DNA of 64,000 bases, taken from assembly GCA_963555755.3 (NCBI GenBank), contig OY820905.2, positions 352,001 to 416,000 of the forward strand, given 5' to 3'. The stretch's first letter is position 1. Every line of letters begins with the position of its first letter. This document shows, in pieces, positions 1 through 64,000 of this stretch. This DNA comes from Nitrospirales bacterium (lineage in GTDB: Bacteria > Nitrospirota > Nitrospiria > Nitrospirales > UBA8639). The notes under the pieces were generated by a model. It was not told the origin of the DNA, did no database searches, and saw only the letters and a list, made by a program, of their open reading frames with translations. Both the position numbers and the translations under genes were made by a program.

Positions 1-204
1 TTGCGAGATGCCGTGTTAAGCGCCGAGGTGCCGACGGTCGAGGTGCATCTCTCGAATATTCATCAACGAGAGGAATTTAGGCAGCACTCTTTTTTAGCTG
101 GGGTGGCGCTTGGGCAGATTAGTGGTTTTGGTCCGACGAGTTATGTGTTAGGAGTGCGCGCTGCACTCGATCATGTCCAATCGAAACAATCAACTTCGAA
201 GTAA
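1..204 (+). CDS. aroQ: Type II 3-dehydroquinate dehydratase, C-terminal part (5' end outside window)
   Basis: [15 protein letters not shown] signature; upstream of efp-accB-accC. Confidence 0.93.
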
Positions 205-473
205 TGACTATTTGGCTTTTCTCCCAAGCGAGTGGGTAAATTTTGGCGAGGCATTTCCTGAAAGGCTCGCTGGAGAAGAGGTTGGTGGGGTTTTTGACCG
301 TGGGAAAAGTGACCAGGCGTTCTTGAGGCTTCACGCTGGTCATCCCTCCCCTTCCCCTCCTTTTACAAAGGAGGGGAGTGAAAACCGCCAGAAGTCACCC
401 ACACGATTTGGAGAAGAGCCTACTATTTTTTAGTGGGGTATCTCCTCGTTATGATCGAAAGGGAAAAAGAATC

Positions 474-1034
474 GTGATTTCAACGTCTGATTTTCGGAAT
501 GGGGTCCGGCTGAAGTTATCTGGGGCACCCTTTTCCATTATCGAGTTTCAGCATGTGAAACCAGGAAAAGGAGGCGCTTTTTGCCGCACCCGATTGAAAA
601 ATTTGAAGACCGGCCAAGTCTTGGATCGAACGTTTCGATCCGGCGAAAAAATTGACGAACCCGATCTTGACGAATGCGATATGCAGTTTCTCTATTCGAG
701 TGGTGACTCCTATACGTTTATGGATACGTCAACCTATGAACAGTTTACCTATGAGAAAAGTCAACTTGGAGACCGCACCGATTTGCTCAAGGAAGAAACC
801 ATTGTGCAAATCCTCATATTCGAAGGAACACCCATTTCGGTTGAATTGCCGATTTTCATGGAACTCAAAGTGGTCGAAACCGATCCAGGCATTCGCGGTG
901 ATACGGCCAGTGGTGGCACCAAGCCAGCCGTGGTCGAAACCGGTGCCACGATTAAAGTTCCCCTGTATCTTGAAATCGGCGAGATCATTAAGGTTGATAC
1001 CCGAACGAGAGCATATGTTGAACGAGTGAGGTAG
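474..1034 (+). CDS. efp: Elongation factor P
   Basis: HVKPGKGGAF loop and PGIRGDTASGGTKPA motif; GTG at 474 chosen as start. Confidence 0.97.
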   Translation: MISTSDFRNGVRLKLSGAPFSIIEFQHVKPGKGGAFCRTRLKNLKTGQVLDRTFRSGEKIDEPDLDECDMQFLYSSGDSYTFMDTSTYEQFTYEKSQLGDRTDLLKEETIVQILIFEGTPISVELPIFMELKVVETDPGIRGDTASGGTKPAVVETGATIKVPLYLEIGEIIKVDTRTRAYVERVR

Positions 1035-1081
1035 TCCCACACACGAGTGAAATCACATCAACTGCTCCAAGCTCAGACCTG

Positions 1082-1549
1082 ATGAAAAGTGACCAACGCA
1101 AAGAGATCCAAGAACTCGTTGACATTCTAACCGAGCAAAATCTGACCGAGATTGAAATCGAACGCAAAGATTTGCGTATCCGTATTCGGAAAGATCGTGC
1201 GCCGTTGGTTTCGTCCACCACTCCAGTATCGGCGCCATCGGTTGAACCGATGCCTGCGCCTCCCGTCTCTATTGATTCCCCTGACATTGATAATGGGCGG
1301 CTCCTCACTGTCACGTCCCCAATCGTTGGGACCTTTTACCGTTCGGCATCTTCCGAAACCGACGCCTATGTCGAAGAAAATGATATCGTCAGTAAGGGGC
1401 AGGTCCTCTGTATTGTCGAAGCCATGAAGCTGATGAATGAAATTGAATCCGAAGCCGACGGACGTATTGTCAAAATCCTTGTGGAAAGTAGGTCGCCTGT
1501 TGAATATGGCCAACCCTTGTTTTTGATCGAACCCCATTCTGTTCCATAA
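1082..1549 (+). CDS. accB: Acetyl-CoA carboxylase biotin carboxyl carrier protein
   Basis: EAMKLMNEI biotinylation motif, SPIVGTFY, Pro/Ala-rich linker. Confidence 0.96.
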   Translation: MKSDQRKEIQELVDILTEQNLTEIEIERKDLRIRIRKDRAPLVSSTTPVSAPSVEPMPAPPVSIDSPDIDNGRLLTVTSPIVGTFYRSASSETDAYVEENDIVSKGQVLCIVEAMKLMNEIESEADGRIVKILVESRSPVEYGQPLFLIEPHSVP

Positions 1550-1739
1550 GCCGGTTTTTCATTGATGAACTTTTTTGTAACGGCTCAGGTGGATAGACTG
1601 AAGGCGGAAGGTTTTTAGCTGAAACCGAAAAGCCCTTGAATGGCGTACTCCTAGCGTTACCTGATGAATGATGGTTTTCAGCCTTCAGCCTCAATACCTA
1701 ATCAGTCTCCTCTGATGTCGCCGATGTGTAGGTTTGACC

Positions 1740-3089
1740 GTGATTAAGAAAATTCTCATTGCCAATCGTGGAGAAATAGCTCTGCGCATCATTCGTGCGT
1801 GCCGGGAAATGGACATTAAGTCGGTGGCCATTTATTCGGAAGCAGACATGCGATCGCTTCATGTACGGCATGCGGACGAACAGGTGTGTGTCGGCCCCGC
1901 CGATAGTGCCATGAGTTATCGGAATATTCCCAATGTGTTGAGTGCCGCGGAAATTACCGGGGCGGATGCCATTCATCCAGGCTATGGGTTTCTTTCCGAG
2001 AATGCGCATTTTGCGGAAGTGTGCGAGTCGATTGGCATCACTTTTATTGGACCGACCTCTGAACACATTTCGTTGTTGGGCGATAAAGCCAAAGCCAGAG
2101 AAACCATGATGAAACATGGTATCCCGGTTATGCCGGGAAGTGACGGTGAAGTGCATAATCTTGATGAGGCGCGACGTATTGGCAAAAAAGTCGGCTATCC
2201 TTTGATTGTGAAAGCCTCGGCGGGGGGCGGCGGGCGAGGCATGCGGATCATTTCACGCGAAGAAGATTTGGATAAAGCGATCCTTGCGGCCCAACTCGAA
2301 TCCCGGGTGGTATTTGGTTCGGATGGCGTCTACCTCGAAAAATTTTTTATCGACCCGCGTCATATCGAAATTCAAGTGTTGGCGGATGAACACGGTCACG
2401 TGATTCATTTGGGCGAACGGGAATGTTCCGTACAGCGTCGATACCAAAAGTTAGTTGAAGAGTGCCCATCACCGGCAGTGGATGATTCTCTGCGGCAAGA
2501 AATGGGGAAGATTGCGATCAAGGCCGTCAAATCCGTTCGGTATCGTAATGCTGGAACCGTGGAATTCTTGCTTGACCAGAATCGAAAATTTTTCTTCATG
2601 GAATTTAATACACGCATTCAAGTGGAACATCCGATTACGGAAATGGTCACGGGGATCGATCTGGTCAAGGAACAAATTCGTATCGCAGCCGGGTTGCCCC
2701 TCACGATCCGTCAAAAAGATGTGCACATGACCGGGCATAGTTTCGAGTGCCGGATTAATGCCGAGTGTTCGGATACGTTTACGCCAAGCCCTGGTCCGGT
2801 TCCACGTTTTCACACGCCTGGGGGTCCTGGCATTCGAGTTGATACCGCCATGGAATCCCCTGGGTATGTCGATCCGAGTTATGATTCGATGATTGCCAAA
2901 CTCATTAGTTATGGGCGCGATCGCGAGGAAGCGCTCGCTCGGGCGAAGCGTGGCCTTGATGAGTTCGTGATCGAAGGCGTCAAAACTACCATACCCATTT
3001 TGCGGCTGATTTTGAGTGACCCTGATTTTCAAAAAGGTCGAGTGTCAACGGGGTTTCTAGATCGGTTCATGGCCAGCCGAAGTTTATAA
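1740..3089 (+). CDS. accC: Biotin carboxylase
   Basis: KILIANRGEIA, HPGYGFLSEN, GGGGRGMR, NTRIQVEHP. Confidence 0.97.
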   Translation: MIKKILIANRGEIALRIIRACREMDIKSVAIYSEADMRSLHVRHADEQVCVGPADSAMSYRNIPNVLSAAEITGADAIHPGYGFLSENAHFAEVCESIGITFIGPTSEHISLLGDKAKARETMMKHGIPVMPGSDGEVHNLDEARRIGKKVGYPLIVKASAGGGGRGMRIISREEDLDKAILAAQLESRVVFGSDGVYLEKFFIDPRHIEIQVLADEHGHVIHLGERECSVQRRYQKLVEECPSPAVDDSLRQEMGKIAIKAVKSVRYRNAGTVEFLLDQNRKFFFMEFNTRIQVEHPITEMVTGIDLVKEQIRIAAGLPLTIRQKDVHMTGHSFECRINAECSDTFTPSPGPVPRFHTPGGPGIRVDTAMESPGYVDPSYDSMIAKLISYGRDREEALARAKRGLDEFVIEGVKTTIPILRLILSDPDFQKGRVSTGFLDRFMASRSL

Positions 3090-3106
3090 CACTTCTCTTA
3101 TTTTCC

Positions 3107-3742
3107 GTGGCAACTCCCTTCCTTCATGGTGTGTATCTTCTCTTAGACGAACAGTGGTCTTCACAGGTTTCCCTGGTCGAAATCGTCGAGACTGCCGCAA
3201 AGTGTGGCGTTCGTCTCTTTCAATATCGAAACAAAACGGATTCTATGCTGGACTGTTATCAAAAGGGAATGCCGTTACGACACGCGACGGCGGATGTAGA
3301 TGCCACCTTTATCGTGAATGACCGGTGTGACTTGGCGATAGCCCTTGAGGCGGATGGCGTTCACCTTGGTCAAGATGATCTTCCATTCGATGTCGCGAGG
3401 CAAATTTTGGGAGAGAAGAAAATTATTGGGATCTCAACACACCGGCCTGAAGAAGTCGAAGCCGCGACGAAAGAAGGTGCGGATTACATTGGCTTTGGTC
3501 CCATTTTTTCAACAAGGACAAAGGCGGATCATGCACCGGTTGTCGGGATTACAGGGCTAGGGCAGGTTCGCTCGTTGACCACCCTGCCCATTTTTGCCAT
3601 TGGTGGGATTACATTAGATTCCGTACCGGCCATCCAACAGGCCGGTGGAAATGGTGTGGCGGTGGCTTCGGTCGTGTATCATTCCGTGAATATCGAAGAA
3701 ACCCTTCGTGGATTGGTTAAGTGCTTTCCTCTCAGGTCCTAA
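3107..3742 (+). CDS. thiE: Thiamine-phosphate synthase
   Basis: QYRNK, NDRCD, GVHLGQDD, DYIGFGPIF, AIGGI. Confidence 0.95.
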   Translation: MATPFLHGVYLLLDEQWSSQVSLVEIVETAAKCGVRLFQYRNKTDSMLDCYQKGMPLRHATADVDATFIVNDRCDLAIALEADGVHLGQDDLPFDVARQILGEKKIIGISTHRPEEVEAATKEGADYIGFGPIFSTRTKADHAPVVGITGLGQVRSLTTLPIFAIGGITLDSVPAIQQAGGNGVAVASVVYHSVNIEETLRGLVKCFPLRS

Positions 3743-4487
3743 GTATCGTCATAAGTTGAGTGATGGCCGGATCCTCCGTCAACTGTCTTATTCCTTGTTC
3801 CCAATCAGTCTCTAACAGCGGCTCGAATGGAATCGGTCCAACAACGGGAATACCACTCAATTCACGAATCAATTGACTCGTCGATTCGTATTGAAGCTGT
3901 TCGACTTCGGACCGTAACGCTGACGTTGTCTGATTCAGTACGATGGCCAAGACTTGTATTTTTCGATCACGAAGCGCTTCAAGGGTCAACAATGTGTGAT
4001 TGACCGATCCGAGTGTTGGTCGGCTCACCACGACGCATGGCAGTTCCAAATACACGATTAAATCTCGCACAGTCTGCTGCGCAGTGAGCGGAACCATTAC
4101 TCCTCCTGCACCCTCGACGAGGAGGAGGTCACAATTCCTTGAAAGTTCATGATACAGATTTTTAATGCATTCAAAGTCGATAGGTCGTTGAATCCGCCTG
4201 CTCGCTGCAAGAGGGGCAAGAGGGTCAGGAAATTGATACAGAGTGACCACATCGCATGTTTCATCAGCGGCAAGTAACCTTTGTAGGCGCCAGCCGTCTG
4301 TTTCGGGTTCACGACGTGATGGGCAAATTCCGGTCTCCACGGGTTTCATGACTCCAAGCCGAAGTCCCGTCTTTTTGAGTGCCACACCCAAGGCAGTGGT
4401 CAATACGGTTTTGCCGACGTGGGTATCAGTACCGGTGATGAACATGCCCCTGTTGCGGGCAGGAGTGATCTGAGGCGTTTTACTCAT
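3732..4487 (-). CDS. bioD: Dethiobiotin synthase
   Basis: ITGTDTHVGKT P-loop, KPVETG, VEGAGG, LGSVNHT; ATG at 4487. Confidence 0.95.
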   Translation of the reverse strand: MSKTPQITPARNRGMFITGTDTHVGKTVLTTALGVALKKTGLRLGVMKPVETGICPSRREPETDGWRLQRLLAADETCDVVTLYQFPDPLAPLAASRRIQRPIDFECIKNLYHELSRNCDLLLVEGAGGVMVPLTAQQTVRDLIVYLELPCVVVSRPTLGSVNHTLLTLEALRDRKIQVLAIVLNQTTSALRSEVEQLQYESTSQLIRELSGIPVVGPIPFEPLLETDWEQGIRQLTEDPAITQLMTILRT

Positions 4488-4500
4488 GTTGTGATCGTCT

Positions 4501-5274
4501 TCACCAGATCCGATTGTCGAGATTGAACACTTGTCCGGAAATATCGTTGGCCGTGGCGAGGTGATAAATCTGGTTGGCGGTCTCGTTGAGATTCGGAGTG
4601 CGGCCCAAAATATGATCGTGACAAGACTCAGTGGTTGGGAAGGCTTCGCCTGACAGCGTTGATTGGTGCCAACCGGGAAACACTGCATTCACGCGAATAT
4701 TGGATTCTCCCCATTCTTGAGCCACGGATCGTATCAATCCTAGTACCCCGGCTTTGGTGGCCGCATACGCCGCTTGACCTGTAGTTCCTTGAGCGCTGGC
4801 AAGCGAGCTGACGACCAGAATCGATCCTGACCCTTGGGCTTGTAAAATGGGGCCGACTGCTCGAAGGCAAAAAAACAAGCCAGTCAGATTGGCGTGAATG
4901 AGTTCATCCCATTGTTCGGAGGTCATACGAACTGTCACCGCATTGATTGTTTGACCCACCGCCCAAATTAGGGCATCAAGTCCGCCCCATCGTTCCCTGA
5001 AACGTTCGATACTGTTGGTAACTTGGCGTGGATCTCGGACATCAGCGTGAAAAAGAGAACCGTCTTCTCCTTGTTCCTCAAAGTGCAAGTAGACGTTCCG
5101 AGCCGACTGTTCGTGACGATGGTAGTGTACCCCGACCTTCCAATTGGCCTCAGCAAACCTCAAGCAAATGGCGCGTCCAATGACCCCGGAACCACCCATG
5201 ACCAACACGGTTTTAGGACGAGCATTATGCATAGAAAGGGCCGGAGGCGTTGTATCTTCTGAAGGAATTTTCAT
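4501..5274 (-). CDS. Short-chain dehydrogenase/reductase, FabG-like
   Basis: GGSGVIG Rossmann motif, YAATK catalytic motif, IRVNAVFPG; adjacent to bioD; start uncertain. Confidence 0.85.
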   Translation of the reverse strand: MKIPSEDTTPPALSMHNARPKTVLVMGGSGVIGRAICLRFAEANWKVGVHYHRHEQSARNVYLHFEEQGEDGSLFHADVRDPRQVTNSIERFRERWGGLDALIWAVGQTINAVTVRMTSEQWDELIHANLTGLFFCLRAVGPILQAQGSGSILVVSSLASAQGTTGQAAYAATKAGVLGLIRSVAQEWGESNIRVNAVFPGWHQSTLSGEAFPTTESCHDHILGRTPNLNETANQIYHLATANDISGQVFNLDNRIW

Positions 5275-5511
5275 TGGTTGGCAAGAAAATATTGATTATC
5301 GCGAACAGGCCAAGTGAAGGCAAATTCATCATGATGATCAGTTTCTTGCGGCAGTCAGATCTCTGTGTTAGTGTGATTGGCGGTATTGAAGTAGGAGTTC
5401 CCGCCACACGTCAGATCGACCAATAATTCGATTTCCAAGATGGTTTCCGAATAGACTGAAAAGGGTAACGTTTCACAGTGATATTCTCAATAATGACTGG
5501 GAGCCTGAGTC

Positions 5512-6414
5512 GTGCAACGTAACTCGGGTGTTCTGGAGACGATAGCCCAGATATGTGTTGGAGGGGTATGGCTGGCCGTATTGTTCAGTGTGGGGTTAGC
5601 TTTTGGCCAATCTTTACCAAGGTTCATTCATCAACCGGGGGAGTTTTTTCCTGATCAAGCCGGCAATGAATGGCGCTATCAAGGCCGAATTGTTGAAGGG
5701 GCCGTGAATCAAATCGCCGATAAAACCTTTGTGAATATTTCTACTGTGACCGGGAAGGAAACGATTGATGGCGTCAATGTGACAGTCTTTCATGATTCCA
5801 ATCCTGGGAACCAAGGCTCCACGGATAGTTATTATCTGCGGGATGCGGCAGGCATTCGTTATTATGGATCGAAGCCTGGTACCCGGCTAGAAAAACAATT
5901 GGTGCCGTATCAGATTATCCGATTTCCCTTGGAAATCCCGAGCTCTTTTGAGCAACTGCATCGAACGAATTTAAATCTCGGATTAGACCTTGATCATGAT
6001 GGCCAAGCGGAAAAAGTGGATGTATTTGCGACCGTGACCCTTCATGGCCAGGAAACTATTACTGTCCCTGCTGGGACCTATGAGAATGCCGTCCGGATGG
6101 AATCGAAAATGAAACTCTTGGTGCATTTGTCGGGTGCTGGGACGCAGGTGAAAGGTTTCGATTCTATGACGGTGTGGTTTGTGAAAGATGTCGGGTTGGT
6201 GAAATATTCTGAGCGGCAAATGATTCCCAACCCTCGCACGGGAAAAGATCGATTAATAGAAATAACCGAAGAGTTGCAAGAGGCAACATTGCAGGGTGGC
6301 ACACAACTATTGAGTGGGCGCAAAGCCTCGACGCATAGTGTTCTCACTCGTCACACGTTGGACCATGAATTGTTGCAAGTACCCTTCCCCTCCCGCCTTG
6401 GTGCCCACCCCTGA
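5512..6414 (+). CDS. Exported hypothetical protein (gene X); last 108 bp overlap the putA 3' end on the opposite strand
   Basis: Hydrophobic N-terminus ending AFG; ETITVPAGTY and WFVKDVGLVK motifs of beta-rich exported proteins. Confidence 0.75.
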   Translation: MQRNSGVLETIAQICVGGVWLAVLFSVGLAFGQSLPRFIHQPGEFFPDQAGNEWRYQGRIVEGAVNQIADKTFVNISTVTGKETIDGVNVTVFHDSNPGNQGSTDSYYLRDAAGIRYYGSKPGTRLEKQLVPYQIIRFPLEIPSSFEQLHRTNLNLGLDLDHDGQAEKVDVFATVTLHGQETITVPAGTYENAVRMESKMKLLVHLSGAGTQVKGFDSMTVWFVKDVGLVKYSERQMIPNPRTGKDRLIEITEELQEATLQGGTQLLSGRKASTHSVLTRHTLDHELLQVPFPSRLGAHP

Positions 6415-6496
6415 AAGTCGATGTCCGCCAAAGGGCTGCCGTCCAACTAATGATCCGGTGATGGGGCGGTTGATGTAGAAATTTCCCACATCAAAA
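6277..6496. repeat. Left island direct repeat (geneX/putA 3' overlap), matches 39998-40217
   Basis: Near-identical sequence by eye; minus strand encodes the putA C-terminus GNFYINRPITG...RRGFAPTQ. Confidence 0.9.
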
Positions 6497-6567
6497 TGAC
6501 TGAAGGAAGGCTATAAGAATCCGGATAGATTTCCACCTATGCTCGCGGGAATGCTTGGATAGAATGA

Positions 6568-6894
6568 TTACTCGCCATACATTTCGGTGATAAGCTGTCG
6601 AAGTAATGTGGCATCTTGTGACACTAACTTGTCCAGCTTTTTGATCAACCGACGCTTGGAAATCGTACGGATTTGGTCAACGGCAATCTCTGCAGGTTTC
6701 CCTGCACATTGTATTTGAATTCGACTGCGCCAAGCAGGATGGAGCTTACTTGTGAGCGGACAGACCACAACAGTCTCAAGGGCCTTGTTCATCGCATCAT
6801 CACTCACCAGGACCACGGGACGAGTTTTTCTGATTTCAGAACCAACAGTTGGATCAAGATTGGCTACATACACTTCATATCGTGAAATGGTCAT
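6568..6894 (-). CDS. mazF: MazF/PemK-family toxin
   Basis: LDPTVGSEIRKTRPVVLVS, DQIRTISKRRL. Confidence 0.92.
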   Translation of the reverse strand: MTISRYEVYVANLDPTVGSEIRKTRPVVLVSDDAMNKALETVVVCPLTSKLHPAWRSRIQIQCAGKPAEIAVDQIRTISKRRLIKKLDKLVSQDATLLRQLITEMYGE

Positions 6895-7151
6895 ACATGA
6901 CTATCCAAATCAACATCCAGATCTTGCCAATCAGACCACTCACTGTGTTCTTCATGAGCCATAGCATTGTACGTATCTTCCCAACTAAGCTTCCCGTTGG
7001 GAACCGCATGGATCAAGATACCTTCTTGGACCTCTTGCAGAATCACACGCTCACCAAAACCATATCGTGAAATCATCCCCTTGGGTAACCTGATACCTTG
7101 AGAATTGCCAATTTTTATGAGTTTGGCTTTTTTCAGCATGGTGCTCTCCAT
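6891..7151 (-). CDS. mazE: AbrB/MazE-family antitoxin
   Basis: KIGNSQGIRLPK swapped-hairpin motif; overlaps toxin start. Confidence 0.9.
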   Translation of the reverse strand: MESTMLKKAKLIKIGNSQGIRLPKGMISRYGFGERVILQEVQEGILIHAVPNGKLSWEDTYNAMAHEEHSEWSDWQDLDVDLDSHV

Positions 7152-7269
7152 CTTCCTGAAATCTGATTGCCCTACACTTTATCCCAGACTGCCATTCATC
7201 CCCATTTTCCCAGAATGGAGATTTAGACATGCTTTTCAAATAAAGTATATCCTGTAATTACATAGTGGG

Positions 7270-7520
7270 CAAGCTCCATGTGGGATTCAATGGCGGCGAG
7301 AATGATCAAGGGGTCGCTGTACTCCATACAGGTGGTGATGTCGACCAGCGAATACCCGTTTGAGTAACTTCGCCCAGCTCATACGAAACTGCGTTGAGCC
7401 TGCGAAGGCCTCGCCATCCGCATTGGAGGAGGCCGTGGCCTAGTCAGACTCGCTGGGAACCTTCTGAGACCGTAGCGTAGCGTTAAGCGCCAGCACGCCA
7501 TGGAAGCGAATGAGATTGAA
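7270..7520 (-). pseudogene. IS91/ISCR-family transposase C-terminal relic
   Basis: Minus strand reads NLIRFHGVLA...MSWAKLLKRVF with an internal stop; homologous to 38340-38540; limits approximate. Confidence 0.75.
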
Positions 7521-7793
7521 CGCAGGTGAGAGGTTTCGATTCTATGACGGTGTGGTTTGTGAAAGATGTCGGGTTGGTGAAATATTCTGAGCGGCAAATG
7601 ATTCCTAACCCGCGAACGGGAAAAGATCGATTAATTGAAATAACCGAAGAATTGCAAGAGGCAACATTGCAAGGTGGCACACAACTATTGAGTCGGCGCA
7701 AAGCCTCGACGCATAGTGTTCTCACTCGTCACACGTTGGACCATGAATTGTTGCAAGTACCCTTCCCCTCCCGCCTTGGCGCCCACCCCTGAA
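7521..7793 (+). repeat. Second partial copy of the geneX 3' end/putA 3' end (copy of 6143-6415)
   Basis: ORF 7526-7792 repeats GFDSMTVWFVKD...RLGAHP with a few SNPs. Confidence 0.92.
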
Positions 7794-7829
7794 GACCCCG
7801 TCGAGAGAATGTAGGAATATTTGAACTGA

Positions 7830-8133
7830 CCCCGCTGACGCTGAGGAGCAGTTGCAGCATCAAATGTATTTGGGCTCCGAGGCCTTCATCTGCCAGGCTC
7901 AAAAACGGCCCCGCGCGACCCAGGATCTATCCGAGGTCCCTCGGGTGCATCGACGCTCTCCTCAGAAACCCTTGACGTGGTATGTCCAGACCAGCCGCAA
8001 CTCTTATCGTGGGATAGCCCATGCGTATGCTTCTGGGGGATACACGCTAAAGGAAATTGGTGAGTACTTTGCGGTCCATTACAGTAGGGTCAGTCGAGTG
8101 GCAAAGCGAGTGGAGGGAGAGAAGCTGGCTTGA
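7830..8133 (+). pseudogene. C-terminal HTH part of a REP-associated tyrosine transposase (RAYT-like); catalytic Y1 domain missing
   Basis: QMYLGSEAF...AYASGGYTLKEIGEYFAVHYSRVSR followed by a CAAGACCT(A/G)ACCCC motif. Confidence 0.7.
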
Positions 8134-8155
8134 TGTGGCATTGCAAGACCTAACC

Positions 8156-9624
8156 CAATACTGTTCACTTAGATGAAAATCTGTTATGCTTCGCCTCCAC
8201 ACGTAATCTGGGAGGAGGCAACATGGCAAGAAAGAAAGTCGGCTTGGGGGCGGGGGCTCGATTGGCGGATTATTTGAGCACGGGATTACTGGCTCGTGCC
8301 TTTCCGGTGGCCATCATCAACGAAGAACTTGACGCACATCATTGTAACAGTGAACGTGTCCGCACCTTTCCCGCTTCTGCCGTGGTGTACTACACCATGG
8401 CGTTGAGCTTATACAGCGAGGCCGCGTACGAAGCGGTGTTTGCCGCTGTGGCCCAAGGGCTGGCCTGGCAAGACCAGCAACCTGTGGCTCCCGTGAGCGT
8501 TGTCAAATCCGCCATCAGCAAAGCCCGCTCACGGCTGACGTGGCAGGCGCTGAAAGCCATTGGGCAGCGCTGCTTGCGCCCGTTGGCTCGTCCAGAGCAT
8601 GCCCACGCCTTTTTTGCAGGCTACCGACTCGTCGCGATAGATGGCTCCAACTTTGAGGTCCCGGATGAGGAAGCCACTGTGCAAGCCTTTGGGTACCCAG
8701 GGAGCCGAACCGGGCAGGCCGGCTACCCCCAAGCCCAGTGCGCCATTTTGACGGAATGTGCCAGTCACGCCATTTTGGATGCCGAACTAGGGGCCTATAA
8801 GCAGGCCGAATGGGAGGTGGCCGCGCCCTTGGTGCGTCGCCTCACGCCCGACATGCTCTGCATGGCCGATCGCGGCTTTGTCGGGTACGCCCATTGGCAG
8901 GCCGGCCTTCAGACCGGAGCGCAACTGCTCTGGCGCATGCCGAAGCACTTGCTCCTTCCGGTTGACAAGCTGTTGGACGATGGCTCGTACCTGAGCCGTC
9001 TGTACCCCAGTGAACGCGCCAGAAGAAAGCGAATCGATGGGATCGCCCTCAGGGTGATTGAGTATGTCTTACCGCAGGGGCCCAATAGCGAACCGCTGTA
9101 CCGTCTCGTCACCACGCTGCTGGATGACCAAGGCGCACCCGCCCAGGACCTGGCTCAACTGTATCACGAGCGCTGGGAGGTGGAATTGGTGTTTGATGAG
9201 CTGAAGACGCACCTGGGGCAACGTCGTCGCGTCCTGCGCAGTAAAACGCCAGAGTTGGTGCGTCAAGAGTTCTACGGATGGGTGATGGCCCACTACGCCG
9301 TGCGCTGGTTGATGTATCAAGGGGCCACCCAGGCAGACATCCCGGACCGCACAGTATCTTTTACGGCCACGGTGCAGTTAGTGCGTCGAACCCTGCCCCA
9401 ATCTGGGGCCCTTCCCCCCTGAGCGCCAAAAAACATGGTATCGGCTGCTGTTTGAGGCGACGGCAAAACTGTTGTGTGAATCCAGCCGGGGAAAAATCAA
9501 GCCGAGGATGGTGAAACGCCGAAACTCTCCATACGCACCGTACAAACGCCCGAGACCGCCCGTTGCGCAAATGGACTGGACACCATCCATCAAACCACCG
9601 AAGATATCTAAGTGAACAGTATTG
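8156..9624 (+). mobile_element. IS4-family insertion sequence, copy 1 (1469 bp)
   Basis: TIR CAATACTGTTCACTTAGAT at both ends; 10 bp TSD AGACCTAACC (8146-8155, 9625-9634). Confidence 0.93.
8223..9422 (+). CDS. IS4-family DDE transposase
   Basis: AIDGS, ADRGF, YHERWEVELVFDELK (YREK motif). Confidence 0.93.
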   Translation: MARKKVGLGAGARLADYLSTGLLARAFPVAIINEELDAHHCNSERVRTFPASAVVYYTMALSLYSEAAYEAVFAAVAQGLAWQDQQPVAPVSVVKSAISKARSRLTWQALKAIGQRCLRPLARPEHAHAFFAGYRLVAIDGSNFEVPDEEATVQAFGYPGSRTGQAGYPQAQCAILTECASHAILDAELGAYKQAEWEVAAPLVRRLTPDMLCMADRGFVGYAHWQAGLQTGAQLLWRMPKHLLLPVDKLLDDGSYLSRLYPSERARRKRIDGIALRVIEYVLPQGPNSEPLYRLVTTLLDDQGAPAQDLAQLYHERWEVELVFDELKTHLGQRRRVLRSKTPELVRQEFYGWVMAHYAVRWLMYQGATQADIPDRTVSFTATVQLVRRTLPQSGALPP

Positions 9625-9676
9625 AGACCTAACCCCAAACCTGACCCCCAACCATGTGGCATTGCAAGACCTGACC

Positions 9677-11145
9677 CAATACTGTTCACTTAGATGAAAA
9701 TCTGTTATACTTCGCCTCCACACGTAATCTGGGAGGAGGCAACATGGCAAGAAAGAAAGTCGGCTTGGGGGCGGGGGCTCGATTGGCGGATTATTTGAGC
9801 ACGGGATTACTGGCTCGTGCCTTTCCGGTGGCCATCATCAACGAAGAACTTGACGCACATCATTGTAACAGTGAACGTGTCCGCACCTTTCCCGCTTCTG
9901 CCGTGGTGTACTACACCATGGCGTTGAGCTTATACAGCGAGGCCGCGTACGAAGCGGTGTTTGCCGCTGTGGCCCAAGGGCTGGCATGGAAAGACCACAA
10001 ACCCGTTGCTCCCGTGACCGTTGTCAAATCAGCCATCAGCAAAGCCCGCTCACGGCTGACGTGGCAGGCGCTGAAAGCCATTGGACAGCGCTGCTTGCGC
10101 CCGTTGGCTCGTCCAGAGCATGCCCACGCCTTTTTTGCAGGCTACCGACTCGTCGCGATAGATGGCTCCAACTTTGAGGTCCCGGATGAGGAAGCCAATG
10201 TGCAAGCCTTTGGGTACCCAGGGAGCCGAACCGGGCAGGCCGGCTACCCCCAAGCCCAGTGCGCCATTTTGACGGAATGTGCCAGTCACGCCATTTTGGA
10301 TGCCGAACTAGGGGCCTATAAGCAGGCCGAATGGGAGGTGGCCGCGCCCTTGGTGCGTCGCCTCACGCCCGACATGCTCTGCATGGCCGATCGCGGCTTT
10401 GTCGGGTACGCCCATTGGCAGGCCGGCCTTCAGACCGGAGCGCAACTACTCTGGCGCATGCCGAAGAGCTTGATCCTTCCAGTTGACAAGCTGTTGGACG
10501 ATGGCTCGTACCTGAGCCATCTGTATCCCAGTGAACGCGCCAGAAGAAAGCGAATTGATGGGATCGCCATCAGGGTGATTGAGTATGTCTTACCGCAGGG
10601 GCCCAATAGCGAACCGCTGTACCGTCTCGTCACCACGCTGCTGGATGACCAAGGCGCACCCGCCCAGGACCTGGCTCAACTGTATCACGAGCGCTGGGAG
10701 GTGGAATTGGTGTTTGATGAGCTGAAGACGCACCTGAGGCAACGTCGTCGCGTCCTGCGCAGTAAAACGCCAGAGTTGGTGCGTCAAGAGTTCTACGGAT
10801 GGGTGATGGCCCACTACGCCGTGCGCTGGTTGATGTATCAAGGGGCCACCCAGGCAGACATCCCTGACCGCACGGTATCTTTTACGGCCACGGTGCAGTT
10901 AGTGCGTCGAACCCTGCCCCAATCTGGGGCCCTTCCCCCCTGAGCGCCAAAAAACATGGTATCGGCTGCTGTTTGAGGCGACGGCGAAACTGTTGTGTGA
11001 ATCCAGTCGTGGAAAAATCAAGCCGAGGATGGTGAAACGCCGAAACTCTCCATACGCACCGTACAAACGTCCGAGACCGCCCGTTGCGCAAATTGACTGG
11101 ACACCATCCATCAAACCACCGAAGATATCTAAGTGAACAGTATTG
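9677..11145 (+). mobile_element. IS4-family insertion sequence, copy 2 (1469 bp, not identical to copy 1)
   Basis: Same TIRs; 10 bp TSD AGACCTGACC (9667-9676, 11146-11155). Confidence 0.93.
9744..10943 (+). CDS. IS4-family DDE transposase
   Basis: Near-identical to 8223-9422. Confidence 0.93.
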   Translation: MARKKVGLGAGARLADYLSTGLLARAFPVAIINEELDAHHCNSERVRTFPASAVVYYTMALSLYSEAAYEAVFAAVAQGLAWKDHKPVAPVTVVKSAISKARSRLTWQALKAIGQRCLRPLARPEHAHAFFAGYRLVAIDGSNFEVPDEEANVQAFGYPGSRTGQAGYPQAQCAILTECASHAILDAELGAYKQAEWEVAAPLVRRLTPDMLCMADRGFVGYAHWQAGLQTGAQLLWRMPKSLILPVDKLLDDGSYLSHLYPSERARRKRIDGIAIRVIEYVLPQGPNSEPLYRLVTTLLDDQGAPAQDLAQLYHERWEVELVFDELKTHLRQRRRVLRSKTPELVRQEFYGWVMAHYAVRWLMYQGATQADIPDRTVSFTATVQLVRRTLPQSGALPP

Positions 11146-11176
11146 AGACCTGACCCCCAACCTGACCCCCAACCCC

Positions 11177-11345
11177 GAGACGTTCACCGTGGAAGGGTAC
11201 AACAGCTTGTTTCGACATTTTCTGGCACGCTTCCGTCGCAAAACGAAATGTGAGAGCAACAGCGAAACCATGTTGCGGTATTCGGTCATGCTGTTGATGG
11301 CCCAATGGAACGGCGAGCTAGGATATATCTTAAATTAACAATGCC
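11177..11345 (+). pseudogene. IS1-family transposase C-terminal relic with probable right end
   Basis: Reads ETFTVEGYNSLFRHFLARFRRKTKC...; ends in AACAATGCC, similar to IS1-type termini. Confidence 0.65.
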
Positions 11346-11733
11346 ATATTCTGTATGATCCATCTTTTCTTTGTATGGTGATATAAACCCTTAGTTAATT
11401 GTATAAATTGACTTAATTGAAGTGATATATTATTGTAAGAGTATATTACTCTATTTGTAATTGAATTGGGGCATATACGCTCATGTTAAATGTACCGTTA
11501 ACCTAGGGAGTACCTGCAAAGCCGTTTCAGCGTTCGAGGGCCTCTTCCGTACTTCTCGTCAAGTAACGCGTAGGGCCGAAACTGGCCACCTTCCCCTTCC
11601 CCTTTCTCTACAACGCGGGTTTCTGACACATCTCCGAAAGGCATACAGCCTGATGGAGATCATCGTCAGCGTGTGGTCACAGGATGACATGAACCTAAGG
11701 ATCGAGCGATCCCAGACACCTAAAGGAGAATCT

Positions 11734-14562
11734 ATGACCATCACCCATCACCCGATCTTATCCTTCTGTCCCATCCTAAGGGGCGTGAGTCGTCGCCCCT
11801 GGTGGGGGCTGCTTGGAGGCATCCTGCTGCTGCTGTGTACCGGCCTGAGTCTCCCCGACCAAGTCCTGGCCCAATCGGCTTCGCTCAGCGCGGGGGGCTA
11901 CCACACCTGTGCCCTGGGAGCCGACGGAACGATCTCTTGCTGGGGGAATGATTACTACGACCAAACGATTGTGCCGACCGGGCTCGTTGCCGCGGCCGTC
12001 AGCGCGGGCCGCAACTACACCTGTGCCCTGAAGGCCGACGGGACGATCTCCTGCTGGGGGAATAATGACTTCGACCAAACTGACATACCAGGCGGGCTCG
12101 GGCCCGCCATGGCGGTCACCACCGGCGACTTTCACACCTGTGCCCTGGGGGCTGACGGGACGGTCACTTGCTGGGGGCAGGATAACAACGGCCAAACGAC
12201 GGGCGTGCCCGACGACCTCGTCGCCACAGCCGTCAGCCTGGGTCTCCACCACACCTGTGCCCTGGAAGCCGCCGGAACGGTCTCCTGTTGGGGGGATGAA
12301 TACTTCGAACAAACGTGGGTGCCGGACGGGCTCGGACCCGCCACGGCCGTCAGCGCGGGCGAATCCCACACCTGTGCCCTAGGAGCCGACGGGACGGTCA
12401 CCTGCTGGGGGCATGATCAATTCGGCCAAACGACGGTGCCGAACGAAATAAAGGATAAGCTTGACCCGAGTTTTATGGGGGCCATGGCGGTTAGCGCGGG
12501 CGGGCGTCACACCTGTGCCCTGAGGGTCGACGGGACGGTCATCTGCTGGGGAGACAATCGTGAAGGCCAAACGGACGATGGGCCGGCCGGGCTCGTTGCC
12601 ACGGCCATCAGTGCGGGCGAATCCCACACCTGTGCCCTGGAAGTCGGTGGAGGGGTCATCTGCTGGGGATACAATGGCTCTGGCCAAACGAATGTGCCGG
12701 GTGACCTCGTCGTCACGCTGGACGCCATTACCGTCACACCAGAGAATCCCACAATCGCCGTGGGGGCCACCCAAGCCATGACGGCTACTGGAACCTTTAG
12801 TGATGGGAATACCGCTGACCTCATGTCCAGCCTTCCCTTGCGGGCTACGGCGCTCAGCGCGGCTGGGGGTCACACCTGTGCCCTGGGCGCCGACGGGACG
12901 GCGAGCTGCTGGGGGTTGAATGATGGCGGTCAAATAAACGTCCCGGACGAGCTCGGGCCTGTCAAGGCGATCAGCGCCGGAGGCTTTCACAGCTGTGTCC
13001 TAAAGGCCGACGGGACCGTCTCCTGCTGGGGAGCCAATGCTGACGGACAACTAGAGGTACCGAACGAGCTCGGGCCTGTCAAGGCGATCAGCGCCGGAGC
13101 CTTTCACACCTGTGCCCTAAAGACTGACGGGCCTGTTACCTGCTGGGGGCGGAATGGGGATGGCCAAACAGATGTGCCAATAACCCTCGGACCCGCCATA
13201 GCCGTCAGCGCCGGAACCTTCTCCACCTGTGCCATGGAGGCTGATGGGATGGTCATCTGTTGGGGGCTGAATGACGAAGGCCAAACAGATGTGCCGAACG
13301 AGCTGGGACCCTTCAGAGCGATCAGCGCAAGCGTGTCAAACGCGTATTACTGTGCCCTTGGGCCAGACGGGAGCGTGACCTGCTGGGGAAATAATAATTA
13401 CGACCAAACTGATGTACCCCTCAACCTCGGCCCCGTCACGGCAATTGGCGCAGGCGGCGCACACAGCTGTGCCCTAAAGGCCGACGGGACCGTCTCCTGC
13501 TGGGGAGCCAATTTCAACAATCAGTTGAATGTGCCAGCCGGACTCGGCCCCGTGAGGGCGCTCAGCGCGGCTGCGGGTCACAGCTGTGCCCTAACAGTCG
13601 ACGGGACCGTCTCCTGCTGGGGGTTCAATCTCTACGGCTCATTGGACATCCCCGTGTCTCGCCCCACTTGGGAAAGTTCGGATCTGGTTGTGGCCACCAT
13701 CGACGAGACCGGGCTTGCCACGGGCATGGCGGTAGGCACCACCACCCTGTCCGCGAACCTGTTCGGCGTGTCGGGGCAGATTTCCTTGACGGTGGAGGAT
13801 CCAACCCCGCCGGAGATTACGCCCTTGGTCACCGGCACGCACGGCACGGATGTCTCCATCGGGCAGACGTTCGGGTGGTATACCTCCGACGTCACGGTGA
13901 CCTGGGAGGTGAGTGATCCCGAGTCGACCATTACGGAACAACTTGGCTGTAACGAAACTATCATCAGTGCGGATACGGATGCCGCCGGCGTGACCGTCAC
14001 CTGTACGGCCCAATCGGCCGGCGGGGCGCGTTCCGTTACCGTGACGATTCTGAAGGACAGCACCCTGGCGACGGTGAGTCTGCTGACGCCCCCCGATGGG
14101 GCCACATATGTGGTGACACAACCCGTGGTGGCCGAGTGGAGTGTGAGTGATGCCAGTCCCGGCTCGGGAGTGAGTACCTCTACTGGGACGGTACCAAGTG
14201 GCCAGTTGATTGATACCACCACGGTGGGGGACCAAACCTTTACCGTTGAAGTTACGGATGGGGCCGGACTCATGACCACGGTGACGCATCAGTATACGGT
14301 CGTCACGCCAGTGGAGGCCCTGGCCACCTTCGTGGGCCACGTGCAGAGCCTGGGCCTGCCGCATGGCCTCACGAACAGCCTGGTCAAAAAGCTGGAGAAT
14401 GCCAGCCAGGATCTCGACAACGACGATCCTGCTCGGGCTGCGGGGAAACTCCAATCGTTCATAAAGGCGGTGAATAGGCAAACGGGGAAGAAGATTGCCC
14501 CCGACGATGCGGCAGCCTTGATTGCGCAGGCGCAAATTATCCTGGCCGCGATCATTCCGTAA
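11734..14562 (+). CDS. Secreted RCC1-repeat surface protein: two 7-repeat propellers, split Big_2-like domain, Ig-like stalk, FIMAH-like C-terminus
   Basis: AAGGAG RBS before ATG 11734; signal peptide; 14 SAG.xHTCAL..DGTV.CWG repeats. Confidence 0.88.
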   Translation: MTITHHPILSFCPILRGVSRRPWWGLLGGILLLLCTGLSLPDQVLAQSASLSAGGYHTCALGADGTISCWGNDYYDQTIVPTGLVAAAVSAGRNYTCALKADGTISCWGNNDFDQTDIPGGLGPAMAVTTGDFHTCALGADGTVTCWGQDNNGQTTGVPDDLVATAVSLGLHHTCALEAAGTVSCWGDEYFEQTWVPDGLGPATAVSAGESHTCALGADGTVTCWGHDQFGQTTVPNEIKDKLDPSFMGAMAVSAGGRHTCALRVDGTVICWGDNREGQTDDGPAGLVATAISAGESHTCALEVGGGVICWGYNGSGQTNVPGDLVVTLDAITVTPENPTIAVGATQAMTATGTFSDGNTADLMSSLPLRATALSAAGGHTCALGADGTASCWGLNDGGQINVPDELGPVKAISAGGFHSCVLKADGTVSCWGANADGQLEVPNELGPVKAISAGAFHTCALKTDGPVTCWGRNGDGQTDVPITLGPAIAVSAGTFSTCAMEADGMVICWGLNDEGQTDVPNELGPFRAISASVSNAYYCALGPDGSVTCWGNNNYDQTDVPLNLGPVTAIGAGGAHSCALKADGTVSCWGANFNNQLNVPAGLGPVRALSAAAGHSCALTVDGTVSCWGFNLYGSLDIPVSRPTWESSDLVVATIDETGLATGMAVGTTTLSANLFGVSGQISLTVEDPTPPEITPLVTGTHGTDVSIGQTFGWYTSDVTVTWEVSDPESTITEQLGCNETIISADTDAAGVTVTCTAQSAGGARSVTVTILKDSTLATVSLLTPPDGATYVVTQPVVAEWSVSDASPGSGVSTSTGTVPSGQLIDTTTVGDQTFTVEVTDGAGLMTTVTHQYTVVTPVEALATFVGHVQSLGLPHGLTNSLVKKLENASQDLDNDDPARAAGKLQSFIKAVNRQTGKKIAPDDAAALIAQAQIILAAIIP

Positions 14563-14750
14563 CCGGCACCGCTTCCTCAGGGGAGAGGCCACGACTCGTG
14601 GCCTCTCCCCATGAATCAAGGGGACCGTTAGAAGAAGCCGTATCAACCAACCCCTCGCGAATAACGCTGGGGGAACACCAGCAAGCCAGCGCGTGGCCCC
14701 ATTAATGAACCTGAGGATCGAGCGATCCCAGACAATTATTAGGAGAATCT

Positions 14751-17700
14751 ATGACCATCACCCAACACCCGACCTTATCCTTCTGTCCCATCGTAAGGGA
14801 CCTCTGTCGTCGCCCCTGGTGGGGGCTGCTGGGGGGCATCCTGCTGCTCCTGCTCGGCAGCCTGAGCCTGCCCGACCAGGTCCAAGCCCAATCGGCTTCG
14901 GTCAGCACGGGCGGCTACCACACCTGTGCCCTGGGGGTCGACGGGACGGTCACCTGCTGGGGGAAGAATACCGACGGCCAAACGACGGTGCCGACCAACC
15001 TCGGGCCCGCCAAGGCGGTCAGCGCGGGCCGCTACCACACCTGTGCCCTGGGGGCTGACGGGGCGGTCACCTGCTGGGGGTGGAATATCAACGGCCAAAC
15101 GACGGTGCCGGACGGACTCGTCGCCACGGCGATCAGCACGCGCTACTACCACACCTGTGCCCTGGGGGCCGACGGGACGGTCACCTGCTGGGGGTTGAAT
15201 GACAGCGGCCAAACGACGGTGCCGGACGGACTCGTCGCCACGGCCGTCAGCGCGGGTGGCGACCACACCTGTGCCCTGGGGACCACCGGGACGGTCACCT
15301 GCTGGGGGGGGAATTTTTCCGGCCAAAGGACGGTGCCGGACGGACTCGTCGCCACGGCCGTCAGCGCGGGCCTCACCCACACCTGTGCCCTAGGAGCCGA
15401 CGGGACGGTCACCTGCTGGGGGCGGAATACTTACGGCCAAACGACGGTGCCGGACGGGCTCGTCGCCATGGCCGTCAGCGTGGGCCGCACGCACACCTGT
15501 GCCCTGGGGGTTGACGGGACGGTCACCTGCTGGGGGTCGAATACCTACGACCAAAGGGATGTGCCGTACGGACTCGAGCTCGCCACGGCGGTCAGCGCGG
15601 GAGAATACCACACCTGTGCCCTGGGGACCGACGGGACGGTCACCTGCTGGGGGTACAATAACGACGGCCAAACGACGGTGCCGTCCGAACTCGTCGTCAC
15701 GCTCGACACCATTGCCGTCACACCAATGGATCCCATCATCGACGCGGGGGCAACCCAAGCCATGAATGCCACCGGGACCTTTAGTGATGGGATGGAGGCC
15801 GATCTTACCCCTGGACTCCCCATCCTGACCACAAGGGCCAGCGAGGGAAGGGACCACACCTGTGCCCTGAGGGCTGACGGGACGGTCACCTGTTGGGGAT
15901 CTAATAGCGACGGCCAAACGATGGTGCCAACCGGACTCGGGCCCGCCACGGCGGTCAGCGCGGGGGGCGCCCACACCTGTGCCCGTGGGGCTGACGGGAC
16001 GGTCACCTGTTGGGGATCTGATAGCGACGGCCAAAAGAATGATGTCCCATTCGGCCTTGTCGCCAGGGCAATCAGCGCGGGCGACGCCCACACCTGTGCC
16101 CTAGGGGCTGACGGGACGATCAGCTGCTGGGGGAATGATACCTTCGAGCAAACGACGGGGCCGGACGGGTTCGTCGCCTCGGTGGTCAGCGCGGGCGGCG
16201 GCCACACCTGTGCCCTAGGGGCTGACGGGACGATCAGCTGCTGGGGGAATGATACCTTCGGGCAAACGACGGGGCCGGCCGGGTTCGTCGCCTCGGCGGT
16301 CAGCGCGGGCGGCGCCCACACCTGTGCCCGTGAGGCTGACGGGACGGTCACCTGTTGGGGATCTAATAGCGACGGCCAATCGGATGATGCCCCAGCCGGC
16401 CTTGTCGCCACGGCGGTCAGCGCGGGGGGCGCCCACACCTGTGCCTTGGAGGCCGACGGGACGGTCACCTGCTGGGGGCGGAATAATGACGGCCAATCGG
16501 TGTTGCCGGACCAGCTCGGGCCCTTCACGGCCGTCAGCGCGGGCTACGAACACACCTGCGCCCTGAGGGGTGACGGGACGGTCACCTGCCGGGGGAATAA
16601 TGCCTACGGCCAAACGGAAGAGGCCGTGGATCGCCCTACTTGGGGGAGCACAGATCTGGCCGTGGGGACCATCGACGCTAATGGCCTCGCCACTGGCGTG
16701 GCGGGGGGCACCACCGACCTGTGGGCGGACCTGTTCGACGTGTCGGGGCTGACCACGTTGACGGTGGTGGCTGGGGAGGATACGGTGCCCCCCGTGGTGA
16801 CGGCCCCTTCGTCGATTACGGTCGAAGCCGTGGATAGCGACGGAACGCCCGCTACCAATTCAATCATTGACACATTCCTGGGCGCCGCCACGGCTACCGA
16901 TGAGGTGGACGGGCCGTTGCCCACAACCAATGATGCGCCGGCGAATTTCCGGCTTGGCATCACCACGGTCACGTTTATCGCGACGGATGCGGCAGGGAAC
17001 ACGGGCAGCGACACCTCAACCGTGACGGTGGCCGACACCACCCTGCCCGTGATCACCTTGCTGGGGGCCTCCTCAGTGACGGTGGAAGTGGGCAGTCTCT
17101 ACGATGCGAGCGTGGATGCGGGGGCGACGGCCGCGGATACGGTGGATGGGGATCTCACGGGCAGCCTCGTGACTGGCGGCCTGCCGGTGGACACGAGTGC
17201 GACGGGGACCTTCCAGGTCACCTATGACGTTTCGGACCAGGCCGGCAACCCCGCCACGCAGGTGACCCGCACGGTCCATGTCGTGGACACCACCCTGCCC
17301 GTGATCACCTTGCTGGGGGCCTCCTCAGTGACGGTGGAAGTGGGCAGCCCGTATACGGATGCCGGGGCGACGGCCGCGGATACGGTGGATGGGGATCTCA
17401 CGGGCAGCCTCGTGACTGGCGGCCTGCCGGTGGACACGAGTGCGACGGGGACCTTCCAGGTCACCTATGACGTTTCGGACCAGGCCGGCAACCCCGCCAC
17501 GCAGGTGACCCGCACGGTCCATGTCGTGGACACCACCCTGCCCGTGATCACCTTGCTGGGGGCCTCCTCAGTGACGGTGGAAGTGGGCAGCCCGTATACG
17601 GATGCCGGGGCGACGGCCGCGGATACGGTGGATGGGGATCTCACGGGCAGCCTCGTGACTGGCGGCCTGCCGGTGGACACGAGTGCGACGGGGACCTTCC

Positions 17701-19119
17701 AGGTCACCTATGACGTTTCGGACCAGGCCGGCAACCCCGCCACGCAGGTGACCCGCACGGTCCATGTCGTGGATACCACGCCACCCGTGATTACGTTGGT
17801 GGGCACCAGCCCGGTGACGGTGGAAGTGGGCAGCCCGTATACGGATGCCGGGGCGACGGCCGCGGATACGGTGGATGGGGATCTCACGGGCAGCCTCGTG
17901 ACTGGCGGCCTTGGACACGAGTGCGACGGGGACCTTCCAGGTCACCTATGACGTTTCGGACCAGGCCGGCAACCCCGCCACGCAGGTGACCCGCATGGTG
18001 ACGGTGATGAATACCCCCCCCGTGGTCACCAGTCTCTCGTTAAATTCCGCCTCTATCAATGAGAATGACAGCGTGACGCTCGTTGGACATTTTGCCGACC
18101 CGACGAGCATTGATAGCCACACAGTAAGCATCACCTGGGGAGAGGGGTTACCCATTACAGTCGTGAATCTTCCTCCGGGCTTGCGAACATTCCAGGTCGT
18201 GCATCAATACCTCGATGATGTACCGACCCATACGCCGCTGGATAGTTCTCTCATTCAGGTAGCGGTGACCGATTCGCAAGGAGGTGTTGGAGGGAATTCC
18301 ACGAATATTGTCGTAAACAATGTAGCGCCGGTGATTCCAGTAGATGGAATTAGTGGACCGGTTGGGCCCATTGCGTTAGGGGTGGCAGCCCTTGTGACGG
18401 CAACCTTTAATGATGTGGGTAGTTTGGACACGCATACGTGTACATTTTCTTGGGGTGATGGCACGGCAGATGACGTCGTGGCGCTAGTTGGGACAGGCAA
18501 TACGTCATGTGCCGCGTCGCACCCCTATGCTGGTCCCGGCATCTATCAAGTCACCACCACCGTGGAGGATGATGACACGGGGACGGTCAGTCGCCCCTTT
18601 GACTTTGTGGTGGTTTACGATCCGGATGGCGGGTTTGTCACCGGTGGAGGATTCATTGATAGCCCAAGAGGCGCTTATCAGCCCGATCCAACGTTGACCG
18701 GCAAGGCGAATTTTAGTTTTGTGTCGAAGTATAAAAAAGGGGCTAAGATTCCGACCGGCAATACGCAATTTCACTTTAAAGCGGCAAGCGTTAATTTCCA
18801 CAGCTCCAACTATGAATGGTTAGTCGTGGCGGGCGCGAAAGCGCAATTTAAGGGCTCTGGAAAGGTCAATGGGCACTTCGGGTCGGATGGGGTGAGTGGA
18901 TACGGGTTCCTGTTAACCGCCACGGATGGGCAACGAGCGGGCGGTGGCGGCGTTGATAAGTTCCGTATCAAAGTGGTGGACAAGGCCACCGATACCGTTG
19001 TGTACGACAATAATACGAGTGGGTCAGACGATATTGATGCCGCCAACCCCCAGGAAATTAGCGGGGGCAGTATTGTCATTCATACGAAGAAACATACGAA
19101 GAAACAAACGAAGAGATAA
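14751..19119 (+). pseudogene. Second RCC1-repeat surface protein (14 RCC1 repeats, HYR, four DUF5011-like repeats, PKD-like, C-terminal beta domain), frameshifted near 17910
   Basis: ORFs 14751-17951 and 17911-19119 join across a 5 bp deletion (CCTGCCGGTGGAC to CCTTGGAC) in the fourth repeat. Confidence 0.82.
17034..18005 (+). repeat. Four tandem ~243 bp intragenic repeats (DTTLPVITLLGASSVTVEVGSPY...)
   Basis: Near-identical DNA units with 243 bp period. Confidence 0.9.
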
Positions 19120-19259
19120 CCGAATATTCCCACCAAGGAGCCCATCCAAGATGACCGATCGTCACGAGGTTGAGCTGGTTGGAGTCAGATTGTTCGATCG
19201 TGTGGGGCGAGTGGGGACTATTGAACGACAAGGATCGGACAATCTGGCCAAATCCATGG

Positions 19260-19712
19260 GGGATACGACAGACGCAGGCGAGTCCGTCACCTGTACGGCC
19301 CACTCGGCCGGCGAGGAGAGCTCGGTCACCGTGACGATTTTGAAAGACAGCACCCCGCCGGCGGTGAGTCTGGTGACGCCCCACGAGGAGTGGGCCACCT
19401 ATGTGGTGGCACAACAGGTGTTGGCCGAGTGGAGCGTGAGTGATACCATCCCCGGCTCGGCGCTAAGCACTTCCAGAGGGACGGAATCGAATGGCGACCC
19501 GCTGGATACGGCCACGGTGGGGGACAAGGATTTTACCGTCGAGGCCACGGATGGGGCCGGATTCATGACCACGGTGACGCATCAGTATAAGGTGATTTCG
19601 CCCGTGCAGGCCCTGGCCACCTGTATCGGCCAAGTACAGAGGTTGGGCCTCCCGAGAGGGATCACGACCAGTCTGGTCAAGAAGTGTGAGAATGCCAGCA
19701 AGGATCTCGACG
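19260..19712 (+). pseudogene. Relic of a third RCC1-protein paralog (C-terminal Ig and FIMAH-like part)
   Basis: VTCTAHSAG...VTVTILKDST...SLVKKCENASKDLD is homologous to 13975-14420. Confidence 0.8.
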
Positions 19713-19972
19713 GAGCGGCTGTCACGCGGGAGCACGAAGAGACAGAGCTGGCCCCGTCAAGGGAGACTGGCGATGAAGCCAAACCGTGGACAGATCAAGA
19801 TGAGGAGAATCAACGGCTGCGAAGAGCTGCCCGCGATCATCAAGCAGCGCGAGGGCGCGAAGAGATACCATTCACCAAACCGACGCTAAGAGGACTACGC
19901 CTGGGTCGAATTCCTACGAGAAATAGGGACACATCCGGTCGTGGCGGCGAGCAAGAGAAAGGACAAATCATC

Positions 19973-20515
19973 ATGCATCATTGGAGAATTGAGCTTCGTT
20001 CGAGGAGTATCTGGGGGCTGAGATGTGTGGCCCTGCTGTTGGCGGGGCTAGCAATGGCCACAGCGGCCGACCCGGCCCTCGCGGCCTCCCCTAAGGAATA
20101 TAACGTAGCCAAGATGAGGTACGAGAACAAAGGAGGCTACACCGCCAAGGTGTACGCCGTCTTCAAGCACACAAAGGGCAGCAAGACGATGCGGTGCAAA
20201 GTGGAGCGCGGCCCCCGCGACTCGGCCGTAGTCGCAGCAGACGAAGCTGTTACATACAGAATGAACACAAACGGCCCATGGCAGGCAGACTCGGGCAATC
20301 CATCCGCCTGCCCTGACAGTCCGAACGCTGGGGCTGAAGTATGGCTGCAGATTCACATTGTGAATGGCGATGTGGAGAGCTGCCGAAAAAACGGGGCCAG
20401 ATACTTCTACTCCGCGAACGGCGGCACCGTCAGGTACGTGACCAAGGGCACCACGCTGAACAACAATCGCTGTCGGAACGACAGCCCCGCGGAGAGCTAC
20501 AGAATAGACAACTAG
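19973..20515 (+). CDS. Small secreted Cys-containing protein, family A
   Basis: AAGGA RBS; signal peptide; ENKGGY, EVWLQI..GDVESCRK, KGTTLNNNRCR. Confidence 0.8.
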   Translation: MHHWRIELRSRSIWGLRCVALLLAGLAMATAADPALAASPKEYNVAKMRYENKGGYTAKVYAVFKHTKGSKTMRCKVERGPRDSAVVAADEAVTYRMNTNGPWQADSGNPSACPDSPNAGAEVWLQIHIVNGDVESCRKNGARYFYSANGGTVRYVTKGTTLNNNRCRNDSPAESYRIDN

Positions 20516-20676
20516 GCCCTGTGAAAGCGAAAGTGTAGTTTGGTGCCATTTGGTTTCAGTCTTCGAGACCGACAGGTGCCGCGAGCGCCGGTTCACCCTA
20601 GGCCGCCTCCGGGAGAGGAATACGCTCGTCCATGTCGAGTTCGAAGAGCCCATAGGGGTTGACGTGGCTGTAGATC

Positions 20677-20696
20677 GGGAATAGGAATTTTAAACG
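20677..20696 (-). mobile_element. IS91/ISCR oriIS-like terminus
   Basis: Minus strand CGTTTAAAATTCCTATTCCC, identical to 37977-37996, which lies downstream of an IS91 transposase relic. Confidence 0.72.
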
Positions 20697-20924
20697 CTAT
20701 TTTAGGGGAATCGGAAACGTTTCGAAGAGACCGTGGGCTGTCAATCAGACCGTGGGCTGTCAATCAGGCCAGTCGCGGACTCAACATGATGGGAGAGAGG
20801 CTTCGAGCATGGCGTTCCTGGCCCTTGGACACATTTGGCGCACAGGCGATTCCCAAGAATGGCGACACAGAGGGGCATCTGAGGTGGTGAAGACCAAGGG
20901 GGATTGTGGGCTCAGCGTGTGAAC

Positions 20925-21795
20925 CGGAGCGAACGAAGTAAAAACAGTTGGTGTAACCGAACGCCGCAACGGTCATCAGCACCGCCAACGGCAACATCAA
21001 CTCAAGCGGCTTGGTGAACTCGAGATTGGCGGCAACGATGAACAGCGGCTTGAAGGCGTCCACGCCGAAAGCCAAGCTGAACACTGAATAGGAGACCGTC
21101 GTGGCGATGAACGCCGGGATCAGTGCTTCGGCCTCAAAATCCGGATCCCGGTACATCACCTCGATGGCGAAGATCGCGCCGGCGAGGGGGGCATGAAAGA
21201 TCGCCCCGATGCCCGCGCCCAGGCCGGCGGCCATGAGCATGCGCCGTTCGCTGTCGGACAATTTCAATCTTGTCGCCAAAAAGGATCCGAAACCCGCGCC
21301 GATCTGCGCGATCGGTCCTTCCCGGCCGCCCGACCCGCCCGTCCCCAGCGTAATGGCGGACGAGATCATTTTGATCAGGGGCACGCGGGCCCGGATGATG
21401 CCCCGATCGTGGTGATAAGCCTTGATCGCTGCATCCGTACCGTGGCCTTCAGCTTCGGGCGCAAATCTGAATACCAGCCAGCCGCTGACCAGCCCGCCGG
21501 CGGCTGGGATCAGAATCAACAGCCACGGCGTAATATCGGTCTTGGCCTCGTCGTCGTGCATCTCAATCGGCGATATCTGATGCAGTTCCGTTTCATTGGC
21601 TGGTCCCTTTTGTTCATAGCCGACCGCCTGCGCCAGCGCGAAAAGGGTGACCACCAGGCAAAGCAGGTGAAACAGGATCGCCCCCAGGCCCGCCACCACA
21701 CCAACCACCGCCGCCAGTCCCATCAACCGACCCAGCGCCCGGCCACCTGATTCCGGCAAGATGCCGACGCGATGTAAAAGGTGCTTGATATCCAT
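20925..21795 (-). pseudogene. ClC chloride channel/antiporter, 3'-truncated
   Basis: EAEGHGTD, GGSGGREGP, FHAPLAGAIFAIE; similarity ends near 20925. Confidence 0.85.
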
Positions 21796-21943
21796 GGCAG
21801 AAGGCAAAGCGTAGCACGATCAGCTGTCGATTACACGAATGAGGCGCTGGAAAAAGGAGTCGCCGCACCGTTTTCAATGAAATGACCACTCGATGGTCGA
21901 CCGCTATACTGTCGCGCTTTCGATGGACCTGGAACCTGACCCC

Positions 21944-22753
21944 ATGTCGCCTCGACGCCCAACCCGCCAGATCACGCTCGGAGACGATACTCACGGCTAT
22001 GTGAGGATCGGTGGCGATGCTCCCGTCTCAGTGCAGACCATGACCGCGGGTTACACTTACGACATCGATGCCTGCGTGGCGGAAATCCACAAACTCGCCG
22101 CCGCCGGCGCTGATATTGTGCGTGTCGCCGTACCGGAGAAGAAGGACACCGAAGCGCTGGCGCAAATCCTGCCCCAGGTAAACGTGCCGATCGTGGCGGA
22201 TGTGCATTTTCATTTTCAACGCGCGATTGAGGCCATCAAAGCCGGTGTGCATAAGATTCGACTCAACCCGGGCAACATCAGCGACCGCGAACAGGTCGTG
22301 AAGGTGATCGATGCGTGCAAGGAACGATCGATTCCTATTCGCATCGGCGTCAATGAGGGCTCGATCATTGAACGCAAAGACAAACAGAAGCGCATGGAGG
22401 AACTGGGCAAGTTCTTCAGCGACAGCAAGCACGGGCATCTGCTGGCCATCATGATCGCCAAGCTCGAAGAATACCTTGATATCTTTGAGCAACGGGATTT
22501 CCACGACGTCTGCATTAGCGCCAAGAGCATCGATCCGCAAATCGTCATCGACGCCTACACGGAAATCAGCAAGCGATTCGACTACCCCCTGCACCTGGGC
22601 GTCACGCACGCCGGGCCGCGGGAGGTGGGACTGATTCGCAGCGTCGTCCCGCTTGGACATCTGCTGGCGTCGGGTGTCGGCGACACCGTTCGCATCAGCT
22701 ACGCGAACGATTCTTCTCTCGAAGTTGAGGACGCCATCGAAATGCTCTGCTAA
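21944..22753 (+). pseudogene. ispG: HMBPP synthase IspG, truncated before the Fe-S domain
   Basis: VSVQTMT, VADVHF, RLNPGNI, IRIGVNEGS, PLHLGVT, GDTVRIS; no C-terminal CPxCGR. Confidence 0.9.
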
Positions 22754-22981
22754 CTTGACAAGCCCATTGGTAATACCAACCACGTCAGCAACGCACTCAA
22801 CGTTAGAACCATTCGTTTCAGCACCCTCCCTAGTCTGGTCAAGCCGGGATTCTCCCCCATGGTTACCCCGGGTCGCCGACGCCAGTGGCTGAGTCTGGGG
22901 GGGTCATCAGCCCGATTTGCCGGACGCCGGGTAACGTGACAGTCCCTCAACGATTCATTCGTAGCCCTCGATTCGGGACCT

Positions 22982-23608
22982 TTACAGCTTGGTACCGTCG
23001 ATGCCCTTGATGGCACATTTCACAGCGTTGACAGTGCCGCCTGCCTTGTATTTGAAGATATCTTTCTTGCCCATTTTATACCAAGTACTTTTACCCTTGT
23101 GCCGCCACTTCCAATAGGGATTCGTACCATCCACATATTTTACGCTGGCGACGGAACACTTATCTTGCATACCTGAACCGGCACCGACTGACTTGATCTT
23201 AAGACGAACTTCAAATCCGTTTTTCTGCAGCGTCCCCAACGTGGTGCCAAGCTTGCCCTCCAGGAAAGACGTGGAAAACCAGAAATTCACGAATGCCGCA
23301 CCGAGCGGTTCACCATTAATATGGGAACCGAACTTATCGAGTTCGATCCAACTCGATTGACCGGAAAGCCGTGCGCGCAGCCAGACGGTATCCACGGTAT
23401 ACCCAGAGGTATTCCAAAGTGTGAAATTAAACGGAGCATTATAAGCTTTAGCTTTCAGCTCTACGTCCAGGCAGTCGCCGTTGGCTGTGTCTGCATTACT
23501 ACATCTTCCTTTGCTTGCATCAAAATTGCTGGTGCCTGCCCAGCCGTTATAGCCTACGACTAGAAGAATTATGAGTCCAAGCAATAGTTTCCCGGTGATC
23601 CTCTTCAT
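22982..23608 (-). CDS. Secreted Cys-containing protein, divergent family A member
   Basis: AGGAGG RBS, signal peptide, WNTSGYTVDTVWL, EVRLKIK, GGTVNAVKC. Confidence 0.75.
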   Translation of the reverse strand: MKRITGKLLLGLIILLVVGYNGWAGTSNFDASKGRCSNADTANGDCLDVELKAKAYNAPFNFTLWNTSGYTVDTVWLRARLSGQSSWIELDKFGSHINGEPLGAAFVNFWFSTSFLEGKLGTTLGTLQKNGFEVRLKIKSVGAGSGMQDKCSVASVKYVDGTNPYWKWRHKGKSTWYKMGKKDIFKYKAGGTVNAVKCAIKGIDGTKL

Positions 23609-23620
23609 GATTTACCTCCT

Positions 23621-25539
23621 GTGCGCCGGTCAAAACCGGCAAGGTGTTAAAGTGAAAGTCTTCAACGTTGAAGGATTAGCGACCCACAACGTCCCCGAGT
23701 CATGCGCGAGTCCGCTGGGTAACCACGGCCGCGAAGCGTTGACAGGGGGGCGGGCAGGCTGGGTATTGAGCCGCGAAAGTATCTTGCTTCGGGGTGCCGA
23801 CCTTGTAGGAGAATGGGGAAGGCGACACCGGTTGTGCCGATTGCGCGAGGCACAGCGGGACCCTGCGCGGTCAGAGACCCCATGCATGTTCGTACGCACC
23901 TTGTTTGGGAACCGGGAGATCCCACCACCGCCCGCGCGACATGGCGCTGCGGGCCGCATCGGGAAGTCCAAGGACGTATGCCGATGATGCACGGTCGTGG
24001 GAAGTCGGACACCCGTGTAGTACCCAAGAAGTCCCCGAACAACGTTGGCCGACCAGCGGCGGAGGGGATGGAGGGAAGACGGGTGGCCAAAGGGAACTCG
24101 CGTGAGCAAACCATGCGCCGGACGCAAGGCCGGGCACGCATGCAAAGCGCGCTCGCGCGGGTACGTCAAGCGGCAACACGGGATACGTCGTTGCGGTTCA
24201 CTGCGCTCCTGCACCACATTTACAACATCGATACCCTCCGGGAGGCCTACTTCGGCCTCAAGCGGCATGCCGCGCCGGGGGTTGATGGGGTGACGTGGCG
24301 GCACTATGGGGAACACCTGGAGGCGAACCTCCAAGATCTTTCCGCGAGGCTGCAACGCGGAGCGTACCGAGCGAAGCCGACGCGGAGAACGTTCATCACC
24401 AAGTCTGACGGTCGGGACCGACCGCTGGGCGTGACCGTGCTGGAGGACAAAGTGGTCCAACGGGCGACGGTCGAAGTGTTGAATGCTATCTACGAAGTTG
24501 ATTTCCTCGGGTTTTCGTACGGGTTCCGCCCGGGGTGTAGCCAGCATCATGCGCTGGACGCGCTCTATGCGGGCTTGCTGACGCGGAAGGTGAACTGGGT
24601 GCTGGATGTCGACATTGCCGGGTTTTTCGACGCCATCAACCGGCAGTGGCTGATGAAGTTCCTCGAGCACCGGATTGGGGACCGGCGCGTGGTGCGGCTC
24701 ATCCAGAAATGGCTGAACGCGGGCGTGCTGGCAGAGGGGAAGCGAATCGTGAGTGAGAAGGGCACGGTGCAAGGCAGCAGCATCAGTCCGCTGTTGGCGA
24801 ACGTGTACCTGCACGATGTGTTCGACCTGTGGGTTCAGGATCGGCGGACGCAGTGGGCGTATGGCGAGGTCATCGTCGTACGGTTCGCGGATGATGCCGT
24901 GCTGGGCTTTCAGCATCGTGGCGTCGCTCAGCAGTTCCTCGAAGATCTTCGCAAACGTTTGGCGGCGTTCGGACTGGAGTTGCATCGCGACAAAACGCGG
25001 CTTCTGGAGTTCGGGCCGTACGCGGCCCAGAACAGAAAGGACGCCGGGCGGGGCAAACCGGAGACATTCACCTTCCTTGGCTTCACGCATATCTGCGCGA
25101 AGAAGCGAAGGAATGGCATGTTTACGGTGTTGCGCCAGACCATGCCAAGAGGTTGCAAGCCAAACTGAAGGAGGTGAAGATCCTCCTTCGGCAACGCTTG
25201 CACGACCCTGTCCCGGAAGTGGGCCAGTGGTTGGCGTCGGTGGTTCGGGGGCATTGCCAGTACTATGGCGTGCCGATGAACGGCCCGGCGTTGGCGCTGT
25301 TCCGTTTTCGCGTGACCTGGCTCTGGTGGCGGTCGCTTCGGCGACGCAGCCAGAAAACCAATGTGACGTGGGAGCGAATGAAGCGCCTGATCGATCACTG
25401 GATTCCTCCGGCCCGTATCTGTCATCCGTATCCCCTGAGAAGACTTGGCGTTATCACCTGAGGCAAGAGCCCAGTGCGTTAGCAGCGCTCGCTGGGATCC
25501 GTGGAGGGGGTGTTCAGTAATGGGCATTCCTACTCCGAC
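23621..25539 (+). mobile_element. Group II intron, bacterial class E-like
   Basis: 5' GTGCG at 23621; domain V GAGCCCAGTGCG...GCTGGGATCCGTGGAGGGG; domain VI ending CCTACTCCGAC. Confidence 0.9.
23978..25461 (+). pseudogene. ltrA: Intron-encoded reverse transcriptase/maturase, frameshifted near 25145, no endonuclease domain
   Basis: APGVDG, SYGFRPG, QGSSISPLLANVYLH, RFADD, FTFLGF; domain X continues in ORF 25153-25461 (RICHPYP). Confidence 0.88.
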
Positions 25540-25655
25540 TTTTGATACCCAGGCCCAGGGCATAAACATCCCGTCGTCTTGATAAATAGGCCATCACTAA
25601 ATGATCCGCAACGGCTGTTGTGGCGCTAAGTTCTTCACGGAGATGCGGTACACGA

Positions 25656-26129
25656 TCACCAATCCCAGGAGTATTCACAGTTTCCTGTGCCGGGACCTAC
25701 ATAAGACTCGGTGAGCGGTTTTTTGACCTTACGACAACGGTTCCCATTCAATGTCGTGCCCTTGGAATAGTAATACTGGTCATTCTGATTGTTCGCATAA
25801 ATCATCTTCTGGCTTTTCCGACAACTCTCCTTGTCCCCCCCCGCAATCTTAAACTTCAACCAGACCTCGGACCCCTCTTCGAGAACATCAATTTTTCTCA
25901 GGTCTGCGCAGGACTCTTGCCCTGCCATCAGATCGCCAGCCCATTTCCTGCGATTCTCCACCCCGTCTTTTTCCCAAAACACTTGCATATCATCCACGGT
26001 ATACCCCCGGAATTATAGTACAGTAGGACAACGACGTTTTTGGGAATTGTCATCAGTAAATGATGCACTGACATTAAGAAAGATGACCGGAAACCCCCAC
26101 GCAACCGTGATGTCCCATTTGTATGCCAT
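25656..26129 (-). pseudogene. Family A secreted protein with two compensating frameshifts and a stop between them
   Basis: MAYKWDIT... signal region; +1 near 26042 and -1 near 26002 relative to paralogs; intact C-terminal ORF 25656-25997. Confidence 0.8.
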
Positions 26130-26256
26130 GTTGACTTTCTCCAACTAATGGTACCGGGTAATATCGTGCAACGGTCAGGAGTCTGTGTGCACGACAGGGG
26201 ATACATACCACCCGTTCGTAGATCGCGGGGAGTTTATCGCCTATCACACTCGCTAA

Positions 26257-26742
26257 TCAATCAGGCCAATAATCGGAGGCTTTACAATTTCCAGTGCCAG
26301 GGCTCACCAGAGACTGAGTAGGGGGCTTCGATTTCCTGCAACGATTCCCATTCAAGGTCGTCCCCTTTGAATAGTAAAACTCTAGAGTATCCCCAAATTT
26401 ACTTTTCACAAAAATCATTTTCTCGCTTTTTCGACAACTCTCCTTGTCGCCACCCGAAATCTTAAACTTCAACCAGACCTCCGACCCCTCATCGAGACCA
26501 TCCACTTTGTTCAGGTCAGCGCAGAACGCCTTCCCTATGGTCAGATCTCCAGCCCATTTCCTGCGTTTCTCAACCCCGTCCTTTTTCCAAAACACTTGCA
26601 CATAGTCCACGGTATATCCCCCTGAATTGTAGTAAAACAGGATGTCGACGTTTTTGGACTTGTCTTCAGAAAATGATGCATTGGCATGGAGAAAGATTCC
26701 CAGAAATGCCAACGCCACCGTGATGACCCATTTGTGTGCCAT
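26257..26742 (-). CDS. Small secreted protein, family A
   Basis: GGAGG RBS, signal peptide, YYNSGGYTVDYV, EGSEVWLKFKISGGDKESCRKS, KGTTLNGNRCR. Confidence 0.87.
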   Translation of the reverse strand: MAHKWVITVALAFLGIFLHANASFSEDKSKNVDILFYYNSGGYTVDYVQVFWKKDGVEKRRKWAGDLTIGKAFCADLNKVDGLDEGSEVWLKFKISGGDKESCRKSEKMIFVKSKFGDTLEFYYSKGTTLNGNRCRKSKPPTQSLVSPGTGNCKASDYWPD

Positions 26743-26880
26743 GATGCTCACCTCCTCAATGAATGATGTGACCGGTTTCTATCATCGTGCAACGGTCATT
26801 GGTTTGTGATGTGCCCCCAGGGAATAAAGCACCCTTTGAAAGACGCGATATCGTAAATGGGTATCGCCTTCGCTATTCAA

Positions 26881-27369
26881 TCAACCCGCAGTAGAATCAT
26901 ATGAACAATTTCCCGTGCCGGCATCAAGCGCAACATTGTTGGGCGGCCTCCCTTTCCGGCAACGATTCCCATTCAACGTCGTGCCCTTTGAATAGTAATG
27001 CTGGGGTACTAGTGTGTTCAGTGAGGCGCTCTTCGTAAAAATCATTTTCTCGCTTTTTCGACAACTCTCTTTGTCGCCACCCGAAATCTTAAACTTCAAC
27101 CAGACCTCTGATCCCTCTTCGAGACCCTCAATTTTGGTCAGGTCAGCGCAGAACCCTACACCAACCGTCAAGTCTCCACCCCATTTCTTGCTTTTCTGCA
27201 CCCCGTCTTTTTTCCAAAACAATTGCACATAGTCCACGGTATACCCCCCTCGATTAAGGTAATACAGGACCTCGACGTTTTTGGATTTGTCCTCAGAAAA
27301 TGATGCACTGGCATGCAGCCAGATGCCCAGAAACACCAACGCAACCGTGATGACCTTTTTGTGTCTCAT
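26881..27369 (-). CDS. Small secreted protein, family A
   Basis: Tandem paralog with the same motifs and RBS. Confidence 0.87.
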   Translation of the reverse strand: MRHKKVITVALVFLGIWLHASASFSEDKSKNVEVLYYLNRGGYTVDYVQLFWKKDGVQKSKKWGGDLTVGVGFCADLTKIEGLEEGSEVWLKFKISGGDKESCRKSEKMIFTKSASLNTLVPQHYYSKGTTLNGNRCRKGRPPNNVALDAGTGNCSYDSTAG

Positions 27370-27498
27370 GTGGCTCACCTCCTCAATAATTGTCCCGATC
27401 AATATTTTGCTAGTGTCAGTTGCCTGTGTTTTGTCACACGGGAGAGAGAACACAACACCCTTCGAAGCACGCGAGACCCTTAACGAGTCTCGCATTCG

Positions 27499-27981
27499 TT
27501 ACCAATAGTTGCCCCAAGGACAATTTCCATTTTTATTATCCCTATATGAAATTCCAGTGGAGGAGGGTTTCGCTTTCCTGCAACGATTCCCATTCAATGT
27601 TGTGCCCTTTGAATAGTAATGCTGAGTTTTTACCTCTTCACTATCCTGAAAAATCATTTTCTGGCTTTTCCGACAACTCTCCTTGTCGCCACCTGCAATC
27701 TTAAACTTCAACCAGACCTCTGACCCCTCTTCGACCCCATCAACTTTGCTCAGTTTTGCGCAGAATCCTTGAGCTGACATCACATCTTTAGACCATTTCT
27801 TGTCTTTCTGCACCCCATCCTTTTCCCAAAACAATTGCACATAGTCTACGGTATACCCACCTGAATTATAGTACAGCAGGACGTTGACGTTTTTGGACTT
27901 GTCTTCAGCAAATGCGGCATTGGCACTGAGCACCATGACCAGAAACACCAACCCAACAGTGATCACCCATTTGTATGTCAT
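27499..27981 (-). CDS. Small secreted protein, family A
   Basis: Tandem paralog with the same motifs and RBS. Confidence 0.87.
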   Translation of the reverse strand: MTYKWVITVGLVFLVMVLSANAAFAEDKSKNVNVLLYYNSGGYTVDYVQLFWEKDGVQKDKKWSKDVMSAQGFCAKLSKVDGVEEGSEVWLKFKIAGGDKESCRKSQKMIFQDSEEVKTQHYYSKGTTLNGNRCRKAKPSSTGISYRDNKNGNCPWGNYW

Positions 27982-28360
27982 GTTGACCTCCTTCAAAATG
28001 AATGTCCTGAGAATGATCGTGCAGCGGGCATTGCCCTGTGGTGCACCAACACCACACCCTTCGAAGCACGCGAGACCGGCAACGGGAATTGCAATCGTTA
28101 TCCAGGTTGCCTTCATAGTTTGCATCGGTTATTGGTCAAAGGAATGAAACGTCATGGTGCTATCCACCTCGCTTTTAGAAATCAGCCTATGGCGGCAACT
28201 ATGGCGTGTGAGAAGGCCAACACGAGGGCCACTACAGCCAAAAAATTGGTTCCTCTGATGGTTGTGGGACACATGAAGTGTTGCCTCCTTGGTCATATGT
28301 TCTGACAGTATCAAGGGATGATCTTGTCGACAGGGTTCATCATCCCAGGTCGATCGTGAT

Positions 28361-28798
28361 CTAAGGCAGTTGGCTGACCCTACAGCGATTGTTTGTTGCC
28401 AATTCTCCACTCGTCTTATAGGTCACCTTCGCGTTGGAAGCGGGAAGGTAATAGAACTTCTTGTCGTCCTTGCGGCAATTCTTACGTTCGCCAAGCTGAA
28501 TGCCGATGATTGCCCACACCTCATCGCCCGACTTGATTTTGGCTTCGGTCCTCCCATCAGAAACCTTCCCAAGCTGAAAGCTTCTGGTCTTGCCGGCGTT
28601 GACGCAATCGTTGTCCTGCATCGTTTTAAACTTCTGGCCGTTCGGCTTCTTCCAATGAATCGACACGCATGCCCGGTATGTACCGTTGTTATAGTAAGTG
28701 ATTTTATCGATATTGTAGTCTGTCGCGTGTGCAGGCGACGCTGCAACCGCGCACATGCCAAGCGCAACAATTGAGAATAATTTTTTAAAGAAGCTCAT
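28361..28798 (-). CDS. Small secreted protein, family A (divergent)
   Basis: Signal peptide ending AHA; YYNNGTY, DEVW, NCRK, NNRCR. Confidence 0.82.
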   Translation of the reverse strand: MSFFKKLFSIVALGMCAVAASPAHATDYNIDKITYYNNGTYRACVSIHWKKPNGQKFKTMQDNDCVNAGKTRSFQLGKVSDGRTEAKIKSGDEVWAIIGIQLGERKNCRKDDKKFYYLPASNAKVTYKTSGELATNNRCRVSQLP

Positions 28799-28936
28799 AC
28801 GGTTCCCCTCCCAGAAGGTATGGGACCTCGACGTTCAGTCAGGTCCCGCTTTTGCTCAGTTTGCCACATTGGTGTCCATGAGAATCAATCGGTTTAGAAG
28901 GAGCTCAGGCGATTCTTTTTGCTGCTATCATTCGGG

Positions 28937-29368
28937 CTATGATCCTGCCTTCAAGGTTTTGAAGTCACTTTCTGAATAGCCGCACTTTAGTGTGAGCGCG
29001 GGACTCTGTTTTCCACTGTTAAGTACCGAGCAGCGCTTTTTCGGTCCTTTATTCTTAGTCCCTCTGGTCTCCTGACCTTCCGCGCTACCCTCACACCAAA
29101 ACACCGACACTTGCCTATTCGACGTGCCGGGCTTAAAAAAGTATTTGGCTTCTTCTCCGGGTCCAAGCCGAGCCTTTTTGCATACCAGAGCATTTGCATC
29201 TGCTGCACAACTAAGGCTTGCCGATTTTACCCCGGCACACCCTGCTGCTGTAAAAAAAACCTCTATTTTCCTATCCGACCCGTTATAGACCTTGCTGCCG
29301 GCTTCAACCGACAGGGGTAACAAGACTCCGGTCAAACTCAGCATCAACATTCCAATCTTCACTCTCAT
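28937..29368 (-). CDS. Small secreted six-Cys protein, family B
   Basis: GGAGG RBS, signal peptide ending VEA, GCAGVK, VCKKARL, KRCS, KCGYS. Confidence 0.85.
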   Translation of the reverse strand: MRVKIGMLMLSLTGVLLPLSVEAGSKVYNGSDRKIEVFFTAAGCAGVKSASLSCAADANALVCKKARLGPGEEAKYFFKPGTSNRQVSVFWCEGSAEGQETRGTKNKGPKKRCSVLNSGKQSPALTLKCGYSESDFKTLKAGS

Positions 29369-29438
29369 GGTGTATCCTCCTGTGTTCTACCCCAAATATT
29401 CGGGTATCAGGCGATTCTTGTCGCCAATGTCATTCGGG

Positions 29439-29870
29439 CTATGATCCTGCCTTCAAGGTTTTGAAGTCACTTTCTGAATAGCCGCACTTTAGTGTGAGCG
29501 CGGGACTCTGTTTTCCACTGTTAAGTACCGAGCAGCGCTTTTTCGGTCCTTTGTTCTTCGTGATCTTGGACGTAAACTCTTCCCCCGTGCCCTCACACCA
29601 GGCCACGTATACTCTCCTATCCGACGTGCCGGCCTTGAAAAAATATTTGGTGTCTTCACCGGGGCCAAGCCGAGCCTTTTTGCATACCGTAGGACTCAAA
29701 CTTTTAGAACAACTCAAGCTTCCCTGCTTAACCCCAGCGCACCCTACAGCTGTAAAAATTACTTCTATTTTCCTATCCGACCCGTTATAGACCTTGCTCC
29801 CGGCTTCAACCGACAGGGGTAACAAGACTCCGGTCAAACTCAGCATCAACATTCCAATCTTCACTCTCAT
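29439..29870 (-). CDS. Small secreted six-Cys protein, family B
   Basis: Tandem duplicate of 28937-29368 (502 bp period). Confidence 0.85.
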   Translation of the reverse strand: MRVKIGMLMLSLTGVLLPLSVEAGSKVYNGSDRKIEVIFTAVGCAGVKQGSLSCSKSLSPTVCKKARLGPGEDTKYFFKAGTSDRRVYVAWCEGTGEEFTSKITKNKGPKKRCSVLNSGKQSPALTLKCGYSESDFKTLKAGS

Positions 29871-30088
29871 GGCTTATGCTCCTTTGTCTGTCCCGTAGTT
29901 GCATCTTTCAGTGCCTGAGGGTAGGTGGTTTTGTCGTCATGGAAAGCAAACCATTCAGTGACTTATTTCGGTGACTTCTTATAGAAGGCCGTTTCTGTAT
30001 GAGAGGCCCTAGGAAATGAAAGCCATCATCTGCCAAGTCAGTCACGAGAGAGGAAAGGATCACTTTTTCGAACCATTCATCTCTCCGC

Positions 30089-30508
30089 TCAGTTGCCCTT
30101 GAGCGCGTCGTATTCTGCCTGGCTGTAGTTACACTTGACGTTTTTATCAGAATTAGCCGAGCAACGCTTTTTGTCGCCCTTATTACCGGTGTTGGCGTAA
30201 TTCCAATTCGAAGCTGTGCCACCTCGGTAGCATTGGATGACCAATACCGATCTGCCCGTCGTGCCGTCCTTAAAGTGATACTGACTGGATTCACCCGACG
30301 CCAACACCTTCTTCTTGCAGACGGTCTTCACATCTTTTTGAACGTCGTCGCACGAAGGGGTCGGTTTGACGCCTGCGCACCCCGCAGCCTGCCAGTACAC
30401 CGTGACCTCCTGACTGGTCGAGTTATAGACATGGGATTTTGCCCACAGGTTCAAGGGCGCCACGCTCACCAAGACGGCGAGCGTCCATGTGATGATAAAG
30501 ATTTTCAT
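30089..30508 (-). CDS. Small secreted six-Cys protein, family B (divergent)
   Basis: AAGGAG RBS, signal peptide, AAGCAGVK, VCKKKVL, KRCS, KCNYS. Confidence 0.85.
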   Translation of the reverse strand: MKIFIITWTLAVLVSVAPLNLWAKSHVYNSTSQEVTVYWQAAGCAGVKPTPSCDDVQKDVKTVCKKKVLASGESSQYHFKDGTTGRSVLVIQCYRGGTASNWNYANTGNKGDKKRCSANSDKNVKCNYSQAEYDALKGN

Positions 30509-30653
30509 CGCTCACACTCCTTTCATGAATAGGCTCTTCAAACAAAGTGTCCCGGGACCGGAAACGCGACTGAGCAGGTGCCCTACCAATACACGAGGCA
30601 TGATGTATCACCCTGCAATACATGCCAATGCCTGGAGTGCTAAGAGCGGATGC

Positions 30654-31163
30654 CTATGATCGTTTATTGATAGAGAGATAAAATTTGGCATCGTCTGCAC
30701 TCTCACCACAGTTACTATAGCTAGCACTCATCGGCAGGGAGTTGTAATCCAAATCCGTGATATTGATGGATTTATCTCCTTTGCGTTCGAAATCAACCCG
30801 CCATTTATATTTGGATTTTTTGGTGCATTTTTTCTGGCGAATATATACTTTCAACTCACCAACTCGTGCCGTGCTGCCGTCTTCAAGATTTTCGACAACC
30901 CGTAAGTAGGCTTTCGCTGCCTGTCTCTTGCCATTCTCCGTCGTAACAGTGATGTTACATGATCCTTTTCCGGAAACGATCCTGTTGCAACGTGAAAAAT
31001 CAACCGTCGTGAGTTTTCCATCCGTGCTTGCGAGAGAAATGGCGTAGCTTTTTTCATTCTTAAAGTCTACGCGTACAGATACTGTCGCGACAGAAGGGCC
31101 TGCGGCCATAGCTAGCCCGTAGGGTGCAATCAAACAAAGTACGACATACACCAAGATTTTCAT
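30654..31163 (-). CDS. Secreted hypothetical protein
   Basis: AAGGAG RBS, signal peptide ending AMA, four Cys in mature part. Confidence 0.7.
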   Translation of the reverse strand: MKILVYVVLCLIAPYGLAMAAGPSVATVSVRVDFKNEKSYAISLASTDGKLTTVDFSRCNRIVSGKGSCNITVTTENGKRQAAKAYLRVVENLEDGSTARVGELKVYIRQKKCTKKSKYKWRVDFERKGDKSINITDLDYNSLPMSASYSNCGESADDAKFYLSINKRS

Positions 31164-31418
31164 TTTTTCTCCTTTCAATTCCATGGAGGGACGGTTTTCA
31201 CACAAGGGCTTAGCGGGATGGCTGCCCAAGATGGGGGCCAAGCGCATGTGTTCTCCTCCCAATGAGAAACCGTCATGCATGGTGAGAGCCGATTCCTACT
31301 AGCCATGAGAGAACCTGGTTCACCCATAACTCCGACCATGCTCCATTTCCACCGAGTGATTCTCTGTCATCCTATTTGCGTGATACCCTTTTCATCGGCA
31401 ACACCCTTTTGAGTGTTG

Positions 31419-31730
31419 TTAGAATTGACCACCACAGTTAGAACAAAACTTTGCGCCAGCCTGCATTTCTACACCACAGTTACTGCAAAATTTACCTTGC
31501 GGGAACGCCTCACCACACTGCTGGCAAAATTTACTGCTTCCGTCATTGATAGTGTGACATTTCTGACAGCTGATGGTTGAGACGCTTTGCGATGTAAGAT
31601 CCGGCTTACTTTGAGAATAGCTATGACCCTGTTGAGCACCTGCGAAATCACCCAGAAGCCTGCCCAGCCAACCACCTTTTCCACGACTTCCTCCACCATG
31701 ATGCCCCATCAATACACCTCTATTCTTCAT
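31419..31730 (-). CDS. Double zinc-ribbon protein
   Basis: CQKC, FCQQCG, FCSNCG twice. Confidence 0.75.
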   Translation of the reverse strand: MKNRGVLMGHHGGGSRGKGGWLGRLLGDFAGAQQGHSYSQSKPDLTSQSVSTISCQKCHTINDGSSKFCQQCGEAFPQGKFCSNCGVEMQAGAKFCSNCGGQF

Positions 31731-32047
31731 TGCTCTTTTTTGAAATGGTCACAATCTTTCCTTGGGAGAAAGGTTGTTCATCGTCACAGCTCCTGCCATG
31801 AATAAAATTTTTTCAGTTGGATCGGAAGAGTTGGCCAGGCCATGACTTTTTTGCCTTGAATAGGGCCTCGGACCATGCGGTAAAAGGGCGCAAGAGAGGA
31901 GATGATCATTACCCATATTCGACGCATCCTGAGAGTTGGAGAATAATTCCTATCGGGGCTGTTGAATATTTCCGTTTCAGACATCGAACGGTTCGCCAGG
32001 AAAACCTGATTGCAACGCCTGAAGAGAATGTTCCATAAAAGCATGTC

Positions 32048-32230
32048 CTAAGACTGCCGAAGGAAAGGCCGCAAACCTTTTAACGCACCGAGCGTACCCT
32101 CAGTACGTGAGCAACAACGCCGCAAAAAGCGGGAAGTCTGTGAGTCCAATGGTCGGCAAAATGGTGAGAACGCTGTTGGCGGCCCATTTGACCAAGCTCA
32201 GAACTGGGATTTTTTAACCTTCCCCTTAGT
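32048..32230. repeat. Possible degenerate MITE/REP-like element
   Basis: CGTACCCTCAGTACG palindrome and GAGAACGCTGTTGGCGG core; single copy in this window. Confidence 0.35.
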
Positions 32231-32344
32231 CATTTCCGGTTCAGTGTAGCTGGGGCCAGGTACGTCGAAAATTCCAGGCAGTGCGTAGCGTCTCCCCCTC
32301 AGCAGCGACCCCAAACCTTTCACCAGAGTCGTGCGGCACCAGAC

Positions 32345-32929
32345 TCAGGTCCCGCTTTTCCCCAGCTTCCCACATTTGTGTCCATGAGAATCAACCGGAC
32401 TAGAGGGGGCTCCAGCGGGTTTCTTGCCATCAGCCCACGAGACTGACACGTGCCACTCATTACTCGTGGTGGTCCCGTCGGTCTTGGCCTTGATCACACA
32501 GGCCGGCGTCAGAAACAGGCTCCGGTCTTTCTTGGGACCGGCCACGATATTGATTTTCAGGTTATAGGCGCAACTGGCCGGCACGGTATAGACATCGTAT
32601 TGGCCAAGACTGGTATCGGAGTCAAACTTGATGTCAATGCCTGAACACGGGGCCCCCGTGTCCGGATGGTCTTGCGAGGGGGTCCCCGCATCGGGTTGGT
32701 CGGATTTGGATTTTAAGACGACCGTAGTGACCACATACCCCCCTTTATTCGCATAGACGATGCCGCCACAGGGCTTGGTGCCATCCTTACAGTATGGGTG
32801 GGTATAGGAACTTTTTTCCGTTGCCGCTCCAGCCAAGACCGGTAAGCACATGACCGCTGCCAAGGCAATCAGCACCACCCAGCCCTTCGTCAACCCTTCG
32901 TGTCCGACAGTGTTTCCGGTAAATTTCAT
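32345..32929 (-). CDS. Secreted Cys-containing protein, distant family A member
   Basis: AAGGAGG RBS, signal peptide, YANKGGYVV, LKINIVAG, DGTTTSN. Confidence 0.72.
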   Translation of the reverse strand: MKFTGNTVGHEGLTKGWVVLIALAAVMCLPVLAGAATEKSSYTHPYCKDGTKPCGGIVYANKGGYVVTTVVLKSKSDQPDAGTPSQDHPDTGAPCSGIDIKFDSDTSLGQYDVYTVPASCAYNLKINIVAGPKKDRSLFLTPACVIKAKTDGTTTSNEWHVSVSWADGKKPAGAPSSPVDSHGHKCGKLGKSGT

Positions 32930-33067
32930 TTTGCCCCTCCTTGAGTTTCTGGCAGTTGGTAATATCGGCCGCGCGGCCAACCAGCTCGCGATCGTTTGGT
33001 TGACCCGGGAGTTCTCCTGAGGTCACCCCGTTAACAATCCCCCTTTCACTTCCTTAATTCCCATTTT

Positions 33068-33167
33068 CTTAATTCCCCTTGGTCTCGTCATCAGAAAATG
33101 ATGCGCATGCCTTGAGATAGATTAACCGAAACACCCCAGCAACAATTATCATTGGTTTGTTGACCAT
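33068..33167 (-). pseudogene. Signal-peptide-only relic of a family A gene
   Basis: GGAGG RBS then MVNKPMII...ASFSDDETKGN*, matching paralog N-termini ASFSEDKSKN. Confidence 0.55.
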
Positions 33168-33245
33168 GGTGGCCTCCCATGGGCATCTTGCAACGATGGA
33201 TGGTCCGCGTGAGTCGCCTATCGGGCTGATACCAAACGGGCCTTT

Positions 33246-33769
33246 TCAGCCCCCATCATCATTGAACATGTCCTTAGACGAATTGTAACTACGCCTACAG
33301 GGGAGATTCGTTCTATTCCTGAATGCCTGAATACACGCGCGACCTTCTGCACGTCGACACCTATGTTGGTAAGCGTCTCTCCCCTGGTGTTGAACACAAT
33401 ACCGCCTTCCCCGCCTCCGGGTTTGTAGAAATATTGGTGTCATCCTTTCGAGAATTCTTGGTTTCTCCTGCATCTATCGCCACTTTCAGCCACACCTCCG
33501 CCCCCTCAGGAATCGTCACATCTTTGTCAAGGTTAAAACAGGCATAATCATGTTGCTTGAGCCGACGATTAAATTGTTTCTTGTGCTTTTTCCCATCTAT
33601 TTTCCAGTACACCCAATCCCTGGAAACCACGTCACTGCCACATTGGGCGTAATAAATTTTGCTAATATTTCCTTCTTCAACACCATAATACCGGGGCCAC
33701 ATTCATGATTCCGGCGACCAGGACCAGGAAGGCCAAAAAATGGGTTCTTCTAACTTTGGTGATACGCAT
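33246..33769 (-). pseudogene. Family A secreted protein with multiple frameshifts
   Basis: Signal peptide in ORF 33677-33862, PEGAEVWLKVAIDAGE in 33361-33702, HRCRR in 33246-33473. Confidence 0.72.
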
Positions 33770-33909
33770 GACGGGTGTTTCCTTGCTGAAAGGGAATAGA
33801 TGATATAGACGCCCCCCCTTTCTAACAGGAACGAGGGCTACCATCAATGATGGATACCTCAACGTGGTAAGCTATGCTTTTGCAACCACATACACCCAAG
33901 GAGGCGTCT

Positions 33910-35028
33910 ATGAAACAGAGTATAGTCTACGTGGGCCTTGATGTCGATGATACCCAGTACCATGGTTCGGCCTTTGCCACACACACTGGTGTCGTCGTGG
34001 ATTTCCAATGTCGGCCAACGCTGAAGGGCCTGCTCCGCCAGCTTGAGAAACTCGGCCAGCATTTTTCTGGATGCGCGGTCAGGTTGTGTTATGAAGCGTC
34101 CTATCTTGGTTATACCCTGCAACGGGATTTAGCCGAACAGGGGTATCATTGTGATGTGGTGGCCCCGACGAGTATCCCCCCCCCTCGCAGCAAACAGATC
34201 AAAACCGATCGCATTGATGCTGCGCAACTGGCCCAATTCTACGCCCATGGCCTGCTCACGTTGATCAGTATCCCCGAGCCGGCACAGGAACAAGACCGGG
34301 ATCTGCTGCGCACGCGCCAGCAGCTGGTCGAGCCGCAAACGGCCCTGCGCAAGCATGTGCAAGCCTTATTGCGCCGCAATGGGGTGCATGACAAGGCGCA
34401 GACCCACAGTCGAACCTATTGGACCACCCATCACTTTTGCTGGCTCGAGCGGACCATCACCGCCACGTCCGGGAGTCTCAAAGTGAACCTGGAGCTCTTG
34501 CTGCGGCACCTGAACGGTTTGACCACCATCCTGGCGGGCTATGACCAACAGATCGAGGAGCTGGCCAGCAGTGCCCGCTATGCGAAACCGGTGCACTCCT
34601 TGACCTGTTACAAAGGAATCAAGAATACCTTTGCCCTCACGATGATTACGGAAATCGGCGATATCACACGTTTTGCCCACCCCCGGCAATTAGTCTCTTG
34701 GATCGGCATGGATATCCGGGAATATTCTTCAGGGGGCACCCACCATCGGTATGGCATCACGAAACATGGCAATCGCTATGTCCGCACGGCCTTCATCGAG
34801 GCGAATCAACGCGGCTACCGCACCGCCATCATCAGCCCGAAGCTGAAGGCCCGACGGGCCCATACGGCCCCCGACTATGTGGCGATTGCGGATCGCTGTT
34901 TACGGCGACTGCATAAGAAAGGCAACCGGCTGCTGTTTGCCGGCAAGCATCCGAACAAAGTCAAGGTGGCCTGCGCTCGGGAAATGGTGGGCTTTGTGGG
35001 GGAATCACTTCGCAACGTGGCCGCCTAG
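33910..35028 (+). CDS. IS110-family DEDD transposase/recombinase
   Basis: GGAGG RBS, YVGLDVDD, CYEAS, KTDRIDA, YSSGG, GITKHGN. Confidence 0.92.
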   Translation: MKQSIVYVGLDVDDTQYHGSAFATHTGVVVDFQCRPTLKGLLRQLEKLGQHFSGCAVRLCYEASYLGYTLQRDLAEQGYHCDVVAPTSIPPPRSKQIKTDRIDAAQLAQFYAHGLLTLISIPEPAQEQDRDLLRTRQQLVEPQTALRKHVQALLRRNGVHDKAQTHSRTYWTTHHFCWLERTITATSGSLKVNLELLLRHLNGLTTILAGYDQQIEELASSARYAKPVHSLTCYKGIKNTFALTMITEIGDITRFAHPRQLVSWIGMDIREYSSGGTHHRYGITKHGNRYVRTAFIEANQRGYRTAIISPKLKARRAHTAPDYVAIADRCLRRLHKKGNRLLFAGKHPNKVKVACAREMVGFVGESLRNVAA

Positions 35029-35039
35029 ACAATCATCCA

Positions 35040-35265
35040 GAGATGAAACAGCCATTTAACGATGTTGTCAGCTTGAGTCCACTGGTTGATCCGGAGGAGA
35101 AGACAGAGATGGGGAAGCCCACGTGAATTCCTTAGCAAGGAAAGCCGCTGAGAATAGATTGTGGTCACCCCAACACGGACAACTCTTTATGCGTTACCCA
35201 GCACGCGAATACGAGGATGTGAGTCCACGGTCACATCCCGCTCAAGGATCAATCCAGTACAATTC
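35040..35265 (+). ncRNA. Putative seekRNA/bridge RNA of the IS1111-type element
   Basis: Internal loop with AATTCCT (35126-35132) and GAATAG (35152-35157) matching the reconstructed target; limits approximate. Confidence 0.6.
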
Positions 35266-35290
35266 AAGTTGACAATGGAGCGTCTATACA

Positions 35291-35750
35291 AGGAATTTTA
35301 AAAGCTCTTTTTGACTGGACTCCAAAGTACCCAAGATCTCTGTGAGGGATCAATCCCCAGCGTCTGCCATCTGAAATGCTGGAGTGCATCCTGAGAGTAG
35401 GGTCTGACGGGCCCTTTTCTAGGGATCAGTTTTGCTCTCTTGTAGTATGTGGGTCGGGAAAATGGAGCACTTTTTGTCCTGCCCGGGGGCCAAGGGCGAT
35501 GCGGTAGGTGCAGGTCGCCGCATGTAGCGGTGCCGGGGCCGGATCGTGATCAGGATTGGTCAGGTAAGGTAAGGAATCTCGGTATCTTCTTCCTTGAGCG
35601 CGCCTTGGCAAGTTAACCCCTTCAGCAGTCGCGTGATGATCCGCGTGAGTAAGTTCTGAAGCTGGTCAGTGGTGGGGGGCGGCACTGGCTGAAAGACGAA
35701 GATGCCGTAGTGAGGCGATTGACCCCATCGAGTACCAATCAGGATGGAAA
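35291..35750 (-). pseudogene. IS91/ISCR relic: oriIS end plus internal transposase fragment
   Basis: AATCTYRIALGPRAGQKVL, QLQNLLTRIITRLLK; 35291-35430 homologous to 37983-38120. Confidence 0.75.
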
Positions 35751-35754
35751 ACAG

Positions 35755-37916
35755 CTATTGAGTGGGCGCAAAGCCTCGACGCATAGTGTTCTCACTCGTC
35801 ACACGTTGGACCATGAATTGTTGCAAGTACCCTTCCCCTCCCGCCTTGGTGCCCACCCCTGAAAGTCGATGTCCGCCAAAGGGCTGCCGTCCAACTAATG
35901 ATCCGGTGATGGGGCGGTTGATGTAGAAATTTCCGACATCAAAAGTTTCACGGGCCCGTTGGATGTTCGCCGGGCTTCGGGAGTACACCCCGCCTGTCAG
36001 GGCAAAATCCGATTGCATGGCCATAGCCAGCGCATCTTCAAATGATGGGCATCGAAGGACCGCCACGACCGGCCCAAAAATTTCTTCTTGAGCCATCCGG
36101 TGATGGGACTGGATTTCTCCCACGATCACGGGTCCTTGAAACCATCCTTCACTCTCAATGACCCGGTCCAGCAACACCTTGCCTTCCTGGCGGGCAATGT
36201 CCACATATTCCCGTACTTTGTGTAGTGCCCGTTGATCGATCATCGGCCCCATTTGATTGCTGGGATCTTCGGGGGGGCCGATATGCAGGCTGTTAGCGGC
36301 TTGGGTGAGTCTTTCAATGAACTCGTTGTAAACCGGTTCAAGAACAATGGCTCGTGAGCATGCGGAACACTTTTGCCCCTGATATCCGGTGAAAGAGTAC
36401 AGTACCCCGTGCACGGCTTCGTCCAAATCCGCGGTTTCATCAATAATGATGGCATTCTTTCCACCCATTTCCGCAATGGCATGTGTGACATGATGTTGTC
36501 CGGGTTGCATCTTCGATGCCTGGTTGATGATTTGAAGTCCGGCCTCTTTTGATCCGGTAAATGCAATGACATGAATCTGAAGATGCGAAACGAGGGCTTT
36601 GCCAATCTCCGGCCCGCCGGGAAGGAAATGAAGTACGCCATCAGGCAAACCCGCTTCTCGAAAAAGCTGCGATAGATGATAGCCCATCATCGGTGAACGC
36701 TCGGATGGTTTGAACAGCACGGCGTTACCCGTGACGAGGGCGGAAGATACCAGTCCGGTTGGAATGGCCAAAGAGAAGTTCCAAGGAGAAATCACAACCG
36801 CCAATCCGCGAGGCCGCCATTCGAGATGATTCAGCTCCCCAGGTTCTTGCCCAAGCCGTTGGGGTCGGCCTAATCGGCGCATCTCCCGCGCATAAAATTC
36901 CAGAAAATCGATGGCTTCGGCAATGTCGCCATCTGCCTCTCGCCATGGTTTGCCCGTTTCAAAAATTTCCCAAGCCGCGAGTTCATGCCGACGTTGCCGC
37001 ATAAGTTCGGCGACCCGACATAAATAATCCGCGCGAGTATCCGCCGACGTTGTCCGCCATTGTTTCCATGCAATCTGAGCCGATTGAATGACTCCCTCGA
37101 TTTCCGCAGGAGCGTAGCTTGGCATCCTGACAATAATTTCGTTCGGGCGGCTCGGGTTGGTGGAAACCAGTTCATCCTTGAGTTGTCCTACGGTGGGCGG
37201 AACATAAAAATTCACTGTCTTTCCCAGTTGTCCCTTGACGCTCTCAATTGCTTCCGACATGGCCTGGCGAGCTGCTTCCCGTGAAAAATCGGTGTGCGGT
37301 TCATTTTTAAAAGATGGACCCATGTCTTGTTCATGAATCATGGCGTGTTGTCCAGAGACCTGAGAGGCGTGTGGAGGGGCCAGTAATACGTCAAGTGGTG
37401 TCTCATGATCTCGCTGCTTCGAGATAAAGGATTCATTCGACGTGTTTTCCAGAAGTCGCCGTACGAGGTACGCCATTCCGGGGATCAATTCCCCAACTGG
37501 CGTATACACACGAACGCGCCTGCCATATTTCACCACGGCATGTTGTAATGCATCGGCCATGCCATACAGAGATTGGTATTCATAGTTGTCGGGAGCGAAG
37601 TCATGAGCTTGGGCAATGGCTTCGGCATGGGCCAAGCTTCGTAAATTATGCGTGCCAAACGCGGGACGGAACAGAGTGGGGTGGGCGAGTAGTTTGCCAC
37701 TGATGTATTCAAAGTTGGCATCGGTTTCTGCTTTGTGCCGCAACACCGGGATTGGCCAGCCACGCTGCTCGTTTTGAATATTCTCCGCATCCCAGTACGC
37801 CCCTTTTACTAAACGAATGGTAATAGGCGTGCCACGTTGTCGTACCCAATCAACCATGCGATCGAGTGTCATATCCGCATCGCGTAAATAGGTTTGGAGC
37901 GCAATCCCCGCACCGA
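35755..37916 (-). pseudogene. putA: 5'-truncated duplicate of putA (whole P5C dehydrogenase domain, partial PRODH)
   Basis: Near-identical to 40028-42189; ORF 35755-37872. Confidence 0.92.
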
Positions 37917-37920
37917 CTGA

Positions 37921-37946
37921 GGGTCAGGTCTTGCAGTGCCACATCA
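37921..37946 (-). repeat. REP-like motif (TGATGTGGCACTGCAAGACCTGACCC) at the putA duplication breakpoint
   Basis: Reverse complement matches 8131-8155 and 9654-9676. Confidence 0.8.
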
Positions 37947-37976
37947 GACCAGAGAAAAGGGGATGGCAGGGGAATT

Positions 37977-38810
37977 GGGAATAGGAATTTTAAACGGCCT
38001 TTTTAACTGGATAGAAAGTAACAAAGAACCCGTTGAGAGGTCAATCAACAGCCTCTGCCATCTGAAAGGCGGGAGTCCTCCGGTAAACGGGGTGGAGGGG
38101 CCCATTTTTCATGGATCATGCCCAGTCTTTCGTTCCATAGTGGGAGGTGGGGTGGGGAAATGGGAAAAGGGGGGGTATCGGTTCGAGCACCGAACCGGCA
38201 TCCAGGGGGAAATTAGGCCGTCTGTTGGAACTCGTCGAGGCGACCTGGGCCTTTGGTGGGGCACGGGTTGGCAAGCCCAGGTGCGCGAGAATCTTGGCAA
38301 TCACGGTGGGATCTTCGAAAGCCGCAAGGAGCGCCAACGGGCCGCCGCACTGCGGACAGATGAGGATGTCGATGGCGAAGACTCGTTTGAGTACCTGCGC
38401 CCAGCTCATGTAAGTCCGCGTTGAGGCTGCGGGGGCCTCGCCGTCCGCATTGGAGGAGGCTGTGGCCTGGTCAGACTCGATCTGAGACCGTAGCGCGGCG
38501 GTGGGTGCCAGCACGCTATGGACGCGAATGAGAGAAAGTCGAGGACGTGGGACGAGGGCGGCCCGGCGTTGCAAGAATTCCAGCGGGTTCATCACGAGAT
38601 GGGTGGTGCTATCGCGGTACGGGGTTTTGAGTTGGAGAACGACCTCGCCGGCTGGGGTGTCGCGCAGGCGTTTATAGCCCAGGGCGGGGCGCGTGATGCA
38701 GCGATACAGACATTCGAGGGTCTGCGTCTGCTGGGGACTACATCCTCTGTAGCAACGTTTGCGTAGGTGGCTTGACCGTGAGCGCGGAGTCGGCACAGCG
38801 CGCGGGCATG
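37977..38810 (-). pseudogene. IS91/ISCR-family element relic with oriIS end
   Basis: ITRPAL, LKTPYRDSTTHLVMNPLEFLQR, LVPRPR, SWAQVLKRVFAIDILICPQCGG; oriIS-like motif at 37977-37996. Confidence 0.85.
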
Positions 38811-38850
38811 AGATACCAGATACGTTTTTTCTTCCAGGAATGTAAAAAAG

Positions 38851-39138
38851 TCACGCCACGTGTTGGACTTCTTTGTCGATTTGCCTCCCAATGGCACCTT
38901 CGGCAATCGTGAGATCATAGCGGGTCTGAAGATTCATCCAAAACAGCGCATTGTTTCCAAAGTACCGGGATAGGCGGAGGGCAGTGTCCGGAGTAATCCC
39001 ACGTTTTCCATTGAGAATTGAGGTCAGGCGGCCAGAAGGGACGCGCAATGCCAACGACAATTTGTTGGCGGATAACGCGCGGGCTTTCAGCTCACGTTTG
39101 AGAATTCGACCAGGATGGACGGCTACCATGAATTTCAC
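38851..39138 (-). CDS. higA: HigA antitoxin
   Basis: VHPGRILK, GKRGITPDTALRLSRYFG, FWMNLQ. Confidence 0.92.
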   Translation of the reverse strand: MKFMVAVHPGRILKRELKARALSANKLSLALRVPSGRLTSILNGKRGITPDTALRLSRYFGNNALFWMNLQTRYDLTIAEGAIGRQIDKEVQHVA

Positions 39139-39422
39139 CCCTTGTGATAGTTAACAATATCTACGTTGTACGCATGCTCACCCTTGAACTTGAAACAGAT
39201 ACGCCAAGGGCCGTTGATTGTCATTGCCCACTGACCCTTGCGGCTCCCAGTGAGTTTATGCAACCCCACACTTTTTAATGGGCTAAGATCACTGAGGGAA
39301 GTGGCCGCATCCAAAGCCGCAATAAGATCTTGGGCTGCCTCAGGATCCATGCCTGGGAATTTGGTTCGTTTGCCCTGTTCAAAGAACCTCCGGCTCGTGG
39401 TATTCGCCCAGGATTTTATCAC
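39135..39422 (-). CDS. higB: HigB (RelE-like) toxin
   Basis: MIKSW, LHKLTGSRKGQWAMTINGPWRICF, IVNYH; toxin-first gene order. Confidence 0.9.
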   Translation of the reverse strand: MIKSWANTTSRRFFEQGKRTKFPGMDPEAAQDLIAALDAATSLSDLSPLKSVGLHKLTGSRKGQWAMTINGPWRICFKFKGEHAYNVDIVNYHKG

Positions 39423-39631
39423 CTCCTTATTATACTACGTTGAACGTAGTATGCAATGCATTCTTCCCACACAACAGAATGAAACAGAAGAGAGGTAACC
39501 TTGAAAGCTGGCCTTCGTTTCTGCTGCAAAAGTATGCCTCCGTTCGTTGCTAGATCGTTGGAATCTCGTCGCTAGTCGTTCGTATCTCGGTTTTTTCCCG
39601 ACTTCTTTTCCTTTGTCCCATCGTCCCCGTT

Positions 39632-39701
39632 GTCATTTCGACCCTTAGGAGAAATCTGTCGTTCCGTAGATGGGGAGATTTCTCCTAAGGGTCGAAATGA
39701 C
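39632..39701. repeat. REP-like palindrome with 26 bp perfect arms
   Basis: GTCATTTCGACCCTTAGGAGAAATCT...AGATTTCTCCTAAGGGTCGAAATGAC; related copy at 58761-58831. Confidence 0.85.
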
Positions 39702-39739
39702 AGAGGAGGGCCTCTTCTGCTGGCGAGGGGATATCCGGC

Positions 39740-39963
39740 TACACAGTGCCCCAAAGGCGGAACTCGGAAAAGGATCGGCTGGGCAAGACGTCCGGCGGAG
39801 TTCTGCTGGATGAGGTGGTGGGTATGGAGTTTCTTGACCAGCTTGGCGGCGGCATTGGTGGAGCGAAACCCGGCCAGTCGCATGATCTCCTGGTAGGTGG
39901 GCATGCCCCGGTGCGTGCAATCGAAGGCGACAATGGCGGGGAAAAAGCGAGCGGGGAGCCATG
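39740..39963 (-). pseudogene. LexA-like N-terminal DNA-binding domain fragment
   Basis: MPTYQEIMRLAGFRSTNAAAKLVKKL; no peptidase domain follows. Confidence 0.6.
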
Positions 39964-39997
39964 AGGGCTTAAGGATACGATAAACTGATGTTCACTT

Positions 39998-40217
39998 CAA
40001 GAGGCAACATTGCAGGGAGGAACACAGCTATTGAGTGGGCGCAAAGCCTCGACGCATGGTGTTCTCACTCGTCACACGTTGGACCATGAATTGTTGCAAG
40101 TACCCTTCCCCTCCCGCCTTGGTGCCCACCCCTGAAAGTCGATGTCCGCCAAAGGGCTGCCGTCCAACTAATGATCCGGTGATGGGGCGGTTGATGTAGA
40201 AATTTCCGACATCAAAA
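39998..40217. repeat. Right island direct repeat
   Basis: Includes 30 bp of geneX sequence beyond the putA stop (CAAGAGGCAACATTGCAGGG...). Confidence 0.88.
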
Positions 40218-42991
40218 GTTTCACGGGCCCGTTGGATGTTCGCCGGGCTTCGGGAGTACACCCCGCCTGTCAGGGCAAAATCCGATTGCATGGCCATAGC
40301 CAGCGCATCTTCAAATGATGGGCATCGAAGGACCGCCACGACCGGCCCAAAAATTTCTTCTTGAGCCATCCGGTGATGGGACTGGATTTCTCCCACGATC
40401 ACGGGTCCTTGAAACCATCCTTCACTCTCAATGACCCGGTCCAGCAACACCTTGCCTTCCTGGCGGGCAATGTCCACATATTCCCGTACTTTGTGTAGTG
40501 CCCGTTGATCGATCATCGGCCCCATTTGATTGCTGGGATCTTCGGGGGGGCCGATATGCAGGCTGTTAGCGGCTTGGGTGAGTCTTTCAATGAACTCGTT
40601 GTAAACCGGTTCAAGAACAATGGCTCGTGAGCATGCGGAACACTTTTGCCCCTGATATCCGGTGAAAGAGTACAGTACCCCGTGCACGGCTTCGTCCAAA
40701 TCCGCGGTTTCATCAATAATGATGGCATTCTTTCCACCCATTTCCGCAATGGCATGTGTGACATGATGTTGTCCGGGTTGCATCTTCGATGCCTGGTTGA
40801 TGATTTGAAGTCCGGCCTCTTTTGATCCGGTAAATGCAATGACATGAATCTGAAGATGCGAAACGAGGGCTTTGCCAATCTCCGGCCCGCCGGGAAGGAA
40901 ATGAAGTACGCCATCAGGCAAACCCGCTTCTCGAAAAAGCTGCGATAGATGATAGCCCATCATCGGTGAACGCTCGGATGGTTTGAACAGCACGGCGTTA
41001 CCCGTGACGAGGGCGGAAGATACCAGTCCGGTTGGAATGGCCAAAGAGAAGTTCCAAGGAGAAATCACAACCGCCAATCCGCGAGGCCGCCATTCGAGAT
41101 GATTCAGCTCCCCAGGTTCTTGCCCAAGCCGTTGGGGTCGGCCTAATCGGCGCATCTCCCGCGCATAAAATTCCAGAAAATCGATGGCTTCGGCAATGTC
41201 GCCATCTGCCTCTCGCCATGGTTTGCCCGTTTCAAAAATTTCCCAAGCCGCGAGTTCATGCCGACGTTGCCGCATAAGTTCGGCGACCCGACATAAATAA
41301 TCCGCGCGAGTATCCGCCGACGTTGTCCGCCATTGTTTCCATGCAATCTGAGCCGATTGAATGACTCCCTCGATTTCCGCAGGAGCGTAGCTTGGCATCC
41401 TGACAATAATTTCGTTCGGGCGGCTCGGGTTGGTGGAAACCAGTTCATCCTTGAGTTGTCCTACGGTGGGCGGAACATAAAAATTCACTGTCTTTCCCAG
41501 TTGTCCCTTGACGCTCTCAATTGCTTCCGACATGGCCTGGCGAGCTGCTTCCCGTGAAAAATCGGTGTGCGGTTCATTTTTAAAAGATGGACCCATGTCT
41601 TGTTCATGAATCATGGCGTGTTGTCCAGAGACCTGAGAGGCGTGTGGAGGGGCCAGTAATACGTCAAGTGGTGTCTCATGATCTCGCTGCTTCGAGATAA
41701 AGGATTCATTCGACGTGTTTTCCAGAAGTCGCCGTACGAGGTACGCCATTCCGGGGATCAATTCCCCAACTGGCGTATACACACGAACGCGCCTGCCATA
41801 TTTCACCACGGCATGTTGTAATGCATCGGCCATGCCATACAGAGATTGGTATTCATAGTTGTCGGGAGCGAAGTCATGAGCTTGGGCAATGGCTTCGGCA
41901 TGGGCCAAGCTTCGTAAATTATGCGTGCCAAACGCGGGACGGAACAGAGTGGGGTGGGCGAGTAGTTTGCCACTGATGTATTCAAAGTTGGCATCGGTTT
42001 CTGCTTTGTGCCGCAACACCGGGATTGGCCAGCCACGCTGCTCGTTTTGAATATTCTCCGCATCCCAGTACGCCCCTTTTACTAAACGAATGGTAATAGG
42101 CGTGCCACGTTGTTGCACCCAATCAACCATGCGATCGAGCGTCACATCCGCATCGCGTAAATAGGTTTGGAGCGCAATCCCCGCACCGGCATAGGTGCGA
42201 TAGGCAGGTTCTGAGAAAATCCGCATGAAAATTTCGTAGGTCAAATCTTTCAGCTCATATTGCTCCATATCAAATGTAATCGAGGCCGGTAGCTGTGATG
42301 CAAGGTCCAAAATGGGGCGCAGTCTTGATGCCACGCCTTCGAAACTTCCATCAGGGTCAGCCGAATTGAGCTGGGAGTACAGGGCAGAAATTTTGATTGA
42401 GAGATTGGTTCGGGGGAGCAAGCCGTGATGGTCCTGTTCCAACAACGGTTGTCTCGGCCATCGTTGTGCGTTTTCGTGATACACCCGGAGGGCATCGAGA
42501 CAATGGTCTCGATAGGAATCGGCTTCGGCCTCGCTCACCGTGGCTTCCCCAAGAAGGTCTACGGACGCGCATCGTCCGGAACGCCAGAGTGTACCGAGTA
42601 CCGGCATGGCATTGGTCATGGAATCGCCGGCCATAAACGTATGCGCCATGCGCGTGAATTGCCGTCGAAGGACGAGGGCTCCCACATGCGAACCAATCCA
42701 AGAAGACGGAAGTTTCTGAAGTGACCACTTCAGTGGCTTGGGAAGAATCGGTGTGCCGCCAAAATATTCGGCCAAGAGGCGTGTGAACTGCTCGTCAGTT
42801 TTCAAAGTAGGGAGGACATCGACAAAACGAAAAAGCTGAACCTTGAAATCCTCATCCCGCATCCCCCAGGCCATCAGCAGATCATTCCACCACCGTTGGC
42901 TCAGCATCGTCGCCGTACTGGTCTTCGAGTGATCAGCCAAGGTCCGACCAATATTTCGGATGCAGGGTTCAAGCAGTTCTTCAGAGATCAT
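40028..42991 (-). CDS. putA: Bifunctional proline dehydrogenase/P5C dehydrogenase
   Basis: LFRFVDVLP, DLLGEA, RLVKGAYWD, RRLLEN, ISPWNF, FTGS, EMGGKN, GQKCSAC, EEIFGP. Confidence 0.97.
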   Translation of the reverse strand: MISEELLEPCIRNIGRTLADHSKTSTATMLSQRWWNDLLMAWGMRDEDFKVQLFRFVDVLPTLKTDEQFTRLLAEYFGGTPILPKPLKWSLQKLPSSWIGSHVGALVLRRQFTRMAHTFMAGDSMTNAMPVLGTLWRSGRCASVDLLGEATVSEAEADSYRDHCLDALRVYHENAQRWPRQPLLEQDHHGLLPRTNLSIKISALYSQLNSADPDGSFEGVASRLRPILDLASQLPASITFDMEQYELKDLTYEIFMRIFSEPAYRTYAGAGIALQTYLRDADVTLDRMVDWVQQRGTPITIRLVKGAYWDAENIQNEQRGWPIPVLRHKAETDANFEYISGKLLAHPTLFRPAFGTHNLRSLAHAEAIAQAHDFAPDNYEYQSLYGMADALQHAVVKYGRRVRVYTPVGELIPGMAYLVRRLLENTSNESFISKQRDHETPLDVLLAPPHASQVSGQHAMIHEQDMGPSFKNEPHTDFSREAARQAMSEAIESVKGQLGKTVNFYVPPTVGQLKDELVSTNPSRPNEIIVRMPSYAPAEIEGVIQSAQIAWKQWRTTSADTRADYLCRVAELMRQRRHELAAWEIFETGKPWREADGDIAEAIDFLEFYAREMRRLGRPQRLGQEPGELNHLEWRPRGLAVVISPWNFSLAIPTGLVSSALVTGNAVLFKPSERSPMMGYHLSQLFREAGLPDGVLHFLPGGPEIGKALVSHLQIHVIAFTGSKEAGLQIINQASKMQPGQHHVTHAIAEMGGKNAIIIDETADLDEAVHGVLYSFTGYQGQKCSACSRAIVLEPVYNEFIERLTQAANSLHIGPPEDPSNQMGPMIDQRALHKVREYVDIARQEGKVLLDRVIESEGWFQGPVIVGEIQSHHRMAQEEIFGPVVAVLRCPSFEDALAMAMQSDFALTGGVYSRSPANIQRARETFDVGNFYINRPITGSLVGRQPFGGHRLSGVGTKAGGEGYLQQFMVQRVTSENTMRRGFAPTQ

Positions 42992-43241
42992 ACTAGCCCT
43001 CTTTTCTTTTCATCATATTATACCTTGTCGGTTGGGCAAGGGTAAGAGTACAGGGTTGCAGCCATGTTGGATGGGCATTGCCCACCTTCCCTGTATTGGA
43101 TTCTATCTTCGAGAATTAAAAAGGTGGGCGATACATACCTCACGAGGTTGAAAACGTTACGGTGGGCATGCCCAATCATAACCGCTAGATCCTTGCTTTT
43201 TTGCTTCAGCCTGCATAGCCTAACGCTAAAGGAGGGCGATC

Positions 43242-43463
43242 ATGGAAAACCAAAGTCAGTTCAAAATTGAGCTCGAACAGGAAGAAGATGGGCGATGGAT
43301 TGGGGAAGTTCCCTCGCTTCCTGGTGTTATGGCCTACGGATCAAATCGCGGAGAGGCTCTCGCTGCGGTTCAGGCGTTGGCACTACGTGTGTTGGCTGAC
43401 CGATTGGAACATGGTGAAGCCCCTCCTGATCAACTGATGAATGTGTCCTTTGTCGCGGCATGA
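43242..43463 (+). CDS. hicB: HicB-family antitoxin (short)
   Basis: EEDGRWIGEVPSLPGVMAYG. Confidence 0.88.
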   Translation: MENQSQFKIELEQEEDGRWIGEVPSLPGVMAYGSNRGEALAAVQALALRVLADRLEHGEAPPDQLMNVSFVAA

Positions 43464-43672
43464 GCCGCTGGCCTTCCACGCAAGCGTCTCGTGTTCTCTC
43501 CGCGTTACTCCGCATTGGCTGGTCAATTAAACGAACAACGGGCTCTCACAAGATTTTAGAACGTGAGGGGTGGTCAGATATCGTGTTTGCCTTCCATAGT
43601 CGCGATGAGATAGGGCCGAAAATGCTCACTCGTCTTACGAAGGTGACTGGGCTAAAACCTGAAGACTTGTGA
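43460..43672 (+). CDS. hicA: HicA-family toxin
   Basis: LLRIGW...TGSH...H...IGPKML; ATGA overlap with hicB. Confidence 0.88.
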   Translation: MSRWPSTQASRVLSALLRIGWSIKRTTGSHKILEREGWSDIVFAFHSRDEIGPKMLTRLTKVTGLKPEDL

Positions 43673-43717
43673 TTTGCACGTTTCTCATTTCTTAAAAAAT
43701 GTCTCTGTAGCGTACGA

Positions 43718-44851
43718 TTACTTTTCCTTGCACGCTTTGACCCGCCGGCCGGTGATACTGCCGTTGTGGCCCATGTTATTTACGAAGGTCCCTGATAAGG
43801 CCCGGTCTTTCTCACTGAAAAGCAAACTTTCTTCTTGAATGATCCCACGTGGAAATTCCCACCTGATGTACACCGTATCGCCTTGGACTTGAATTTTGGC
43901 CGGTTTGGGGTCCATCCGGTCGTACTGTGAGGGTGGAGGGTAGATCATGACGGTTGTATAATCGCCATGGTTTTGATGGTTGTGAATGAGCCACTGCCAG
44001 GTTCCGCAAAGCCGTAGTAGGCCCCTTTTGCGTTTTTGATCGGTTTGCCATTGTCGCAACTGATTCCACATAACACGCGTACGGTGCTCCGTTTCCATCT
44101 GTAACGTGACCAGGGCTGCTTGTAAATATGCCTGATGCAGGGGCAGGTAATGTTGATGCAGGTAGCGGGCAGCATAGGATTCCTGATTTCGCACTGATGG
44201 TATAGGAAAGTCGCTCTTCTTTGATGCTTCGATATCCCAATATTCATGAAGGCGTTGGATGACCCCTTGAGCCCCTGCCTTCTCTGCTATGGTGAACCAT
44301 CCCTTATTTTCCCTTGTCCAAATCGAATAGTGCAGATAAAGGTATTGGGCGTAGCGGGCATAGTGGGGCAGTTCGACTATTGCCGGCTGTTGTGTTGCTG
44401 CTAATTCGAGATAGGTGTTGGCCAGCGCGAATACACGGTGGAGTTCAGGCTGTGTTGAGACCTTGGTTAACCAAGTAAGATGATCGTTGGATGTATCGTG
44501 AAGGAAGGACATTCCACGTTTGTGCCCTTGGTGGAGTTGCATTTCCATTTCGGAACTGAAATGCCACGTGGCAACTCCTGCTGCTAAGTTGACCATCTTT
44601 TGAGTGATGGTGGCTGGCAACGGCGGTTTTTTGTGTCGTCGGCCACGAGACTTTTTGTGAGATGTCGCTTGGATAAATGGGCCCATGGTTGCACGAACAA
44701 AGGCTTGGGCGTGTAAGTTGGACGTAACCGCTGTAATTTTTTGGGTAGGAGTGTTTAAAAATTTTTCGAAGTTCGGTTCTTGCGCCAATAGAGGCGTTGG
44801 GCCAAGGCTAACCTCACCTGCTAGAACCATTGTTAAGGCAAGAAGTCCCAT
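43718..44851 (-). CDS. Hypothetical exported protein, start uncertain
   Basis: Long ORF; its longer 5' extension runs through a MITE. Confidence 0.65.
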   Translation of the reverse strand: MGLLALTMVLAGEVSLGPTPLLAQEPNFEKFLNTPTQKITAVTSNLHAQAFVRATMGPFIQATSHKKSRGRRHKKPPLPATITQKMVNLAAGVATWHFSSEMEMQLHQGHKRGMSFLHDTSNDHLTWLTKVSTQPELHRVFALANTYLELAATQQPAIVELPHYARYAQYLYLHYSIWTRENKGWFTIAEKAGAQGVIQRLHEYWDIEASKKSDFPIPSVRNQESYAARYLHQHYLPLHQAYLQAALVTLQMETEHRTRVMWNQLRQWQTDQKRKRGLLRLCGTWQWLIHNHQNHGDYTTVMIYPPPSQYDRMDPKPAKIQVQGDTVYIRWEFPRGIIQEESLLFSEKDRALSGTFVNNMGHNGSITGRRVKACKEK

Positions 44852-44982
44852 CCAGTGGAAGGTTGGTCGTGGTGTTGGTTCAGTGAAAGACGTAGTGTGT
44901 GACGGTGTTCGAGGAAAAAGGCAGAGTTGCAAAAAAGGGGATAGCCTTAGCTGAATAAGAGGCACGATCACACGTGGGGTTA

Positions 44983-45133
44983 GGGTTCGCGCAAGAATAC
45001 CTTCCCCTGGCTGGGTGCTGAAACACCTGTCTGGCAGGGCGCGAGGACGACTCCTCGTATGGAAAGGACGGGCAACGCCGCTAGACGGGATGGATCGACG
45101 CCCAAACATGGGAAGGTATTCTTGCGCGAACCC
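44983..45133. mobile_element. MITE copy 1
   Basis: TIR GGGTTCGCGCAAGAATA, flanked by TTA on both sides. Confidence 0.85.
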
Positions 45134-45964
45134 TTAGACCTTCAGAAACTTGTCAACGAATGCCAGGGTTTTCTCCCATGCGTGCTTGGCTGCTTCCGCA
45201 TGGTACACCTCTGCTTGTAATTCATTAAAGAAGCTGTGGGTGGTTCCTGGATAAGAGACCAGCTCAAAATTTTTTCCGGCTTCTTCAGCCGCCTGTTTCA
45301 GTCCCTCGATTTCCTCGGATGTCACGGTATGGTCTTTTTCAGCAGCATGATAGAGTAGAGGGGAGTACATATCTTTGATGGGGTCTAACGGGCTGGGAGG
45401 CTTAGCGTAGAAGGCGACGGCTGCTCGCAAACGCTTCCGCCGACAGGCAAATTTAATGGCCAAGGTGCCGCCAATCCCAAAACCAATGATGGCGTGAAAG
45501 TTGCGTTTGGTTTGTTCAAGCATATCATCTTCAGCGATATTGGTGTTGAGCCATTCACAACTGGCATGGATGTCTTGCATGACAGCATCTTGGTCCATAC
45601 GTTCGACTAACGCATCGGCCACCTCGGCATTGGCGGTAATCATGCCCCCCTGCCGCCCATACATGTTGGGGACTAAGACGACATAGCCCTCACAGGCTAA
45701 ACGGGAGGCCACATCCTTAATTTGCCCATTCAGCCCCCAGCGTTCGTGGAGAAGGACAATTGAAGGATATTTGCTCTTTGGCTGTGCAACCGGTCCTAAA
45801 GGCCAAAATTGCAAGCCTTGGACTTGGTGCTCCTTGGGGATCCGTGTTGCGGCATAGGGATCCACCATTTTGTCCTTATGGGTGTCAAAAATCCCCTTAC
45901 TCGAGAAGCGAACCGAACTAAAACCAATTTGGTCAGGGGTAAAGGGTGTCACATGTTCTGACAT
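45134..45964 (-). CDS. Dienelactone hydrolase family protein
   Basis: LHERWGLN, LACEGY, AEKD, YPGTTHSF; nucleophile elbow reads GFGIGG. Confidence 0.85.
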   Translation of the reverse strand: MSEHVTPFTPDQIGFSSVRFSSKGIFDTHKDKMVDPYAATRIPKEHQVQGLQFWPLGPVAQPKSKYPSIVLLHERWGLNGQIKDVASRLACEGYVVLVPNMYGRQGGMITANAEVADALVERMDQDAVMQDIHASCEWLNTNIAEDDMLEQTKRNFHAIIGFGIGGTLAIKFACRRKRLRAAVAFYAKPPSPLDPIKDMYSPLLYHAAEKDHTVTSEEIEGLKQAAEEAGKNFELVSYPGTTHSFFNELQAEVYHAEAAKHAWEKTLAFVDKFLKV

Positions 45965-46182
45965 GAGGTTTTTTTACTTTCGTTATGAATTGGTCGCTAA
46001 AGAGATAAGCTGTTGAGACCGAAAAGTACTATATCGACCGTGTCAAAGTCTTGTCAACGAAGCCCCGATGTCATCAAATTTGGGAAACGACATAATCAAC
46101 ATAATCAACAGGACCCGAAACATGAAGCCACCTATGGCTCAGCTCTCAGCCTAGGAATGGTAAATGTTCACTCAAAGTAAGG

Positions 46183-48486
46183 ATGGCCCCAATGCGTAAT
46201 TCAGGGTTGAAAACGACGATGTCCGTGATAGTGACCTTCGCTGTGTTGATGACTGGTTGGGGTTGTTCGCAAATGTCAGCGGAGGAGAAAAAAGCCGAGC
46301 ATGAAAAGCGGGGGCAAGCCTATTTTGCTGAGGAAAAGTATCGGGAAGCGATGATCGAATACAAAAATGTCGTGCAAATCGATCCGAAGGATGCAGAGGC
46401 TCATTATCAATTGGCGCTCATTCATATGAAAATCGGCGGCATGACCGATTTACAGCAAGCATTTGGAGAATTGGCGAAGACCGTGGATTTGGATCCGTCG
46501 ATCCAAGAGGCGCAATTAAAATTGGGCGAATTTTACTTGCTGGCTCGACAACCAAAAAAGGCACGCAAGCATGCGGACCTTGTTCTGGCATCGGCGCCTC
46601 AAGATCCCAAAGGGCATTTGTTGCGGGGACGCAGTCTCATCATCGACAAAGAATTTGACCAGGGTGTTGAAGAATTTCAACAGGCGATTCAACTCGATCC
46701 GGAAAACGTCAATACCTATATCGATTTAGCTAAAGCCTATATTGGCATGAAACAGCCGGATGAAGCGTTTGCGGCTCTCAAGCAAGGTTTAGCCAAAAAA
46801 CCCAATTCCACGCCACTGGTTTTGGCCTTGGGGGATATCTATCTCGTGACAGGGAAAGCTGAAGAAGCTGAGACGCAATATCGAAGAGCCTTAGAGCTTG
46901 ATCCGGAGAGTGAAGCCTTATTCATTAAACTCTCGCGGTTTTATCAATTAATGCGAAAATGGGAAAAAGCAGAAGAGACCTTACAGCAATTGGTCGAGAA
47001 GAACCCCAAAAGCGAGGTCGCCCACGTTAAACTGGGGGATTTCTATGTGTACATTGGACAGCGGGATAAAGCCATCGTCAATTTTGAAAAGGCCTTTGAT
47101 CTAAACCCGGATTTCGAAATCGCTCAAGAGAAAATCATCAGCTACTATCTTGATGGTGGAAAGCTTGAGAAGGCGGAACCCCTTATCCAGAACATTCTCG
47201 ATAAGGATAAGACAAACCTATTGGGCCGAGTGATGCACGCTCGTGTACACGTCATGAAGGGGAAGATGGACGAAGCAATTTCGGATTTACAGCGAGTGAT
47301 TAAAGAAGAGCCCAGGTTGGCCATCGCTCATCACTACCTGGGTATCGCGTTCGCCGCCAACAACGATGGGGCGCAAGCGGTTCGTGAACTCAGCGAAGCG
47401 GTGAAACTTGCCCCCAATATGATTCCTGCTCGGAATGCCTTGGCAGGTATGCGCTTGGCCGAGGGGTCGTATGACTTAGCCATTGAAGAGGCCCAAGCCG
47501 CGTATCGACTCAATCCCCGAAATCTCCCTTCGGTACGCGTGCTCGCCGAGGCGTTCTTTCGAAAGGGTGAGATTGCGAAGGCTAAACGGGTGTATCAAGG
47601 CATTGTGAATAACCTTCCCCAAGATGCCTCAAGTCATTATCGTTTAGGGTTAATTGCCGGAAGGGACAAAGATTTAAATGGGGCAGTTGAGCATTTCGAA
47701 AAAGCTGTCGAAAGCAATCCGAATTTTGTCCAGGCTGTCTCGCAAATCGCGGCGGTATACCTCACACAGGGAAAAGCCAAAGAGGCTCGGGAACGAGTCA
47801 GTCAACAAATCCAAGCAGTTCCTGACAATCCATTATTCCACAACCTCCTGGGGGGATTATGGATGCAGGCAAAGCAAATGGATGAGGCAGAGACGGCCTT
47901 TCGGAAAGCCATTAGCATTGATGACACTGTCCAAATTTCATATATGAACTTGGCCGAATTGTACCGACGAACCGACCGTATCGATGATGCCGTCAAGGAA
48001 TATGAAACGGCGTTGGCAAAAAATCCGAAACTCATTTCCGCCCATATGATGTTAGGGATGATTGCCGAACAACGTGATGATCATTCAGGGGCCAAGCAGC
48101 ATTATCAAGAAACTCTCAAGCTTAACGACTCCTTTGCTCCGGCCGCGAATAATCTTGCCTGGATTTTGGCGGAAGAAGGCGAGAAGTTAGACGAAGCCTT
48201 GTCGTATGCCCAAACCGCCCGTGCGCAGCGCCCGAATGATCCGAATATCGCAGACACCTTAGGATGGATTTATTACAAGAAAAATGCCTATTTAAAAGCT
48301 GCATCACTCTTGCGTGAAGCCGTAGATAAATTGCCAGACAATCCGGTGATTTACTATCACTTGGGAATGACGCAATTGAAGAAAGGGGATCCAGTTGAGG
48401 CGAAAAAAGCACTCAACACGGCCCTGAAATTAAGCGACCGGTTCCCAGGGGTGGAGGAAGCCAGGAAAGCGTTGGAAGAGTTGTAA
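46183..48486 (+). CDS. TPR-repeat lipoprotein, PrsT-like
   Basis: Lipobox GWGC, many TPRs, NNLAWIL, DTLGWIYY, YYHLG. Confidence 0.85.
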   Translation: MAPMRNSGLKTTMSVIVTFAVLMTGWGCSQMSAEEKKAEHEKRGQAYFAEEKYREAMIEYKNVVQIDPKDAEAHYQLALIHMKIGGMTDLQQAFGELAKTVDLDPSIQEAQLKLGEFYLLARQPKKARKHADLVLASAPQDPKGHLLRGRSLIIDKEFDQGVEEFQQAIQLDPENVNTYIDLAKAYIGMKQPDEAFAALKQGLAKKPNSTPLVLALGDIYLVTGKAEEAETQYRRALELDPESEALFIKLSRFYQLMRKWEKAEETLQQLVEKNPKSEVAHVKLGDFYVYIGQRDKAIVNFEKAFDLNPDFEIAQEKIISYYLDGGKLEKAEPLIQNILDKDKTNLLGRVMHARVHVMKGKMDEAISDLQRVIKEEPRLAIAHHYLGIAFAANNDGAQAVRELSEAVKLAPNMIPARNALAGMRLAEGSYDLAIEEAQAAYRLNPRNLPSVRVLAEAFFRKGEIAKAKRVYQGIVNNLPQDASSHYRLGLIAGRDKDLNGAVEHFEKAVESNPNFVQAVSQIAAVYLTQGKAKEARERVSQQIQAVPDNPLFHNLLGGLWMQAKQMDEAETAFRKAISIDDTVQISYMNLAELYRRTDRIDDAVKEYETALAKNPKLISAHMMLGMIAEQRDDHSGAKQHYQETLKLNDSFAPAANNLAWILAEEGEKLDEALSYAQTARAQRPNDPNIADTLGWIYYKKNAYLKAASLLREAVDKLPDNPVIYYHLGMTQLKKGDPVEAKKALNTALKLSDRFPGVEEARKALEEL

Positions 48487-48513
48487 TACGAAAACAGTAT
48501 TATTAAGATTGAG

Positions 48514-48548
48514 AAGGGCTTCGTGGATGACACGAGGCCCTTTTTTTA
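48514..48548 (+). terminator. Rho-independent terminator
   Basis: AAGGGCTTCGTG-gatga-CACGAGGCCC followed by T7. Confidence 0.8.
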
Positions 48549-48683
48549 TGTGGCAGAAAGTATTGTAACTTTCGCCCCGTATGTCTTAAAACTCCCTCGC
48601 CCCTGAGGGGAGAGGGTAGGGTGAGGGGTTAGCTCATCAGGAAGTGAAAAGGCTATGGAGATACGATCAATGGACCTGGAAGG

Positions 48684-49856
48684 TTAAAACGAAAACTCAA
48701 CTAATTCGGTATTCTTTAACCCTGTGTCGACCATGTCTTGAATGGCCAAACGTTCCTCGGCTTTGTGAATATCCTGGAAGCGGCATCGAGTGTTGGGGTG
48801 GGGAGGAACGAATAAGGTGCAGCAATCCTCGTCGGGTTCGATGGATGTTTCATAGGTGCCGATTTGCTGTGACTCGTTCGTGATTTCAATTTTATCCATT
48901 CCAATAAGCGGGCGCAGGATAGGAAGTCGGGGGATTTCGCTGACCACCTGAAGGTTCTCCGGTGTTTGGGATGCGACCTGCCCCAGGCTATCACCCGTGA
49001 CGAGTCCCCACGCCTGTTCATTGGCTGCGAGTTGATCAGCGATTCGCATCATCATGCGGCGATAGAGGACTATTCGAATGGGTGGGGATGAGTCCAGGAC
49101 GATTTGTCGTTGGATGTCACCAAACGGCACAAGAAATAATCGAGAGTAGAGTTGGTAGCGAGTCAAATGTTTCGTCAGGTCACGGACCTTTTCTTCAGAG
49201 GCCCGTGAAAGATAGGGACGCCCGTGAAAGTGCACAAAGGTCACCTTACACCCGCGTTTCATCATGCGATAGGCTGCAACCGGGGAATCAATACCCCCGG
49301 ATAATAGACACACCACTTTCCCGCTCATCCCGGTTGGAAGGCCACCAGGCCCCGGTTGGCGATTCAGTGTAAAATAGGCGGTATGATCAATGATCTCGAC
49401 GAAAATGTTGAGATCCGGCGCCTTCAAGCGCACCGGTTTTCCCGTGACTTCACACAAATAGGCTCCAACCTCCCGATTCACCTCAACCGAAGTTTTACTA
49501 AACCGCTTATCGCCCCGTTTAGTGGTGACGCGAAAGGTGTGAAAGGATTGTGTGGGCAGGGTGTCCTCAATGGCTTTGCAGAGGGGCATCAAGTCGGGTG
49601 AATCATAGTCAATGGGAAGTGCGTGGGCTTGGGCAAAATTGACTGCGCCGAAGGTATGACGAATCCCTTCCTGGATCGCATCCCACGGCGTATTGTCTTG
49701 ATAGGTGATACGGATTCGTCCAGGAAGCGATTCGACACGAAGGCCTTCGTTGTGACGCAACGTATTACGAAGATGTTGGACGAACCGTTTCTCAAAGAAT
49801 CCGCGGTTTCGGCCTTTCAGCGCCAGCTCATGATAATGTACCAAGGCGTAAGGCAT
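48684..49856 (-). CDS. thiI: tRNA 4-thiouridine synthase
   Basis: HELALKGRNR, THUMP domain, LLSGGIDSPVA, GQVASQT, DCC. Confidence 0.95.
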   Translation of the reverse strand: MPYALVHYHELALKGRNRGFFEKRFVQHLRNTLRHNEGLRVESLPGRIRITYQDNTPWDAIQEGIRHTFGAVNFAQAHALPIDYDSPDLMPLCKAIEDTLPTQSFHTFRVTTKRGDKRFSKTSVEVNREVGAYLCEVTGKPVRLKAPDLNIFVEIIDHTAYFTLNRQPGPGGLPTGMSGKVVCLLSGGIDSPVAAYRMMKRGCKVTFVHFHGRPYLSRASEEKVRDLTKHLTRYQLYSRLFLVPFGDIQRQIVLDSSPPIRIVLYRRMMMRIADQLAANEQAWGLVTGDSLGQVASQTPENLQVVSEIPRLPILRPLIGMDKIEITNESQQIGTYETSIEPDEDCCTLFVPPHPNTRCRFQDIHKAEERLAIQDMVDTGLKNTELVEFSF

Positions 49857-50773
49857 TAGTCGCCGGTCTCCAAAAATCGCTCGGCATCCATGGCGGCCAT
49901 GCACCCGGTGCCAGCGGCAGTAATCGCTTGGCGATAGTGAGAGTCTTGGACATCGCCGGCCGCAAAGACCCCTTGTACATTGGTAGCTGTACCGTGTGAT
50001 GTTAGGATGTAGCCGTTGGCATCCACATCGATCTGTCCACGGAAAATTTGGGTATTCGGCGTATGCCCAATTGCCACAAAGACCCCTTTGCATTCCAGTT
50101 CGTCCGTTTGATTGGTGATGGAATCCCGAAGACGAAGGCCGGTAACCACATCGTCACCCATCACTTCTTCCACAAACGAATTCCACTGAAACGATAGCTT
50201 TTCGTTTTTCATGGCTCTGTCTTGCATAATTTTTGACGCGCGAAGTTTGTCGCGACGATGGATCACCGTCACATGGCTCGCAAACTTGGTGAGAAAGGTC
50301 GCTTCTTCCATGGCACTGTCACCCCCACCGATCACCGTTATGGGCTGACCACGGAAAAAGAAACCATCGCAGGTCGCGCAAGTCGAAACTCCATGACCAA
50401 GGAGTCGACTTTCCGAAGGTAGACCCAAGAGGTTTGCTGAGGCACCGGTGGATATAATAATCGACTTGGCCTGGATTGTCTCTTCGTCATTAATCGTGAG
50501 GGTAAAGGGTCGGCGGCTGAAGTCGATTTTTGTCACATCAGCAGCCTGAAAAGTCGTACCAAACCGTTCTGCCTGGGCCCGCATATCTTGAATCAATTGC
50601 GGTCCCATAATTCCGGTGGGGAAGCCGGGATAATTTTCAACATCAGTAGTGAGTATGAGCTGGCCACCGGCTTGCGCCCCCTCGACCATAAACGGAGAGA
50701 GGTTAGCCCGAGCCGTGTAAATGGCCGCCGTTAGCCCCGCAGGCCCCGATCCAATAATGACAACATTGTGCAT
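49856..50773 (-). CDS. trxB: Thioredoxin reductase
   Basis: GSGPAG, CATCDG, GGGDSA, AAGDV. Confidence 0.97.
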   Translation of the reverse strand: MHNVVIIGSGPAGLTAAIYTARANLSPFMVEGAQAGGQLILTTDVENYPGFPTGIMGPQLIQDMRAQAERFGTTFQAADVTKIDFSRRPFTLTINDEETIQAKSIIISTGASANLLGLPSESRLLGHGVSTCATCDGFFFRGQPITVIGGGDSAMEEATFLTKFASHVTVIHRRDKLRASKIMQDRAMKNEKLSFQWNSFVEEVMGDDVVTGLRLRDSITNQTDELECKGVFVAIGHTPNTQIFRGQIDVDANGYILTSHGTATNVQGVFAAGDVQDSHYRQAITAAGTGCMAAMDAERFLETGD

Positions 50774-50917
50774 GTGAAAATCTTTCGGTTAAAAATAAAG
50801 AGTGTATGGTGTCAAAACGTAGCCTTTATCTTCCAGGCACATTTTGAATGAAACAATACATGATACCGATGTGAACGATTGTATGAAAAGCTGCTCCAGT
50901 CCAGAGAAAAAAGGTTA

Positions 50918-51071
50918 GGATTCGCGCAAGGATAACGTTCCTCTTTTTGGGTGCTGAGACACCTGTTTGGCAAGGCACGAGGACTGCGCATACTCCTAGG
51001 GAAAGGACGAGCAACGCCGCCAGACGGGATGGACGACGCCAAAAAAGGGGAAATTATCCCTGCGCGAACCC
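50918..51071. mobile_element. MITE copy 2
   Basis: Same family as copy 1, TTA flanks. Confidence 0.83.
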
Positions 51072-51692
51072 TTAGCGGCGTTTTGGTTGTAGGGCCTGTG
51101 CAGATAGGTCCCGATAGAGGTGGCGGATAATTCGGCGAAGCTGCTCTGGCGATAAAGTGCCATCAATCAGGTCATCGGCAAATCGCTTCTTTTGGCTCAA
51201 AGGCATTTGCCCTCGCATACGAGCTAAAGCCTCTTGCCGGGACAGTCCGTCCCGTTGGCACGCCCGGGCGATTTGGGTAGTCCGGTCAGCGGTAACCAGG
51301 AGCACGCGATCCATGCGTTCGTGGGCCTTTGCTTCAATGAGCAAGGCCGCATCATACATAATCACCGCATCCGGGCATTCCTTCGTGATGAGCCTCGTCA
51401 GACGAGCCTGCTCACGAGCCACGCGAGGGTGTACGATTCGGTTCAAGATCTTCAACTGTTTGGGACTGCGAAATACTCGTGCGGCCAAGGCTTCTCGATT
51501 TAACGTCCTGTCTGCATGCAGAATGTTTTTGCCAAAGGCGGCCACTAAGTCTTTCCAGGCCGCTCGACCAGGTTGGACCACGGCCCTTGCCACTTGATCT
51601 GCATCGATAATTTCCGCCCCGCACTGTTGAAACAGCTTCGCCACGGTGGTTTTCCCCGAGGCCAATCCTCCTGTTAATCCGACCAATACCAT
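51072..51692 (-). CDS. coaE: Dephospho-CoA kinase
   Basis: GLTGGLASGKTTV, IDAD, LNRIVHP, DAALLIE. Confidence 0.95.
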   Translation of the reverse strand: MVLVGLTGGLASGKTTVAKLFQQCGAEIIDADQVARAVVQPGRAAWKDLVAAFGKNILHADRTLNREALAARVFRSPKQLKILNRIVHPRVAREQARLTRLITKECPDAVIMYDAALLIEAKAHERMDRVLLVTADRTTQIARACQRDGLSRQEALARMRGQMPLSQKKRFADDLIDGTLSPEQLRRIIRHLYRDLSAQALQPKRR

Positions 51693-51979
51693 AGCACGAC
51701 ATAGTAAAGGCATTTTGGCACTACGTCGAGGGCTGATGTTGAAACAAGACTGGTCCGGGAAACTTGACCACCAAACTAAGCTTCCTGTATGTGCCTTAGA
51801 AGAGTGTATATTGTCCCAAGGAAGGACTGTTACATCTTGTGAGCCCCCAGTGTTTAACAACTGCGTTCCCAAATCAGTCCCCAAATGAGCCCCCCTTTGG
51901 AAAAGGGGGTTAGGGGGATTTTAGAAATAATTTTTTTTCATACCGTGCTAGTTGGGGCGGGGACTCCTAAAAGGAATTT

Positions 51980-53026
51980 ATGGTGATAGTTAGGCAATCC
52001 GTGCCAATGAGAGTGTTCATGATCGTGCTCTGTTTGTGGTGCGGGACTAGCCTGGCCGTAGCTCAACAGGGCTCAATACCTCAAGGCCCTGAACCACATG
52101 AGGGAGAAACCTGGACCGTAGCCTTGGATGGAACTGGCCACTTCATGTCGATTCAAGAAGCGATTGATCAAGCACACAACGGGGACATCATATATATTAA
52201 AGCCGGAGAGTATGTTGAAGATGTCACGGTGCACAGTAAGGAAGGGCTCAAAATCATTGGCGCGGGGATGAAGAAAGTGTTCATCGCCGGGTTAGAACGT
52301 GTGGGAACCCTGCATATTGGAAAATGGCCCTATGGCGCCACCAATGTTGAAATTAGTGGCATGACGATTCAGCAACACGGTGGTCTCGGCGTCGGCATTT
52401 TTAATGGCGCCGGAGTGACACTCAGGGATATTCACGTCAAGGGGCTAATCTTCAGCCAACAAGTCCAGAGGGTGCGAATTGAAAATTGTATTGTGGGTGG
52501 CAGTGAAACCACCGGAATATCCTTTGCCGACTCAGACGCCATTCTCATTGGCAATCTCATTCACGATAATGATCATGGGGTGTCCGTTGGCGGGAAGTCG
52601 AAAGTGGAGCTTAAACACAATGTAATTACCCGAAGTTTGTTTGAAGCTGTCTTAGTCGCTGATAAAGGTCAGGCTAGCGTTGTTCAAAATACACTGGTCA
52701 ACAATGGCGGCGGCGTGAAATTTCAAGACGAATCTTCAGGAGAAATCCGAGGCAATATTATCACTCACTCAAAAGTAGGCGTGGCGTATTCCTCTAAAAA
52801 CAAGGTGACCAGATCTTATAACGTATTCCATAACAATAAAATCCATGATCAAATAAATGGAATGACCGTCGAATTGGCATCAACCAATAACGCAACGACT
52901 GCCCTCTACGTCCAACCTCATTTTGTTGGCCCTGAACGCGGAGACTTCCGATTAAAAACAGACTCTCCCCTTTTGGGTGTTGGCGATTTCCCCTTTCTTG
53001 GGGCTCTGGGTTCTTTAGTCGAATAA
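51980..53026 (+). CDS. Secreted right-handed parallel beta-helix protein
   Basis: Signal peptide, SIQEAID..GD.I.IKAGEY.E, PbH1-type repeats, DFRLKTDSP. Confidence 0.8.
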   Translation: MVIVRQSVPMRVFMIVLCLWCGTSLAVAQQGSIPQGPEPHEGETWTVALDGTGHFMSIQEAIDQAHNGDIIYIKAGEYVEDVTVHSKEGLKIIGAGMKKVFIAGLERVGTLHIGKWPYGATNVEISGMTIQQHGGLGVGIFNGAGVTLRDIHVKGLIFSQQVQRVRIENCIVGGSETTGISFADSDAILIGNLIHDNDHGVSVGGKSKVELKHNVITRSLFEAVLVADKGQASVVQNTLVNNGGGVKFQDESSGEIRGNIITHSKVGVAYSSKNKVTRSYNVFHNNKIHDQINGMTVELASTNNATTALYVQPHFVGPERGDFRLKTDSPLLGVGDFPFLGALGSLVE

Positions 53027-53415
53027 CATTCTTTCCGTTTTTCCTGATCTTTCAGTTCAACAGCTCTTCCAATCAACCTAAAAACGGCAGTGACATAGCA
53101 GCTCTCCCGTTCCTGCTTCGACCCTTCGACATACTCAGGACTCAGCACAAACGGAGTGTCGTGGCCGCTACCCGTTGGGTGAGAGTCCGTTCGTCCTGAG
53201 CGCTGCGGTCCTTCGGTTTCGCCATACCTCACGAGAGACCGTGGGCGTATACACCCCCAGGACTTGGGCAATCGTGGTCTGAGTCTGACGGGTGTACGGT
53301 AGGGCATAGATCTAATACCGTGCTTTTTGATTGAGTTGGAAGTAGGGTCTCATGAGTGTTCCTTTGATTGGCTGACCGAAAGGGACGGTGCAGAGCCTAC
53401 CGCAGCTCGCCCTTA

Positions 53416-53572
53416 GGGTTCGCGCAAGAATAACTTCACATTTGGGGGTGTTGAGACGCCTGTCTGGCAAGGCGCGAGGACTGCGCATACTCCTCGTATG
53501 GAAGGGACGAGCAACGCCGCCAGACGGGATGGATCGACGCCCAAACATGGGAAGTTATTCTTGCGCGAACCC
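53416..53572. mobile_element. MITE copy 3
   Basis: Same family as copy 1, TTA flanks. Confidence 0.85.
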
Positions 53573-53585
53573 TTAAGACCAACTC

Positions 53586-53990
53586 TCAAAGTTGCCCTGA
53601 CAAGTTGAATGCACGCCCAAATAAATGACAGGTCTGCAGATAGGCTTTCCCGCACGCACGCTCTTTCTGTGATGGCACCTGGTGCAGGGTGATCGGGGCA
53701 ACGGCGGCGAGGGTGTCAGTGATCGGCGCCGTGGCAGGCGGCTCTTGAAACGCAGGGATGGGGTGGCCCGGCGCCTGTTTGACTTGCTTGGCAGGCAGGG
53801 GCACAATCCCGTGTGCTTCTAGCTCCTCCATCAACAAGGTCATACAGGACGGCACCTTGTACTGGCCAATGGGCGTGGTCCAGCGGAGAGTCTCACCCAC
53901 GGTGCGCGCCAATTCCTTCCGACTCAGGTTGGGGAATAGCTGGACGATTTTCTGCACCTGCGCCAGCTGTTTTCAGGTGAACCCTAAGGC
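53586..53990 (-). pseudogene. DUF4338-like fragment (mobile-element associated)
   Basis: FPNLSRKELARTV.E.LRW...G.YK..SC..LL..LE..G...LP pattern. Confidence 0.55.
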
Positions 53991-54349
53991 AAAAAGGGGT
54001 GGCATCCAGGATATGCATGATGGCCCGCCAACGCAGCTGCAGGAAGCTTTGAACCCGAGCGTACGCTTGATGGAGAAGGGGTTGAGGCGACTGAGAACAC
54101 AGTGTAGAGGCTTTCCCGGGTGTTCTGGAAAGGTGAAGATCCATAAGCTTGGCCTACTTGTCCGCCACCGTTTCACTACCAAGACTAGGTGCTTGTGGCA
54201 CCTTCGGATTTTTTCAACGAAATCCGCCGAAGGGCTGGTGAAGGTGTAGAACCAGAGGAGATGTTCTTGAAGTTTAAATTTGGTAATTATATACTTGTGT
54301 GACCTAGATAATTATGATATGATCCTTCTATAATAAAAAGGAGATTGTC

Positions 54350-55267
54350 ATGATTAAGCAATTCGCCAGCCTCTACGAAATGATGGGAACCTTCCCAGAC
54401 GAGCAATCCTGCATTGATCATCTCCGTAGCATCAGATGGAAAAGTGGAGCCTACTGTCCTCACTGCGGTGCCAATAAGGTTTATCATTTCACGGATAACA
54501 GGAACCATAAATGTGGGATTTGCTTGCGCCGCTTTAGCATAAAAGTTGGGACTATTTTTGAAGATAGTAAAATCTCTCTCCGGAAATGGTTTATGGCCAT
54601 CTATCTTATTACTTCACATAAGAAGGGCATCGCTTCAACCCAATTAGCTAAGGATATTAAGGTTACTCAAAAGACTGCCTGGTTCATGCTTCAAAGGCTA
54701 CGGTTTGCAACAGAAACTAAATCCTTTCGTGAGCCATTGACTGGGCAAATAGAGATTGACGAAACCTACATTGGCGGTAAAGAAAAGAATAAACATGCCT
54801 GGAAGAAGAAGGAAGGGACTCAGGGACGAAGCACTAAAACTAAGGCTATAGTAATTGGCATGATCGAGAGGGGTGGGGAAATCCGAGTAAAGAAACTTCC
54901 CGATGGCAAGACCAGCACAGTTAGCAAGCAAGTTTTTAGTAACGTCAAAGAAGGTTCAAGGGTCATTACTGATGACTTCAAATCGTACGGTCTTCTAGCT
55001 AGCAAATATAAACATGAAGTTGTCACGCATAGCGTAGGAGAATATAGCGTTGGGGATCGGCACACTAATACCATTGAGGGTGTCTGGTCTCTTCTGAAGC
55101 GAGGAATAATCGGAATCTATCACCATGTCAGCCCCAAGCATTTACCCTTTTACCTGCATGAATTTGCTTATAGATATAACACGATAGGTTTAACTGAAGG
55201 GCAAAGAGTCAATGCGCTGTTAGGCCAGTGTGGTGGACGCATTACCTATAAGGAGGTGATTGCATGA
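54350..55267 (+). CDS. IS1595-family transposase
   Basis: CPHCG..CGIC zinc finger, EIDETYIGG, ITDD, HTNTIEG, EFAYRYN. Confidence 0.93.
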   Translation: MIKQFASLYEMMGTFPDEQSCIDHLRSIRWKSGAYCPHCGANKVYHFTDNRNHKCGICLRRFSIKVGTIFEDSKISLRKWFMAIYLITSHKKGIASTQLAKDIKVTQKTAWFMLQRLRFATETKSFREPLTGQIEIDETYIGGKEKNKHAWKKKEGTQGRSTKTKAIVIGMIERGGEIRVKKLPDGKTSTVSKQVFSNVKEGSRVITDDFKSYGLLASKYKHEVVTHSVGEYSVGDRHTNTIEGVWSLLKRGIIGIYHHVSPKHLPFYLHEFAYRYNTIGLTEGQRVNALLGQCGGRITYKEVIA

Positions 55268-56244
55268 GTAAGGAAACGGAAGAGAGCAGTGGGTACGAAA
55301 AGCCCATCAAGATAGATATAAGCACAGAAGAAGCCATACAACGCTTTGCAAAAGTTACAAAGGAAGAAATTAGTCAGCAGAGCGGGAATAAGGACGTGCT
55401 CCCAGAGGGAGAGACTCAATTAGTCATGTTTCGTGGCAAAGAGATTCGCCAGGTTTTACATGATGATGAATGGTTTTTCTCCATTGTTGATGTAATTGAA
55501 GCCCTGACTGGATCTGATCGTCCGAGTAAATATTGGAAGGACTTAAAGAAGCAACTCATTGAAAAAGAAGACTTTTTTGAGATTTCCGATAGAATCGGAA
55601 ATCTCCCCATGCCCACATCGGATGGGAAAATGCGTGGGACAGAGTCGGCGAATGCCGAAACCATCTTTAGAATTGTGCAATCCATCCCTTCCAAAAAAGC
55701 CGAACCTTTCAAGAAGTGGCTAGCCAAGGTTGGCTATGAGCGAATTCAGGAAAGTCAAGACCCAGAAATTGCCATTAAAAGAGCAATGCTCACTTATAAG
55801 ACCAAGGGGCATACGGATGAGTGGATCAACTCTCGCATACAAACAATAGCTAGCCGAAAAGAATTAACCAGTGAGTGGAAAAAGAGGGGCGTGGAAGATG
55901 GGCATCAATTCGCAATTTTGACCAACACTATATCTAAGGGGACGTTTGACTTACAGGTTCACCAACATAAGGCAAAAAAAGGACTCGAGAAGTCTCACAA
56001 TCTGAGAGACCATATGTCTCCTCTAGAACTGGCGTTAACAATGCTTGGCGAAACGACAACTGCTGAAATGGCAAAGACGCAAAACGCACAGGGGTTTCCT
56101 GAGAACCAGAATGCAGCTAAAGCTGGTGGGGATGTTGCTGGAAGCGCAAGGAAAAATATTGAAAAGAAAATTGGCAAATCGGTGGTCACCAAGGAAAATT
56201 TTCTTCCTGGCCCAAAGCCAGAGCAAACAAAATTCCCTGAATAG
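55264..56244 (+). CDS. Bro-N domain (antirepressor-like) passenger protein
   Basis: WFFSIVDVI..LT, YWKDLK, QSIPSKKAEPFKKWLA, NLRDHM. Confidence 0.82.
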   Translation: MSKETEESSGYEKPIKIDISTEEAIQRFAKVTKEEISQQSGNKDVLPEGETQLVMFRGKEIRQVLHDDEWFFSIVDVIEALTGSDRPSKYWKDLKKQLIEKEDFFEISDRIGNLPMPTSDGKMRGTESANAETIFRIVQSIPSKKAEPFKKWLAKVGYERIQESQDPEIAIKRAMLTYKTKGHTDEWINSRIQTIASRKELTSEWKKRGVEDGHQFAILTNTISKGTFDLQVHQHKAKKGLEKSHNLRDHMSPLELALTMLGETTTAEMAKTQNAQGFPENQNAAKAGGDVAGSARKNIEKKIGKSVVTKENFLPGPKPEQTKFPE

Positions 56245-56483
56245 CCCTTCCCTTTTATTTCCTGCAAAAAAGTAGGTCAGTCATGTATATAGTTACCTTA
56301 ATTTTCCATTCATCGTGTGAGGCAACCTCAATCTGTCTGGACAGATCTTACCGTCATCGGGTCAACGTCGGGGGAGTTTGCACACACTATGACAAGGCAT
56401 TACTGGGGTTGTGCAGGGGAAAGGCCTATCGAATAGGGGTTAGATCTTTCGAGTTAGGGCCTCATGATTCGGGCCCGTCTTCA

Positions 56484-57053
56484 TCATTCTTCCTTATCTT
56501 CTGGTTCCCCCGAAGAAGGGGGTTTCCGGCAATTGATTGGGACAGCCGGGTTAGCGGGGTCGCTCCCGCAGCCAACGGCGGATGCTTCGAAACGAATACT
56601 GTTATAGGTTGAGGCCCCTTGGAAGGTCACCAGATCCATTGGGATATCCATGCTAGGACTGCGAACGCCGCGAATGTCTTTTCCCACTTTGATGAGGGAA
56701 AAATCTTCCCCGGTGATAGGGTCTTTGTAGACCGCCTGGAGATAACGCTTGGGCCGTTTGGTCAAATCTTCCAACTTGAGGGGATATCGGTTAGACCTGG
56801 TGGCTTTTTGCACTTCATAATCAGCGACATAGCGTTCGATGGCTTCTTTGATCCGATTACCGCGAAAAGCCAATTCAGCCTCCCGGTCGCGTTTCATGAC
56901 CACTGACCAATGTTGAGTGACCGCCATCAGCGTGATGCTCAGGAGGACAATGATAAACATCATCATTAAATACGTCGCGCCGTGTTGGGTGAAGGGTAGC
57001 CAACGACAGCTCTCATCGCGTGGTGTCGGAAAAGGTAGACGAGATTTTTTCAC
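56484..57053 (-). CDS. Type II secretion pseudopilin-like protein
   Basis: QHG|ATY then hydrophobic helix, REAELAFRG, YP..LEDL, YKDPITG; start uncertain. Confidence 0.75.
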   Translation of the reverse strand: MKKSRLPFPTPRDESCRWLPFTQHGATYLMMMFIIVLLSITLMAVTQHWSVVMKRDREAELAFRGNRIKEAIERYVADYEVQKATRSNRYPLKLEDLTKRPKRYLQAVYKDPITGEDFSLIKVGKDIRGVRSPSMDIPMDLVTFQGASTYNSIRFEASAVGCGSDPANPAVPINCRKPPSSGEPEDKEE

Positions 57054-57057
57054 CGCG

Positions 57058-57726
57058 TTACACCGGCCATCGTTCTTCCCGCCAGGCCATGTCCCAAAAC
57101 ATCCATTCATAGCGGGAACTGATCAGAAAGGCTTCGATCAGTCGATCCTTTTCGGCTTTTCCAGCGGATTGGGCTTCACGATCGACAAGGGCTCGCATCC
57201 AACGGGTGACCTCTGCAAACTCGGGGGACCCATACAGCAGTAGCCAGTCCCGATAGGGATGTTTGGGAGAAGGCTCTCCCTTCCGCAATAAGTGTTGTCC
57301 CACCACGCAGTACACCCACGCACAGGGCAGAGCTACCACAGTCAGTTCCGCCAATGTGCCAGTTTGAGCCACACTGCGCATGTGGCGACAGTACGCATAA
57401 TTGGTGGGAGACAGCGGGGTGTTGCACATATCCTTGGCAGTGAGCTTCCACTGTTTGCCGTAGGTTTCATGCAGCCCGCGTTCGACCACAATTGTTTCTT
57501 CGACCAGTTTAGCAAAATAAAGGGCGGTGTCGGGATCGTGTGCCCGGTGCGCTCCCAGAGCAAACACGCGAGCGAGCTCTTCCAAGTAGCGGGCATCCTG
57601 AAGAATATAATATTGAAACTTTCGGGTCGGCAGGGTCCCTTTGCCCAAGGCCTTCACAAAGGGGTGCTGCAACTGGGCATCCCAGATGGGCTTTGCTAAC
57701 GTTCGCATGTGATCCGTGAAGCTCAC
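57058..57726 (-). CDS. tenA: Thiaminase II
   Basis: HPFV, YILQDARYL, ALPCAWVY, EWMFWDMA. Confidence 0.93.
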   Translation of the reverse strand: MSFTDHMRTLAKPIWDAQLQHPFVKALGKGTLPTRKFQYYILQDARYLEELARVFALGAHRAHDPDTALYFAKLVEETIVVERGLHETYGKQWKLTAKDMCNTPLSPTNYAYCRHMRSVAQTGTLAELTVVALPCAWVYCVVGQHLLRKGEPSPKHPYRDWLLLYGSPEFAEVTRWMRALVDREAQSAGKAEKDRLIEAFLISSRYEWMFWDMAWREERWPV

Positions 57727-57775
57727 AAGATGACTCCATATTCTGAGGTGTGGAAATTTCGATTGATATTTTTGG

Positions 57776-58429
57776 TTACAACAGCTTTCGCGCAGCTTCA
57801 AATGCCGCGTCCATATCGGGCATGGTCGCGAGGTCGGGTGTGATTTGCAGATATTGAATGACATTGTTCTGATCAACCACCATGATCGCGCGAGCCAGCA
57901 CATGCGGACCTTCTAATAACAGGCCATAGGTTCGACCAAAATCTCCGCCCCGATAATCGGAAAGAAACGTGACATTGTTGATCTTGGCGTCTTTGGCAAA
58001 ACGATCTTGGGCAAATGGCGTGTCCACGCTAATCGTGTACAGATCGACTTGCGCATCGAGGCCGCGATTCTTTTCGCTGAGGTAATGCGTTTGTTGTTCG
58101 CAGACTTTGGTGTCAAGTGACGGCACCATGCTAATCACCCGCACTGTGCCCTTGGTCGAGGCAATGTCCAGGAGTGACAAATCTCCTTTTGCCACATTAA
58201 CCGGTCGAAGTGAGTCACCTTTAGAAATGCCTGTCCCGGATAATGCAAGGGCAGTCCCTCGAAACTGAATGCTCGAACCCTGTCCCGCGGTGGCCGTTCC
58301 TGTGGCGACAGGAATGGATTGGTATGAAAAGCTAGAATCGGTTTCGGGAGACAAAGACCCACATCCGTGTAATTCTAAACCGATGATGAAGCTACAAAGA
58401 ATGATGGAAAATCGTGCGATGGTATTCAT
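57776..58429 (-). CDS. tpx: Thiol peroxidase with predicted lipoprotein signal
   Basis: VPSLDTKVC, ISVDTPFAQ, FGRTYG, LARA; LHGC lipobox. Confidence 0.88.
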   Translation of the reverse strand: MNTIARFSIILCSFIIGLELHGCGSLSPETDSSFSYQSIPVATGTATAGQGSSIQFRGTALALSGTGISKGDSLRPVNVAKGDLSLLDIASTKGTVRVISMVPSLDTKVCEQQTHYLSEKNRGLDAQVDLYTISVDTPFAQDRFAKDAKINNVTFLSDYRGGDFGRTYGLLLEGPHVLARAIMVVDQNNVIQYLQITPDLATMPDMDAAFEAARKLL

Positions 58430-58760
58430 GGGTGGCACCTCCGGGATGCGCGTGTTTCTCGGAATCAATTTGGCGAGGAAATGTGAAGTCAGGATAGGTA
58501 TACGACGAGGTTAGATGGGTGTCAAGATGAAGTCTTTTGCGGGGTTTCGGCCTCGCACGACAAGGCTCTTTCGGCTTGGCTCAGGCCAGGCCTTTTGTTT
58601 CGGAAAAAGGACTCAAAACCATTTTGCCCGTGTGCGGCTCTTCGGGTGCCTTCGCCTCCGCAACGAATCATTTGGCTGCGCAACTCGCTCCGCCAAGGCG
58701 GTGTTCGCCAGTGTGGCCGATTTGGTGCTGCGGCTCCGCCGTACCCAAGGCGACCGTGTT

Positions 58761-58873
58761 GTCATTTCGAGCAGAGCGAGAAATCTCTTCGAAGGGGGGA
58801 GGATTAGATTTCTCCCGCTGGTCGAAATGACAAACGGAAAGACGGGATTCCCGCTTCAAACCGCGGGGATGAC
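58761..58873. repeat. Cluster of REP-like palindromes
   Basis: GTCATTTCGA..GAGAAATCT/AGATTTCTC..TCGAAATGAC and GGATTCCCGC..GCGGGGATGAC. Confidence 0.7.
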
Positions 58874-59090
58874 GGTGGCGAATTGGTGGGGCGGTGGTTG
58901 TATTGAATAAAGAAGCATGTTGTGTCTTTTGGAAAAACATAAGAAAAATTACGAAAATTGGAGTTGTCTGTGATCACGGCTGAAATTATTGCGGTGGGGT
59001 CTGACTTCTCTGGAATTCTGCCGGGACGGCTCCAGGATTTTCTTTGAAATGGAAACGATGCAGAATCTTTTGCTTGCCAGGTGTAAGCCA

Positions 59091-60078
59091 CCTGCATACC
59101 GGCTTAACCCCAGTTGCTACTAGATTTTGTGGGTCCTCTGAATTTTTTGGAGCGGAGCCGGGTCGACTGCGATAGCATTTTCCAGGAGTCGATGAAACAA
59201 GAGGCCCCGAGAGCGCGAGGTCCGACGATTGAATCGAAAGATAAATTCATTCAGGTAGGCGTCGAGGTACTTATGATCAAGGCGTCCCTGGTATGTGCCC
59301 AGTAGCCAACGTTTCACCAGTGAAATGGCACGGTGGACTCGTGGCAACAGGTTGTCCGCGTCTGGGTCGTGATTTCCCCCAACATCGGGCTTTCGCATTG
59401 GTTTGTGCGCATACCCTTCGTCTGCCAGACAGCAATAACTTGTGAGTCCGTCGGTTATAATCGTACTGCCAGGCTCAACATGCTGCTGAACGAAATTCTT
59501 GACATCCGCGCTCGTCCGGCCCTTAAGCGTTTGCATTCGCATTCGCCCACTTCCTTTGTCTTTGATTTCCACGGCAACGCCAACAAGTTGCTTGTTTCCT
59601 TCTCCACCCAACTAGGCTTCATCCACTTCAACTTGCCCGGCAAGACGGTTGCGGGAGGGGCGACCCATCGCAACCCGTAATTTATGAAGCATGAGCCACG
59701 CAGGCTCGTGACCGCTCATCCCCAACACCCTTTGCAACGTTTGAGCGCTCGCTCCATTTTTCTGGCTTGTAAACCACCAGATTGCCTGAAACCAAATGCG
59801 CAACGGGATACGAGAATCTTGAAAAATCGTTCCGGCCAAGGGTGACTGCTGATATTGACAGCTGGAGCACATCGACAACCCTCGCTTGGTTTTCCACCTC
59901 TTTTGATTCCCACATTTCACACAGGTATACCCGTCTGGCCATCGAAGCTTCTCAATATGGGTGCGACAGGCCTCCTCAGTAAAAAAACGGGTCATCAGAT
60001 CGGCCATGTCCTTGGGGTAACTCACCATGTCGCAAAACACTACATAGTGGGGCAACTGGAGTCAAGCCGGTATGCAGG
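59091..60078 (-). mobile_element. IS1595-family element, transposase interrupted by in-frame TAG at 59612-59614
   Basis: Inverted ends CCTGCATACCGGCTT.AC.CCAGTTGC; CVKC/CSSC, EVDEA*LGG, ITDG, EFIFRFNRR. Confidence 0.87.
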
Positions 60079-60308
60079 GCCGAAAGCGATTCAACCTGGG
60101 GTATGGTGTGAATGGTGGAGTCCTTTGCTTGGACACTGTACCGGGCAAGTTGTCTCGCTGACCGTAGGGGGCTATGTGGTAACGAATCATTCCGTCATAG
60201 GCCCACATGAGCAGGTCGAGATTCCCGTTGCTTGGCTTTGTGGCGTGTATCGAGAGCAGCAAACACCATATTAAACCTTAACAAAGAACCGAAAACCATT
60301 AAAGGATA

Positions 60309-60890
60309 GTGACCAAAGAGGAGGACAAAGAGATGGGAAATCTTCTGGAAACCTTAATGAAACAGGCCGCCATAGATGCGGAAGAACAAGCCGATTTAAT
60401 GTCCGATGACAATGCGGTGGTCCTTAGCGCAGAATCTGAATCCTTTGGCCTTGGCCAAGAGATTTGGTGGAAGCCAAAGCTAGCCACAGACGAATTGGGA
60501 CCAGGGACAATTCTTTTCCGAAAAATTGACTACACGCTCCTTCATAAGCCGACAGTCAATCAAAGACCACAAAGGAAAGAGGACTTACCTTGTTCCTTCT
60601 ATGGCCAAATGGTCTCTAAGGTGCTCGTGGAATTTCAGGGAATGGAATGTCTGGTTATTCCATCCACCATCACCAGGCGGGGAGCCCATTCCCTTGATCC
60701 CCTTTTAGGAACATCCGAAGACACTGAGAACTTGGTGTTTTGCAAATGTGAGGTACCAACTGTGGGCCCCGAGGTCGGGTTATGTGAGTGCATTTGCGGA
60801 AAACCACTTGAGCTGTGCATTTGTTGTATATGCGGGGCAATCGTCAAAATCCCAGTAGTGGACTCTGCATTTATGGAACCATGTCTTTAA
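60309..60890 (+). CDS. Hypothetical protein with Cys-rich C-terminus
   Basis: ORF with GGAGG before ATG near 60333; no family recognised. Confidence 0.45.
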   Translation: MTKEEDKEMGNLLETLMKQAAIDAEEQADLMSDDNAVVLSAESESFGLGQEIWWKPKLATDELGPGTILFRKIDYTLLHKPTVNQRPQRKEDLPCSFYGQMVSKVLVEFQGMECLVIPSTITRRGAHSLDPLLGTSEDTENLVFCKCEVPTVGPEVGLCECICGKPLELCICCICGAIVKIPVVDSAFMEPCL

Positions 60891-61159
60891 AGCTGACCCA
60901 CTGTCGGATGATGGCTTCGTCGTTCCGGGCCCTAGGACCTCCTACGATCGGATAAAATTGTGAGGGACTCGGATAACGAGAACGTCCTAATCTTCCTAAA
61001 TGCGGACGAGAAGTGCTGATATTGGGCTGGTCGATGATTTGGTGTGGTGATGGGCAAGTGTGGGGCAGTAGTCCGAGAGGTCCCAACGCCCACGGAACCA
61101 AATTCGGTCACCAAGACAGGACAACTTATTGCCTACCAAAGGAAGGGAGGTAAACTTTA

Positions 61160-61576
61160 ATGAAGGATACCCAAACACAAGAAAATTTTATCGAGTTGCG
61201 TGCCAAAAATTGGAGTTTTGATCGGATCGGAAAGGAATTAAAGGTCAGCAAGCCGACACTTATCGCTTGGAGCAGGGAATTCCAACTGGAAATTTCCAAC
61301 CTGCGAGCCCTGGAATTGGATAGCCTTCAAGAAAAATTTGCGTTGACCAAGATGAAAAGACTGGAACTGTTTGGAGAAAAACTAAATTCCTTAAAGGAAG
61401 AACTCGACCAGCGGAATCTGACAGACCTCTCAACCGAAAAACTGTTGGAGTTTATTCTGAAATATGGATCAACGCTCAAGAGTGAGGAAGTTATGGTTGA
61501 ATTTCGTCAAAAAGAGGACGTGACCGAAAACCTCATGAAAAACCTGGGGCACACCGTAGCCAGATGGGAAGCATAG
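61160..61576 (+). CDS. HTH-domain protein
   Basis: GGAGG RBS; FIELRA..WSFDRIGKELKVSKPTLIAW. Confidence 0.72.
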   Translation: MKDTQTQENFIELRAKNWSFDRIGKELKVSKPTLIAWSREFQLEISNLRALELDSLQEKFALTKMKRLELFGEKLNSLKEELDQRNLTDLSTEKLLEFILKYGSTLKSEEVMVEFRQKEDVTENLMKNLGHTVARWEA

Positions 61577-61699
61577 ATGTGTACCAAAACTTGACCATTT
61601 TTTGACCACTCTATACCAGAACAATAGTCCTCATTATCTCCCATATAAGCCATCACTTCTGAAAAAAATAAACATGCTCAAAGGCAAAGCGTTAGGGTG

Positions 61700-61990
61700 T
61701 CATTGTGCACCACTGGTCTTGCTCCGAAATTGTGGACACATCTGAAAAGCGCCATGATGTGGCGAGGGTGAAGACAGGTGGTCCAAAGGCTCAGTAGGGT
61801 CACGCCACCTGTGATCACATGACCCGCATGACCAGTTGGGCGAATCAGGGCCAACACAGCATCCCCCCAGTACGACTTCGCCTCGCATCGCTTCTTCCTC
61901 CAATTCAGGTTCGGGCAAGCCATAGACGATCTCCAAGACACATTCACTTCGGCATTTGGGACAATGGGAGGGTCTTGGGTACTCAGTCAT
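61700..61990 (-). CDS. Small zinc-ribbon hypothetical protein
   Basis: CPKC..IVYGLP..LGGCC..W.C..C. Confidence 0.62.
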   Translation of the reverse strand: MTEYPRPSHCPKCRSECVLEIVYGLPEPELEEEAMRGEVVLGGCCVGPDSPNWSCGSCDHRWRDPTEPLDHLSSPSPHHGAFQMCPQFRSKTSGAQ

Positions 61991-62065
61991 GGCTAGAGTT
62001 TAATGGTAGAGAGGCTGAGCTGTCTAGGTGGGGGATATAAACGTTGGGCTGAGAGAGCCAGAAGG

Positions 62066-62548
62066 TTAAACCAACTTATAATACCCGCAATGCGATAGCT
62101 GTAAGGTTCGCAGGAGAGGAAATTTTTCTGGTATGGCGTTTTTAGACATCAGCCCTTGGCGTTGAATTTCCTTGCGGATTTCGGCCATTACTTCGTCTAA
62201 TGACTGAATTATTCCCCCTGCAATTTTGTCTCTATTTTTGGGGTGCGAATTGAAAACCGCGATTTGTCTGACTGGCGTGTCCTTTGGAAGCCACATGAAC
62301 ACCTTTGTCAGAATGTACTTCTTACCCGCAGAGAACTTCTTCTTATATCTCCGCTCGCGTTTACTCCAACTGTCAGCGTCTAATGAAGGTTCGTAATGGA
62401 CTAGGTCAGGGGTGATAGGACTAAACCCGATTACGTCCAATTCCATTTCCCACCCACCATGTTTCAGACGGCCAACCTTAACGTTCTTCTTTACTAAGTA
62501 CCCTTTCCAGTCTAAGTATTCAGCTAAGAGGTCTTCGATATGTGCCAT
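62066..62548 (-). CDS. Putative PD-(D/E)xK nuclease-fold protein
   Basis: E.L.AEYL..KGY, ELDVIG, HYEPS. Confidence 0.55.
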   Translation of the reverse strand: MAHIEDLLAEYLDWKGYLVKKNVKVGRLKHGGWEMELDVIGFSPITPDLVHYEPSLDADSWSKRERRYKKKFSAGKKYILTKVFMWLPKDTPVRQIAVFNSHPKNRDKIAGGIIQSLDEVMAEIRKEIQRQGLMSKNAIPEKFPLLRTLQLSHCGYYKLV

Positions 62549-62647
62549 AAGGTTATGACCGCAGATCTAAAAGCCGAAGGGGACTATTCCCTTTTACGCT
62601 ACAATCCTTGTTAGTCATAGAGTTTCCCAACCTGGATTTTGCGGTGT

Positions 62648-63760
62648 TACTGAGCCGGCCGGTAAATAGTGCGTAGTTTCTCAGGCAGCATAACGAACAT
62701 GCCTTTCGCGGAATAGGTTTTGGACAACCTCCGGTTGTTTTTGTCGCCGATACAGATGACGGCGCACGGTGGCCATCATCTCCGGCTTGTGCCGGGGCCG
62801 ACTTTTCCCCAACGCATTGGTCTTGACATCCTGGTTGAGTAGCTCATCCGGGTTGAGTGCCGGACAATACCCCAGCAACAGGATCAGTCGCAGGCGCTTC
62901 GCGTTCCGGGCCACGAACGCTTTCGCCCGACGGGACTTGTGCGCTGGATGCCCAACCACGATCAGATAGACCGGGCCGGGGGCCTGCTTCAGCAAGCGGC
63001 GCATGAACGCCACGAATCCCGCAGCGACGAATTTGCCGGTAAAGACCATGAATGCCAGCGCCCCCTTGTTCGTGATCGCGGAAATCATGTTGCACCCAAA
63101 TCGTTGTCCGGTCGCTCGAATGACCGGGGTCTGGCCCACCGGCGCATAGCTCGTCCCGGAGACATGATCACTCCGCAAGCCCATCTCATCCCCCCAGTAA
63201 ATCGTGGCCTTCGCGCGTTTGGCTTGCCGGGCGATGGCCGGATAGTCTTCCTCCACCCAGCGCGCAATCGCTTCCTCGTTGCGTTCGTAGGCCCGCCGCA
63301 CGGGCTTCTGGGCACTCAGGCCCCAGGCCTTCAAATATCGACCCACACTGGTCAGCGAGATCCGGAGGCTATATCTCTGGGCAATCAACTGCACGACGGC
63401 CACGCGCGTCCACAGGTAAAACGGCAACTTTAATTGATCCGGCATCTTGCCAATGACCAACCGCCGGATGTGGGCCGCCTGCTTGGCGGTGAGCCGTCCT
63501 TGCCCCCTCGGGCGACCTCGGCGTTTGGGCTTGAGCGCCTTCAGCCCTCCCACTTTACTCAACGCCACCCACTTGTGTACCGCTCGCAAACTCACTTGAT
63601 ACTTTTGGGCCGCATCGGTCTGCTTCATTCCCCCCCGAACCGCTAGGACCGCCAGCCGACGCAGATGCGCTTGCGGGGCGGGTTCCAACGTTCTGGCATC
63701 GATCTTTATTCCCATGCCAGGCAGTATACCACTACGCACTATTTAATGCACTGATCAGTA
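62648..63760 (-). mobile_element. IS630-family element; transposase 62681-63715 probably inactive
   Basis: TA-flanked TIRs TACTGA...TAAATAGTGCGTAGT; GDEMG and LNPDE present, but second Asp motif reads LIVVGHP. Confidence 0.9.
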
Positions 63761-64000
63761 ATAGAAAAGAGTCGATTCCACGTACACGTTAGACCGTCGC
63801 TCCGGTTTTCCCCATTGTTAGGTTTCATTGTTTTCGTGGTCCGTTAGTTCTTGGGTATCAGTTTCTGGGACAGCCGTAGGAAGAGGAATGATCTTGAGCC
63901 CATATATTATTATAGTGTATTAAATAGATTAATGATATAGTGCAGGCACGTGACTCACCAATAATCATGGAGGTCTCATGCCTGCTCAAATACCCATTCA

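Follow-up and report, generated by a model that had tools for sequence, protein, structure and literature searches.

Small signal-peptide genes with a predicted cytolysin domain 4-like fold in a Nitrospirales bacterium: candidate sterol-membrane binders without a pore

The window analysed here (the whole 64,000-nucleotide stretch of Nitrospirales DNA) contains an island of small signal-peptide genes, which raises the question of what their exported products do. The reading that we favour, with a probability of roughly 0.4, is that seven to nine of these genes encode stand-alone proteins predicted to resemble domain 4 of the cholesterol-dependent cytolysins (CDCs), and that these would bind sterol-containing membranes by one tip without forming a pore.

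Seven of the genes, two of them broken, constitute by sequence comparison one unnamed family of signal-peptide proteins (family A), with family profile E-values of 1e-36 to 6e-19 against 93,880 six-frame ORFs, which is far beyond chance. Four are tandem copies on the minus strand, sharing 73–78% DNA identity: 26257..26751 (164 aa, the copy whose mature part was modelled and matched the cytolysin domain 4 fold), 26881..27369 (162 aa, 74% identity to 26257), 27499..27981 (160 aa, 65% identity to 26257) and the broken copy 25656..26129, whose reading frame is disrupted at around 26000-26050 and whose GTTL loop is intact. The other three represent separate lineages: 19973..20515 on the plus strand (180 aa, signal peptide, L1 loop GTTL, E 2e-34), 28361..28798 on the minus strand (145 aa, L1 loop GELA, E 1e-36) and, also on the minus strand, a broken member at about 33359..33769 (L1 loop GETL, E 6e-19) with a stop at 33679 and more frame changes. 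Gene 32345..32929 (minus strand, 194 aa, L1 loop GTTT) is a divergent member: its genome-wide E-value is only 0.13, its hhalign probability is 93% and its score was reached by none of 500 shuffles. Gene 22982..23608 (minus strand, 208 aa, with insertions and without the TL pair) is a probable, though borderline and very divergent, member; shuffle tests speak for it (9.2 bits, reached by 0/500 shuffles with a maximum of 8.8, and an end-to-end score of 12.1 versus a maximum of 9.6 in 60 shuffles), while local hhalign (2.4%) speaks against, and an Atlas search gave no match.

An earlier note on this DNA had described about ten paralogs in an array. Its seven intact genes, two broken copies and the minus-strand relic 33068..33167 (a signal-peptide remnant of a 26257-type gene, matching the 25656 copy at 75% over 57 nt) were all found in place, as were the motifs Y-x-N-x-G-G-Y, EVW, ESCRK and GTTL-N-x-NRC. 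The homology thus stands for seven clear, one divergent and one probable member, but the single array does not: only the four tandem copies are tandem duplicates, and a single clade of five intact window members was rejected (AU p 9e-67, on 40 of the approximately 170 available rows, picked after a first tree). The island copies are therefore of mixed origin, four arising in tandem and the others from separate lineages, interspersed with unrelated secreted genes.

Several features of the island had been overlooked. Three minus-strand genes encode family B secreted proteins, namely 28937..29368 (Cys-rich, 143 aa), 29439..29870 (82% identity to 28937) and 30089..30508 (139 aa, 39% identity to 28937), and 30654..31163 (minus strand, 169 aa) encodes a secreted protein without family assignment; as kin of family A both candidates were rejected (hhalign 0.3% for family B and 0.7% for gene 30654). 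A further minus-strand relic, 28842..28895, corresponds to the C-terminal end of a 32345-type gene (85% over 68 nt). A group II intron (23621..25540, end approximate, plus strand; RVT_1, RF02005), with its RT frame apparently split near 25160, has inserted immediately upstream of the start codon of gene 22982. The island border is marked by an IS110-family transposase (33874..35028, plus strand). An integron cassette array was rejected, since a scan confined to core sites found no RYYYAAC...GTTRRRY pair in 14 intergenic stretches. Runs X3 and X5, which belong to two studies (one possibly the source), yielded contigs that cover both broken family A copies (25656 and 33359) with zero differences and zero gaps; the breaks are thus not confined to this assembly. 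Contigs of RNA libraries (X8, X11) overlap several island genes and non-family stretches at similar low depth.

The model of mature 26257 (pLDDT 91.6, pTM 0.86) is all-beta, and its GTTL lies in the loop connecting strands 95-100 and 110-113. In a search of 48,161 chains, cytolysin domain 4 took the first three places (Z 7.5, 7.5 and 7.4; rmsd 3.5-4.0; 93-97 aligned residues), with the next match at 6.7, and among 996 Foldseek-picked chains ranks 1-24 were all cytolysin domain 4 (Z 7.0-8.2). Over both VIA-align searches, conducted with this one modelled member, the domain 4 matches had an rmsd of 3.2-4.2 A over 92-97 residues at 10-17% identity; a Z of 7-8 is modest, since the tool itself notes that unrelated beta-sandwiches can reach it, and in the wide search the next fold trailed by less than 1. 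Family A is thus alike domain 4 (perfringolysin O 1pfo, pneumolysin 5cr8, listeriolysin O 4cdb; PF17440) in its predicted beta-sandwich, length and span, residues 6..115 of the model covering 390..500 of perfringolysin. As judged from the ends of the alignment ranges rather than residue by residue, N14 and Y18 of N-x-G-[AG]-Y fall on H398 and Y402, and T104-L105 of G-T-T-L lies within one residue of T490-L491, i.e. in the L1 position (numbering as in PMC5744101). With domain 4 first in both structure searches and the motifs in register, the resemblance that the earlier note had proposed from short motifs is borne out at the level of prediction. A common fold with cytolysin domain 4 is accordingly predicted for family A, and common ancestry is likely.

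How such a domain might work can be sketched from the model and from 143 family members, in which G102 is kept in 142, T104 in 122, L105 in 73, N14 in 136 and Y18 in 139. In the predicted eight-strand sandwich, G-T-T-L would stand where cytolysins have their cholesterol-recognition loop L1, and N-x-G-[AG]-Y where they have loop L2. After export, a disulfide C78-C110 (model numbering; both Cys kept in 140/143) would staple the loop that replaces the Trp-rich undecapeptide. This loop, assigned by its place between strands, is polar and Cys-bearing and has Trp in only 3/143 members; the undecapeptide is absent, as had been claimed, and with it the main hydrophobic anchor, leaving a monomer without avidity. 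In cytolysins the undecapeptide couples binding to pore assembly, and it would therefore be dispensable where no pore is made. Binding would be peripheral and would use the TL pair, the tyrosine of L2 and a basic surface (the core is net positive in 119/143 members); the choice of membrane would be tuned by variation in L3, in the tail and, between lineages, at the Leu position. Non-lytic attachment to, or masking of, the membranes of a putative eukaryotic host or neighbour would be the likely role.

The main rival keeps the domain 4 ancestry but has the tip turned to binding a polar ligand, be it a glycan or a protein, as in a lectin- or adhesin-like module; we consider this rather unlikely. 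Near the tip, the residues kept best are polar ones (N108 141/143, R109 120/143, K80 132/143), which suits a sugar or protein ligand, and these, like N14 and Y18, are better kept than the Leu, whose site carries Q, K or T in 31/143 members. The missing Trp anchor points the same way, as do tandem-repeat forms (five proteins with 3-5 copies of the module, four of which have long further sequence), tandem repetition being a frequent trait of binding modules. Diverse binding domains for unidentified receptors are also described in CDC-like toxins (PMC7527733, PMC11169675). Yet T-L is still the commonest pair (63/143 members, 6/9 window genes), the Leu site is hydrophobic (L/I/V/M/F/Y/W) in 96/143, and the tandem copies do not vary there; the three intact ones show no amino-acid change in L1 (pN 0, pS 0.26). 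Local diversification is therefore located elsewhere, and the TL loop, put forward as diversified, is so between deep lineages but not within the tandem group. In ten orthologs of 77-91% identity the Leu site is L in six and I, M, V or A in four, W, Y, H or G precedes the glycine, and the loop is shifted in one. Sterol binding by family A is a tentative proposal, put at somewhat less than even odds.

A second alternative is convergence, i.e. an unrelated small disulfide-bonded sandwich of transthyretin-like topology in which the GTTL match is coincidental. The modest Z is in its favour, given that transthyretin-like/HIU hydrolase folds reach Z 5.8-6.3 and the uncharacterised protein 2mca Z 6.7, and so is the lack of a profile-level link to PF17440 or PDB sequences: PF17440 matched neither a window protein (E<=1) nor anything in the genome (E<=10), and 0/143 members had it within the 25 families displayed; two profiles and a repeat protein, searched against PDB sequences, returned spurious matches only, with no cytolysin. 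Nor was there a Pfam match to transthyretin-like proteins. Convergence nevertheless seems improbable, because two separate motifs are in register at opposite ends of the domain, identity in the structural matches is 10-17% for domain 4 versus 4-10% for transthyretins, and the language-model Atlas provides an independent link, its neighbours including PF17440-bearing clusters at 0.90 (PF17440 on 17% of members) and 0.85 (on 68%).

The family A proteins of the window, at 145-208 aa, have no room for a pore domain, and in this genome (99.4% complete) the pore-forming domains 1-3 (PF01289) had 0 matches at E<=1, two CDC-like queries had none, and MACPF and ETX/MTX2 were not found; the earlier description of the proteins as pore-less thus holds over these pore families. 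Elsewhere, a gene for cytolysin domains 1-3 occurs in 1/11 carrier genomes, on a contig without a family A match, and PF01289 in 1/23 genomes carrying family A and 1/178 others. A predicted domain 4-like fold without a pore-forming part is what suggests binding to sterol-containing membranes of neighbouring eukaryotes, without lysis, as the function. The domain could instead be the targeting part of a multi-part system, bringing a distinct secreted partner to the membrane, be it family C or a toxic or enzymatic subunit as yet unrecognised. In 11 alphaproteobacterial loci a gene of family C (secreted, approximately 170 aa; rejected as family A kin, hhalign 7.4%) immediately follows one of family A, and elsewhere in this genome family C flanks a broken family A gene; family C occurs in 17/201 genomes, all among the 23 with family A (related genomes, hence not independent), and two-part CDC-like toxins are known (PMC11169675). 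We judge this reading the least probable of the three, since the 11 loci are orthologous and so count as about one event, family C also occurs in arrays with no family A gene nearby and is absent from this window, its predicted structure is a small sandwich with one helix, and PF01289 is as rare as given above; a complex prediction for a cognate A and C pair scored 0.00, which counts neither for nor against.

Four known systems put the favoured reading, a pore-less sterol binder, into perspective. From CDC domain 4 itself, family A differs in standing alone with its own signal peptide and without domains 1-3, in having I-x-x-G-[DE]-x-x-S-C-R-K where the CDC undecapeptide is ECTGLAWEWWR (PMC3390400), in its conserved Cys pair, in having the Leu in only half of the family, and in lacking any PF17440 score. 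The Ig-like domain of pyroptolysins (bioRxiv 10.64898/2026.10.05.756811) is likewise a domain 4-type sandwich outside a cytolysin, and is described as binding sterols with an abridged undecapeptide loop; it is fused to a gasdermin pore domain and has WP for TL, whereas family A lacks a pore domain and carries mainly T-L or T-x, WP not being among the pairs seen at positions 104-105 in 143 members. The CDCL two-component toxins of Bacteroidota (PMC11169675, PMC7527733), with a binding part and a separate partner, are the model for a multi-part system, but in them domains 1-3 are retained and the binding domains do not resemble domain 4, the reverse of family A, and no CDCL-type adjacent genes with cytolysin domains 1-3 were detected in this genome (PF01289, two CDC-like queries). 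The proposed behaviour is that of the engineered D4 probes, in which isolated domain 4 is reported to suffice for cholesterol binding without cytotoxicity (PMC5375790); those are laboratory fragments of perfringolysin O, whereas family A is natural, multi-copy and without the undecapeptide.

Beyond the window, family A comprises 211 representatives when clustered at 50% identity; of 150 that were listed, 142 are no longer than 215 aa, and a hydrophobic N-terminus is found in 141/142 members. Pfam searches of the window proteins and 143 family members gave nothing consistent, and a regular expression of three motifs is too strict, catching 23/148 members. In viral contigs, 5 pattern matches were obtained, of which 0 were confirmed. 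No published description of the family was found in a search that left out subscription papers and bioRxiv supplements; the methods of the pyroptolysin preprint (bioRxiv 10.64898/2026.10.05.756811) mention 'solitary Ig-like domains' that were filtered out, and its supplements may list them.

Family A has 10 matches in this genome and 42 in 11 alphaproteobacterial genomes, and such multi-copy carriage points to an unrecognised, non-lytic engagement of eukaryotic surfaces by marine bacteria. It is possible, though we hold it doubtful, that this widespread, unnamed, pore-less family, multi-copy in marine bacteria of at least two phyla, is a sterol-sensing binder repertoire whose lineages are tuned to different eukaryotic sterols and help the bacteria to adhere to host membranes or to shield them. 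In pore-forming toxins domain 4 does the aiming, and in engineered form it is used as a cholesterol probe; were the repertoire reading true, it would also exist as a free-standing module, in a family of 211 or more sequence clusters retaining the fold and recognition loops and lacking the pore and the Trp anchor. Through this family it could be tested whether the Thr-Leu loop is enough for sterol recognition, and from where domain 4 originated, and its small, basic, likely disulfide-bonded members may serve as lipid probes, in that case as natural, disulfide-stabilised probes for non-cholesterol sterols.

Family A, the unnamed family of signal-peptide proteins likened by the earlier note to cytolysin domain 4, has seven clear homologs in the window (genes 19973, 25656 (broken), 26257, 26881, 27499, 28361 and 33359-33769 (broken)), whose pairwise matches show 26-74% identity and whose profile E-values lie between 1e-36 and 6e-19. 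The genes and shared motifs listed in that note are present in the sequence. Gene 32345 matches the family with a probability of 93% across 100 aligned columns, but at a genome-wide E-value of only 0.13; its second copy (locus L003, G000:C1:2964028-2966473) is interrupted by about 1.8 kb of inserted DNA encoding a transposase-like ORF. Gene 22982 is, on sequence grounds, a probable member: it failed the local profile test (2.4%) and has one homolog, while its score lies narrowly above all 500 shuffles and its end-to-end alignment above 60 shuffles. Decayed gene remains occur at two places: a signal peptide at 33068 and a second relic at 28842. Both broken copies recur unchanged in the contigs of two runs, each from a different study (one possibly the source). 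Three further copies, one of them broken, are located elsewhere in the source genome.

The view of this region as an array of about ten paralogs had to be abandoned: only four genes are tandem duplicates, every non-tandem window member groups with foreign sequences in the first tree, and a single clade of the five intact window members was rejected in a likelihood test (AU p 9e-67, on 40 of about 170 rows, chosen after the first tree had been seen). Between the family A genes lie three genes of the unrelated, secreted family B (28937-30508), gene 30654, a double zinc-ribbon protein gene (31419-31730), a group II intron and a ClC/ispG block (20764-22753), and an IS110 element is found at the island border. 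The ClC/ispG block, at 59% GC versus 51% genome-wide, comprises an incomplete ClC channel gene and an additional ispG that is shortened and shares 38% identity with another genomic copy. Family B proteins (GCAG motif, six Cys) are also encoded by a fourth copy in the source genome (L004:7459-8022); nine weak matches to them (E 1e-7 to 3e-5, loci L052-L060) are confined to one of 201 alphaproteobacterial genomes. A scan of 14 intergenic stretches for attC cores was negative. The picture is that of an island that has collected genes for small secreted proteins from several sources and has also undergone local duplication and decay. The stretch directly upstream (11461-19119) encodes large surface proteins that combine RCC1 repeats with Ig-like, HYR and PKD domains; the second such gene appears to be split over two frames near 17930. 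Two putA (proline-utilisation) genes are present at 35755-37872, lacking the N-terminal part, and at 40028-42991.

Our best, still tentative reading, given a probability of about 0.4, is that family A proteins are exported domain 4 modules binding sterol-containing membranes without lysis. The module would be exported, stapled by a disulfide, and would bind such membranes peripherally, causing no lysis once bound. If this holds, family A would work like isolated domain 4, which, according to an excerpt of PMC5375790, suffices to bind cholesterol and is not cytotoxic. Pyroptolysins recognise sterol with an abridged loop and gain avidity by oligomerising (preprint 10.64898/2026.10.05.756811, in part); in the same portion of that preprint, 'solitary Ig-like domains' are mentioned in the methods only as filtered out. 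CDC-like toxins (excerpts of PMC7527733 and PMC11169675), which form pores with other binding domains, are the opposite case. No published description of family A was found in the literature searched (listings and openings of abstracts). The source genome encodes a squalene-hopene cyclase (G000:C1:3988947-3989900), which makes hopanoids a candidate self ligand.

That the family A tip binds a polar ligand instead is the main rival, held to be somewhat less likely, and the conservation of residues bears on both readings. The 143 members (numbering of the mature 26257 model) retain G102 in 142 cases, T104 in 122, L105 in 73, N14 in 136, Y18 in 139, N108 in 141, K80 in 132 and both cysteines in 140; the Leu site is L, I, M, V or A across ten alphaproteobacterial orthologs. 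The reported variation of the TL loop stands for the family, in which 63 of the 143 members keep the pair, but not for the three intact tandem copies, where the pairwise, uncorrected pN/pS, computed on few sites, is 0 for the region of L1, the cholesterol-recognition loop (pS 0.26), and rises to 0.16 around the loop equivalent to the undecapeptide, to 0.74 around loop L3 and to 0.99 in the tail. In place of the Trp-rich undecapeptide ECTGLAWEWWR, as assigned by position, family A has I-x-x-G-[DE]-x-x-S-C-R-K, with Trp in 3/143. The undecapeptide couples binding to pore assembly (excerpt of PMC3390400) and would therefore be dispensable in a pore-less protein; it also adds to binding (PMC5744101, in part), which speaks against strong binding by family A.

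The mature 26257 model (143-row alignment, pLDDT 91.6, pTM 0.86) is all-beta. Against 48,161 chains, the three best hits were the C-terminal domains of pneumolysin (5cr8, 5aoe) and 6nal, entitled 'Gram negative toxin' and presumably a cytolysin (Z 7.4-7.5), followed by 2mca (Z 6.7) and unrelated sandwiches (6.2). Among 996 Foldseek-ranked chains, cytolysin domain 4 occupied rows 1-24 (close kin, not independent; Z 7.0-8.2, rmsd 3.2-4.2 Å, 92-97 residues aligned, 10-17% identity), followed by 2mca (6.7) and transthyretins (≤6.3); the tool itself warns that Z <8 may come from a common arrangement. Perfringolysin 390..500 is spanned by model 6..115 and, in a register derived from the range ends alone, H398/Y402 fall under N14/Y18 from the N-terminal end and T490-L491 within one residue of T104-L105 from the C-terminal end. 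In perfringolysin, cholesterol is recognised through the T490-L491 pair, and the conserved H398 and Y402 belong to a pocket nearby (PMC5744101, in part). This agreement of the motifs lifts the match above its modest Z-scores. The Atlas (a language-model protein resource) independently lists clusters bearing PF17440, the domain 4 Pfam: one of 110 aa, scoring 0.90 and with the Pfam on 17% of its members, and one of 99 aa, scoring 0.85 and with it on 68%. Both rank after unnamed clusters at 0.90-0.93, and scores near 0.9 count as leads. The proposed likeness to domain 4 is upheld by fold ranking and register and weakened by modest Z-scores and the failed profile check, PF17440 having no match in the source genome. 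Common ancestry with cytolysin domain 4 is likely, and convergence improbable.

The family had been called pore-less, which agrees with the lack of matches in the source genome to PF01289 (pore-forming domains 1-3), MACPF, ETX/MTX2 or two CDC-like queries. PF01289 occurs in 2/201 alphaproteobacterial genomes, one with family A and one without; these CDC-like proteins (L030:1063-2673 and L051) have C-terminal parts that do not match family A. Participation of family A in a multi-part system is quite improbable. The secreted family C was detected in 17/201 genomes, every one also carrying family A, and adjoins it in 11 orthologous alphaproteobacterial loci and one locus of the source genome; kinship may explain most of this co-occurrence. 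The family C model (pLDDT 89) is a beta-sandwich plus helix with no Pfam match. Family C proteins have about 170 aa and six Cys. In the source genome the family borders a broken copy of family A at L001:17355-18612 (G000:C1:1020330-1021611); in alphaproteobacteria (L025-L029, L040-L045) it lies downstream of family A genes. It also occurs in tandem arrays of its own, with as many as 7-8 copies. That family A proteins are themselves cytolysins was ruled out, as they have no pore domains, undecapeptide or Pfam match.

A profile built from 8 sequences retrieved 211 representatives at 50% identity; 142 of the 150 among those listed are ≤215 aa. An N-terminal hydrophobic stretch is present in 141/142 aligned relatives (crude hydropathy test), and no consistent Pfam match was obtained for window proteins or family members. 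Genome bins of Henriciella, Hyphomonadaceae, Erythrobacter, Rhizobiaceae and unclassified Pseudomonadota are the named carriers; their 13 loci come from a pattern that recovers only part of the family. Judging by gene counts, carriage in several copies is a family trait, because the 11 carrier genomes hold 42 matches, tandem arrays reach four copies and 23 of the 201 genomes in one carrier's family encode it. Five proteins (P0036, P0052, P0065, P0097, P0130) contain 3-5 tandem repeats of a Cys-less version of the module, and four of them extend far beyond the repeats; P0097 weakly matches a caspase domain (E 0.00095), short of the cut-off.

The source genome (4.62 Mb, two contigs, rated 99.4% complete), in which the window spans G000:C1:352001-416000, has a 16S gene that we read as Nitrospiraceae, and transposase- and reverse-transcriptase-like ORFs are dense in the four other genome regions inspected. 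Among 115 genomes of the bacterium's family, clear family A matches occur only in this one (one other at E 8e-4), which suggests horizontal gain. A host-associated lifestyle would be a guess. Both the fold assignment and the notion of a multi-copy, pore-less family have fairly good support, and the ligand of family A is directly testable.
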